Part shown: piece by piece, positions 1-64,000 of the stretch
Numbering within the stretch: the first letter of the stretch is position 1
How the letters are laid out: each line of letters opens with the position of its first letter
Assembly: GCA_030704615.1 (NCBI GenBank)
Contig: CM060732.1
Location: forward strand, 10,230,001 to 10,294,000
DNA length: 64,000 bases
Origin: Takakia lepidozioides
Lineage: Eukaryota > Plantae > Bryophyta
Reading direction: 5' to 3'
Notes under the pieces: model-generated
The model's input: only the letters and a program-made list of their open reading frames with translations
Told to the model about the DNA's origin: nothing
Database searches by the model: none
Position numbers and translations under genes: made by a program

Positions 1-1212
1 GGAGACGTAGTCAGGTGACCAATACATCCTCCACTCCTCAATCTCTGCCTCGCCTGAACTTGTGGTAATCGTCCATAGGCGGCCCCTCAAGGTGCTGAAA
101 TAGCCCCTTCCATGCCATGAATGGCGTGAACAGCTGTGGATTGCGCATCTGCTGCAAATCACACCAGCTGTCGAACTCCTGGATAAAATCATCCAGCTCG
201 ATTGTGCCCACAGCTCCAGAGTACCTACGAGGCCCCTTGGTAGCCATGTCGTCCCACAACAATGGTGAAAGAAACTACACACATATTGATGAAGCCTCCG
301 AGTCTGTGTCAGACTCTACACCAGTTGAAGGTGGGGGTGAAGGTGGTCTGAACCAAACCCCTCGCCTCATGAACCCACTGACAATACTGGTGCTAGTGTT
401 GGCCTGTCCTTCTAAACCCTCTGGCAACTCCGTGATGCCCGTTGTTATCCAAACCTGTCCACGTGACACTATAAGGCTCTATAGCTAGTTCTAACAGTGA
501 CACGGGCGGGCACCTGTTGCGGCTTAAAAGGTCATGTCCCAATGGCTAAGGGCACCTGCACCTGCATCCACCGCAAGAACTTCTATGGTTGGCTGGTCAT
601 CAACCCAACCTCACCATAGAAGAAACACTGGTGGTCTTGCTGGTCATCACTCCAGCCTCACCACCGACAACATACTCTAGGATTGACCGGTGATCAAATC
701 CGGCCTAATCCCTATGAAAGCAAGCGCCCACACAAAACCAACATGGCGCACAATCAAGCAAGCAGGTGTGGGGGGGATCCAAACACAAGAAACCAAAACA
801 TCAACACCCCCACACCAAAATCCCTCCGTAGTGTTGCTCATGCAGAATACCCCAGCCCAAAAACCCCGGACTGACTGGCCTCCACCAAGAGAGGCTTTGG
901 CAACTACAACTACAAAGTAATGAAAATAATAAAGAGAGGGAGGGGAAGAATAGAGGCCCGAACAAGCAAGATTTAATCCTGATCTATGCTATCAATTGCC
1001 AGACTTATCTCAAAGTGCCTCGCTCTGCATGATGGTAAGGTGTGGGAGGTATATCTATGTCCAGAAACCTGCCACTAACCTTATCCCAAGCTATAGTAGC
1101 TCGCTCTAACCAACCCTCCTCCTCTCTCTGCCAGGTAGAGACAAAACAATACTCCCCTATCTCCTGCTCACTGAATATTAAAGAAAATAAAGATAGGGTC
1201 TGACGGTCTCTC
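1..1212 (-). mobile_element. 5' part of an LTR retrotransposon: putative LTR (~891-1212), PBS-like site (~876-890) and degenerate gag (38-469)
   Basis: ORF 38-262 (RYSG..ELDDFIQEFDSWC..HLEGP) resembles a Ty3/gypsy capsid. The plus strand GGCCTCCACCA at ~879-889 looks like a tRNA 3' end (PBS on the minus strand). The putative LTR reads TGAGAG...CTCTCT. Confidence 0.55.
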
Positions 1213-1319
1213 AACTCGAAAGCTTTGAGATGGTTGCGGGTGTCCTCGTTGCGAATGACTGCATCTCCTTCAAGTAGAACAAACTGTTCGTTGTTAATGA
1301 ACCCCCGCTCGTGGTTGCC

Positions 1320-1733
1320 TCATGCAGAGCGTGTCCGGCTGCAACCACGTCGGATTGCAAAAACTTGTGCAGCTCCTGCTCCTCTGCTCCAGTACACCAC
1401 GGCCTTGTGGCTGAACACCTTGGTCCCCGGGGCTGTCTTTGGCTGTGTTCCAAGCCTAGCTTCCACCCACTTTGGTATTTCATCTAAAGCTGCAGAATTG
1501 CTTGCTCCAACAGAGTTCTGACTGTCCAAAGCAATATTGAGGCCCTCAACGCCAACTACAATAATTTTCTGTCTATTGCTAATGCCTGACTCCCAGTATG
1601 CATTCAACTCGTCCAATTGCTCTCCACTCAAATCAGTCTGAGTTCCTTGAGCAACATAAATCTTGTCTCCTTGTGTGCACAGGCTAAGGGAAGAGACCTG
1701 CCCTTCAATTACGTCCTCATTGCCCCCAGCCAT
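1320..1733 (-). pseudogene. unidentified degenerate coding remnant next to the LTR
   Basis: 137-aa open frame with protein-like composition; no family recognised. Confidence 0.25.
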
Positions 1734-3324
1734 ACAAGGAGGACATCCACAGACTTGTCTCTCATGTAGACCAAAACAGGTTCTAGAAACAGAGTTGTGG
1801 ATCTTTCATAGGATCCACACATTCATACTCAAAAAATTCCATAGATTTTTAGCAGAGTCCAAAAAACTAAAACCTCAGTATGTAGATTTCCACAATCTGC
1901 AGGTCCTCGCGCAAATTTGAGGTCAAACAGCCTTTGTATGACCAAGTTATGGCAAAAACAGGCTCTGTATAATTTAAATTGGATCAAAACAAAGCTCCAA
2001 ATATATTTCAATAAATACAAGTATTTTTGGCGTACCCTACATGTTTCATGCAAATACCCGTAATTCCGAGGACGGATTTCTACATGTGCACGAGCTTTAA
2101 AACTGGGAGTCGGGGATTTGCTACTGGTCGGTGCATGAAAGAAAATTTCGTAGTCTGGTGCCAAGCGCCATGAATACCACTCCAAACAGCGATGGCCTAA
2201 TGTCCAAGATCTTGTATGTGTAGAAGAACCGAATAGGGAAGCATTGGCGAGTGTGAGTGCCAGCCGCTTGTTCATGAGCCCTGCTGAGGATATCAATTGT
2301 GCCTCTCCAGCAAGAGATGAGCCGGCCTACTACCATTCAGGCACTTTTATTTTTGAAGATGTAAACCTCGGCAGCAAATCTGCCCCTAATTTGAGCAGCT
2401 TCAATGCCATGGCTACGTCAGATCTGAATCAGACCCGTGCCCTCTCTGATCAGCACTTCTCCTGGCATATGTGTATTTGTGACAAACCAGCCTCACACTC
2501 CAATCACGTCGACAGTATCCTCATGTGACGTGGGCTGGTCCTCCACCAATTCAATCCCTTCAACTTCATGTTCAACCTTGGCAGTGAACATTCAATCAAA
2601 ACGACAAATTGCCAACAGGCTCGTCTATTTCTCTTTTCATCGCAAGGTCAACATGACGCCCCTTTGAACTTAAGCCACACTTCTCTCTTCACACGTGATT
2701 GGATTCAAGCATCAGTCCCACCTCGAATAACACCCAAGTCGATCTCTGATCATGAGTGTTTACAGGCTGAATTCATATCCACTGTCCATAAGAAAACACG
2801 TTAGACTCCACCGATCGCTGCCCTTCCATTCACAACCTTGCTGGGCATACCCTGTGTTCATCACATTCCATGAGACCTGATTTCAGCCATGTAATCAGTT
2901 GCTCCAGCCCTATTGTTTTGATGCCTTCTCCCATGTGGTCATCATGCTTAAAAATCACATTTCAGCCAGCCAGTTAATTGAACACGTTCTCCCACATTCA
3001 AGTTGTTGATGGTTAAAACCTGATGTCACAGTTGGGCTTAAACTTAGGCTGAAACAGACCCAGCAAATGCACTGCTTCATGGCAGGCCTAACCGCCAGCT
3101 TATTGCATCTGCCCAAACATCTAAAAACAAAAATCCAGCACCTCCTTCCTTGCCACAGGCTTGGTGTTCAACCAGCCCATCAGCTCATGCCGAAATGCTT
3201 CCGGCCTTAGGCCCAACTCCATTGAAGAACCATGGATGGTGTACCTGGTAGCTCATCCCACCCATTTCCTTGCACCCACGCAAATCACCAGCCAAAGGTG
3301 ACCGACCATTTTCAGGCTCTTATG

Positions 3325-3500
3325 CAGGCAAACCTGACATCCTCACTTCAGCATATTGCGGCCACTTACAAGCTGGGCCCAATTGATAGATCGTTTGTTG
3401 TGATGCCTTTGCTCCATGTGCATGGTCTAATGGCTGGACTATTTTCATCACTCTGCTGGGGGACAACCAGTCTTCCATCGCTGGACGATTCTCAGCTTCA
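3325..3500 (+). pseudogene. fragment of oxalate--CoA ligase-like acyl-activating enzyme (AAE3-like)
   Basis: ANLTSSLQHIAATYKLGPIDRSFVVMPLLHVHGLMAGLFSSL matches the AAE3/PCS60 LPLFHVHGL region; the rest of the gene is absent. Confidence 0.75.
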
Positions 3501-3869
3501 ATGTCCGATTAACCCAAAATAAACACTACAACGGCAGCCGCTTCAAAGTAACCAGTGCTTAACTAAAAACTCACATCTCGCACTAATGATGCAAGGTGAT
3601 CTCTCTCGAGTGATAATAAAAACTAGACACCATCACTCATACATTACGAGTCAAGCCAAGCACACCCCAAAAGCTATGGGGAATTTGCACTACACGCGCC
3701 ATAGCCGACGTGGGAGGCTCAACTCGAGAGAGATGAGCCTCGTCGTGAAGATAAGCCACGCCCAGGGGCCAACAAATATCTTGACCCCTGGGTGGATACT
3801 TGGATCAAGCCCAAGTGTCATATATAAAAACTAGTTATTTATTGGCTAGTTTCACACTACTAGTAAACT

Positions 3870-4222
3870 TTACTTGACAACTAGCAGTACGCAGATAGAG
3901 GCACCTGCAGCCCCAGCAATGGCGCTGATCATGATAATCCTTTTGGACGATTTTGATGAGCTACGAGCTTGTTGAGAAGATGTTGGGCTTGGACCGGGCC
4001 CCGCTTGGGGACTTGGATCCGGACTTGATATTAGAATTGGAGAAGGCGCAGGGGCCACCAGTGGAGAGCCTTTCTTGACCTTGATGAAAAGCAGATCGTC
4101 TGTGGCATTAGAAGATGCCTGCTGAATGGTTCGAAGGTCATTTGGCATACTGAAACACAGCTGACCATAGAATTAGACGTTGGTGTAAAACGCCGCAGCG
4201 CAGGAGCAGTTCTATAGGCACC
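3870..4222 (-). pseudogene. fragment of an S-domain (G-type lectin) receptor-like kinase: PAN/apple domain end, Pro/Ser linker, TM helix
   Basis: Minus strand reads CL*NCSCAAAFYTNV*FYGQLCF...DLLFIKV...SKRIIMISAIAGAAGASICVLLVV; two in-frame stops and no kinase domain. Confidence 0.7.
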
Positions 4223-5626
4223 TGGGCCCCTTATTCATCATTACCTCTACTTCTATTAATTTATTATGTCATGGTTTGCATTTTTTTGGGGCCGTACGTG
4301 TGCAAAACCCCCTAGGTACTAGTAAGTAGTACGTAGTAAAAATAGATAGTAAGATGCAGGGGAAGAGAGCCCGGCTCTCTAGGGGGGCGGTGGGACCCTT
4401 CTAGAAGGCTGCCGACCCTTCAAGAGGTGGGATCGACCTTCTAGAAGGCTGCCCTGTCACACGTCACTCCTAGAAACCACCACGCTTGCTTACCCCAATC
4501 TAACCATGAACCATCCCCTATTTAATAAAGTTATCCGTTAAGTGACCAGCCCTTCCGCCCCCTAATACATCCCCACTATACGTCTCCCCGGCACTTTGCG
4601 CATATCTAGGAAGTCATGCAGACAGAGTATCAAAACCAAAACTAGGGACGGCAGCTGGGCCACGCAGAGGGGGCACACGTGTTCTCCTTAAAGTCAGCGT
4701 GTATTCTCCTTGAATCAGCGTGGGGCCCACCCCACCCTCATGCCCGCTTGTTCCACGTCGCGCCACGTACCCCTAGAGGAAAGCCAAAAACCAAACTCAG
4801 GATGAAACTCGTTTTGCTCTCTTTTTTGTTATCTTTTTTTGGCTTGTATTTTAATCCCCTGCTCTTTTGACATTTATTGCATTTCACCCTCTCTTTTTGG
4901 CCAAACTGGCCTAACTCACCCTCCATCCCCCGTATTTAACGGATAACTTTAATAGATCTTACCTTCCTGCCCCCCCTTACATGACAATTATTAATTGAAC
5001 TCCCGCTTCATAATTCCTGGACCACTCTCTAATCCCCACACCCCCTTTAAAACCCAGGCCCCTTATTAACATGAGCTTTACGAAAAAGCTCCAAAAATAA
5101 CCCCGACTGGAGTTTACGCTTCTTCATTCCACACGTCAACCTCTGAGAGGATGGTACGCCAGTTCCCACCCTCTCTTTGAGAATGCATTAAGTTCTTACA
5201 TTATTCCTATTATCTTCCTCATAAAATTCAATGGGTGATTTCAGGCGCTCTCATATGGTCCAGTGACCTCATCCCACGTGCCTTCTCTTCGGATCAACAG
5301 GTGGATGCATGCGTCTATCGCCACCCTGATGGATATAACAGCGCTCAGGATGGCGGCATTACGAATGATAGTAGCTACAAAACGATGAATGTCCTTCATT
5401 ATTGACCTGCACGTGCAATGCGCTCTAGATTCCACGAGTGTATCATATAGTTGGCGAAACAAACACTATTATTGGCGAAACCGATGAGGAGGATGGCTGT
5501 GCGCACGCCTTGCACCCTTTGATCTCTGGTGATCCTTCGCGGATGCCGTGCCCACGGAGAAGCTGTATTCTGTGTAACGATCGCTACGTTTGATGGCCGT
5601 GCGAGAAGCTCACTGGCATCAACAAA

Positions 5627-8600
5627 ATGCCTCGTAATCGGCTGCTCTGGGTTGTGGCAAGGGCGTGCTTGCAGAAAACCTCATCTTCCCCCCACCGATC
5701 GCTGACACCGCAGGGCCGCCCTCACCACAACTTGCTAGGAGAGGGGTTTATACGCAGCTATAGCTCACAAAGCGCGGGGGCATCACCATCATCGTCGCAG
5801 CAGTCGTACCAGGGATGGCTGTCCAGGGCTTTGCAGAAAATTAGCGGAAGATCCTCTGTTGTTGCAGTTGTTGCCACCGGATTTATCGGAGCTGGCCTGT
5901 ATGTCGTGCTTGCGGATGCCGGTACAGATGGAAATTCCAAGGAGGTGGAGGCGCCCGAAAGTACGGCAGATCCGCCAAAGAAGAGAGTGGTGGTCCTTGG
6001 AAGTGGATGGGGAGGAATGAGTTTCGTCAAGAATCTAGACTGTACAGAGCTGGATGTACGTGTTGTATCACCCCGGAACTACTTCGTCTTCACTCCATTA
6101 CTACCTAGTGTGACCTCGGGCATCGTGGGGGCGGCCAGCATCACTGAGCCATTCCGCAAGATCATCGGTAAGAAGCACAATGTGCAGTTCTACGAGACAG
6201 AATGCGTTAAAATTGACGTGGAAAACAAGCAGGTTATCTGCGAGGATGTCTCGGAGGTCAAACCGAAGGGGAAAGAGAAGTTTTCTCTCGAGTATGATTA
6301 CTTGGTTATCGCTGTCGGGGCCCTGCCGAACACATTTGGCACTCCAGGTGTGGAGAAGCATTGCCATTTTCTCAAGGACATCGAAGATGCCCAAAAAATT
6401 CACCAGAATGTCGTGGACTGCTTCGAGAGTGCAAGCCTTCCCCATTTATCGGATGACGACAGGTTACCCCTTGCTTGAGCTGATTGCTCCATGCGTATTT
6501 CAGTTTGTTGTATCTGTGCCAGAAACTTGCAGACTTGATGCCTTCAGGCGAACCTGGTTTGGGGGACACAGTTAGATTGATTGCCTATATATGTTGGGAA
6601 GGCTTTTAGTATTGTGGAATATATGAATGCGCTTTATCAGCTAATTTGCTGATTTAGTTCACTTGTGACAGGTTGGTTTGGTTTGTGACAAAGATGTGAT
6701 GGATAGTTGCCGAGGGCCTTTAGTCCTTTTGAAGCAACTAGGGTCTCTCTCTTTCTTTCTGCAGTGCGACTAGCATTGCAGTCAGGACCAGATTAATAGA
6801 AGGCAGATGACATGTTTTCAAGTACGATCTGCTTTTAGTATTGTGGAACATATGAATGCGCTTTATCAGCTAATTTGCTGATTTAGTTCACTTGTGACAG
6901 GTTGGTTTAGTTTGTGACAAAGATGTGGTGGATTGTTGCTGAGGGCCTTTAGTCTTTTTGAAGCAACTAGGGTATCTCTCTTTCTCTCTGCAGTGCGACT
7001 AGCATTGCAGTCAGGACCAGATTAAAAGAAGGCAGATGACATGTTTTCAAGTATGATCTGATTGCCAGCTTTCACATAACCCCATACCCTGTAATTGGGC
7101 GGCGGAGGTCCTTTTCAATGCCCTGGAAATGTTTTCTTAGTTTGATATGTTGGTGGGGCAGAGAATATGAAGGCCGGCTCTTCAAGGGTTAGTAATACTA
7201 TGACCTGCCTTCAAATGGACTCCATGTTTCTCTCCACAATCCACCTCTATAATCAGGTCACTGATGTATTTGTTGAATTGCGTAATGAAAGGTGCAAGTT
7301 GCTGAGCTTCGTGATAGTAGGTGGAGGCCCCACGGGCGTTGAGTTCTCGGCAGAACTGCATGACCTGATCCATGAAGATCTCTTGAAGCTATACCCGCAT
7401 CTGGATGGTAAAGTCAGCATCATGCTCGTGCAATCAGGTGACCACATCCTCAACACTTTTGATGGACGTATCAGTGAGTACGCAGAGCAAAAGTTTGCAA
7501 GAGATGGGGTAAGTGTGAAGACAGGATGCCGGGTGCTTGAAGTTACAGAGGATGAGATCTGCTTCAAGTCTAAATTGACGAAGGAGTTCAAGAAAGTGCA
7601 ATATGGAATGGTTGTGTGGTCTACAGGTAATGTGCTCAATCAGTGCTTTTCAACAGTTTTCACCTTCAGTCCACTAAGTTGGTCAGTCCAGATCTGAAGT
7701 CAACCCAAACCACAGTGGAATGGATGCATACATGTTGGGGTAATGGATATGACACATCCTTGTCATCACTGCCAGGGTTGATTCTGATGCTCTTGCGATG
7801 GTCAGTACTTAGCCATCAAATGGTTTAACAACTCAGTCCTGGCTAGTGAGTGAGCAAAGGTGTGGACTGGTCACAGTTACTGTAGTTATAATTGCAGTTG
7901 GTAGTGAAAACAATCTTCAAGTTAATGTGTTGTTTAAATATCTGTGGCTGTCAAAGGTTTTGTTCTTGCCATGTGAAACATTTATTCACCTAAAGCTGTA
8001 ACTCCAGTTGACATAGCATGGGATTGGAGGCTCCATAAATACATAGGCAGGCTTATGAGAAAGAAGCACCCAAGTCAGAAAAAGGAAGACTCTTGCAAAG
8101 CAAGCGTAATTTATGGTGTCCCTTCACCCCGAAGGGCTACCTTCTAATGGCTGTTACGGGGGCAACACGGTTACCCAACCTTCCCCCAGGACTCTTAAGT
8201 CCCCAGGTACCCACCAATAAGTAGCCGGTTGACCCGGGTATCCCCCTTTTATGACTGGGTTGGCCATAATGGGTGACATCCAACATACACCTATGTGGCT
8301 TTGAACCCACGACCAAGGCGGCCTTGGGCCCTAACCACTGGCCATCTGCTGGATGCTGCACCCAAGTCACTCTTTAAATCACAGTCATATCAGATATTGT
8401 TATTGCATCAACTGGAGCGAGGTGCAGGAATTAATCATATCATCTGTGCTGTGCCAAATACTGAGTTTCTCAACTTCCCTGGAGAAATGTTGGGGAAGCC
8501 TTGTCTGTTCAAGTATTGATGATAAAAGTACTGTTGACAGGCATTGGGACACGCCCAGTGGTGGCAGACTTGATGAAACAAATAGGGCAGGTGGATCGTA

Positions 8601-9574
8601 GGGTTCTGGCAACGGATGAGTGGCTGCGTGTTAAGAACTGTGATTGTGTTTACGCACTCGGAGACTGTGCCACGATTGAGCACCGGAAAATCATTGAAGA
8701 CATCAACTACATTTTCAAGCTAGCCGACAAGGACAGCTCTGGCACTCTGACTGCAGAGGAGTTTGTAGCAACTATTGAACTTCTGAGGCAGAGGTATCCT
8801 CAGATTGATTTATACATGGACCGCCAGCACTTGAAAGGTGTAATTGATCTTCTTGATGATGCCATGAAAGCTGGGCGTCAAGGGTCGGTGCAGCTGGACA
8901 TTGAACATTTCAATCAATCGCTTTGCAAGGTCCAAGGTCAACCTGCAGTCATATTTTTTATGAATTTTTGTTATCTTTTTCTCTGATGTGCTGTACTTCC
9001 TCCAGGGTTTGGTCCTCTTCCCTTCCTGCTCTGAGCACAAACAGATTTGGATTCAATGCTTACTTGCGTGACACTCTTTTGTGCCGTCATGGACATAATA
9101 TTTTTTCTTCTTCCTCTTGTTGACTGAGTTGTGGCTGCCCCCGCAGCATATATATGTTTCTCATTCATGCTATTTTCCAAACAAACAACTGATGTTATTG
9201 CTTTGATATGGCAGGTGGACAGCCAGATGAAGTCATCACCAGCTACTGCCCAGGTGGCGGCTCAGCAAGGTGAATACTTAGCTAAGTGCTTCAATAACCT
9301 AAAATGTCAGCCTAAGGGACCGCCACGTGTCAGAGGAGAAGGGCGTCACCAATTTCCACCTTTCAAATATCGGCATTTCGGCCAGTTTGCTCCATTAGGA
9401 GGGGAGAAGGCTGCTGCTGAGCTTCCTGGAGACTGGGTCTCAATTGGTCGCAGCACACAGTGGCTGTGGTACTCGGTGTATGCCAGCAAGCAGGTGAGCT
9501 GGCGCACACGGGTGATGGTGATGTTTGACTGGACCAAGCATTCTATTTTTGGGCGGGATTCGTCGCGGATTTGA
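5627..9574 (+). CDS. NDB1: mitochondrial external alternative NAD(P)H:ubiquinone oxidoreductase, NDB1-type with EF-hand; exons 5627-6462, 7292-7626, 8541-8929, 9215-9574
   Basis: Transit-peptide-like N-terminus; VVVLGSGWGG and IVGGGPTGVEF dinucleotide-binding motifs; LVQSGDHIL; EF-hand DKDSSGTLTAEE; PATAQVAAQQG; C-terminal IFGRDSSRI. GT-AG junctions keep the frame. Confidence 0.95.
6602..7060. repeat. ~229-bp tandem duplication in NDB intron 1
   Basis: GCTTTTAGTATTGTGGAA...CATGTTTTCAAGTAYGATCT occurs at 6602 and again at 6831 with few differences. Confidence 0.9.
8095..8346 (-). mobile_element. tRNA-derived SINE in NDB intron 2
   Basis: Minus-strand head has A-box-like TGGCCAGTGG and B-box GGTTCAAAGCC; 3' tail shared with the element at 16735-17066. 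Confidence 0.65.
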
Positions 9575-10233
9575 GATGAGTAGAAAGGTAGTTGAGTGCT
9601 CTTCCCAAATTTTGTTCCTCTTTTAGCAAGAGGTAAATACATTTGTATGCATTTAAAGTCTAGGACGTCCAGATTCTGATAGTGGAGATTTTTATTTAGC
9701 TGGTCACTATTTGAATTCTCATTGTAGATCCTGACCCACATCAGGTCAAGAACCACTGTAGTCCATAGGCAATTCACAAATTCAGTGGCCAAGTTGACAT
9801 CTATCTCAGTCTTCTCAAGCCTGTGATCAGGTACACTAGTTTGACGGAGCACCCTGCTTGAAAGTCTGAGCTAGACGTTGCCTAGATGCTTTGTTCCTAA
9901 TCATATCAAACTAAAAATATTACATAACATCATTTTTAAATGCAGACAAGATTTCATAATCAATATTCATTTTTGTACCTCCAATTAGTACATAGATCAT
10001 TTAGGAGTGTCTCATAAAACCAAGAAGATTATATGGATAACATGATATTGGCATGGTTGTCGGATTTGTAGTCGATGTACACATATATAATTAATAATGT
10101 ATTTATATAAATAATGAACATCACGAAAAAATTTATTTCAAACGACAACATGCCACTTATAAAGCCTCTCATTTCACAATATTTGCGACCTTATGGCTGA
10201 CCGGTGGGCCCCGCGCACTAACATTGCCCAGGC

Positions 10234-10420
10234 ATTTGCCTTGGTTTTCCAGGGAGGCACATGAGAACCCAGAGTATCATGTGAAATTTTTTATTCAAAG
10301 TTGCTATTCTAACCAAGCATTGGACGATGCTTATTGGCTGATCTGGTTTCCCACAACCATGAGGGGAAGAGCATCTACTTGGTATTGGCAGCAGGCACCA
10401 GGAACATTTGTCACTTTGGA
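10234..10420 (+). mobile_element. Ty3/gypsy retrotransposon gag fragment
   Basis: LPWFSREAHENPEYHVKFF...FPTTMRGRASTWY is a Retrotrans_gag-like signature. Confidence 0.7.
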
Positions 10421-11529
10421 CGCCCGGGTCCCCCCACCTGGCCCCGCGCGGTCACCCATATACCGCCGCAGTAGCCGCGGCCTGACAGCCGCGCCTGTGA
10501 CACCTCCGCCGGCACTCTGCCCCGGCCCAGTCCGCTGCCCTCCAGTCTGACCTCCAGTCCGTGGCCATCCAGTCTGCCGACGGCGCCGGATCTGGACCGT
10601 CCATTTCAAAACCCATCCGAATTAAATATCTAAATTAAAATAAACACTTACATTCATTTACATATACATATATAACAAATTTAAGAAGAATTGGAGATTG
10701 ATAGATATGAGTGTATTTTTACAGAATAAATATATTGATTAATTTCAGTATTTTTTTCAATGATATACAATAATTTCAAGAAAATAACAACAATTCAACA
10801 ACAAAATGAATTTATAATATATAATATAATTGTATTAGCTTCTAAAGATTGAAAATATCAATAGGAGAGCAGTGTCTCCTTTTTCCACCTCCATGGTTGT
10901 TTCCTGAGGTTATTTTTTCCTCAGTTTTTATTAATAAAATATGCCCAGGGCCATTGACCCCTGTTCATAAAAAATAAAAATAAAAGGATAAAGACTTAAT
11001 ATGCTGAAATTTTATTTTTTTATTTTTTTTAAAAAACTAGTTCTTAATCTGCAACTCAATTGCTCTTAAAAAATTAATTCTTCATTTGTATAAATTGATG
11101 GATCTAAAGGGACTCGAAGGGATCTGAGATCTGAAAAAACTAAAGGTTGTTGAGAAGTTCATAATTGATCACCAAGGACACCTGCCAACCATACACATTA
11201 TCCACACATTTAGAGGCCTTCATTCATGGTCTACAAAGTGGCTTCAAAATTCTGATTAGTAAATGGATATGCCATGCATCTGCTAGTTGGGCTCTCACTG
11301 CACACATCCAGAGGCAATCTAATCCTAAACGCCTTAAATATTGACTTACACCGTCGAAGGATTTATTTGCAACCATAAAATGTACTCATAAGACATTGTT
11401 TGTGGTCCAATCATAGAAACAGCCAATGGAACCCACATTTCAGACAACCACCCAATTATCAACCACCAAGCACGCCTTATGCAGCTGCATAACCAGGCTC
11501 CAAAACAAACTATTGCTAGTGTCATCACC

Positions 11530-12003
11530 TATCCGAGCTGATCTTCAGTCATGTTGAAGTGCAAGTTTCCAACATACAACCTTCGAGCACCTCCTGAATA
11601 AATGGGCCAATATAACCACCCGCCCCCCCCCCCAGGAACCATAGTGGTGGATTGCACCAGGTTCTTCTCTGCTTCGGAAAGCTTCACCATTACAAGCTCA
11701 CCTCGGAGTAGCTGATCAACCAAGGCAATAGCCATGGGCATAGCTTCATAGAACTCAATGTAGCTGCCTCATATTCAAGCAAGCACCACTTCAGGACACT
11801 CATAATGGCCAAACACGCAAATCCCCATACATCTTCAAAGAAAATGCACCGGTTGAGTCTCTTATCTACCTTCACTGGAGAGCTATAATAGCTTTGCAAT
11901 ACAAGTAAAGAGTGCCAAACAAGTAGAGCTACAGCTGAAACAAACCTTTCCGGCTCTGGAGAAAAACTCGTAGACATCCCTTTCATCCGCCTTCAAGCAA
12001 ATC
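11530..12003 (-). pseudogene. RBM39/CC1-like splicing factor fragment (RRM1 to start of RRM2)
   Basis: ICLKADERDVYEFFSRAGK, EFYEAMPMAIAL..VMVKLSEAEKNLVQS, GGARRLYVGNLHFNMTEDQL; truncated and frameshifted. Confidence 0.85.
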
Positions 12004-12971
12004 TGCAACCACGCAAGCCACATCTGAACAGGTTAAGAAAACTCACTACATCCATTCTACAAAGGATTGATAGAATTATACTAAAGCAGAGGGGTATGGG
12101 TGAGGTAGTGCCCTTTGGACAGTAACAGTTGCATACATGGCCAAACACAAGCACATGTTAATCAAGAGCCATGTGGTGTCTTCCTAGGATTACCCATAAA
12201 TAGAGAAGTCTGTTAAGATTATAAGTTGATTCAGCGTGAGCGAATTGTTACAAGGACAGTGCACGGGCACTGTGTATCTGAATATGGATACCTACCAGCT
12301 CTGCTCTTGCAAAAACGGTTTCTTAAGTCCCTCAGGCAGTCACAGCAAGAGATGGAAGCTTATACTGCCGGAAGAACAGCTAACTTTTCTGACCAATCAA
12401 ATAAACCTGCATAATCAAATCCCCCCAACCTATATTGTTGTGTCCCTACAAGACAGTCTCCTGGTAGGCCCCCTTAAAGTTCAACTCGATGTAACCAGAA
12501 GTGCATATTATTCCCAAAGTCACATGGATCAAATCTTGCATGTCATATGGGAAGAGATGCCACTACCATCAGTTGAGGCTAGAATATTATAGTTTCTAGC
12601 CAGCCAGCAAGACAATGTAAATTGCACATTCTCCTTTTAAACAGTGTCGTACCACTATTTCAAGCTTGACAAAAATGTATATTTTGCCACAACTTCCAAG
12701 GGTTCAAATGGGCGCTTATTTTGTAAGACTTTCTATAGGGTGAAAAGAAAGTGAAAACACTATCCAGAGACCACTAGAATGAAACATCTTGTGGGATTGG
12801 ATGGCTGTTCAAAGGTAGAACCTCCAACACTTCGTTCTGAACGTTGTGAAGTTTGGCTACACAAGGATTCTTGCAATGGCAGACCTCCTGGAATCACCCT
12901 ATCTCTCGACATGGTGGTGCACACCAATAATTGTATAGAATTATCCTAGGAAGTGATTTGTTTGGCTCACC

Positions 12972-14992
12972 TCATCAACTGGAGGCTTGCCCCAACCTCC
13001 AGCATGGTATCCGAATGAAGCGCCATCTTGGATTGGTGCATTCAACCCATGAATCTTCAAGTGTGGATAAGAAGGAGGAGGCCCATATCGCTGAAAAGCA
13101 TAAGTCCGAAATGAGCAAACAAGTATAAATGGCTGAGAAACAAGCAAAGTCTAGAGATCGTTAGAGACAACTACAAACAAATATTTAATGAACCCACCCA
13201 AAGTGTCTGATTGTCCGCATGAGAGCCAACATCCAGACACCCCAAAAAATACATTTTCCGAGTAAGATGCATTAGCCATACTCCAAATTCAGAAAACTTG
13301 CAAAACCATAGAAAATTTCTCTAACAAACTTTTATCAAAATTAAGGCATGGATATAGAATCAACTCAAACCAAAGTGTTATTATGTCTATCCTGACCTCC
13401 ATTCAACTACTATTTCTACCTCTATGCCAAGGCTTGGTATATATATATGAAAATTAAAAACAGTAGAACGGAGGTCCCGGGTGAAAATGGTAAGAAGAAC
13501 AATCCAGCAGACCTGCATATTAATAAGCCAAGGAGGAGGTGCCCCATCTGGCATGCCAAGGGCTTCTTTCAGCTCCTGGGATAGTTGTCCGGGCGTCATC
13601 TCTCAGAGTTTCACCTTCATACACAAAAAAAGCCAGCAACAGAAAAACCAGCCTTAGATGTTTGATTCGGTGCTTCTTTACTAAACCACATTATAGCAAT
13701 GTGCACAAGGTAGGTTATACAGTCAATTGGCAAAGTGTCATATAACACCCTACATTTCTTTGCACTGACACATTTCCGAGTAGTTAAGATCCTAGGACAC
13801 CCAAAATAAAACAGAAAGTGCTATCTTGGAGTAGAGACAAGCTGAACACCATATTGACCCTGACCTCAAATGCAAACCTCACCTCAAACTCTTTTCCATC
13901 ATGATAGAGATCACCATGATGAGTAAGCTTTGACTTTGTTTCATACTCAAAAAAAGGCATCATGCAGCACCTGACAAAGGTTGACAAAAGTAAGCCAGCC
14001 ATAATTTAAGAATAATTTCTTATATTGGGGGATCGGGTCAATATTCCCGAACTGGGAAGTGGCAACAGATGGTAACGTACATAAACCATACCAAAATGAA
14101 GGAAGACTGCCACACTAGTGGCAAACACCATTGCCAGAAGGTAATGCGAACCCTTAGCTCAAATTTCATCACTAGGCAGAAAGGAGTAAAACTTCACATA
14201 ATGATAACTGAACTTCCGACTGTCTGGGTGTTTTGAGCCAGCTAATCACCATGTGGCAATTCATTGCCTTCACCAACGCAGCATTGATTTGGTTTGCACT
14301 CTCCAGATAAAGAACAAGATAGCCATCAAGACACCTTGAGATAAGACACACCTGGTCATCAATGTCCATCTTTCCCAGCTTGGGTTGCATCTTCTCTCTC
14401 TGCTTCTGCTTAAGCTTCTTACTATCCTCCTTTTCAATGTATGCCTGGGACCACAGCATGTTGACAGATGGTATCAATTGAGAAGGAAATAACCAAAAGA
14501 ATAAGACTCGGTCATCCACTAGAAACAAATCCAACTGGTCATCAGTCATAACCCAAAACCCTGACACTACTAAGGTTAAGAGACAAAAATGCCAACTATG
14601 TACATGCCTTCGCCCAACTCCCAATCCAAGAAGCTCATTTCACCTGGGCTCCTTGCTTCATCCCACATTCCATCTTTGTCATACTTGAAGTGCATGCCAT
14701 AGCGAAATCTCCTTCATCCCATATTGGCTTAATCAGTCAGTCTCAAATAAGCTTTTTTCTCGGTGTGTGTAGTTTCAATGTTAAATGTGTAAGCAGATGC
14801 TTAACAATCTTAAACCCCAGTTCATCAAGGCTACCTCAACTTACGCTGGAGTCACACCAGACTTACACATCCCACTTAGTAGGAATGTGTGCCGCCTAAA
14901 CCTAAAAACACATCCATACCTGTGTTCTCAATGCCAGTTGCGGCAATGAAATAAGGAAGCTGGAACGGCTGCTTCTCAATACCACGCTTCCC
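12972..14992 (-). pseudogene. SF3B2: internal fragment of splicing factor 3B subunit 2 (SAP145), with introns
   Basis: Exon peptides GKRGIEKQPFQLPYFIAATGIE, AYIEKEDSKKLKQKQREKMQPKLGKMDIDDQ, FFEYETKSKLTHHGDLYHDGKEFE, LSQELKEALGMPDGAPPPWLINMQ, RYGPPPSYPHLKIHGLNAPIQDGASFGYHAGGWGKPPVDE; N- and C-terminal exons not found. Confidence 0.85.
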
Positions 14993-15511
14993 CTGAAAGC
15001 ACAGTTACAGTCAAAACCACATATGACAATGTTGTTGCAAAGATGTGTTTGATCTAAACAAGAATTCAGTCAATACATTAGCAAAGCAATGTCAACTTTG
15101 TGTCCCTCTGAAGTTAACACAGTCATATAGATTTCTTTGTTGCAGGATGCAGGAGGCAAAATATTGCATAAATGCATGGCATAATACGCAAGACAGGACT
15201 GCAGAGAGGCTCCTTAGCATGGCATAGTTGTAGGGCCAGAAAATTGGGACGCCTGAAAATGTGCCAGATAAATGTTCCTCCTGTCTCACATACTAAACCA
15301 TACACATATGCAACATAAGAAGCAGCATTGTGGGTTCTGTGACAATGAAATCAAGTCTGTTTTCTTCTGTATTGCACAAACACGCTACATAGGGTCAACA
15401 CTAGAAAATACACACCATACTGGGAAATGGAAGCTGAAAGCACAGCACATAGGGAGGAGGAGAAACACAAAGAGATACTAACCACCAACAAAAAGTTGCG
15501 CCAGGCCAATA

Positions 15512-16307
15512 CCGTAGTGGGATAGCCGGTTAGGCAGAAATTAATTCAAGAAAAAAGTGCCTAATCCAAATAAATTATTTTTGGCAAGAGTGCCTAATTT
15601 TCAAAAATTTCTCTAAAAGTGCCTAATGGTATAAAAACTTGAATTTAAATTTAAAAAATAGAAAATAGAAAACAAATCTAAAAGTAATACCCAATTTTGA
15701 TGCTTGTACTAACTCCAGATAACCTTGCGTTGACTCAACTATCTCATTGTAGGTTGCCTCGTATCCAAGCTTTCCTTCCGACTCTGAACTATCATTGAGA
15801 TTAGGAAGCCCTTCATCTACAATATGAAGATTTGCCAAACATCTACTCATGCTATCAACTACACTGAGGTCAAGATAAATGTCCGGACATCTTCCATAAC
15901 AAGATCCCTTTCCAAGATATGATCGGAGGTGGCAAAGAAGTCGCTTGCAAAATTAGCTCTCATAGCCTCTCCCTGAAACATGTATTTGAATGCATGTAAA
16001 ATGCCACATTGTTCCCAGCCGGACACAATCATCTCTGTATGACGTCCAACATGATACCAAGCCTCCCACAACCAAAGAGCTGCCCACTCACGCATCTTGG
16101 ATACCTGTGTGATCACCTTCACCTCTGCAACTCGAACACCCTCCTGCCACCCGCCTTTTGTGATCATTATTTTTAGTTGCCTAATTTAAAAAAATTACAC
16201 ATCCAAGATGCCTAATTTAAAAAAAAATTCTCAAAAGTGCCTAACTACAAGATTCCCCAAAAATAATTATTAGGCAGGCAAGTGCCTAACCGGCCATCCC
16301 ACTACGG
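15512..16307 (-). mobile_element. pogo-like (Tc1/mariner) deletion derivative
   Basis: TIRs CCGTAGTGGGATAGCCGGTTAGGCA / TGCCTAACCGGCCATCCCACTACGG, flanked by TA on both sides; internal WLWEAWYHV..EMIVSGWEQCGI is a pogo transposase C-terminus. Confidence 0.9.
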
Positions 16308-16734
16308 TATATCGAAGGCCACAAGGCCGATGCCATCAACCATGGCAGTAGTGCCTCCATTGTGCAACTGGAATATAGCCACTTTTCTAGCCTTGTCACC
16401 TCATTATTCTCGCCACATGGGCACTTGATAGAATTCATACGTGGCCCCGCCAGCGATTTTTGAAAAATAAAAAACAAAACACTGAAATTACACATAAAGA
16501 AAATGTAATGTCTACTAAAATTGTGAAGAAAAATAGACCTAATGGAATATGCAATTTCATAAATGTTTTACCTAGGGAGTGCACCGGGTGTAATTTAAGG
16601 AGAGGTTCATTTAGGGCAGGTGTTATCTTGGGAAGGTGTAGCAAGGAGTTGACAATTTTTTGACACCATGGGTAGTCTCTAGAGAGGAGCGAACAAACAA
16701 ACAAACTGGCTTACTTCATATTTTAAAAAAAAAG

Positions 16735-17066
16735 GTGGACGCATTGCCGAAGCAAGCGTAACTTATGGTGTCACTTGACCCCATAGGACTACTGCCTTAT
16801 GGTAAGAAGGCAGTATATACTTGCTTCATATATACTAGGGTAGCTTGTGTACCGTTGGCCCAAGTGTCCAGTGCAATCCCCTATGTATCAAAGTGCGTCG
16901 CCTATGTCGAGGCCCAAATGCAACCTCTAGGGTAGCCCTTGCCGTTGGCCCAAGTGTCCAATGTCATCTAAGTAGGTTTTTTTTCCACAGAGCCTACGAC
17001 CAGATTTGAACCGCAGACCTTTCCCTTGATATCTCTCCCGTCGAGGCTCCAACCATTGTCCCAGGA
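16735..17066 (-). mobile_element. tRNA-derived SINE
   Basis: Minus-strand head TGGGACAATGG...GGTTCAAATC; 3' tail shared with the 8095 element; T-run after the tail; internal 19-bp direct repeat. Confidence 0.6.
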
Positions 17067-17489
17067 ATGCCTACTTTGCCATTTTTGCTATGTTTTGTGA
17101 ATTTCCAGCGACCAAAAGTTGGAATTCCACATCTCCCACACCGCAAGTCCAAAAATCATGAGACCAAGCCCGTGCACCCTCCTCGTCGAGGGCTCTCCAA
17201 CGGTACCAAGCACCAGGGCTGCCCCCCCCCCCGCGGTTTGGGACATCTCAATGTGACAAAACAAATAAAACGTCTCGCTTCATATATTGATACCTTGCCC
17301 CGGCCATTCATTTTCTTCAAAGAATATGCCATAACCAGGATGGGAAGAGGGCTCAAAACATGGTACCCCCCAACACTGGAAGTAAGAAGTCAACCTGTCT
17401 TTATGCAGGGTAAGTATATGGGCCACGTACCTTGGTCTTCATGTCGAGGACGACCTATGTCCCGTGGGGGACTTTTACCCTATAAGTAA

Positions 17490-17789
17490 GAGCATCTCCA
17501 CCAGGGGTACCCCATACAACCCTGCAACGGTAACCTCCTGCGGCCTCCAACACTCCCCTCCCCCAGCTGCAACCCCATCAAACTTCTTTTCGGCTGACGT
17601 GCCTTGCTCCGGAGGGACCACCTGGACTGACGCCACCACCTTACCCTCACGCCATAAATGCAGGCAGTCATGTTTTTAGTGGCTCCAGCAAGGTACCGGC
17701 GGGGTCTGGCGGGCCTCTATCCTGCACGAAAGTAGGGGCACAGGGGCGCGGATACCAGGGCCGGGGCTCCTTTGCCGTTGCAGATGCTC
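17490..17789. mobile_element. Tourist-like (PIF/Harbinger) MITE
   Basis: TIRs GAGCATCTCCA / TGCAGATGCTC, TAA target-site duplication, 300 bp, non-coding. Confidence 0.9.
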
Positions 17790-18845
17790 TAAGGCTACAC
17801 TTGGATTTTTTAAGGTGGATTTTTCAAGGCTTCCGAAGGAGAAGGGCCCAGTGGAGGAAGGGCTCTGCTCCTATACGTGGGGCCCACACGGTGCGCCTTT
17901 GAGAAAAGACAATAGACGATGGCAAAAGAGACTACACAATTCACCAAGCATTTCACGCCTTGTAGATATCGCATGCAGCCAACGTTCCAGAAGCAGTAAA
18001 TATACAAAATTTCACTGCCATAAGCATGAAGCCACACAACATTGTGATGTGAAGTCCTGCCTTGAGCGAGCACATGCAGAAACCAAATACACCAAACCAG
18101 GCAACTAAGAGTATCCATTAAAATCTACTGAAACTCATATTATGATGGGTTGGACTTCACTCTAACTGAGAGAAGAAGGCTCAACACACGCATGCAGGAG
18201 GACGTCCAGACAGAAGGCTGATCAGTAACTTTGCACCAGCTACAGCAGCCTGTGTGGTCATTACAGTCAAGGGACTCTTCACATGTCAAGTAGCAGGATT
18301 GTTGACTTGCATAGGCAGTCAGTCAGGGGATCTGTCACCTCCATAGCCAGCTCTGGGTCCATCATCCACAACTAAGACTTAGGGTATCATGCTCTACCCT
18401 GCACAAGTCCCACTCATGTGCACAGACAAAGGCTGCACCTCCCAAGGGACACTGGTCCTCTCATTTGCTCTCCAACATGTCTATTGGGATAAATTAGGAT
18501 GCCTGCATGCCTGGAGGCTGCAGATTGCAGCAAGGCAAGAGTATCACTTTCCCATGTGATTTTTTTTTATCTGTATTCGCCTTGAATTCTTAAAGCACAA
18601 AGCATCGAACCCAGTTAGGATATTACTCCAACCGATCGAGTCCGAAGAGTTTCCAACAAGAATCATCCGTGGCTTTTGATGCTTGCCCAATGGAACTAGT
18701 TTCATCTCAATGACCCTTATTTTACTGCCTGCCTGTACATACTGAATAAGAGTAACCTAGCATGACAGCTTAAAATGTCAGGATAGCTCAACACGTACAC
18801 TTCGGAGGTTTAAGAGAAGATTGACAAAGATAGTCCCCCTGCAGC

Positions 18846-21800
18846 CTACAAAGCCTCCTTTCTAAGGCTTGCTTGATACTGGGTCCATGCCACCATAGCT
18901 GCTCCAATAGCGGGCTCCACCTGCTCATGCAGACACCTTCGAGTCTTCAGACAAGCATACATTTCTTTCCTCTGGAAGGAAGCCACCATTCTAGAGTTCA
19001 ACTATACTTGAAAACAGGTGTTCATGGACTCTTATACAGCCCCCTCTGAGAAGTCAGTCTGCCCCCAAAACATTCAATCCACAACTTCAAACCATATGCA
19101 CTTACTAGACACCCTGTAGTTTAAACCTTCAAACAAAATCCTCGTCTCTGCCATCTAATCTCAAAGCAATTCCGGGAGTGGTCTCTTCTCTTGACTGACC
19201 ACTAATGGAGTTCTGCTGCCCACCCAAATAAGCAGTTCACAGACATGGAAAGCTTGCAAATATACCAGGGGAAGCAGTTTACCTTGGGCCGAATTGGCTG
19301 AGCCCCCGGAAGCATCTCTGACACAACATTATATGTAAGGGCTTGCAAAGGTCCCAGCCATCCTCACTCTCAAACACACCACCAACCATTACAAAAGGAA
19401 ATGGTTTATTGCAATCTGCAACATCAAAAGCCAAAAACTCCTATCAGATATGGACCAGTCCAAAGAAACTCCAAAAAGCACAAGTGCAATTGTAACTGCA
19501 TGGAGGTAGGACACATCACATTACCGAACGGGAGCAAAAGCCAAAGTCTTGTCTGCAACTCTAGAATAATCAACCATGAACAACAAAATATGCTCAAGAG
19601 TTTCAAACAACGTATCCAAAATTAAATGGTTTGGTTATTGTAGTGCCTGTTACAAATGCAATCAGCATGTTTCGTACCCCAGCCCGGCCCAAAAGCCCAA
19701 CTGGAGACTAACAAAGGAAAGCCTTCTACGTTGGTGCAACTTGTCTTGTTGTAGATGTGTATGAGGCTGAAGGAAGAGTGCACCCACTAAAACCTTGAAT
19801 TCACATGCTTTGCGACAAATGACAAACTCCAACAGAATCACACAAGTTTCACCATAAACAATGATGTGCATGTGAGAAGTTAGAGATCTGTACCCTTGCC
19901 ACTAAGCTTCAAAGTATGAACAACAGCTTTCACACTGCAGGCCAACTCATGGACAGCATCATCTAGCACTTTTCTTGCTACAGTATCACCATCACGAGCA
20001 CAAGCCTTTATGGTAGGTACCAGAGCAGCCACACGTGCCCAGGAAGAATCTGCATAGGCCCACCTGCCCAACCCAGAGTGAGCCAACCTCAATGTAGTTG
20101 ACTACCACGTGAGAAATACAACGATATTTACAATTATACTTATATTATATTACCTCATGGTTTGGACTACACTCCCTGTCATAGTTCTTCAGAGTCCCAC
20201 TGACAGCATTGTATCATTTGAACAAGAGGAAGAACAAGAAAACAAACTAGACAGGAAACCCAGAAAGAAATGAAATGAAATGAAAAGGTACTTTATAAGA
20301 AAGAAAGCAACTTTTTTAGCCTCCAGGGAAGCTCGAAGAGCTTATGGAAAGATAGAAAACCATTGGGGCCCAAAGAAAGACAGACCCCTCACAGTTGCTG
20401 TGGGGCAATAGACCCTGTACCTGGTGGAATGACGAACACAGAGGAAGCCACAGAGACACAGACAGGAAGATGAGCCAGGAGACAGACAAACAGAGGATTT
20501 TCATTGAGAAGAAACTCAGTTCTACCACATTATTTGGATAATTTCCGATTACAGTAGATGTGCACCAGATTTCAAGTGCTTTGCTTTGTACCATAACTGC
20601 CTGTGGTCTTACTAATCTTGGCCCCAGTCACCTCCATTGCTCTTGGTTCACAAAGAATGTACTCATAAGACGTTGTTTGCCGTAGCCTTGTGGCCATTGA
20701 CCCCGCGCCCAGTTTGAGCGGAACACAAAGGGACAGAACCTACCTTTGTCAGGGGCTGACGTCGGTAGTAAGACTTACCTTGGAGTAAACAATTGATCCG
20801 GGTTTTCCAGATATCCTCTAGAAATCCCTTCACCAAGCAAAAATCTGCTGTGTGTGGTTTGCCCAATAACTAGGCCCCAAAAGGGCCTGGGCTATTGGTT
20901 CAGCCTCGAGACGTTCAAAGTTGGTAAACAGAGAAACAGGCACAATTCCCTTGATAGATTTGAGGAGAGCGCCTCTCTGGTGAGAGAACCCCGGACAATG
21001 AATCAGGAGATGAATATTATCTTCGGGTTGCCCACACAACGGGCAATTGCACTCTCCCTTTCCTCTCTGCTTCTGTTTGCTGTTCAAAGGTAGGCTTCCT
21101 GCCCTCAGCTTAAATTTCAGTCTAGTGCCGAGAGTGGGCCCCCATGTCACATACTGGAAACAAGTTCAGGGAAGTTTTCTGCCTAACCTCATTTTCATCA
21201 GACAATTTCATGACAACAGACATGGCTTTGGACACTACAGCCTCTAAGTATCCAGCAGGGTCAAGACCTGCGGGTCCAGATTCAGATCCTTGAGAATCTC
21301 TTCTACTCTCCTGCCAGGACTTAACCTGTTTGACAGGGTGGTCCTGTTTCCAAGATATAGAGTACAAGTAACTTCGGATATCTGGTGTTGGACATGTGTT
21401 GCAGCTGACCCCACCATCTGACCTTGAATTCATCTAGTCGGGAGCAAAGATTGTACTCATAAGACATTGTTTGCCATAGGCTTGTGGCAATTGACCCCTT
21501 GCGCCCAGTTTTGAACGGAACATAAAGGGACAGGAACTACCTTTGTCAGGGGCTGACGCCGGTTAGTACGATTTCCCTTGAATAAAACAGTTGATCCGAG
21601 ATTTCCAGATTCCTCCAGAAATCCCGTTCACACAAGCAGATAATTGCTGTGTGTGATTTGCCCACTAGCTAGACCCAAAAGGGCCTGAGGCTTTTGGCTC
21701 AGTCAAGATTTTCAAAGTTGTTAAACAGAGGTACAGGGCACAATTCCTTGATGGCATGGAATGGAAGAGGGTGTGTGTCCCGTGGTGAGAGTAGTACCAG

Positions 21801-24671
21801 GACAATGAATCAGGAAGTGAATATTGTCTTCAGGTTGCCCACACAACGGGCACTTACAATCCCCCTTCCTCTCTGCGACTGTTTGTTGTTCAAAGGTAGG
21901 CTACTCGCACCTGATTTGAATTTCAGTTAGTGCCGAGGGTGGGCTAGACCCTTGAGGTCCTCCATGATGGCCTCACCCATGTCACAGACTGGAAACAGGT
22001 GCAGGGAAGTTTTCTGCCTAACTTCATTTATTTTCTTCGGACAATTTCTATGGCAATAGACATGGCTTCGGAAACTTCAGCTTCTAAGCCAGATTTATCA
22101 AGCAGGGTCATGGCTAGTGGACTAAGATTCAGATCCTTGAAAATCTCTTCTACCCTTTTCTGCCAGGATTTAGCTTGTTTTACAGGGCTAAATCGTCGGG
22201 AGCCAAGAGACAGACACAGACAGAGGAGGAAGCGGTAGGTGTAGCGAAATAACCAATCGTTCTTCTTCAGGTTGAGAAAGTTTTAGTGTCTCCAAAATGG
22301 TAGATGTTAGGGCTGTTGGGGGACCACGGCCATCATGTGCCCGCATTACTGCTGCCAAAGCCTGGGATGCAATAGCATACCCACTGGGAATGCCAAGTTC
22401 CACCGCTGTTCATGTTAGAGCTCGAATCTTAGTTTCCAAATTCCAGAAATTGCACAAAGCAAATTGATGAAAAAGAATGAGGAGAGAATGTACTCACAGG
22501 AAAGAGAAAGGGAGAGGGAGCATCACAGCAGTGGGGGTTAACAAAGTTGGTTTAACTTTCTCTTCTTCACTAAAGCACAGCCCTCTATTCACAGGTGAGC
22601 AACTAGCATATGAAGTGGTAGATTAAGACTACCTCTCTCTATTCCCTGCAAGGCCCCAAAAAAGTCCACAGATTGGCTTTGCAGGGGGCCAACTCAATGA
22701 ACCAAATACTGCCTCCCCACCTTCCTCCCTCAGTCTTTGACACCAGGACAAAGAGTTCAGATCTCGTCTCAAGAAAAACATTTCCTCCACAGATTTTCAG
22801 TGATTGCAAACAAATATCATTGCGCCATCCCTTATTATTCATCAAAGCATCCAACACGGAGTACAGAACTTAAACATAAATAAGAGAAACTCAGTTGATG
22901 TGTATGCAGATTCAAACCAACTCAACCTTGAAAAAGTATGAGCAGAGAACATGGGAGCAGATACTAAGATGTTGAAGAGATGAGCATGCAAACCCTGTAT
23001 TATGCAGCCAAAACCTTTACAAACCTGCCCTGATCTCCAAGTAAAGGTCCCACTCCCGATGCCCGTGCCAGCTTCCCGTTCTCCCCAAAACCAAAAGCTA
23101 TTGTACCAGTGCCTGCTATGAGCACACATCCATAGAGCTTGCCAGCTGTTCCACTAGCAAGCGCAGCCACAGAATCATTGTGCACATACAGCTGAACATC
23201 ACTTGGAAAAATCTCCCTGAATGTGGAAGCAAAGCAACATTTCTATTAAGATGTGAATATGGAGAGAAGATGATATACTCCTAAGACATTTCCTGTCCTC
23301 CTTGTGGCCATACACCACCGGAGAAGAAAATGTGAGAGGGGGAGCGGAAAGAAAGAAGAGCGGCAGGGGGTCCCTACAACATAGAAGGCTCCCCTTGCTG
23401 CAGTAGGGGTTTACCCTTAAAATATAATTGAGACCAAGGGAGCACACAGAGGTCAGTAACTACCTCTTTGATGCTTTCATAGAGGGCTTCACTTGAGCAA
23501 AGCCGCTATTTTAAAATGCATTAGAAGATGGTAGCTATCCTCACGATCATGCCCACAACCAGACTATGAACTCCCTCCCAGCGGGATTAAATCACTCCAA
23601 TGAGGTAGGCTGCCTACTCTAAATTTGAACTGCAGCCTGGGTGCCAAACATGGGGAGGCCCTTTAGATAGCACTTGAGTTCCAGTTGTTCCTTTAAAGGC
23701 TGGAAGAAGCTGCTAGTACAGTGAGAGAGATCAAGATACACCAGATGTGAGACCACAGTTTAAAAGGGTCGCACACCCAACCTTAGCCAGGAGAGATAGT
23801 GTTGGCCGTCTGAGGGGGTGTCGACACCCGCAAGAGCCAGGCATACAGCTTGCACTGCAGAGCGGGGACTGTGAGCCTTCATCAAGGCATTTGCCATGGC
23901 ATGCTCTAGAGCCCATCTTGCCGATGCCTCTGCACCCCACAAAATACCACTTTAACTCCATTCCCAATTTCTCCTTCTTGAACGGGAGTTGAACACGGAA
24001 TTACCTACCAACCTGTCAACAGACAAAATTCTTCTCACACATGTCTTCCCATTAGAGCTTCCGTTCCCTAACTCTAAATTGCACAGTTCAGTACGAAACA
24101 GTATGGAACCAGAATCAGCACTCGAGCTTCCAGTCGATGTCATAATGTTTCTTTCTTTTTTTTCTTTCTCCCTTTGTCATTGAGGGCCTGCAAAAAATGT
24201 GATGCGCCCTGAATTATGTTTCAAAGGCAGAGGGGCTTTAAAATGTAACCGGTATAGACAAATTCTAAGTGTCATAAGAACGCTGGATCACTGCAATGGC
24301 AGTCATGCTATGGGTACTGATTTGCTAAGCAGAGAAAGAGAGATAACTCGGCAAACAATCCCCATCATAATCTGTTGAGTATAGATCTCGTCCCAACGGG
24401 CACAGAGATTCAAGTACCTACCGCCAACACTGTTATGGTTGGAGGAGCCACTGGCGCATCGAGAAAGCAAAAGCAGGGGGTCCTCATCAAGGGGAACAGG
24501 AACTGCCAAGCAGACACATACTGTCGAAGTAGCACCTCCATCCACACCTAGAACCACTTTACTCTTTGGTTCACAAACAAGCTGCGATTCAAACTGCCAT
24601 AGCTCGCCTGCCCGCGACCTTTTGATCCCATTCATTCCCGGGTGTGGTTGAGGCTCTGTATACTTAGACAT
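18846..24671 (-). CDS. N-acetyl-D-glucosamine kinase (BadF/BadG/BcrA/BcrD ATPase family); exons ~24671-24422, 23929-23782, 23216-23025, 22383-~22254, 20063-19894, ~19416-19283, 18920-18846
   Basis: LGVDGGATST, SNHNSVG, VHNDSVAALASGT, LIAGTGTIAFG, GDQGSGYAIA, WAYADSSWARVAALVP, VMVGGV, VEPAIGAA. Two apparent frameshifts (end of exon 4 and within exon 6). Confidence 0.88.
20657..22190 (-). mobile_element. two tandem 5'-truncated LINE 3' ends in a GlcNAc kinase intron (~20657-21360 and ~21451-22190)
   Basis: LGTRLKFKLRAGSLPLN..CPLCGQPEDNIHLLIHCP is a non-LTR ORF2 C-terminal Zn knuckle; both end in GGCAAACAAYGTCTTATGAGTACA. Confidence 0.85.
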
Positions 24672-27151
24672 CAGGTCCGTAGGGAGTTGGTCAGATTAAC
24701 GCCAACTTCGTCAACCTAATCCCCCCTGTGGCTGCAAACACATAGTTCAGATGAAAAGAACCGCTGATTGAACTCGCTTTTCTTGGTCCATTTATACCTG
24801 AAATCACTCTCGGACGATTTTCGGAGCCTCTGCTCTGTGAAGGATTCTCCCTACTGCAAAGGTAGTAACATCGCGCATCCCACTACGTGGCGACAGCCAA
24901 ACAGGCGTGAACGACCGTAACGTAGAAAGAAAGAGCACAAGGTCAGACACAAGGAGCGAAAGCTGTAAATAAGACTGCAAAATCTCACCACACAATCCCT
25001 CAGAATCCAGATTACGGGCACCCAGTTGACTTCGAGAACGAGTCGACGAGAATATGACAAAGGCACTCCCGAAGGCTCAACAAGCGATCTCATTAGTTGA
25101 GATTAAGAACGTGACACCCCGAAAACATCGTACAAGAGAAGACCCAAAAGATCACAACCCAAACTCAACTTACATTTTGATCATTCAATCCGCCTGCCTC
25201 CAAAGATACTGGGGCGATCATGGAACAACTCCTACAATAAAGGGAGGTTAGAAATCAGCATCCTAACGCCCGTTCTTAGTAATTGCCTCCTCTCATCTTT
25301 TTCTTGGCACTGATTGGCCAAAGTGGCATCGAGGAGATCCTTAGTAGAGGTAACAGACCTAACAGACCTACCAGAGGGACGTCAATTCTGAGTACGAACC
25401 CATCGCCCAAGAATCAACAACATCCGCGATCGACACAAAGCAATATAGCAAAGATGGGTATAAATTGCAGGAGGGAACAGATCGGACAATACCTTCTCAT
25501 TCCGGTAGTCACATTCCCACGGTTTTTTTTCTTTGACCTTCCCAAGTCCCCCGTCATTCCTGGGGTACGCAAGGTGTGGTTTCCTTTGTATTCTACTGGG
25601 GGATTCCTGGACATAAATTTCAAGTAGATTTCCGGAATTCCAGGGTAGATTCCTCAGAATTTGTGAGTAAGAATTGGACGGTGCAGATGCTATTTGACCC
25701 TGCAGTAACTTGATCCTGCGGCTGAAATGGATTACGCAGTCCTGGCCGATGTGAAATTCCACACTACATAATGGGACGGCAAGTGATAAAAGAGGCCCTG
25801 GAGTTGAATGCTGCCTCAGCGGGCCTGCCTGCGTGGCCCCACCCCCAGCCACCCCCTCCCCCGCCTCCGCCCCGCCCCCGCCTCCCCCCCCCCCCCCCCC
25901 CCCCCCCCGCGGCCCACGGCCGCGTTAGGCGCCCCCTCCCGCTCCACCCGCTGCCCCCACCAGGGTCCATTGCTCGCAAAAATCCTGCCACACATTCTCA
26001 CTCAGTATTCTCACTCAGTATTACTGTATTGCACACATCCATCATGCATGCCCCATGAATGCAAGAAATACATCCATCACATCATGACTTTGCCATCATA
26101 CAGTTCTATGTGTGCACATGGCTCCTCTTATTACACACATATTGGAGACCGTCAACATTCAAATTTAATGATTATGCCCTTCAACCAAATTCCCATTGTG
26201 ATGGATTTGGCTTGGAAGGAATTCAGTCCTCCACAGTCTTTGGCACATTATTACCAGATCATGCGCATTTGGTTGCCAGTGGCAACTAGGACTAAGGTTC
26301 TTCCGAACAATCGACCCATTGAGGATCATCATTTTGCCAGGTATTGGTCTGAAGCAGGCACCATGCTGAGGGAATTAATTGCCTTTCAGGTTGTTCATGG
26401 GTACATCTACACCAAAACCAAGGAGGTATCTAGTATTGTCATGGGCTGTGGATTGTACTATGCTGCTTGTTTCATTGCACGGTATCACATTGAGCAGCAG
26501 AAGATGCAGTCAAGATTTCTGAGTTATTCCAGTGGAGATCATTGGGTCTTACCTTCGGTTCCACCTCATATGTATCTATATGATGCGAAGATCATGATGC
26601 AGAAGAAACAACATTGAATGTACCTCCAAAACGAATGGACATCATTTAGCAGATGATTGTTGTTATCCAAGTGATTGACCACCTGTCCCAGTTCTTCGTC
26701 CTCTCATTCTGTGTCTCCGAAATTGTGTTCTCGTTTTGAAGAAGGCTTGCTGCTGCCTTGTGCTTTCTCTGTGTGCTTCGACTTGCTTCCCGAAAGACAT
26801 GTCTGCAAATGCGAGAACTGAAGAGTTTGTCCCTCCTGTTGTGCCCCATCTAATCTCTATGCTTCGAAACCAGCTGCAATCTCCGACCGCAAGTGGCAGG
26901 TGCTTTCAATCACAGTGTCGCAAGCATCATTACACTTGCATAAAGGCAGGCTCACACTTTGTTCATCTTTTAATGTGAGTTCCTCAAGATCTCAACATGT
27001 CAAGGTCAAAATCTTGATATTGCAGGTATGCTCCACATGTTTCAGACTAGACACTTATGTTTCAGTTGTAAAAAGAGGAACTGGTAAGCCGAAAGACTGG
27101 AAGTCTGAATGTTTTATGTATGCTTGATTCCTGGCCGTTCTGTTGATCGCA

Positions 27152-29230
27152 GGATGCACCCAGCATTGGCAGCTTGGCCATCACTTACATTTTATGGTGG
27201 TCTCTTTTTGTCTCATCCCTTGCCCTCTGACAGACCTACACCAAAAGGGTTTGTACTTTTCAACGACGCCCCCTTGAGTTCGAGAGTTTTAGTTACTGCT
27301 AGAGCATAGTGGTAATGAGCAATCAACAGCCATTACAATCTAGTTTGTAAAACTGATGGTAATATTCTCCTTATGAAGAAAGAAATCAGACTTTGTAAGA
27401 AAGGAGATGAATCCATCTCAGGCTGCAGTGAAAACTGGGTGTACTGCTCAGTATGTTGTCTAGTATGCATTGTCCCATTGTTGGAGAAGCCATTTGTCTT
27501 CGTAAACTGTGCTGGTACTGGCAAGGAGGAGACTACTGCAGACGGCAACTCTTGGCTGAATCTTAAGGATGCCTTACAGGTTTGATGTCTTTACTTGAAA
27601 AATGACCATACCTTAAGGCCTCTCTAATGTAGCAACTACAGGTATCATGTGGCCTGTTTAGGTGAGTCTGCTCTTGAATCAGATTTGTTTGGAGCATGGA
27701 GTCCTGTATTTCACTTCTTCAAGGTAATATGAACATTGTTGGAAATGGAGATGGAGCCTCAGGGAAAGTATGTACTCATATTCACTGTAGGAATAGTGTA
27801 GCTTAGCCATTTTTTCGCATTACTTTGTGGATAATATGATCTAAGGTTTGTGTAATTCTGCAACCAGATTTTGTGGCCAACCAATTTCTTGTTAGCCTTT
27901 TATTCATATACCATTGCATGTTGTAGGGCACTACCAAGGTGGAATTAGCTGGTGGTCACTTTGCAGTACAGCAGCAGAAGTGATGGGGCTGGAGGCTGTA
28001 GGTGGTGAGGATTGCCCAACTGCTGCTTGCCGAGGATGATATTTCTGGTGACATTGGTGTCATTGCTCCCTATGTTGCTCAGGTACACACCACCATGAAA
28101 TTTTCTAATTTCTACATGTTGCAAAGGTATGTCTTGTTATAGTGTGCATTTAGGTTGTGAACTAGATGGGCTTTACTGGAGTCTTTCCAGGGAAGGTGCT
28201 GGAGAAGGGAACCTTGCATGCCAAGAGAACGTTTGTTGGCCTTGCATTTCAGGTCAGATTGCTGCGAGAACTTTTCCAAGCATCTGCAGGTCAGGATAAG
28301 GACAAGCTTGCAGCTTTGGAAGTGGCAACTGTAGACGGGTTTCAAGGGCGACAAAAAGAGGTATACGTCACTGTTTTTATCACAGCTCTCTCTCTCCAAG
28401 GCTACAGAAAATAATATCTCATGAATACACTTTTCCCATTCCACCCAAACTGGGCACGGGGTCTATGGCCACAAGACTACGGCAATCAACGTTTCATAAG
28501 TTCATCTCCCTCTCTCACTTTCAAGCTGGAAGAACTGACCCTGCTAGATGAAGCTGACTTGGAGGATGCAGTATAGGAAACATGAAGAATGTCTGGTCAA
28601 AATGGAGTTAGGCATAAAACTTCCATGAACTTGTTTGCAGTTTGTGAAATGGGTGAGGACCTTAAAGTTGACTTGAAGGGCCTACCTACCCTTGGCACTA
28701 GACTGAAATTTAAACTCAGAGCGGGGAGTCTATGGCAAACAATGTCTTATGAGTACATTCTCTCACTCTCTTTCCCTCTTCGGGGTTTATATCGTGGTAA
28801 GTCCTACTACTGCAATGAACCCCTTACAAAAGTAGGGTCTGTTCCCTCTTATTTCGCCCAAACTGGGCATGGGGTACAGCAAGGCTATAGCAAACGTTCT
28901 ATGAGTGCATTCTTTGGGGTTACATGACCTCTTCACCACCGGGGCTGGCATTTGAGAAAAGTGGTTTAACTCATGTTGCCATCTAAGGTGGATGATTGTC
29001 TGTTGGATTGCATGCAGGTAATCATATTCAGTACAGTTCGTTCCAATACATATGGGCGGCTGGGATTCATGGTAGATCCCCGACGCATGAATGTAGCTCT
29101 CACAAGGGGAAAGCGGGGTTTGGTGGTTGTGGGCAGTGCCACAACACTGCAATCAGACAATCATTGGACCTTGTGGCTGCAACACATTAGGAGTGAGCAA
29201 CTTTGGTATGATGAAGATGCTTTGCATTAG
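27152..29230 (+). pseudogene. C-terminal half of a UPF1/DNA2/NAM7-like SF1 helicase (AAA_12 region), spliced
   Basis: RMHPALAAWPSLTFYGG, IGVIAPYVAQ, EVATVDGFQGRQKE, VIIFSTVRSN..GFMVDPRRMNVALTRGKRGLVVVG; Walker A/B exons not found upstream. Confidence 0.8.
28440..28915 (+). mobile_element. rearranged LINE 3' fragments of the same family as 20657-22190
   Basis: LGTRLKFKLRAGS and the AATGTCTTATGAGTACATTCTCTC terminus; a further short terminus lies at ~11380 on the minus strand. Confidence 0.75.
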
Positions 29231-29539
29231 CTTAGGTAGCCACTGTCCGCGTGCCTACCTGGTGTGCAATTTACACCATTGCACCCTTATCATATGACAA
29301 AGATTAAGACATACACATGTATGATTAGAACACAATGCAAACATCCCTCTATTAGACAACAAACTCTGTGAGCTAATTTCTTCCTGCAGACTCAGGCACA
29401 TGACACTTGAGTAAAGAGTTTGGTGTATCATAATGCAGTAGTAAGACGTAAGTCTTCCACAATCGACAGTAAACATTAGCCCATGCATATTTAGCTTCAC
29501 ATTGCATCAAAGGGATGACTTGAAGATTATATATTGGTC

Positions 29540-29745
29540 TATGAAAACAATTTGTCTGTACTGTATCACATGAAATGTGTGTACAATGTATACACTGTAC
29601 AGTATCATTGTGTACAGTGAGATCATTCTACTGTATCACATGTACAATTGTTGTATCACATATAATGATCATTGTATTGTAGTATCATTGTCATGTATCA
29701 GTGTGTATCATGGTATAGTGTGTACAATGATACAGCGTGATAAAT
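29540..29745. repeat. low-complexity TGTA/TCA-rich degenerate tandem repeat
   Basis: Repeated TGTATCA, TGTACA and TCATTGT words. Confidence 0.6.
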
Positions 29746-31084
29746 CCTTATGAAACCCTGGTGAAATGCTTTGATGTTGAGATATGTTTAATCCACTTAA
29801 GAGGATCATGCGGACTGAATACACAAAGTAGTTAACCAGATCCATCACCTGTGGACAAAAGAGTTAAGAACTTGGAAGCCTTTCAAGGTAGCATTACCAA
29901 CCTGTAGTGGATTGAACGGTGAGTGCGCTGTGTCACAGCATGATCTGTAAAGTCACAAGCCAAAGTAACATCCACCAAACAGTAAACCTTTGAACCATAT
30001 ATGATAAAACGAGGTTCAATAGACTTTGCTCATTCATAACCACATAAAAGGAACCAGCGTAGCTACGGCGTGAGCCCAGCCCCGTGAGCCTGGGAGCTGA
30101 GCTCACGTTGTAGCAGCAAAGCGTGAGCGGCACAAATCTGCTGGAGAAGCAGGTCCTATAGGCAAGGATTGCAGGAAGAGGGCCTATTACCGTGGACAAA
30201 ACAAAGGGGGCCACCATGCACCATGTCTGCAATGACTGCACAAAAAGAGGAATATGAAAATATGGCAGATTTGAGCTCAGAATGATTAACACACTTTATT
30301 TCAATTCACAGATAGACACTTACAATGAATGGCATGTGCATTTGCCCTGGTTCCGTGAACAAAATGTATGTGTTTGTCCTAAATGCAAAGTTTTCACAAG
30401 ATAACCTGGAAACCAGCATGGGAAGCGGGCATAGCTCGTATGTGTTCAAAGAGAATCTAGCGGAGCCCTACGTGAGGTGTCCCACTGCAGAAGGGTGATG
30501 ACTTCTCCGTAGCCTAGTGTGGCTTGGTGAATGAATTGGTCTCTCTTACCGTCGCAGCACATAATTACAAGGTATATGTAATATTGATGCTTGCAGGGGA
30601 CCCACTTCCCTCTCATGCCGAGGGGGGCTGCTATTTCATGAGCCATGAGCCATGAGCGGCATGAGCCATGAGCAGAGTCGTAAGTGTGGAAAAAAACATG
30701 AGCAGCACTATTTTCCGGAAATGAGTGTCCGCGGGAATAGGGTTTAGGGTGCCACGGTCATAGGGGGAGAAGGACCTCCCGATGAAGGAGGTTCGGCAAT
30801 GTTATTTAGAATTATATATTGAAAGGCAATGTTTCGCGAATGGTAGGGTGGTACTGCTCTGTACAATGGGGGCCCATTTCAGCCTACCAGCCATTTGCAA
30901 AATTCACCCACACTCCCAATCCCAAACGAAATGAGCAATGACGCATTCTCGGAACGATGGACACAGAATAGAATAAAAAGAGGGCACAATGAGGTTTTAT
31001 TGATCCACATGAATTGCATTTGAAGCACGTCTACTGTGCTGATTGTGCCATCAAATCTTGAGCCCTGTGCCTACTGAATACAAG

Positions 31085-31647
31085 TCACGTTGTCAATGGG
31101 ACTTCGACTGCTCTCAGAACTAGCTCATGAGTCATGGGGCTCCTCCATGTAAAGTCGATTGCAGCCGTTGTACCGCCCCTAGTGATGTTCACCACAATGT
31201 CCTGCCCTTCAATCATACCACCATCGAATATGGAAATCTTCACGTTTTCGTCGTCCACACCAATGCGAATGTCCCCATACAATGGAGAAGAGGAGCGCAC
31301 TCCTCGAGGAGAATAGGTCTCTCCGATGGAGTCCACCCACGTCCAGTGGCAGCAGTTCCACCGCAACAGCATAGCAGTGCGCCTTCTTCTGCATGGGTGA
31401 CCGTCGTAGCTGGGAAAATCGGAATCGAGGATGCGCAGGAGCCACGGACTCCTCAGACCAAGATCGTCACCCCGCTCGAAGCGTAGTGGCCTACGATATA
31501 CTCAAAAGCCACCAATGTTTCCACAATCGAACCAGTATCTTCTGTGTAATCTGTGTACCAGATAACAATGTCTCCCGATGTGGCCGAATACATTGCATAA
31601 TCGATGCCTCCAAAGGGGCAGTCGTCCCGGTTCCGGAAGCACGGCAT
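31085..31647 (-). pseudogene. element A cargo ORF X1, unknown function, frameshifted paralog of X2
   Basis: MPCFRNRDDCPFGGIDYAMY...LRWNCCHW...LYGDIRI...FDGGMIEGQDIVV...ELVLRAVEVP aligns along its length with X2. Confidence 0.75.
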
Positions 31648-32197
31648 CCTTGCAAAGGAGGACCTGAGGACGACTTGGATGCCGATGACCTTGCGGACAG
31701 CTACGAAGCCCTTAGATTTTGGAAATGATACGAAGCGGAAGAGCAGTCCGGCCTCCAATAATGGAGCATCTGGGTCACACGTACCCACCGACGGAGGTGG
31801 AACGTGTTCATCACGCCAGCGGTGGATGAAGCCATACATCTTTCTCATCAACAAGTTATAGTTTGAGATCTGCCACCGAAGTCCATCCCCCCGGATGGAA
31901 ATTCGGCGCCGCATTTACATCGAAGAGGGGATGGACTTCGTCGTGTCCAGTGGCTATCGGCCCACCTGGCAGTGACTGCCCATAGTTTGCATGGCAGGGT
32001 AGGAAACTGAAACGGCTACATTCATGCAGCAGCCAATCTTCATCGGTCCAGGATCCTGTAGGGGGGAAATTTAAATGTGCCCTGGAGTGTTTGTGAGGAA
32101 TTGCAGCGTTAGCTTGAACTTTTTCCAGCCACCGCGCTGCTCCTCCTCCATCCGGGAGCTGCTGTCATTGAGCGTACTCCGCTACTCTTTTTCAAGG

Positions 32198-32776
32198 ATG
32201 CCGTGCCGCCGAAATCCAGCCGACTGCCCTTATCATGGCCACGATTATGCTATGTTCAAACCAGAATCAGGAGACATCATTGTCTGGCTCTCTGTTTTCA
32301 CAGACGCTGCTGGAATCAAGCAAGAGTCTTTGCGCGCAATGGAGTATCTGGAGGGCTATTACCGCTTTGAGCGAGGTGAGGGCGAGGGTCAATGCGGTCC
32401 GTGGGTCCTGAAAATTGTTGACCTCGATATACCAAGCTGGAAAGGGATGCCGGATAGATCACGCACGGCCTCGCTTTGGCGCTGGAACTGCTGCCAGTGG
32501 ACCAGGGAGGACGGCACCGGGGAAAACTATATACGTGCAGATCACTCCGCTCTTCCAGTGTATGGAGACATTCGGCTGCGTTGCGAAGACGAATCGCACG
32601 GGCACATGAGGCCCACAGTGACCTTGTCAATGTATGATGGTGGTATCATTGATGGACATGACATTGTCGTCGGCTCCAGCAAGGGCAGCAGAACGACCGA
32701 ATTGCAGTTTACCTCGAGGTGCCGCAGCAGTGATGAGCTTGTTTTGAGGGGTATCGAAGTTCCGTCGACTTGGTGA
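32198..32776 (+). CDS. element A cargo ORF X2, 192 aa, unknown function
   Basis: Intact single-exon ORF MPCRRNPADCPY...ELVLRGIEVPSTW; amino-acid-level conservation with X1 supports coding. Confidence 0.8.
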   Translation: MPCRRNPADCPYHGHDYAMFKPESGDIIVWLSVFTDAAGIKQESLRAMEYLEGYYRFERGEGEGQCGPWVLKIVDLDIPSWKGMPDRSRTASLWRWNCCQWTREDGTGENYIRADHSALPVYGDIRLRCEDESHGHMRPTVTLSMYDGGIIDGHDIVVGSSKGSRTTELQFTSRCRSSDELVLRGIEVPSTW

Positions 32777-33029
32777 AGCCCATGTAGAAGGAGGAAGGGC
32801 TTAGTTTTGTCTGCAGTTGGTAAATGTGAGACATCGTGTCCGATCAATAAACCCATCGTACCTCACTTCTGTATGATTGTGTTTCATTGTGTTGAATAAC
32901 TGTCGGAATTGGCCCACTGTTTACAATTTGATGTCTCATTTCTACAATGTGTCTGTCCGGATGAATATAGCAGAGTAACCGGTATGTGAGTCATGTGTCA
33001 AGAATATACCAGAGTAACGCCATGTCGGA

Positions 33030-33800
33030 CATCGAAATGCGGCGCCGCATTTCCATGTCGGGATCGAAATGCGGCGCCGCATTTCCATGTCGGACATCGA
33101 AATGCGGCACCGCATTTCCATGTGGGACGAAAATGCGGTGCATCATTTCCGTCCAGGTACACGAAATACCAACACGGGTCTATAAATTGATCAGAAAACG
33201 AGGTTGGCATTGCAAATGCGGCGACGCATTTCCAGCTTGGCAATGGAAACTTCTTTTTGGACAAGGGAATGCGGTGCCGCATTTCCGTACAACACTTCGA
33301 AAAGTGTGACATTTCCGACCAGCGCGATGGAATGCGTTACCGCATTTCCGAGAGAGGGTCTGCAAATGGACAAATTGCGATGTCCGTTCTGGAAATGCGG
33401 CGCCGCATTTCCATGTCCGTCATCGACTTTTTTTTAACAATGGAATGCGGTGCCAATTTTTGCTGATGGGCCTGCAGTTCGAACAACGACCATCCCCAAT
33501 ACTGAAATGCGGCACCGCATTTTCAATCCCGCCATGTCGACCTCCTTGTTCGACCTCGTTGTTCGACCTCTGTAAGCGTGGTGGCATCCATGCAATGAGC
33601 GGGAGAGGCCAAAACTGGCGTGTGGACAAAGGAAATTTTGGAAATGCGGCACCGCATTTCCAATTCAGATTACTTTTTACTATGCCAACATTGAAATGGA
33701 AAATTTAGTCCCTCCCCTGTTTTGGAAATGCGGTGCCGCATTTCCAAAAGAGGTTCTTAGAGTTCCCAAATTTTGGAAATGCGGTGCCCCATTTCTGATT
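33030..33800. repeat. array of ~13 palindromes GAAATGCGG-YR-CCGCATTTC downstream of the ParB-MTase gene
   Basis: Copies start at 33035, 33067, 33100, 33131 (~32-bp period) and continue less regularly to ~33790. Confidence 0.95.
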
Positions 33801-33932
33801 TTGGGAGCGTCGTGGTTTGGGCGATTGTGTGGCTGGAATGCACACTGGAGAGGGGTCACGAATGTCGGGCAGAATTTCCTTTATATACTCTGGAAGAGAA
33901 TTTACATTTACAGAGACTTCATTAAAATTCTA

Positions 33933-36900
33933 TTAATCTTGAAAATCATCCGAATCCTCATCCTGTTCTAGACTGTCCTGCTCCTCCTCCACCCCCTCAG
34001 TGCCTCTCTCATCTCCAGCGGACTGCTCGTTGGCCAGGCTTTCGAAAATCCCATCTTCCCCTTGCGGAACTGTCCATCTCACCTCCGTTGGGTCGTCTTC
34101 CTCCCTGTCTGCGTCGCTCTCATCCGCTGAATCACATATGTACTTTCGTACCCGTCTACCTGTCTGAGCTGCTGCCAACTCTTTCCTTATCCTTCTGTCC
34201 TCCCTAGCCCTCTCCAAAATCTGCTCTACTTTACTGGGATTCTCACTTCTTCTAATCGCTGTATTTGCGAGTTTAGCTGCATAACTAGGAAGGGAGTAGT
34301 CCCTCACCGGGCTCGTCATGAAGTCGGCCCTCGCAAAGAACGGGACATTCTTCCTGGCAGGAAGTGTAGGCCCTACATGTTTCGACCCGGACCCTGCAAT
34401 CCTGCACATGACAATCATCAACGAGACTAATGAGAACCACAGTCGGGAAATTCGTTTGACATAAATGACCCAGAAGGCTTTGCAAACTTACAATGTTTGC
34501 ACTCACTCGTATTCCGGGTTCTCCTCCGCATCAATGTCCACTGTGTCTTCCTCGGACTCCGACGAATCCGAGGAGACTTCCGCTCTGTCGGGAGCCTTCA
34601 CATTCCGTTGCAGCCCCTCCAGATGGGATCCCCACACGGATGAATCCTCCTCGTAGGCAAAGAGGTGCCGGTCGGAAAACCGCCCAGCCCACATTGAGGC
34701 ACCTGTTACAATGCCATCCACACATTACCACATGGCGCTTCAGATGTTGCGAACTACATCCTAACGAGAATTTGCAGAACAGCAGAGATCAAGATTCTGC
34801 ATACCTGTCCCACAGATGAGGTCGAGCACTGTGCCCTCCACGTCTGTGCATGTCTCCATAATTGTCTGAATGAAGGCAGGGCTCCGAGTCCGTGAGTACC
34901 GCAGGGGTTCCGTTGAAGTGAGGCTATGAGGGAGAAGTTCCTTGGGAACGTTGTTGAACAGAACGTCGTAATCGAGTGGGTCGCAGTTCGGGTCAACCTT
35001 TCCTCCCTCCTTCCGGAAAGCAAAGGTGGAGTTCTCCTTCACAAAGCAGTATGCATCGAACTGCTTCGTCTGCATACACAGGGGGAAAACGATTAGAAAC
35101 CGAATGCGGCACCGCATTTGAAAACACCCAAGCAAATGAATGGACGAGTGCCAGTGTCGTAATCACCTTCTTCCCTTCCGACCGAAGGCCCAGTGTGTTG
35201 ATGCACGTCCACTTCTTTTTCAGAATCGGGACGGCGCTCTTGCGGGTCCACTTCGCAATTCCTGTCTGAGTGTTTTTTCCTCTGCTCGCCAGGACAACCA
35301 CACAGCCTCTGTCGTCCAACACCATGCGGGCAAGCCCGAATCCTTTCTTCCAAAAGTCCTCCGAGTACCTGTTCCAAGATGGCAAAGCTTGCAGTCCTTC
35401 CACAGGCTCTCCGTCCGGAATATCCAAGATGATCATATCGCAAGACCACTCGGTGGCATTTCCGCCCCTCCTACAATCCTTGTCTGCACACACCCTCTCA
35501 AAGAACGAGACCATATTCTGAAATCCTGGGGTGTCGGAAGGCTCTTCGGCAGTCGCCTTCTTCAGTGCTCTGCCCTTCAGACCCTCCATGGTCTTCATGT
35601 ATGCCAACTTGGCTGCCCGTCCATCCAAAGCCGCCAAGAAACTCTCATTTACACACTGGACTACAGTTTCGGGAGCCACTTTCGGCCTCTTCATTTCCAC
35701 CGGCTCGAAAGGGTGCCCCCCTGGGGGTTGAAGAGTGCCTTCTTTGCCGAGCCAGTTCTCGTGCCTCTCGTGACAACGGTGGGCACAGGGGAGGCAGCCT
35801 GCGTTTGGGGGGGTGGGCTGGTTGCAAAGTCTCCATCGGAGTCCTCTTCCTCACCCTCTTCCTGAACAGGCTGTTTCTGCTTCTTCGTTTTGGCGGGTGT
35901 CACAACAGCTGCTCCTTGCTGGCGAGTCCTCTTCTTCGACCCCTTCTGTTGGGCCTGCACAGCTGCATCCACCGTCTTTTGTGCCATCTCAGCTGCCTTT
36001 CTGGATTCTTCCAGAGCAGCAGATTCCTTTGCCGACTTTGGCCCAGCAGGGACACGTCTTTCCTTTCTCTTCTCTTCTGCCAAGGCGTGCAGATCTTTCT
36101 CAGACTCGTCAACAATACCGCCAGACATGTCCAGGTACCACGGGCATCCAACGAGATGCGCGGGATGCCATTGTTTCTGCATCTCGGGTGTGTAGACACA
36201 GCTTGGGCCCGCCACGGTCCAAGCCATGAAGAACGGGGGCTCTTGAGCCAGGGCCCCTGTCTGAAGGAGCACGTATTTCATATACCTGCAAGGCAGTCAG
36301 CATGCGTGAGCAAAAGTTGAGACCAACCTACTGGCAGAGTGCCACCGAAAACATAAAATGCGAATGCGGTGCCGCATTTCCGAGACAAACCTCGTAACCA
36401 GGCTTCGCATACAAGGGCAGCTGTGCTTCACCTGTAAACAATTCGCATTGCAGCTTTCCCCGCTCCCTCCTGATGTGTAAACTCCACGCTCCTTCTTGCT
36501 GTCTGTAGCTCTCTGGCGAAAAGGTTGTCCTTGTACGCACATCTGAAACGTGTCACGTAGTCTTCCAATGTCTGTGTTCCATCCCATTTGACGTACAAGC
36601 CGAACGAATTTGTGTGCATTACGACTTGCTCCTTCGCATTCGACATTACCTGCGATTCCCAAATGCATTGTCACGTAGCAGTTCAGGGAATTCATTTCAG
36701 AAAAGCAAATCTGGGGAAGTACCTTGAATTACCTGGAACCACCAAGTCATGCGGTTGAGCCACACATCCACTGCAGGGTCGGAAACTTCGAGTGGAAAAG
36801 ACCACATTGTCCTTATGCTCTCGGATGCATTCCAGATCGACAGCCACCGTGTCTGCCATTTCCGATCCAATGTCAGGAGCTGGAAGAGAGTGGCTATTGC

Positions 36901-39055
36901 TAGGAAGGAACTTCAGTGCATTGAAACCTCACCTTCTCTTTCGCCTCCACACATGCCGTTGAGAGGTGATGCAGTTTCTCCAATTGCATGGTCGGCTGCA
37001 TGGCCCGAGAATAGTGTTTTGCAATCTCGGGGATGAAGTCCTTTCCAAGTGCCGGATCTGCAATTGCCACCAGCTTCACAAGCTTTGACTTGTATTTGGT
37101 TCTGGACTTGACACCGGCTTCCTTCAAGTGCTCAGTCAATGACTGCAACGTTTTGACCTGCCCCTCACTTTCCATGAAGAAGCGTTTGGCATGGGCCAAA
37201 TCCAGCTTGATGTTTGACTGCCAACAAAAACATGCAGAAGCGTTACATTCGATTCATGTGGAAACATTACTGAAAATTGGGGAAGGATGAGCAGAGGGAA
37301 ATTGGAGGACGACTTACTTCGTATATCACCTCCACCATTCCATCCATAGTGAGACGATACCATGTCCGGTCTGTTTTTGCAACGGCTTTCTGAATGAGCT
37401 CGGGCTCCAGCATTTCCGCAAACATCTGCGGATCAGTGAGACCAGTTTTCCTCACCCTGTACAGCATGTGTGCCATGTGGGTATGCACGTACGCATTTCA
37501 GTGACCCTGCAAGGCACACTCTCCAGTTCAGTACACGGAAGCACGGAAACAAACCAGAATGGAAACCGAAATGCGGCACCGCATTTCGAACGTGCTAGGG
37601 AGGGTATGAGTATCTTACGAGTTGAGGTCCGCCATGGCATTCTTGAGCAGGGAGGAGTCTGCCGCCTTCACCTTGAGGATGACACACTCCACCATGTAAT
37701 GCCAGCCAATGTGCTTGGCATGGTTCTGCTTGATGTACTCCCACCAGGCGAGAAGTCGGTGATTCCCGTCCCACACAAAGAACATTTTACCCGACATATG
37801 GCCGAAGTCGGGATCACCCTTCAGCGTCGCCTCGAATTCGTGGTTGCGAGTGTGCCAGTGGGTATCCCACGTTGACAATTCATCGGCAGTGGGTCCACGA
37901 GTTTCGCCGTCCTCATTCTCAATGGAAACGTAAAACGCTGCCGATCCCAGACGGTACCCTTCTCGAAATGCGAACTTGAGCTTATCCACATCTCCGGGAA
38001 GGGCCTGCCTGACGATGGGAAGGGAGACCATGCGACAGAGTGGGATTCGAAGAGTCCGCTGGAATACCCTGCTGCCCAGAACTCTGCCAATGCTACTGTG
38101 TGTCTCCTCCAACATTTTATCCGCTGCACTTTTGAAATCCTCCGGAGACATGTCTGTAGGTGCCGGTAGTGGCTGAGCAGCTGGAGCATCCTCAACTGGA
38201 GCTGCACTCTGGGGCCTGTCTGCGGGCAATTCTGCCATTGCAGAGGCCTCCTCCGGGCCTGCTTGCTCATCGGTGGTGAGGTCTTGCTGCGAAAGTTGAG
38301 CGGCAGCACCCTCCTCCGGTACCAAATCGAGATCAACGGTCGATCCCATTGCCTTCGCTGCAGCAGAGTCGGCCCCAACATCTGCAGGCGGGAAATCCTC
38401 CAGGAACTGAGCTTCAGCTCGTGGAAGCGGTTTTGCGGGAGATTGTTCGCCCGTCGCCCTGATTGCCTTCTGCTTCCTCATCCTTGCAGGTGAAGGTGTC
38501 TGCTGCAATTGAATCTGTCTTCTACCCTGCTGCTTCATTCGCGTTGGGGGGGGTGAATCGGCCTGAGCCGGTTCAGAAGCCAGTAGAGGGACGGGCTGCT
38601 TCTTCTTCGACTTTGCTGGAGAAGGGCCCGACCCCTGCTGGCGATTCTCCATGACCGAAGAACGCGAGTCGATCTCTGGGACTTTGAACTTGCCCTTCGA
38701 AGACGCGTCTTTGAATCGCAGAGGGCTAGGCCCGGCAGGAATACCCGCGCTCGGGGATCGGGTGGGTGTACGTGCTGCAGCTAGCTCCTCGGACTCTTCC
38801 TGCGGCTCTTCGGATTCCTGCGATCCCTCCAGCACGTCCACCTTTCCTGTTAGGCATGCAAACATGTTCTGCATTCAAGTCTCCTAGCATTCAGTCTAAG
38901 AATTACAGAAGCAAAATGGGGGGTTCGGTGCTCGATCAGCTGCGCGCAGCCCGATCGCATGGAGCTCTCACTGGTGGCTGGGTTGCCTGAGTGGCCTGCT
39001 GCTCGGAGATGGCAATCTCCTCCTGTAGACGCATCTGCTTCCTCCCCTTCGGCAT
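33933..39055 (-). CDS. element A multi-exon gene: disordered N-terminus + ParB/Srx-like domain + helical region + beta-class amino-DNA-methyltransferase-like domain + acidic tail (a few apparent frameshifts)
   Basis: IPLCRMVSLPIVR...FFVWDGNHRLLAW (~38050-37740); CDMIILDIPDG (motif IV, ~35430); MVLDDRGCVVV; RSPAFIQTIMETCT..GTVLDLICGT|GASMWAGRFSDRHLFAYEED (motifs X, I, II across a GT-AG intron at ~34805-34706). Confidence 0.8.
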
Positions 39056-39489
39056 TGGCCTACGTCCGAAGTATAATTTCCGGAGCTTGCGACGAGGTCT
39101 CCTGTCTGGTGCACGAACTCCCCCCCTCTCAGGTTCGAGCATAAGAAGAACAGAGAGAGGAAAAGGGCCAAAGAGTGCAGATGGAAAGGGCGCGAGAGGG
39201 GTGACTGAGGAGACACGACAAAAGTAGATGAAACGGCGGTGATGCACCACTTGGGTTCGAAAGGGTTGGACGAAAGTGTCTCCTCGGGAGTTTGCGTCAT
39301 TACGAAATTCGAATCGTTGAGGGTACGCCTGCCGTCCGAAAAACAAACATCATTATCGAACGGTCAGGCCGCGCCGCCTCATGCCCCTTCAGTCAGATAG
39401 AGTGCCGACATGTGCAGCAATTCCGTTGCTCCACGTGTTCACATTTCAAGGTATTTCCGTCCCAGCGTCTGATGAGTTGGAGCGAAAAT

Positions 39490-41160
39490 GCGAATGCGGC
39501 GCCGCATTTCCGTTAAGTACCATCACGAAGCTACACATCCGTACTTGTTGGAAGAAAATGCGGCACCGCATTTCCGTTCCACCTTCACATACCTTAGTTG
39601 TTGAACGGAAATACGGTGCCGCATTTCCGTCCCACAGCTCCAAGTATGAGATTCAAAAGGGAAATGCGGCGCCGCATTTCCGTTCTGGAATGTCGAAAGG
39701 TGCGATTGGGACGGGAATGAGGCACAACATTTCAGTTCCCGTGGTTCATGATTTTCAATGTGAACGGAAATGCGGTACCGCATTTCCGTTCCCACTTCAC
39801 ATCCGTTAGATGATGAATGGAAATGCCGTGCCACATTTCCGTTCGGGAAAGTATAGAGGTCTCACCTGGACAGAAATGCGGTGCCGCATTTCCGGTCCGG
39901 AAAGTTTGAAGGTCTCACATGGATGGAAATGCGGCTACACATTTTCGTAGCACAGCTCCAGGCCCAATATACAAAACGGAAATGCGGCGCCGCATTTCCG
40001 TTCTAGAATGTCGGAAGGTGCGACTGGAACGGAAATGCGGTGCCGGATTTCTGTTCCCGTTGCGCACGATTTTCAGTCAGAATGGAAATGCGGTACCGCA
40101 TTTCCGTTCTGTAGAGTATTAACGTCTGACGCTGGCGGAAATGCCGTGCCGCATTTTCGTTCCACAGCTCCATGCCTCACATACAAAACGGAAATGCGGC
40201 GCCGCATTTCCGTTTTGGAATGTCGGAAGGTGCGACTCCGACGGAAATGCGGTACCGCATTTCAGTTCCGAGTTTCAGGATATTTCATCAGAACGGAAAT
40301 GCGGTGCCGCATTTTCCTTTTGAATCTAATACATTCCGTTCTGGAATGTTGGGAGTGCGACTCGGATGAAATGCGTGCCGCATTTCAGTTCCGATGTTCA
40401 CGATTTTCAGTCAGAACGGAAATGCGGTACCGCATTTCCGTTCTGGAATGTTGGTTGGTGCGACTCGGATGGAAATACGGTGCCGCATTTTAGTTCAGAT
40501 GGTTCACGATTTTCAGTCAGAACGGAAATGCGTTGCCGCATTTCCGTTCTGGTAGTATATGAATGTCTCAAGCGGTCGGAATTGCGCTGTATGAAGCTGT
40601 CGGTGTCGGAATCGCACTCGGCTCATGCATCAGATACAAAATGGAAATGCGGCGCCGCATTCCGTTCTGGAATGTCGAAAGTGCGACTCGGACGGAAATG
40701 CGGTGCCGCATTTCTGTCCCGTTGGTTTCAATCAGAACGGAAATGCGGTACCGCATTTCCGTTCTTCATACCGGTTGGAATTCGGCGTTCGTATGAATGT
40801 TGACGGAATCGGTACTCGCTCCATGCATCAGATACAAAATGGAAATGCGGCGCCGCATTTCCGTTCTGGAATGTCGAAAAGTGCGACTCGGACGGAAATG
40901 CGGTGCCGCATTTCTGTTCCCGTTTCATAAATCTCAATCAGAACGGAAATGTACCGCATTTCCGTTCCCCTTCACATACCGTGCTTGTTGAATGAAAATG
41001 CGGTACCGCATTTCCGTTCTGGAGAGTATGAATGTCTTTAAGGACGGAAATGTGCTGCAGCATTTCTATCCCTCAGCTCCATGCATCAGATACAAAATGG
41101 AAATGCGGCGCCGCATTTCCGTTCTGGAATGTCGGAAAAGTGCGACTCGGACGGAAATCT
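39490..41160. repeat. array of ~29 palindromes (CG)GAAATGCGG-YR-CCGCATTTC(CG) with a 53-bp period, between the two divergent genes
   Basis: Starts at 39556, 39609, 39662, 39715, 39768, 39821, 39874, 39927, 39980, 40033, 40086, 40139, 40192, 40245. Spacers differ but a few spacer types recur. Confidence 0.97.
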
Positions 41161-41537
41161 GGAACCTGAATGGGTTGCATTGTTCCGAAACAACACAATT
41201 GCGGCCAGTCTTGATGAGCACAACTTGGTTGTCTGACCGTTTTAAACAGCAGTCCTGGCACTTGTCAGTGCGAACGTTCCTGTCTGCACCGAGAATACTG
41301 CTGGATCCACCCTCAGGAGAAAACTGTCAGGAGATGTTATTTCGTCGCCGAATCGGCCATCATTGTCATACTCACTGGCTATGGAATCAAACCTCCCACC
41401 TTCATGCATGTAGCTTGAAACAATACTTTCCACTTCAATGTGCGACTTCCAATCGTCGATGGACTCCGCATGGTGCCTGTGAGCCTTGGTCTGTCGCTAT
41501 ACTGAACCTCGCACTTGCCAACTCCGTGCGGTGTTCG

Positions 41538-44500
41538 ATGGCTCCGAATTCCTACGCTATAGTTTGCTGTCCTCCGCAACTTGGGAGAGCCTGGATCCCA
41601 AACGAGGGAGGACTTTGCAGAGTGACTGAAACTTACCTTTGTTCCAAATTCAAGCTCAAACCGGGCACAGTTTATTTGGAAGAAGAAGGAAGGATGTTCC
41701 TGGACAGGTTGACGAGACCATTGTCGTGCTAGGTAACGACGGAGGTTGCGGAATCGAATGGCACGTTCCCCCGTCAGACACCATCCTGTACCGAGCTGTG
41801 GGAATGCCCATTCCCTTTCCGAATCAGTCGCTGCCCACACCATCCACAAAGGAGTCCGGAAACCGAGAGGCGGCCACTGCCAACAGAGAGGTATGCAACG
41901 ATAATCATTCCCGACCTGGACCGTCAAGACCCTCCATAGCTTCTCGTGTGGACGTATTCGACATTTCCGACGAGGAAGATGATTGCATTGAGGTACCCAT
42001 GTCCTCCACACGGTCGTTCAAATCCGGCATGGACGTCTCTGTAGGTGCTACGCATGTGCCCTCGAGCATAACTCCAACCCGGTCCATTGTGCAGCTCCTA
42101 CGACAACATCACCTCGATGGTTCTCGCTCCGAGCTGGCTGCTCTCGACTATGCCAAATTCCCAGTCAAGGTTTTCTGCCTCCCGAAGTCGATGGCAATGT
42201 CATCTTCGAGTTTCCACCTGTTTCTTCGTCAAAGAAAGCCTCCGGGATGTTAACAGACATGGATCGAAAGCATGACGGACACCCTGGTGTGTGACGAAGA
42301 CCAGTAGCACGAAAATTGCTGATGGTGTTCGTGTACGATATGTCCTCTGTGCGGGGAAGCTGAGGTGCCTCAATCCCACCTGCTTCCACTTTCTCTCCAA
42401 AGGAGGGCGGAGAAACGAGACGGATTGGACTGGCACAACGCATCATCCATTCATTGTCTCCAGCCAAGCTCCTGCGGGTTCTTTCAAGTGTGCACATTGC
42501 AAAGAACCACCGACGTGCATGTCCATGTGCAGAGCCAAGCAATATTACGTAATCCATTTGCTCCCGGACTTGACTAGAGCTTGCATACACGTTGGGGTCC
42601 ACTGCCACCCCTTGGCGAGAGGCAACATGCGTGAGGCTGTGCAGGAAGCACACGACATCATAAAAGAGGAGGTGAAATTGAGCCCCGGAGCCAGACCAAA
42701 GCAGATTCAGCTGAAGGCAGCCCACAAGATTGCTCTTGGCAAAATCATGTCTGAAGATGGTTCCGACCGAGAGCCCTTGACCGAAGACGAGATGCGTGAC
42801 CTCTTGGAGTCCGTCTCGCACGTTTGTAGTCCGAATGTGCGGAATCACATCGTATCTTGCAAGCAGGAGTTCGGCAGGGGGTCGGACATGTACTCAATCC
42901 TGGAGGTGAAACGAATGACTGGATATGACTACATCCAAGGTAGCAGGTTTCCAGGGCAAGGCAGCGAATCCGATCGTTGTTACATTTTCAAAATGTCGAC
43001 GTGTGGGCCTGGGAGTGGAGTCGACTTGGTCACTCGCATGACAACTGGAAACTTGTCGAATGCTTGGGTGATGTTTGATCACATCAAGCGAATTACAAAC
43101 CATCAGTGGGTGACTATGGGTGCGCATGTTTATGACTATCACTCCAAGAGGCTCATGACGATTGCAATCTGCGAGATGAAAGGGGAGGACACACAGTCCG
43201 AGATGCATCTGTGGGAGGGCATAAACGAGCAGATGGCAAGGGCGGGATTGCCAGAGCCCAATTTCAGGGGATTCATGGCAGACAACGCTCAGGCCAACTG
43301 GGCAGCGGTGCGGCGTGTGTACGGTGAGGACCCCAATGTTCCAATGGAGGGGAAAGAGAGATCCTGTGGATTCCATTGGATGCAGAGTCTATCCCACTAC
43401 ACTACCAAATTTGTTGCTAGCTCATTCCAGGCTGAACACGTGTCCTTTGTACGGCGTGGAAGGATGCACCCACATTTGATGACGCGGAGGTTAAGTTTGC
43501 TATCATCGAGGCTTGGTGGAACACGTCAGGTGCAGTGGAGACAACCAATCTGGGAGCATTGCACAGCTGGTTGGGGTGGTGGCATTTTCGGTATCGACAG
43601 TTCGGACAGTACATGCGGGAGGTAGGCTGCTGTCATTTTCGTTCATTTGTCTTTCTGTTACGGACATTTCGATTGGTCCCTCACCATTGTTTGTGTCCTT
43701 CTAGGAGCGTGCTTGGATTCCGACACGGACATGCCGAACACGAATATGGCAGAATCGGTCCACTCCTCCTGGCGAGCGTCTTCTGCCGCACATCTGGTGG
43801 ACGTAGACGGCCACAACGGAGGACATCGACAGAGCAATCATGCAGCAAGCCACGTACTACAAGTTCCTGAGCGGCAAACAATGGGGCTTTGGGCCGGACA
43901 GGGAGGAATTGTTGGTACGAACAGCTTCGAGGTCCAAGAATCCAGTGAAATGGGCGACAGCATTGCGAGAGAAGATCAAAGGGACGCCTCTGCACCGCAG
44001 AGGTGAACACCTAGAGGGGGACGTCCGGACTCGCCCTGTCAGGCGGAGGATTGAAGAGGAACCCGGGTGCGAAGAGGATTCCTGGAGATCCGACAGGAAC
44101 ATTCGGACAGCACCTCGAGGTCCCGTCATGTTGCCGCACAATGTGTCTTCCAGCAGTGGAAGCCCAAGAAATTCCAGATCGCCGTCGCCTTCAACCGGGG
44201 ATTTCGTGCAACAAATTCCCACCGCTCCCTTGCCCCACATTCCGCCCGCTGTTATGCAGTATGGCCAAGCCATTGTGGAGACGACTGTGTCTGCTCACAG
44301 TGGAGAATTGCTCGCACAAAGCCGTCGTTTCGAGGAAGGTGTTCCGCAATTCGTGTGGATACACGGCAACGTTGTTTAGAGATGATAAGGAGGAATCCAG
44401 ATGGGGCTGTCCCTGCTCCTACTTTTACAGGAAGATTTGTCCATGCAAAGTTTGCGGAGGCGACAACCACCCAGTTCTGGTTCTGCAGGCACGACATTAT

Positions 44501-45129
44501 GACTTGCGTGTATGGAAAGCCCAAGTACGGCATACAAACAATGCCAGAGGCTCCCCCGGTGTGGCCGGTGGAACCAGGCTGCGATCTGAGTCAGGTTGAG
44601 GCCGACGCCCTTACCGCCGCAGGATTTCGGATGGTGCAGCGCACTGACGTCCCCAGACAACCATTTCCGCTTCCCAGCCTCCACCACCGACCCCTGTGAG
44701 AGCAAGAACAATGGGACACGACAGCTCTAAGCATCCTACACACCGTTGGGGGAAACCGAAGAGGCGGCGACCTCCCTCAAAAGTGAACGAGACAAGGATG
44801 GGGAATGCACTTCGGATGAACTGTACAATCCAGAGCTCGACAGAAGTGCCCCACCAGGATTCGGGCGTGTGTATCAGATGGCCACGGCGGGCTCAGCTGT
44901 TCGCAATGAGGTGTACACCATCACCATTTCAGAATTACCCACCTGCAATTGCACCGACTTCCAGATCATGGCGAACAAGGGGGCATCATACTGCCCTTGC
45001 AAGCATTTGTACTACGTGTACCTAAAGAGACTCCGTTGTAATTCCACAACTCATCACTTCATACATGCACCAGGGTTGAGCCCCCAGGAGGTTCACACTC
45101 TTCTGAATATGGATCCAGGGGACCAGTGA
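41538..45129 (+). CDS. element A Mutator-like transposase (Cys/His-rich N-terminal domain, DDE core, SWIM); intron 43622-43704; several indels
   Basis: CAGKLRCLNPTC..CAHC..C..C..HVGVHCHP; VMFDH (D1), FMADN (D2), CGFH (CxxH), PNTNMAESVH (E); SWIM CNCTDF..CPCKH. Confidence 0.9.
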
Positions 45130-48100
45130 GCTTGGCTTTGCGGTCCACATACAATGGTACGCCCATCCTTTTCGGATAGTAGAACTGTACTGCTGCCAGT
45201 ACCTCAGACTCTGGCCACAGAAAGGTCCGACATATGTCTTGCCTACCAGTAACCTGTTTTGCTCGAACTAAGATATTACTATATCGTTCACTTGTTTCCA
45301 CGTGCATGTATTTTTGTATGTTGGAGGGTTCATGTTTTTGCTTTCCGAAAACTTGCTTCCTCATTCGACCTCCGACAAGGAAATGCGGCGCCGCATTTCC
45401 AAGTATCGTCGTAGGTACCCCAGAGGCGGCCTTCGCCAACACCAAACCGCTCCGAAATTTCGCACGTGCGAACCCTAATGCGGCACCCTATTTCCCAGTT
45501 CAGTTGCAAACCTTTCCCGCCGAATACCCGAAGAAGACAGAATTGTGAAGTACTGCAGACTGTATTGGTGCAGACTCCATTGGTTCAATCGCGGCAAAAG
45601 GGTCAGCTTCATTCCAATGTTAAGGCATGTAAAACCGCGGAATACTCTATACAGGCCAGTATGCGACGTCCTTTTGCAGTGGTATACTGGATTTCCCGTT
45701 GCACGGTCACTTATTTCCATGAGCGGATCTAAAAACCATGAGCGGACTTGTTACTGACGACATATCTTCGCCGCATTACATGATCTGGAACGTCCAAAAA
45801 CGGCAAGGTCAAATAAAAAACTATTATTTTAATACTTGTTTAATCTGCCGCATTTCCAAATTTGGAGGAGTCCGCTCATGAAATCCGCGTATCTTAGACT
45901 TCGGCACCGCTCATGCGGCTCATGCGGCTCATGGCTCATGGTTTCTGCTCATGAAATAGTAAACCTCTGCCAGAGAGCCCCGCATCGTTACAAAATCCGG
46001 ACAAGTGCACGTAGGAAATTCCCCACGGTAACCTGATATTCTTGCATGAAGAATGAGCCAATAGACAGCACTGTGTAAATCCGTCCATACCCCGGCAGGG
46101 ACTTCGGTGATACGAGTCACCCGAGCTGCAAAATTCTAGCCGATTCCATCTTGCAGTCGTGATCTGCCACCCGAAGCGACACGGCGCACATTGTTTTTCC
46201 ATCTCTTTTTGTTGGGTGGGAATCAGGCACCGGGTGGAGGCATTGCCGGAGCATGTGGCACATCTGTGCCACAATGCATGAGGGCACCACCCGGGACCGT
46301 GCAAGACGGAACCCTCCTCCTCCTCCAGCATGCTTATCTCGGTTGATGACAGCGACTCGTCCCAAGTTTCACAGGCCAAATTGGGGGGGGAGGGGGCTTC
46401 ATTATCACCGAAGGACGAATTGTTCCCTTGACGCATCATGCCATATCGTCTGGGCAGAACCAAAACTTGTGGTCCTTTGACTCCCCACTATGATAAGGTC
46501 GGAACAACCCTGTGAATGTTGGAGCTGGAGTCCCCCTGGAGCCTTTGCATATTTTTGATTTGCATTTCTTGAAAGAGGGGGTCCGAATTGCCATGCAAGC
46601 CACTCTAGATCCTGGTGGGGTGCGTTCTATATGCCACTCACTGTCAATGCAATCAGATTCATGCACCAAGGACACCACCTTCTCCAATGGGATTCCTGCT
46701 GCTGTGCTTGCATGATCTGCACCTACTCCACTGGAAGAGGACCCACCTGGGAAGGGGCGGGCACACGACTTAGTCTGCACCAGAGACACCTTGGTATAGA
46801 GAAATTGACCCTGTCCGGCCGATGGGAATCTCCATCCGACCCTGGAGGAGTGTTCAATTTCCTTTTGCATGATCCAAATTTTTCCTCGCCTTCCAAATGG
46901 GGGACCCTGGATTGCAAAGGGGAGCCTTCAGTGCACCTGTTCAGAGCTCTGGCCATCTTCAATGGGTCTCCGGACCTACTCGCAGCCCTTAGCATCAACA
47001 AAGTCGTATTAGGGCCTTGCCTCCGGCCCGTCATCAGAAAATTTGGTACCTGGTTTGTTGTGTAAGTGCCCGCACCATGTCATCAGCAGTGGCCACATAC
47101 AAGTCACGTCCTGCTTTGGTAGATTGCTGCATCCAGGTGTTGTGAACAGTCTCCGCCAAATTACAGGATGGCATGTCGGATTGTCAACAACCCCAAATGA
47201 ATAGGCACGATGCAAAGTGAAATTTGTGTTTCTGGGATTGAAGAGGCTTACCGTCGTCATGAAAGCTCCCCACTGTCTGTACCTGAAGTGCCAGAAGAAA
47301 CCAACCAGTCCTCCAACTCTTCAGGTGGATACCAGTAGCAGCACCAGAGGAGAACCACCAACCCGGATTGCTTGGTAAGTGCTCTCAGCTCTTGAGGTGG
47401 CATTTTTGTACTTGAGGCAGGAGCCTTCCGTGCTCCAACTGGAGGTCAGGGCGAATGCAGCGCTTGTATAACGTGCCAGAGATTGATGGAAGAGGCATGT
47501 GCGCTCCTATTTTCTATTGGGACCTTAGGATCCCCCGAACCAAACACATGCCGCACTGCATTGAAATTTGCATGTGCACTATCACCCATGAAGCCCACAA
47601 AATTTGTGTTCTGCATTCCATTGCGCTGCATGACGGCCAGGAGCAAATTCCACATGAGCATCTGGGATTCAGTGCCTCCGACTGCATATCACAAATTGCT
47701 ATGGAGAGAACACGCTGGTATGTTGGATCGTACACATGGCACGCCATGGTTGTCCAACCCTTCACCCGTTTGCAGTGATCAAACATTAACCAACATTTAG
47801 CCAAATCTCCTCCAGGTTGCATTCGGCGGACTATGCTCACACCACTGCCTTCACCCACTGTGGACATCTTGAACAAATACACCTTGGACAAGCCCTGGCC
47901 AGGGAAGATACTGTTTTGAATGAATTCATAGCGACTCCTCCGTTTGAGGTCATAATGTTGTCCATGAATCCAGCACTGCCTGTGCCCATTCTGAGTGAGT
48001 GCATTCACCTGTGGTTTCGAATATTGGGAGAGCTCAACACAGAGAAGAAATGGTCCATCACTGCATCAAGCGAAATCTGCATTCTAGCATTGGTTGTGTC

Positions 48101-48685
48101 GCATCCCCTTCACCCAGTTATGTGTTTTTCCATGAATGTCTTGCTAGCAGCAAGCGCTATAGCAGAAGGTGTTGCACAAGGGGCATTGTGGAACTCCTGC
48201 TTCAGCAGATTTCCACGCTATCTCTGCAACTTCCTTTTGACACAGGATGCTCGTGTGTACCCATATGAATGCAGGCACGAGTCATTGTCTTGCATCGATG
48301 TGCCACCTAGTACATATGAGTGTGGCACACAGAAACACATGACGGGGAAAGTTTGCAGAACCTGCACACAAAAGTATTGGTCTTGGGAGGGGCAACCCCT
48401 ACGATGACACTACCGCGTGAGCCTGGCGCGTGAGCGTGTGAGCGTACGCTCACACAATGATGACGTGGCGTGAGCCTACGCTCACGCTGCTGACATGGCG
48501 CTGATGTTGACGTGGCGTGAGCCTGGTCCAGGTCATGCCACGTCACCACAAAGAAGGTGGGCCTATAACCGTGGAGCCCCCAACTGCGGATTTCACCACA
48601 TGAAGGTGAAACGGATGAAGGGTTTTGGGCTTTCCTGGAGTTCAACCTTCTGTTAACAGGAGCTTCATTTCGTAGAACTGAAATG

Positions 48686-48880
48686 AACCTCGTGTCGACA
48701 CAAGGGGGATTTGGAGAACTTCAACAAAACCTCGTGTTAACACGAGGTTGTTTTCCTGGAACAAAAATGAACTTCGTGTTGACACGATGTTGTTTTCTGA
48801 GAACTAAAATCATCCTTGTGTCAACACAAGGAGGATTTGGAGAACTTCAAGTTAAACCTCGTGTTGAGACGAGGTTGATT
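48686..48880. repeat. five palindromes AACCTCGTGT-YR-ACACGAGGTT with a 42-bp period
   Basis: Starts at 48686, 48728, 48770, 48812, 48855. Confidence 0.92.
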
Positions 48881-49038
48881 TGATCATCTGTCTATTGAAG
48901 GTAGTTTCTTGTGTTTGCTAATGAAAAGAGAATGACAAACCAATGCGACAAATGCATTGACCCACGCATTGCAAAGATGTTAGACGACATACATTGAGAG
49001 TCACTGGACTTGAACAGTCATTCCATTACAAGTTGTAG

Positions 49039-52000
49039 TCAAGGAAAACACAAATTTTTATGGGCTTGTATCCGCTGTAGAAGTGTGTTGACTTCGTTGA
49101 AACTCATAGTGGCTTGGTGAATGAAGAAATCGCGCTTTGGATCACAAACCATCCTTCTCAAGAAGACGAAGTAAAGGTGTTTTGCACGGTATGAACTTCC
49201 CTCTCTTTCCCAAACTACTTGAAAGCATACCAACAAAATCAGGACATGTACAATTGGGAAAATTGGAAACAGTGATTTCGTACGTCCTGTCCTGCAGCGC
49301 AGATGCGGATGAGATCATGGTGAAGACCCGACCATACCCTGGATCAGGCACTTCCATTGTTCCCGCAACACGAGCGTGAAGCATTCTGGCGGACTCAATT
49401 TTGCCGTAGTGTTCTGCGGTTGGAGGGAATCGTCGAACCAGCTTCCCATTCCGTCTGGTTGCCACAAGTGAGCGTCAGGCGGAGGTACCCTGAACCGCTT
49501 CCACTTGAAGCACCTTCACGTGCAATGGAATGTCTGGCTAGGGAGAAACCCGCCTCTTCCAGCATTGCGATCTCTCGGTGAGTGAGACCTGTGCCCATCT
49601 TCACAGGCCACACGGTTGGTGGAGTAGGCTTCCTTACCACGGAAGGCCTCACTGTACCATGCACACATCTCCCACAATCGTCAGCGCAGAACCAGAACTT
49701 GTGGTTCTTTGCCTCGCCTTGTCCGTAAGGGAGAAACAAACCCGTGAATGTAGGAGCTGCAGTGCGTTCTTTCCCTCTGGAGATTAATGATGTACATTTT
49801 TCATGATTGGTGGCCCTGATCGCCGCGCATTTCACACGAGATCCAGCACTTGTGCGTTCTATATGCCAAACCTCGTCCAAGCCCATGGACTCGATTATAT
49901 GCGGCACCACGTTCTGGTCTTCAACCATTGCAGTGACAATGCTTGATGCAGGGGTCCAGTCTGGGGCAGAGTAGCCCTCACCTGTGGATGTTCCGCAATT
50001 CCATCTCTGATCCAAGGGAACACGTGGCGTCGAGAAGTTCACCCTGTCCGCCCTATGGGAATCTGCATCCGATCCCGGAGGGGTGTCCAATTTCCGTTTG
50101 CAAGACCCGAATCTCTCTTCGCCTTCCAGATGGGGAACTCTTCCCACGAGAGGGGTGCCATCTGCACATATGCTCACTGCCCGCGCTATTTTGCTGGGAT
50201 CCCCTGATCTTCCAGCTGCCCGCAACATCAACTCGCTCCTGTCCGGACCTTTGCCACCAAGGCCACCCCTCAAGAATGACCTATATCTGGTTTGCTGCTG
50301 CAGAGCACGAATGAGGTCATCGGCCGTCGCCGCATACAAATCTCTCCCTTTTTTGCCGGATTGCAACCAGGCATTGTGCACTGTCTCTGCAAGATTGCAA
50401 GAAGGCATGTCCGCCATCTCCTCAATGGACATATGCTGCAAGGCAAAAAAACAGAAAGCCGATATTAGGATTGGACCCTGAAAGATATATCCGAAGCACC
50501 CAAACGAAGGTGAATACATTGGAGGCCATAACTCGAATGAGAGCTTCCCACATGAGCTTTTGTGAATCTGTGTCCTCTAACTGCATGTCACACACTGCAA
50601 TTGTCATGACCCGCTGGTACACAGGGTCGTAAACATGACATGCCATTGTGGTCCAGTCTTTAACCCTCTTGACATGATCGAACATAAGGAAGCAGTTGCC
50701 AAGATCGCCACCCTTCTGCATACGTTTAACCAGGCTGACCCCGCTGCCCTCACCTTTTGTGGACATTTTGAACAAGAACACTTTCCTGGCTCCTTGTCCC
50801 GGGAAAACGCTGTCTTGGATGTAGTCATACATGCTCCTTTTCTTCAAATCCATAATATTGTCCATATAACCTCGGCTCCCAGAGCCCATTCTTAAAGCGT
50901 TCACCTGATTCCTAATGTTTGGAGAAGTCAAAGTTGAGAAATGGTCCATAACAGTGTCCAAAGCCGATCCCTCCAGTATTCCTCCAACCGAATTTGATGC
51001 ACACAGAATACGGCTTTCCAGAAAGGACTTGCTCGCCCCCATGGCAATTGCAGATGTGGTTCCAGTTGGATTGGTATCCAACTCTTGCCTTATCAGACGC
51101 GAGACTGTGTCAACGCTCTCCCTATAATCCCCCTTGGACACAGGGTGGTTGTGAAAACCGAAATGGACACAGGCTCTAGTCAGGGTTTTGAATCGATGCA
51201 CCACATAATACATTCTGGCGCCACACAAAGCAAGGCAGCAAGGTGGTACCCTACAGAACTTGCACACAAAAGTGTTACTGTATGGTGGTGTCACCCCAGG
51301 CTTGAATGGATTCTCACTGACACCATCCCATTCGCTTTGGTTTTGCACACCTGACAATGCGAAGTGTCTGCATTTCATGTTCTCGCATTTCAGGTGCCCA
51401 TTACAGACTGTTCGCCTGAATATGAGGTTGTCGTTGTTGTGAATATTGGAGGTTTTTGTGCGGCACCAAGGGTGCCCATCGTGCTTTTTGTCCATTCCTT
51501 CCAGGAGACTAGAAATGCCCCCCAAGCGACCAGGAGGAGGCAGCTCGAAAACAGTATTACCATCAAAAGATTCCGGCAAGAATGCCACCCTCTGAATATT
51601 GAAAGTGCTCCAGTCTATCCCCCTCAACTCACTCTTGAATCCTGCCATCCCACCCATGCTTTCAGTTTAGGAATGACACTGGTGATCTCCTCCACATCTG
51701 CTTCTACATGTGGACATGGCTGATCCACGGGCGGTATTGCACATGTGTCATCGGAGGATGAGTCCGAAAGCTCAACTACAGTGTTAACGGTACTCGTCTC
51801 CTTCTTGACAACCACGGGTGTTTTCTCCTGGGCCACTGATGCTGCCGTGCCAGGAGTTACGAAAGATCCTGCAGACTGTCTCAGAGGAGCACTGAGCACC
51901 CTGTATCTGCCTGGAGGCACTCTCCATTGTGTGGCTGGTGCAGTATGCGAAGGTTTCTGGAACACGTACTTGAGCAGTTTTCCATTGGCATCGTACACTT

Positions 52001-52163
52001 CCCTTTGAAGGAATAGAGTTCCATTTTCCAACCGAAACTGCGTTGCGAGGACGTGTTCATGCACCAGCGCAAAACCATCATCTTCCACCTCGTAAGAAAA
52101 TGGCACAGGGTGGTCCTCACTGAAGAAGTCCGCGTCAAGGGAGCCCATGGCCTGGGAGGCCAT
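49039..52163 (-). pseudogene. element B transposase with an internal deletion
   Basis: HDGHPWCRT, CNGHLKC, LMFDHVKRV, MPSCNLAETVH and SWIM CTCPDF..PCK are present. The FMAD..CxxH segment is missing at ~50518. Confidence 0.88.
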
Positions 52164-53176
52164 ATGTCGATGTTGCTTCAGAAAGTAGAGTTCACAGTCC
52201 GACGGTGCTTGTGAATGCAAATTGTGTGGGAGCGGAGTTTTTGGCGTCCTCACAGAGAATTGCAGGTATCGCTCCGGCTTGCAGATCTCCTAACGCGGGT
52301 TTCCACTTCTGTGAAATGTCTCCCCATGCGAACCAAGCGCATGGTCAAAGAGTGCCCAAATGCGGAGTCCATAATGTCAGCCCTAATCCTAGAATCCAAC
52401 TGTTTTTTCACAAGTGCCCCACCAGTGCATTCGTTGACAGATTGACTGACAGAGCCGCCGTTTGGTTGTCATGTCAGAGAGGCCAGAAGAGATGCCCATT
52501 TCCATTTAATTTTAACGGCACCTGCACCGCTGTACAACTGTACATACTTGACATTCCTCTGGAACATCCCAAAATAAATTGCCCAATAATGAACTTTTTC
52601 AGATGAGAGGTGATTAGACCCAACGATTTTTGGATGGATGAGGATCCAATGATCTCCGCCGATATTTCATAACGATTAGATGGACACGTGTTCGCCATGC
52701 ATGTGGAATGAGTCAGTGGCGCACTGAACGTTGCGAGCGAACATCTTGGCGTTGAAGGCCTTGCGATGAACCTCCCATAGTCCTCTTTTTTCCCTCTTCT
52801 CCTTATTGTCTTTGCAACCCTGGATTCTGCAGAGACGGTGACCCCATTCCGAGGGAGAAGCAAGCGTCGAAGAACACTTTATTTCACATCAAACAAGCAA
52901 AGGGCACGCGCTAAGGAGAGGATGAGGAAGGCGAGACGGGAACTTAGAAACAGGTCTTCAAAGAGCAGGGAGGACAAACGGACGCGGAAACGATGCCGTC
53001 TGCCCTTGTTTCGCACCATCGGGACCTCCTTGGAAGCATGCTACCTCCAGACCAAATGGAAAGATTGAATGCGTCAGGAGCATCATCAAGTGCAAAGAAG
53101 AAACCGGAGGTGGCTATGAACTCTCTTTCTCTCTCTCTGATTCTGTCTGGTTCTTGCTAAGCATTGAGGTCGACAT

Positions 53177-55725
53177 CAACCTTGCGTCAACGCAAGGTTG
53201 AAGTCGACCTCCTAAGTGTATATTGGGCATCAAAACAGTGCAGATGCTGCACTACAATCAAGCTAGACAGACATGGATGCTTGCGACGCATCATCAAGTT
53301 CGAAGAAGAAGAAGAGACAGCAATCTCCTTTTCCTGTAGCTTTTGTGTTTGTTCAACACCGATCCGAGAGCTCGCAATCAACCTTGCGTCAACGCAAGGT
53401 TGATGCCAACCTCCATGGTGTATGTTAGAACTTCTAGTGAAACGAACAGATGCCGCACAGGAATCAACATTGCGTTGACGCAAGGCTGGTTTTGATGATT
53501 TTTTTGTTCAATGGAAGCGTCCGATCTCTCATACCCTGAACTGTAAGGTAGGGAAAGTTGATTAGTTGAAGCTCCCAAAAGAACCCTACGTCAACGCAAA
53601 GCATTTTTTTGCTTCAAAAGTCTTTCCTGTATGCCTTTCAGTCTAAACTACCCCCATCAATCAACCTTGCGTCAAAGCAATGTTGATCCATGGGCTCAAT
53701 CTGTCACTCACAGATAATTCATTCTGTGCAGAGGAAAAGAAAAAGGAAATCCGAGGGGGAAGATTTGGCCGCGTCAGAAGGTGAAGGTGAGGAAGACTCA
53801 TTGGAGGGAAACTATGAAGACAAGGCCGAGGAGATAATTGGTGGGCAAAAAGTGAACTCGTCGAAGGTGATTCTGTCGATGGAGGTTCCCGGCGGAAACC
53901 TGGTCATTCCGCTGTGCAGGATGATCTCCATGCCCGCTGTTCGACCGGCATTGAGGAATGATATAACGAAGTTGAAGAACGACTTTGTTCACGGCTATGT
54001 CAAGGGATCAGCAGTGTTCTACGTATCCACTATGAACACGAAAGGAGAGGAGTGTCTTGTAACAGAGGACATTGAGCAAGGTTGGGATGCATGCTGGCGG
54101 GATGTAAACAGGGAGTTCGAGTTTAAGCTGTCCAAAAAGGCCTCCACAAAAGCATTCATGGGAAAGATGTTTTTTGTTTGGGATGGGAACCACAGACTGC
54201 TTGCCTGGATGGATTACATTTCAAGCTTGCACTTGGACGACATCGAATGGCACTGGATTGAAGGCGAAAGCAGAGTACTATGATTCCCACACAGAAGAGC
54301 AGCGGTCTGCAACTGGGCTTGAGGACATGAATTTCGAATGAAAAATCAATCATGAGTGCATTCGACAAACAGATCCGGATAGCAGACCCAGGTCTTGGCA
54401 CGGAATTTCTGGAGCAGGTGAAAGCACACTATGACAAGTATGGCTCCAAGCCAAAAATGACTCAAGAGAAACTACATCGCCTTTCCATTTCAATGGTGGA
54501 CAATGCAACCAAAATCAGGTGGTTGGAGATATGGAATTCGGATCCTCTTGTGAGAGACACGAACATGTTCCCAACTCCAGAGAGGGACCCGAAGACACAA
54601 GCAATAAGAGTTGTTAGCGACCACACATTCGACCAGTGGCTACACAAAGCCACATTCTGGAGCCAGGTAAGGTTTGAACCAAACCATTTTCAGACATTTG
54701 TGTTGCTCCGTAACCTCTCCCAAATTCTTACGAGCTTTCTTGTTGCAGTTAGAAAAACGTGCAGTGGCTGCACTTGCTGAGTCGATGGCAGACTACAAAA
54801 TCCAGATGGCTTGCCCCCGGATCACACTGAGGCCTATATCAGGAGATGGAAGCTCGCTGTCTGGAACAACTGCTTCTTCAGGGAGTTTGAGAAAGAGAAA
54901 GGAATCTCCAGGTCTTATGAATTCAAAAACCAGTACAACAGCGAGCAAGCAATGAAGCAAGTGTTGTACAGGTGTGACCTCCTTGAATCAAAATTGGTGC
55001 TTGAAGGGCATGTTTCTGCAATCTTGTGTCGTTCTTTCCCATAAAGAATTGCGAATTTGCAGTGCTTTGCGAGATCTCTGAGGGCTCTGCATGTGCAGTC
55101 GAGCAACATTGCGTTAACGCAAGGTTGTTTCCCATTGTCCTGGTTTCCTTACCTATACCTGGGTATCCCATAATGCCGTTTTTCTGAATGTGAAAGGGGA
55201 TAAACTGACAGGAAAATCAGCCTTGCGTCAACGCAAGGTTGATGAAGTGGCAGGCTATGTAGCTTTTCCTGTGGTTTTGGGCTGTTCAAATCCAGTTCCA
55301 ATGCTGCCAAGATGAACATAAGACTGTTTGGAGTCGGTTTGAAATGCTATTTACAACTTTCACTGTACCAACAAACAGACTTGCGTTGACGCAAGGTTGT
55401 TTGGCGGTATGGATTGCTGGAAATTTCCCGCAGCCATCCCCCGATTTCAATACAATTGTAGGAAACTTATGATTATCAGATACATTGACATGTGTTTCAA
55501 CAGAGGATTTCAACATTGCGCCAACGCAATGTTGAATATCCGCACCAGTACATAGTCAGATGGTAGTTTTCAGGCATGTTTTTCCATTTCCTCTCTGAAT
55601 GAAAACAACCTTGCGTTGAAGCAATGTTGAATTGCGCTTCTCAGTCGTTGTCTCTATCAATACAACATTATCATTTGGTGTTCCCCATTTCTGCTCGAAT
55701 GAACATTGCGTCAACGCAAGGTTGA
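53177..55725. repeat. ~10 dispersed palindromes AACCTTGCGT-YR-ACGCAAGGTT upstream of and in an intron of the B ParB-MTase gene
   Basis: Copies near 53178, 53380, 53466, 53663, 55105, 55220, 55378, 55512, 55607, 55701. Confidence 0.92.
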
Positions 55726-57773
55726 TTCGGGATTTCAAAAGTAGAATTCTCAGTGTTGCCTTCCTGCATTTCAATATCTTTTTCCGGATGTGTGTTCTTT
55801 TCGTTTTCTGATCGAATGACTGTCTGGGTTTTTTGTGTGTGATTCAGGTATATGTATCATATCCTCATACCGGGAAAGTACCTTAGCGATGACCCAGACT
55901 TCATCTATTCATGGGCTGACCCCTCCAATGACAAGACAATGTACACGGCTGGTATTGCCAAAGACTGGAGCAGGGCGCACTTCCGAGACTGTGGGTGGTA
56001 CCTCGACCTGCCAAAACAGGACACTCCATTCGATGAAGTTGTTTTGAGAAACCTGAACGACAATGCCGCAGCGATTGCCCCATTGGCTGACAAAGACATC
56101 CAGGACAGAATCATTTCGGCTCTGGCTGCAAAAGAGCCCGAGAAAACTGCTACTCCAAAACGAAAGGGGAAGATTGTCGGGGATCGAAGGGGAAGGGAAA
56201 AGTGCAGCTCCGCAAGGACAGGGACCGTCAGAGGTTCCTGAAAGACAGCCTTCTCCCAAGGAGGGATAGGAGAACATCAAAGTCGAGGGAGCAAGTTTTC
56301 GAGGCGAGAGAACATCCCTCCAGGTTTTGGGCCAGTTCAATCGTAAGGTGCTGAATGAAAGTTTTCTTGCAATGATGGAGTCCAGGAAGTCCACATTCAA
56401 GGGGTGCCCTCGAAATCATGGGACATGCTTGTTTCGTTCCTCACTCAGGTGAACACTTATGTCTAAACTGTTGTATGAATAATTGTGTTTTGGCAGCTTG
56501 TTGTGGCTTGTCCAGGGGATTGATCTCCTGTTAGATTTGGATTGGGCTTCTTACACTGTCTCATGTTTTTGGCTGTAGGTCACAAAAAGTCCGGAATGGG
56601 TGAATGGAGTTCAGCAGGCATACGCGACTGACCTTGTGGTGCTGGACATTCCTGACGGTTTTCCTGTCCCTGATGTGTTTCCTTCCAATTCGACCCCGAC
56701 TTGGAACAAATCGATTCTCGTTACTGGCAGTGGGCTTTCTCGTTCAGCAACAAGTTCCTTTCGGACTCGGGGGCTCTTCTTCTCATGCAGTCAAAGGACA
56801 TGTCGGCTCGAAGAACTCTTTTCAGCTACATGAAAGCTTCCGGGTTTCGTGTCATCAAAACTTGGACATGCATCAATACTCTGCCTCTTACGAAGGGCGA
56901 GTTCCCAGGGCAGAAAGTGAGTTGGTCCTTTCAATTGATGTTTCGTGGTTTTTGGTAAATCAAAATGGTGGGTTATGTCTTTTGTCTCATTCTCTCTTCG
57001 TGATTATTGACAGACACGGGTGTTCGAAGCTTTGTGCCTGGTGAGGCGGAAGGACACTCTTCCTGCTGGTGTTGCTGAGTTTTAGTTGAGGGACCTTGCA
57101 GCTCACATTGACCCCACCTGCGAGCCTGTGGAGGATGATGTTATCTTCAATTACGTCGACTCGGGTTGGACTATGAAAAGGTCGATTGGTGTCCCTTGGA
57201 GAGGTGCACGGGAGAAATCTCAGCTTTCATGCAGACTTTGGTGGAGACATGCAGCCATCATGGTGGACGAGTGGTTGACTTGTCTATGGGCACAGGTGGG
57301 GCCCTTCACATTGTGTTTGACATATGGGCAGTGACCTTAGGGAAACCCTGTTTTTATTTCTCGTTCTTCTTGGATTTGCAGGAGCATGTTTTCATGCTTG
57401 CAAGAGCGCCGGAAGGCACTTCTTCGGCATGGAAGCTGATACGGAGCTCTCTCTCAAGCAAGCTTCGTCAGCTTGAGTCGGGCACTACTTCTGCCCCATC
57501 CACAGAGGGACTTCTGGAGGAGCCCGAAGCCTGACGAGGATCTGGACGTGGACTCCAATTTTGAGTGTGAGTAAGTTCTTGTGTAGTCGTGCAAAATATG
57601 TTGCATTTCCTTGTGTCGTTCCCATTCGAGAAATAGTGGCTTTCGTTGTCTATATCTGGATGTTAACATCTACCACCATTCCTCTTCTTGCTTTGCAGAG
57701 TTCAGCACCAGTCATCGAATCAGCAGACACCTTTTGGTTTCCAAGGATACTACATGTCCCCGAGCCCCCCTAG
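53731..57773 (+). pseudogene. element B multi-exon ParB/Srx-like + beta-class amino-MTase-like gene (5' end uncertain, apparent deletion near 54260, frameshifts)
   Basis: IPLCRMISMPAVR..FFVWDGNHRLLAW; IADPGLGTEF; WSRAHFRDCGWYLDL; TDLVVLDIPDG; FLSDSGALLL; EKS..FMQTLVETCS..GRVVDLSMGT|GACFHACKSAGRHFFGMEAD. Collinear with the A gene. Confidence 0.8.
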
Positions 57774-58516
57774 ATCCAACCGCTTGCCGGTTTTACGCGG
57801 AAGCTTGCGCACGGGTGTTATCCGAACAAACACTGTATTCGCATCTCCATGAAGGTCGTGGAAAAAAAAACGTCATGGATGTGCTGCTGTATTCATAGAT
57901 GATATTGCTGTAAACTCTGGAAGTGGTTCCTCTAAAACCTCCAATATTTCTTTAGGTTCAAGTACCGGCTCAATAAATTGTGTTTTGGTTTTGCTTCCAT
58001 CTCCAAACTGTTTTTCAAGTTTTTTGCGCGTTCCCGTAAGTACAGTTAGGGATTGCCTAGGATAGGTCTTCGGATTGCGGAATTGAAAAATGTTTGTGTG
58101 TTGGAATGAATGTACTGCTTTGCCCAAAAAAAATGTTTGCTTTTAATATTCAGTTCTCTAGTGGACGATCTCCTCATTCCAAAGTCATGACCTCAATCAT
58201 AATTCATCCGCAAACCTGCCATTGTTCTCGGCCACAAAGAATATTCATGTGGGGGCCATGAAGAGGGATAAAAAATTAGGACATAGGCGACAGCTATCCG
58301 CGGTAATAGGGGGGGGTAAGCACGGAATTAGGGCCTGAACACGTGGATGCTTGCTGACGTGGCGTGAGCCTAGCCAGGCTCACGCGCAAGCATTCCCCCA
58401 ACCCCTAGGGTGAAAGGATTCAGGGGCACACCTTCCTACTCACTTTTGTTTGGTTTAGCGCTGTTTCTCAGGCGAGGGCAAGAAATAGTCATGCACTTGC
58501 AATGCCCAACGCAAAC

Positions 58517-59585
58517 CAACGACGCAATGGCGTGAGCGTTGCGCGTGAGCGCGCGAGCATACGCTCACGCAGGAGTGGCGTGGCGTGAGCGTACGCTCAC
58601 GCCAGCTGACGTGGCGTGAGCGCCATGTCAGCATGCTGATGTGGCGGTAAATGATGACGTGACACTGTCCGTCATCTGCCACGTCAGCATTAACATGCGC
58701 CGCCTATAACCGAGGATGGTCCTATGACCGTGGAATTAATGCAGGGAATCTTGCCTAAATAGAATCAAGACGAGCATTGAGGCCTACAATTGTAGCATCC
58801 AACATTGTACAATTACAAATGCTTGTTTCACTTTTACAATGAGAGTTAGGATCATCTTCAAAAGATGATTGTAGTGCATAGCGACAGCAAGACATGTAGA
58901 CTTCGAACGGTGCAATGACAAATGTGCACTACCTAAAAGTTGTCACTCAGAGCTCACTCCGTATAGTTGGAGGCCATATCATTGCATCGCTGAAGAATTG
59001 ATGTGAATTACACATTTCAAAATCATGGTCGTCCACATACCACATTGCATAGTTGATGCTACCCATGTGTTGTATCCCGCTGCAATAGAGTATCGACCTC
59101 GTTGAAACTCATAGTGGCTTGGTGAATGAAGTTGTCACGTTTGGGATCGCAAACCATCCTCTTCAAAAATATGAAATACAAATGTTTGCAGGGTATGAAT
59201 TTACCTCTCTTGCCCAAACTGGTTGATAGCATATTCACAAAATCAGGACATGTGCAATTGGGGAAATTGGAAACCGTGATGTCGTAGGTCCTGTCATGAA
59301 CAGCAGATGTGGAAGTGATGATTGTGAATACCCGACCATATCCTGGATCGGGTACTTCCGTGGTGCTTCCAACACGAGCTTGGAGCATTCTTGTGGACTC
59401 CACTTTGCCAAAGTGTTCAGCGGTTGGAGGGAAACCGAACGAGCTTTCCATCTCGTTTGGTTGGCCACAAGTCAGGATTTGCCGGGGGGACCCGGGAGGA
59501 TGCAGAAGTAGTAGCACATGCATGGAGTTGGGGTTGTCTCGCAAGGGAAAAACCTGCCTCCTCCAGCATTTCAATCTCCTGAAAG
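58517..59585 (-). mobile_element. element D: terminus and transposase 3' end (SWIM, 59059-59585) of a further B/C-like element
   Basis: Terminus CAACGACGCAATGGCGTGAGC with GCGTGAGC at the same offset as in B and C; ITVSNFPNCTCPDF..IPCKHLYF. Confidence 0.85.
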
Positions 59586-62500
59586 GAGGTTTACTATTTC
59601 ATGAGCAGAAACCATGAGCCATGAGCCATGAGCCGCATGAGCCGCATGAGCGGTGAGCCGAAGTCTAAGATACGCGGATTTCATGAGCGGACTCCTCCAA
59701 ATTTGGAAATGCGGCAGATTAAACAAGTATTAAAATAATAGTTTTTTTATTTGACCTTGCCGTTTTTGGACGTTCCAGATCATGTAATGCGGCGAAGATA
59801 TGTCGTCAGTAACAAGTCCGCTCATGGTTTTTTACATCCGCTCATGGAAATAAGTGACCGTGCAACGGGAAATCCAGTATACCACTGCAAAAGGACGTCG
59901 CATACTGGCCTGTATAGAGTATTCCGCGGTTTTACATGCCTTAACATTGGAATGAAGCTGACCCTTTTGCCGCGATTGAACCAATGGAGTCTGCTACAAT
60001 ACAGTCTGCAGTACTTCACAATTATGTCTTCTTCGGGTATTCGGCGGGAAAGGTTTGCAACTGAACTGGGAAATAGGGTGCCGCATTAGGGTTCGCACGT
60101 GCGAAATTTCGGAGCGGTTTGGTGTTGGCGAAGGCCGCCTCTGGGGGTACCTACGACGATACTTGGAAATTCGGCGCCGCATTTCCTTGTCGGAGGTCGA
60201 ATGAGGAAAGCAAGTTTTCGGAAAGCAGAAAAACATGAACCCTCCAACATACAAAAATACATGCACGTGGAAACAAGTGAACGATATAGTAATATCTTAG
60301 TTCGAGCAAACAGGTTATGGTAGGCAAGACATATGTCGGACCTTTCTGTGGCCAGAGTCTGAGGTACTGGCAGCAGTACAGTTCTACTATCCGAAAAGGA
60401 TGGGCGTACCATTGTATGTGGACCGTAAGCCAAGCTCACTGGTCCCCTGGATCCATATTCAGAAGAGTGTGAACCTCATGGGGGCTCAACCCTGGTGCAT
60501 GTATGAAGTGATGAGTTGTGGAATTACAACGGAGTCTCTTTAGGTACACGTAGTACAAATGCTTGCAAGGGCAGTATGATGCCCCCTTGTTCGCCATGAT
60601 CTGGAAGTCGGTGCAATTGCAGGTGGGTAATTCTGAAATGGTGATGGTGTACACCTCATTGCGAACAGCTGAGCCCGCCGTGGCCATTTGATACACACGC
60701 CGAATCCTGGTGGGGGCACTTCTGTCGAGCTCTGGATTGTACAGTTCATCCGAAGTGCATTCCCCATCCTTGTCTCGTTCACTTTTGAGGGAGGTCGCCG
60801 CCTCTTCGGTTTCCCCAACGGTGTGTAGGATGCTTAGAGCTGTCGTGTCCCATTGTTCTTGCTCTCACAGGGGTCGGTGGTGGAGGCTGTGGAAGCGGAA
60901 ATGGTTGTCTGGGGACGTCAGTGCGCTGCACCATCCGAAATCCTGCGGCGGTAAGGGCGTCGGCCTCAACCTGACTCAGATCGCAGCCTGGTTCCACCGG
61001 CCACACCGGGGGAGCCTCTGGCATTGTTTGTATGCCGTACTTGGGCTTTCCATACACGCAAGTCATAATGTCGTGCCTGCAGAACCAGAACTGGTGGTTG
61101 TCGCCTCCGCAAACTTTGCATGGACAAATCTTCCTGTAAAAGTAGGAGCAGGGACAGCCCCATCTGGATTCCTCCTTATCATCTCTAAACAACGTTGCCG
61201 TGTATCCACACGAATTGCGGAACACCTTCCTCGAAAACGGCTTTGTGCGAGCAATTCTCCACTGTGAGCAGACACAGTCGTCTCCACAATGGCTTGGCCA
61301 TACTGCATAACAGCGGGCGGAATGTGGGGCAAGGGAGCGGTGGGAATTTGTTGCACGAAATCCCCGGTTGAAGGCGACGGCGATCTGGAATTTCTTGGGC
61401 TTCCACTGCTGGAAGACACATTGTGCGGCAACATGACGGGACCTCGAGGTGCTGTCCGAATGTTCCTGTCGGATCTCCAGGAATCCTCTTCGCACCCGGG
61501 TTCCTCTTCAATCCTCCGCCTGACAGGGCGAGTCCGGACGTCCCCCTCTAGGTGTTCACCTCTGCGGTGCAGAGGCGTCCCTTTGATCTTCTCTCGCAAT
61601 GCTGTCGCCCATTTCAGTGGATTCTTGGACCTCGAAGCTGTTCGTACCAACAATTCCTCCCTGTCCGGCCCAAAGCCCCATTGTTTGCCGCTCAGGAACT
61701 TGTAGTACGTGGCTTGCTGCATGATTGCTCTGTCGATGTCTCCGTTGTGGCCGTCACTACGTCCACCAGATGTGTGGCAGAAGACGCTCGCCAGGAGGAG
61801 TGGACCGATTCTGCCATATTCGTGTTCGGCATGTCCGTGTCGGAATCCAAGCACCGCTCCTAGAAGGACACAAACAATGGTGAGGGACCAATCGAAATGT
61901 CCGTAACAGAAAGACAAATGAACGAAATTGACAGCAGCCTACCTCCCGCATGTACTGTCCGAACTGTCGATACCGAAAATGCCACCACCCCAACCAGCTG
62001 TGCAATGCTCCCAGATTGGTTGTCTCCACTGCACCTGACGTGTTCCACCAAGCCTCGATGATAGCAAACTTAACCTCCGCGTCATCAAATGTGGGTGCAT
62101 CCTTCCACGCCGTACAAAGGACACGGTGTTCAGCCTGGAATGAGCTAGCAACAAATTTGGTAGTGTAGTGGGATAGACTCTGCATCCAATGGAATCCACA
62201 GGATCTCTCTTTCCCCTCCATTGGAACATTGGGGTCCTCACCGTACACACGCCGCACCGCTGCCCAGTTGGCCTGAGCGTTGTCTGCCATGAATCCCCTG
62301 AAATTGGGCTCTGGCAATCCCGCCCTTGCCATCTGCTCGTTTATGCCCTCCCACAGATGCATCTCGGACTGTGTGTCCTCCCCTTTCATCTCGCAGATTG
62401 CAATCGTCATGAGCCTCTTGGAGTGATAGTCATAAACATGCGCACCCATAGTCACCCACTGATGGTTTGTAATTCGCTTGATGTGATCAAACATCACCCA

Positions 62501-63877
62501 AGCATTCGACAAGTTTCCAGTTGTCATGCGAGTGACCAAGTCGACTCCACTCCCAGGCCCACACGTCGACATTTTGAAAATGTAACAACGATCGGATTCG
62601 CTGCTTTGCCCTGGAAACCTGCTACCTTGGATGTAGTCATATCCAGTCATTCGTTTCACCTCCAGGATTGAGTACATGTCCGACCCCCTGCCGAACTCCT
62701 GCTTGCAAGATACGATGTGATTCCGCACATTCGGACTACAAACGTGCGAGACGGACTCCAAGAGGTCACGCATCTCGTCTTCGGTCAAGGGCTCTTTGTC
62801 GGAACCATCTTCAGACATGATTTTGCCAAGAGCAATCTTGTGGGCTGCCTTCAGCTGAATCTGCTTTGGTCTGGCTCCGGGGCTCAATTTCACCCTCCTT
62901 TTTTATGATGTCGTGTGCTTCCTGCACAGCCTCACGCATGTTGCCTCTCGCCAAGGGGTGGCAGTGGACCCTAACGTGTATGCAAGCTCTAGTCAAGTCC
63001 GGGAGCAAATGGATTACGTAATATTGCTTGGCTCTGCACATGGACATGCACGTCGGTGTTCTTTGCAATGTGCACACTTGAAAGAACCCGCAGGAGCTTG
63101 GCTGAGACAATGAATGGATGATGCGTTGTGCCAGTCCAATCCGTCTCGTTTCTCCGCCCCTCCTTTGGAGAGAAAGTGGAAGCAGGTGGGATTGAGGCAC
63201 CTCAGCTTCCCCGCACAGAGGACATATCGTACACGAACACCATCAGCAATTTTCGTGCTACTGGTCTTCGTCACACACCAGGGGTGTCCGTCATGCTTTC
63301 GATCCATGTCTGTTAACATCCCGGAGGATTTCTTTGACGAAGAAACAGGTGGAAACTCGAAGATGACATTGCCATCGACTTCGGGAGGCAGAAACGTTAC
63401 CTTTCTGACTGGGAATTTGGCATAGTCGAGAGCAGCCAGCTCGGAGCGAGAACCATCGAGGTGATGTTGTCGTAGGAGCTGCACAATGGACCGGGTTGGA
63501 GTTATGCTCGAGGGCACATGCGTAGCACCTACAGAGACGTCCATGCCGGATTTGAACGACCGTGTGGAGGACATGGGTACCTCAATGCAATCATCTTCCT
63601 CGTCGGAAATGTCGAATACGTCCACACGAGAAGCTATGGAGGGTCTTGACGGTCCAGGTCGGGAATGATTATCGTTGCATACCTCTCTGTTGGCAGTGGC
63701 CGCCTCTCGGTTTCCAGACTCCTTTGTGGATGGTGTGGGCAGCGACTGATTCGGAAAGGGAATGGCCCACAGCTGGTACAGGATGGTGTCTGACGGGGGA
63801 ACGTGCCATTCGATTCCGCAACCTCCGTCGTTACCTAGCACGACAATGGTCTCGTCAACCTGTCCAGGAACATCCTT
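59586..63877 (-). mobile_element. element A2: second, inverted, near-identical copy of A (right TIR and transposase 60436-63877)
   Basis: Reverse complement of ~41691-45967, beginning exactly at the TIR GAGGTTTACTATTTCATGAGC, with a different flank from A1. Confidence 0.95.
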
Positions 63878-64000
63878 TGCACCAGGGGGTCGGGACACAT
63901 GAGGGGCTGCCCCTGTGGTGGGGGCAGCAGCGATAGGTATGGGGGCTGAAGCACCCTTGTGCCCAAGGCACTCAAGGAGGCGGAGGCGCTCACTAGGTGG
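63878..64000. mobile_element. start of an unrelated insertion in A2, possibly an LTR
   Basis: Identity to A1 stops abruptly after CATCCTT; the new sequence begins TG. Confidence 0.45.

Follow-up and report, generated by a model that had tools for sequence, protein, structure and literature searches.

Transposons designed with a ParB accessory gene have already been described from red and brown algae. In the Plavaka elements of Bostrychia and other red algae, the ParB accessory gene (PAG3) adjoins inverted-repeat tandem arrays across families; homologues are reported in Mutator elements of Chondrus, and self-binding was proposed (bioRxiv 10.1101/2025.02.11.637652). In the brown alga Ectocarpus, the authors describing Sola1-1_Ec32 propose that its accessory protein binds and modifies its own element (PMC12477816). 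The VANDAL transposons of Arabidopsis are Mutator-type and have an accessory gene, VANC, with family-specific motifs located in non-coding DNA (introns, intergenic and terminal parts), frequently as tandem repeats (PMC5735166). According to the red algal report, no transposon protein other than VANC has been proven to recognise its own family and relieve it of silencing (bioRxiv 10.1101/2025.02.11.637652). In bacteria, the parS and NBS sites are palindromes, bound two-fold symmetrically (PMC7383237).

The window analysed here, a 64,000-nucleotide stretch of the Takakia lepidozioides genome, contains two Mutator-like elements, A1 and B, each with a helper gene and palindromic sites (Table 1). 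The helper resembles that of Sola1-1_Ec32, as described, in being a ParB-like and N4C/N6A-type methyltransferase fusion, encoded within a large DNA transposon on the strand opposite its transposase, a likeness drawn by domain description. However, the host element is Sola-1 in the brown alga and GCM/SWIM Mutator-like in this land plant, motif IV of the window helper lacks the aromatic residue, and the description of Sola1-1_Ec32 used for this comparison (PMC12477816) mentions neither palindromes nor family specificity. PAG3, as reported, joins ParB to a 2OG-oxygenase, with the methylase encoded separately by PAG2, whereas the window helper has ParB and methyltransferase-like (MTase-like) parts fused; the red algal arrays belong to a different transposase superfamily, and this likeness is also drawn by description. 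The predicted N-terminal ParB fold, the presence of several 16-22-bp dyads, and paralogues with diverged palindromes are shared with ParB/parS and Noc/NBS (PMC7383237), although the window helper is a spliced eukaryotic gene with a fused MTase-like domain, no helix-turn-helix (HTH) match and no ParA partner seen.

The earlier note had likened the logic of this locus to VANC. The comparison holds for the motifs, which are family-specific and only non-coding, but, judged by its domains, not for the protein: the helper combines predicted ParB and MTase folds, Pfam scans of its exons and homologues gave no other family above the cut-off, and it is more akin to ParB/parS and to the ParB accessory genes of algae. 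The VANC21 motif is the 9-base YAGTATTAY, whereas the window sites are long dyads (PMC5735166). VANC is neither a ParB nor an MTase protein and its anti-silencing is proven, while that of the window elements is a proposal.

Nested elements and their transposases

Elements A1 and B are both nested in a host element, C. The target duplication of B is an exact 8 bp (CAACCCCT) and that of A1 is imperfect (7-8 bp); MULE target-site duplications measure 8-11 bp. No long terminal inverted repeats were found at the A or B ends, only short, degenerate inverted subterminal repeats, and non-TIR MULEs exist. The subterminal repeats are CATGAGC at the left and right ends of A1 and GCGTGAGC in B, and they track transposase lineages, CATGAGC going with A and GCGTGAGC with B, C and D. 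Such repeats are the usual place of transposase binding, and they provide the transposase with a candidate binding place of its own, separate from the palindromes. The sequence CCTATNACCGTGG was considered as a mark of the element ends and discarded, since the target duplications put the ends 110-170 bp further out.

The transposases of the sister elements C and D are nearer to that of B than to that of A (up to 72-82% in tblastx segments). No match to the Pfam MULE domain was obtained and the catalytic core was poorly modelled; SWIM matches (E=0.018 in A, and 0.16) fell short of the cut-off.

The CpG ratio is 0.87 in A and 0.67 in B, against 0.45-0.50 in the surrounding DNA. The raised ratio is also expected from younger insertions, so that age confounds a reading in terms of methylation.

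Table 1. Location of elements, genes and palindromic sites, numbered from the first nucleotide of the window
Feature	Position	Strand	Remarks
Element A1, 15.3-kb Mutator-like transposon	30623..45967		within SWIM-coding tail of element C
Uncharacterized paralogous genes, divergent pair	31085-31728; 32113-32776	minus; plus	within A1
A site	31899..31916		between the divergent paralogous genes
A array, 12 sites	33035..33794		3' of A helper gene; flanks mostly unrelated
A helper gene	33936..38874	-	exon model from homology and GT-AG sites
A site	35102..35119		intron 35166-35070 of A helper gene
A site	36362..36379		intron 36431-36286 of A helper gene
A site	37569..37586		intron 37618-37507, directly after ParB exon of A helper
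A array, 24 sites	39492..41118		in the interval separating the divergent genes for helper and transposase; repeat unit 53 bp (five helical turns)
A transposase (GCM-like zinc domain, MULE-like core, SWIM)	41630..45129	+	frameshifted in A1 copy
A site	45381..45398		3' of A transposase; further 3-mismatch copy at 45476
Element B, 10.0-kb Mutator-like transposon	48401..58398		within GCM-coding part of element C
B-variant array, 6 sites	48644..48876		3' of B transposase; 42-43-bp period = 4 helical turns
B transposase	49041..52290	-	N-terminal domain with GCM fold (model)
B array, 5 sites	53178..53684		between divergent genes; flanks unrelated
B helper gene (ParB-like and MTase-like)	53732..57570	+	motif IV D-I-P-D-G near 56645
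B sites, n = 6	55105..55723		intron 54972-55847 of B helper; flanks unrelated
Second A copy A2, inverted	59586..64000		98.5% identity with A1 over 4.3 kb aligned

Palindromes of the two families

The A palindrome, AAATGCGG-YR-CCGCATTT, is present in 25 exact copies. Allowing up to two mismatches there are 42 sites, 41 in A1 and one in A2 (at 60167, homologous to an A1 site), and none of 100 shuffled sequences contained any. When the arms were kept perfect and the spacer left free, the spacer was YR in 25/25 cases. The two arrays flank the helper gene and single copies lie in its introns and beyond, as the earlier note had described. The B palindrome is perfect in only two copies (53178 and 53380). 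Ten sites with up to three mismatches were found, four upstream of the helper gene and six in one of its introns (spacings of 114, 158, 135, 95 and 95), with none in 100 shuffles, and an eleventh site with five mismatches is located at 53582. Near the left end of the element are six sites of a variant, one of them perfect (48728), whose arms have A in place of the G of B in 12/12 half-sites versus 0/22. These 11 B and six B-variant sites agree with the layout first noticed. Element B combines two site types with a single helper gene.

The claim that neither full palindrome occurs in the other family or in the first 30 kb was borne out. The best match to the A consensus inside B has four mismatches and falls in coding DNA, the best B match inside A has six, and the best matches in the first 30.6 kb have five (A) and three (B, a lone near-site at 15723). 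No element homology was detected around this near-site. The A and B sites are not unrelated words, but variants of one core, W-TGCGK-YR-MCGCA-W.

Sites are absent from the exon models (0/41 for A and 0/17 for B and B-variant), which span 58-59% of each element. In the A helper gene all three internal sites are intronic, with introns making up 15% of the gene, and the introns concerned are all GT-AG. The placement is homologous in the two elements: sites lie in the interval of the divergent gene pair, beyond the 3' end of the transposase gene, and in a shared phase-2 intron, which carries one site in A (36431-36286) and six in B. Full dyads are enriched over half-sites: in 15 kb, 11 A hexamers stand alone against 41 A dyads, and B has no isolated B hexamers.

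It is very unlikely that the palindromes merely arose as tandem amplification and hairpin-driven conversion proceeded, or that they are host-factor sites, in either case without a role for an element protein. Tandem repeats make up both the main A array and that of the B-variant, so that their copies are not independent, and the near-site at 15723 is outside recognisable elements, as such an origin would allow. However, at the B sites and the dispersed A sites conserved arms contrast with unrelated flanks, and in the A array at 39492..41118 conservation is at least 90% in site columns versus 20-70% in spacer columns. CpGs in the arms resist decay (1/164, versus 35/82 in the spacer), also when only dispersed sites are counted (0/56 versus 10/28, p=5e-6). 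Site spacing is periodic at 10.5 bp (p=0.0015, 25 distinct spacings): spacings in the A array at 33035..33794 are near multiples of this value, and the non-tandem B set shows helical phasing by itself (p=0.02). Host-factor binding would also leave the different word of each family unexplained. A main role as RNA or cruciform hairpin was set aside, as a hairpin should need neither the YR centre nor helical spacing. Together, these data support the palindromes as selected candidate protein-binding sites, family-exclusive within the window, that is, for two families in one window.

The helper and its predicted protein

The A helper consists of a ParB-like N-terminal domain (38064-37619), a helical region and a beta-class MTase-like domain, with motif IV D-I-P-D-G near 35430 and the SAM motif near 34810. 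Both copies are damaged: exon 2 of the A1 copy opens with a 1-bp frameshift, and the B helper lost ~450 bp near 54255, just after the ParB exon. The B intron 57296-57381 is spliced in contigs from two RNA-type runs.

The ParB fold was read from the model of a homologue of the liverwort Riccia, P0087, rather than from the window's own protein. Its 13 top-ranked matches were ParB, Noc and KorB N-terminal domains, the best ParB-type match having Z 8.7, rmsd 2.3 over 99 residues, and sulfiredoxin scored lower (Z 6.0); Foldseek E-values in this work were all >0.001, and fold calls rest on rank and VIA Z. The ParB exon of A aligns with the P0087 protein family (E=3e-19) and resembles ParB and DUF3723 clusters. 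The helper family may be linked to fungal DUF3723 proteins, and the literature search found no paper joining DUF3723 with ParB. The GxxR motif is G-N-H-R in A and B, the commonest form among 150 matches. Structure searches with P0087 gave no match to an HTH or another DNA-binding fold after the ParB domain; this region is helical, with low model confidence (pLDDT 47-72), and matches stop near residue 337. PDB sequence searches found neither ParB nor GCM, and Pfam gave no match above the cut-off for window ORFs, ParB homologues or transposase homologues. The earlier note had looked to the region after the ParB domain as the variable part. It is not specially variable: A and B are 32-34% identical there, 36% in the MTase piece, 41% in the GCM domain and 49% in the ParB domain.

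In the MTase-like domain motif IV precedes motif I and the SAM-binding motif, and A and B align to both. Matches to DpnA/CcrM were weak, and PF01555 scored just below the cut-off on three Riccia homologues (E=1e-5 to 5e-5, 23.7-26.2 bits versus 26.7). The catalytic motif of beta-class N4C/N6A methyltransferases is (D/N/S)-P-P-(Y/F/W). It was found in neither A nor B, which both have Asp at the aromatic position, and the aromatic is missing in 20 of the 21 homologues in which motif IV was located (29 examined, eight more without the region), the exception being a fern homologue with D-V-P-F-G. A and B, like the Riccia proteins, keep the SAM-binding motif and the motif IV Asp. Without the catalytic aromatic, the domain is more likely a SAM- or DNA-binding scaffold than a writer.

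Candidate binders and possible mode of action

The helper is probably the protein that binds the palindromes and, if it does, binding quite probably discriminates A from B. Whether the palindromes are parS-like loading sites for their own predicted ParB-fold helper, with recognition of the own family, is evenly balanced in our judgement. The helper would bind as a two-fold symmetric dimer reading both arms over the flexible YR step, and a nucleotide (CTP in bacterial ParB) could close the dimer into a clamp that starts at the arrays and spreads along the element. The phasing of the sites would place several dimers on the same helix face. As the likeliest outcome, the element body and its divergent promoters would be held open against host CG methylation, in a VANC-like logic; the chance is about even that the effect is mainly anti-silencing and not simple autoregulation.

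The transposase is a serious rival, but an unlikely binder. In that case two GCM-fold domains would sit on inverted half-sites, in a transpososome or at the divergent promoters, and the helper would be a mere neighbour. The model of the B transposase N-terminus has 1odh as the top-ranked Foldseek match (probability 0.91, E=0.023) and fits the GCM domain with Z 6.5, rmsd 4.1 over 133 residues, moderate scores, with WRKY listed too; WRKY-GCM1 domains are described as DNA-binding domains of MULE transposases (PMC1702500). The A half-site ATGCGG-YR resembles the target of the animal GCM prototype, ATGCGGGT (PMC2172107), being its first six bases, and the A and B transposases have different GCM domains, as binders of different sites might. 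Nevertheless, the sites are concentrated within the helper gene and close to it, as far as 8 kb away from the element ends, and are almost always full dyads. GCM binds as a monomer. In the visible parts of C and D, the interval from the subterminal motif to the SWIM stop, which holds six sites in B, is free of arrays, and it is the subterminal repeats that follow the transposase lineages.

With the helper as binder, it could instead be a KorB-like autoregulator of the divergent genes, or an active 6mA/4mC writer with an unusual motif, without anti-silencing; we consider this improbable. The densest arrays of both elements are between the divergent genes, KorB is among the fold matches, and the retained SAM-binding motif and motif IV Asp, the near-cut-off PF01555 scores and the fern homologue are compatible with activity. 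On the other hand, further sites are intronic and 3' of both genes, which fits coverage of the whole element, and the missing aromatic, replaced by Asp in A and B, speaks against a writer.

The earlier note saw protein and site as a co-diverged self-recognition code. Family-exclusive, non-coding sites beside a ParB-fold gene agree with this, but co-divergence itself is confounded, because the comparison covers only two families with both gene and arrays, and all their parts have diverged. The TGCG core is common to A and B, and cross-binding is therefore possible. More broadly, we only tentatively suggest that the ParB/parS principle serves as a self/non-self code in land-plant Mutator-like transposons, in which the clamp of each family would load on its own helically phased palindromes, spread along the element and shield it from silencing, and each split of a family would take protein and site to a new specificity in step, following the precedent of ParB and Noc. 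If true, this would be a second system of the VANC kind, derived from a bacterial partition clamp; nucleotide-driven sliding clamps would operate on eukaryotic chromatin, and the action of a short motif across a 10-15 kb element would be explained. The window offers a test pair, as its two helpers are homologous and their sites are related but differ at four half-site positions, and orthogonal plant-native protein-site pairs could become tools for locus labelling or epigenome editing.

Searches beyond the window gave no ParB relative in genome contigs, and no ParB relative, transposase relative or exact A or B site in viral contigs. Metagenome contigs yielded five short related loci (1.3-1.8 kb each), three of them without a clear palindrome; the other two, distant relatives (L001 and L005), have in common a perfect palindrome of another sequence, located upstream of their ParB exon. 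For B, a genome index search returned a relative 81-84% identical (B1:C1) and plant relatives (B2, B5-B8 and B10), and an index lookup listed no RNA data set as carrying B. For A1, a contig from an RNA run begins to match the window at 30623, the left end of the element, and run X5 has high summed depth over the entire 30623-45967 span.

Family-specific palindromes and their placement

The right half of the window consists of related transposons nested in one another (see table), among them two Mutator-like families, A (copies A1 and A2, the latter inverted) and B. Both carry a helper gene, whose product is predicted to have a ParB-like N-terminal domain and a beta-class MTase-like domain. Each family has its own palindrome by this gene, with two arms around a YR centre, as the earlier note had claimed: the A palindrome occurs in 25 exact copies, or 42 at up to 2 mismatches (41 in A1 and 1 in A2; none in 100 shuffles), and the B palindrome in 2 exact copies, 10 at up to 3 mismatches and one weaker copy, with a B variant in six copies at a period of 42-43 bp. 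The accompanying claim of family exclusivity held in that the A word matched nothing in B with fewer than 4 mismatches, and the B word nothing in A with fewer than 6. One B-like near-site was found at 15723. This lone near-site (15721-15742) lies in AT-rich DNA, with no element homology found around it. Read outward from the dyad centre, the half-sites are R-CCGCATTT in A, R-ACGCAAGGTT in B and R-ACACRAGGTT in the variant; those of A and B thus have a common core and four differing positions.

Elements of the transposon nest (window positions)
Element	Position	Relation to other elements
Host element C (transposase on minus strand)		interrupted by A1, B and D
A1	30623-45967	inserted in C
B	48401-58398	inserted in C
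D	from about 58517	inserted in C
A2 (second A copy)	from 59586	inserted in D

None of the 41 A sites and none of the 17 sites of the B or variant type falls inside the exon models, which cover 58-59% of each element and were drawn by us from GT-AG sites and homology with the site positions already known. In both families an array lies between the diverging helper and transposase genes, with more sites just 3' of the transposase gene, and a phase-2 intron common to the two helper genes holds 1 site in the A gene (36431-36286) and six in its B counterpart (54972-55847). Only A has, in addition, an array 3' of the helper gene. The common layout and the shared intron indicate that the positions were kept by both families while the word changed.

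At the B sites and the dispersed A sites the central 16-22 bases are conserved and the flanks are unrelated, and in the A array with its 53-bp unit, conservation is 90% or more in the site columns against 20-70% in the spacer columns. The central YR is CG, TG, CA or TA, the set that deamination of CG can give. Presuming an ancestral CG spacer, deamination changes were found in 35 of 82 half-sites at the spacer and at 1 of 164 arm CpG positions, and, for the 14 dispersed sites taken by themselves, in 10/28 and 0/56, respectively (p=5e-6). The arms are constrained even were the spacer merely free among YR steps. Site spacings are close to multiples of 10.5 bp, where the mean cosine was maximal (0.47; p=0.0015; A alone p=0.026, B alone p=0.020), in a test of 20,000 jittered sets with repeated unit lengths collapsed by hand to 25 distinct values, some A spacings being sums that span a decayed site. 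The feature is real and well constrained, and it is very unlikely that the palindromes are a by-product or host sites.

The helper protein and its divergence

The A and B helpers are homologous along their length, and the family is large, with 883 matches at E <=0.001 (50%-identity representatives). Its named homologs come from Riccia sorocarpa, a liverwort, and from two ferns of the genus Adiantum. For the Riccia homolog P0087, whose model is confident over the ParB-like part only, the top 13 structure rows for that part were ParB, Noc and KorB (best Z 8.7, rmsd 2.3, 99 residues), and no structure match reached the helical region after it. The first Foldseek rows were ParB, with weak E-values. 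By language-model features, the window's own exon and a homolog resembled ParB and fungal DUF3723 clusters, DUF3723 being a gene of fungal Starship elements. Residues 70-315 (ParB region) of that homolog, P0013, scored 0.96 against the DUF3723 clusters.

The C-terminal domain resembled PF01555 in three Riccia proteins, with scores slightly below the cut-off. Canonical motif IV carries an aromatic residue; the motif reads D-I-P-D-G in A and in B, and the aromatic residue is absent in 20 of the 21 homologs having the motif. It appears unlikely that the helper is an autoregulator or an active methyl writer.

Both helper copies in the window are broken, that of A by a 1-bp frameshift where exon 2 begins and that of B by about 450 bp missing after the ParB exon (a gap relative to the B relative B1; loose ends at 54252). 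Position 57292 was joined to 57379 at GT..AG in contigs of two runs from two studies, which we guess to be of RNA type, and the join was absent in the two DNA runs compared, so that B-like copies probably give rise to spliced transcripts. A 6.7-kb contig of an invertebrate assembly (B1:C1:3754-6170) is 76-84% identical to the B helper gene; it is probably plant contamination, horizontal transfer being the lesser possibility.

Identity between A and B is 49% in the ParB domain, 32-34% in the post-ParB pieces, 36% in the MTase piece and 41% in the GCM domain of the transposase. The families differ in every part, and co-divergence of helper and palindrome would be consistent with these data. Among five short related loci outside the window, two close mutual relatives (L001 and L005) share, upstream of the ParB exon, one perfect palindrome whose centre is different, and none was seen in the other three. 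It is a single palindrome of 20-24 bp (L001:216-239; L005:389-408) with core TGTCGGATCCGACA, among dispersed GGGCTAGCTTAGGGG-type repeats. B has two word types and one helper gene, which could mean that the helper tolerates both words, that a second binder exists or that the left end is chimeric (the SWIM tail of B is 78% identical to that of D).

Candidate binders and known systems

The helper may be a dimer of ParB type. With a presumed specificity for its sites, it would load on the parS-like dyads, spread across the element as a putative clamp and so protect it from closure by host methylation, its MTase domain being non-catalytic or altered; we give this reading about an even chance. The binder might instead be the transposase, whose N-terminus is predicted to fold like a GCM domain, and the A half-site opens with ATGCGG, comparable to ATGCGGGT, the target bound by animal GCM (PMC2172107). 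This is a genuine alternative but rather improbable, since half-sites seldom occur outside a complete dyad, the words are concentrated around the helper gene, the subterminal repeats are separate in each family and track the transposase lineage, and C and D, in their visible parts (the helper-side halves being out of view), have no array where B has one.

As in A and B, a ParB-MTase accessory gene is reported for an Ectocarpus Sola-1 element, with the same proposal (PMC12477816), and in red algal Plavaka elements inverted-repeat arrays are reported to adjoin ParB genes (bioRxiv 10.1101/2025.02.11.637652). Family-specific motifs in non-coding DNA are proven for VANC (PMC5735166). Within the literature searched, which lay mostly outside subscription papers, nothing was found on land-plant ParB-MTase Mutator-like elements or family-specific palindromes. 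The A/B system is a land-plant, Mutator-borne version of a design that has been put forward before for algae. Its value lies in the pairing of two families whose sites occupy homologous positions but differ in word, through which the specificity claim is directly testable.

Structure of the transposon nest

The target duplication of B is exact (8 bp, CAACCCCT) and that of A1 imperfect. All four insertions (A1, B, D and A2; 30485-59585) interrupt the transposase-coding DNA of an element related to them, a hint of target preference for kin. Summed contig depth in sequencing run X5 was 192,000-565,000 along A1 and mostly 12,000-49,000 within B, against about 50-75 for most single contigs listed; summed depth does not equal copy number, and both families look abundant.

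The motif CCTATNACCGYGG or its reverse was found at 30183, 30729, 30752, 48562, 58298 and 58721, each time 110-200 bp inward from an end of A, B, C or D, and is common to the families despite their differing subterminal repeats. The helper-side end starts with GGGG in A and in B, whereas the opposite end differs (ends at 30623, 45967, 48401 and 58398), so that the termini are asymmetric. A also contains two paralogous ORFs in divergent orientation, 31085-31728 (-) and 32113-32776 (+), which are 49% identical over 138 residues and gave no Pfam match; they belong to the high-copy unit, and one A site lies between them at 31899. Just left of the nest ends an exon (28970-29230) that resembles the C-terminal helicase motif of UPF1-like proteins.
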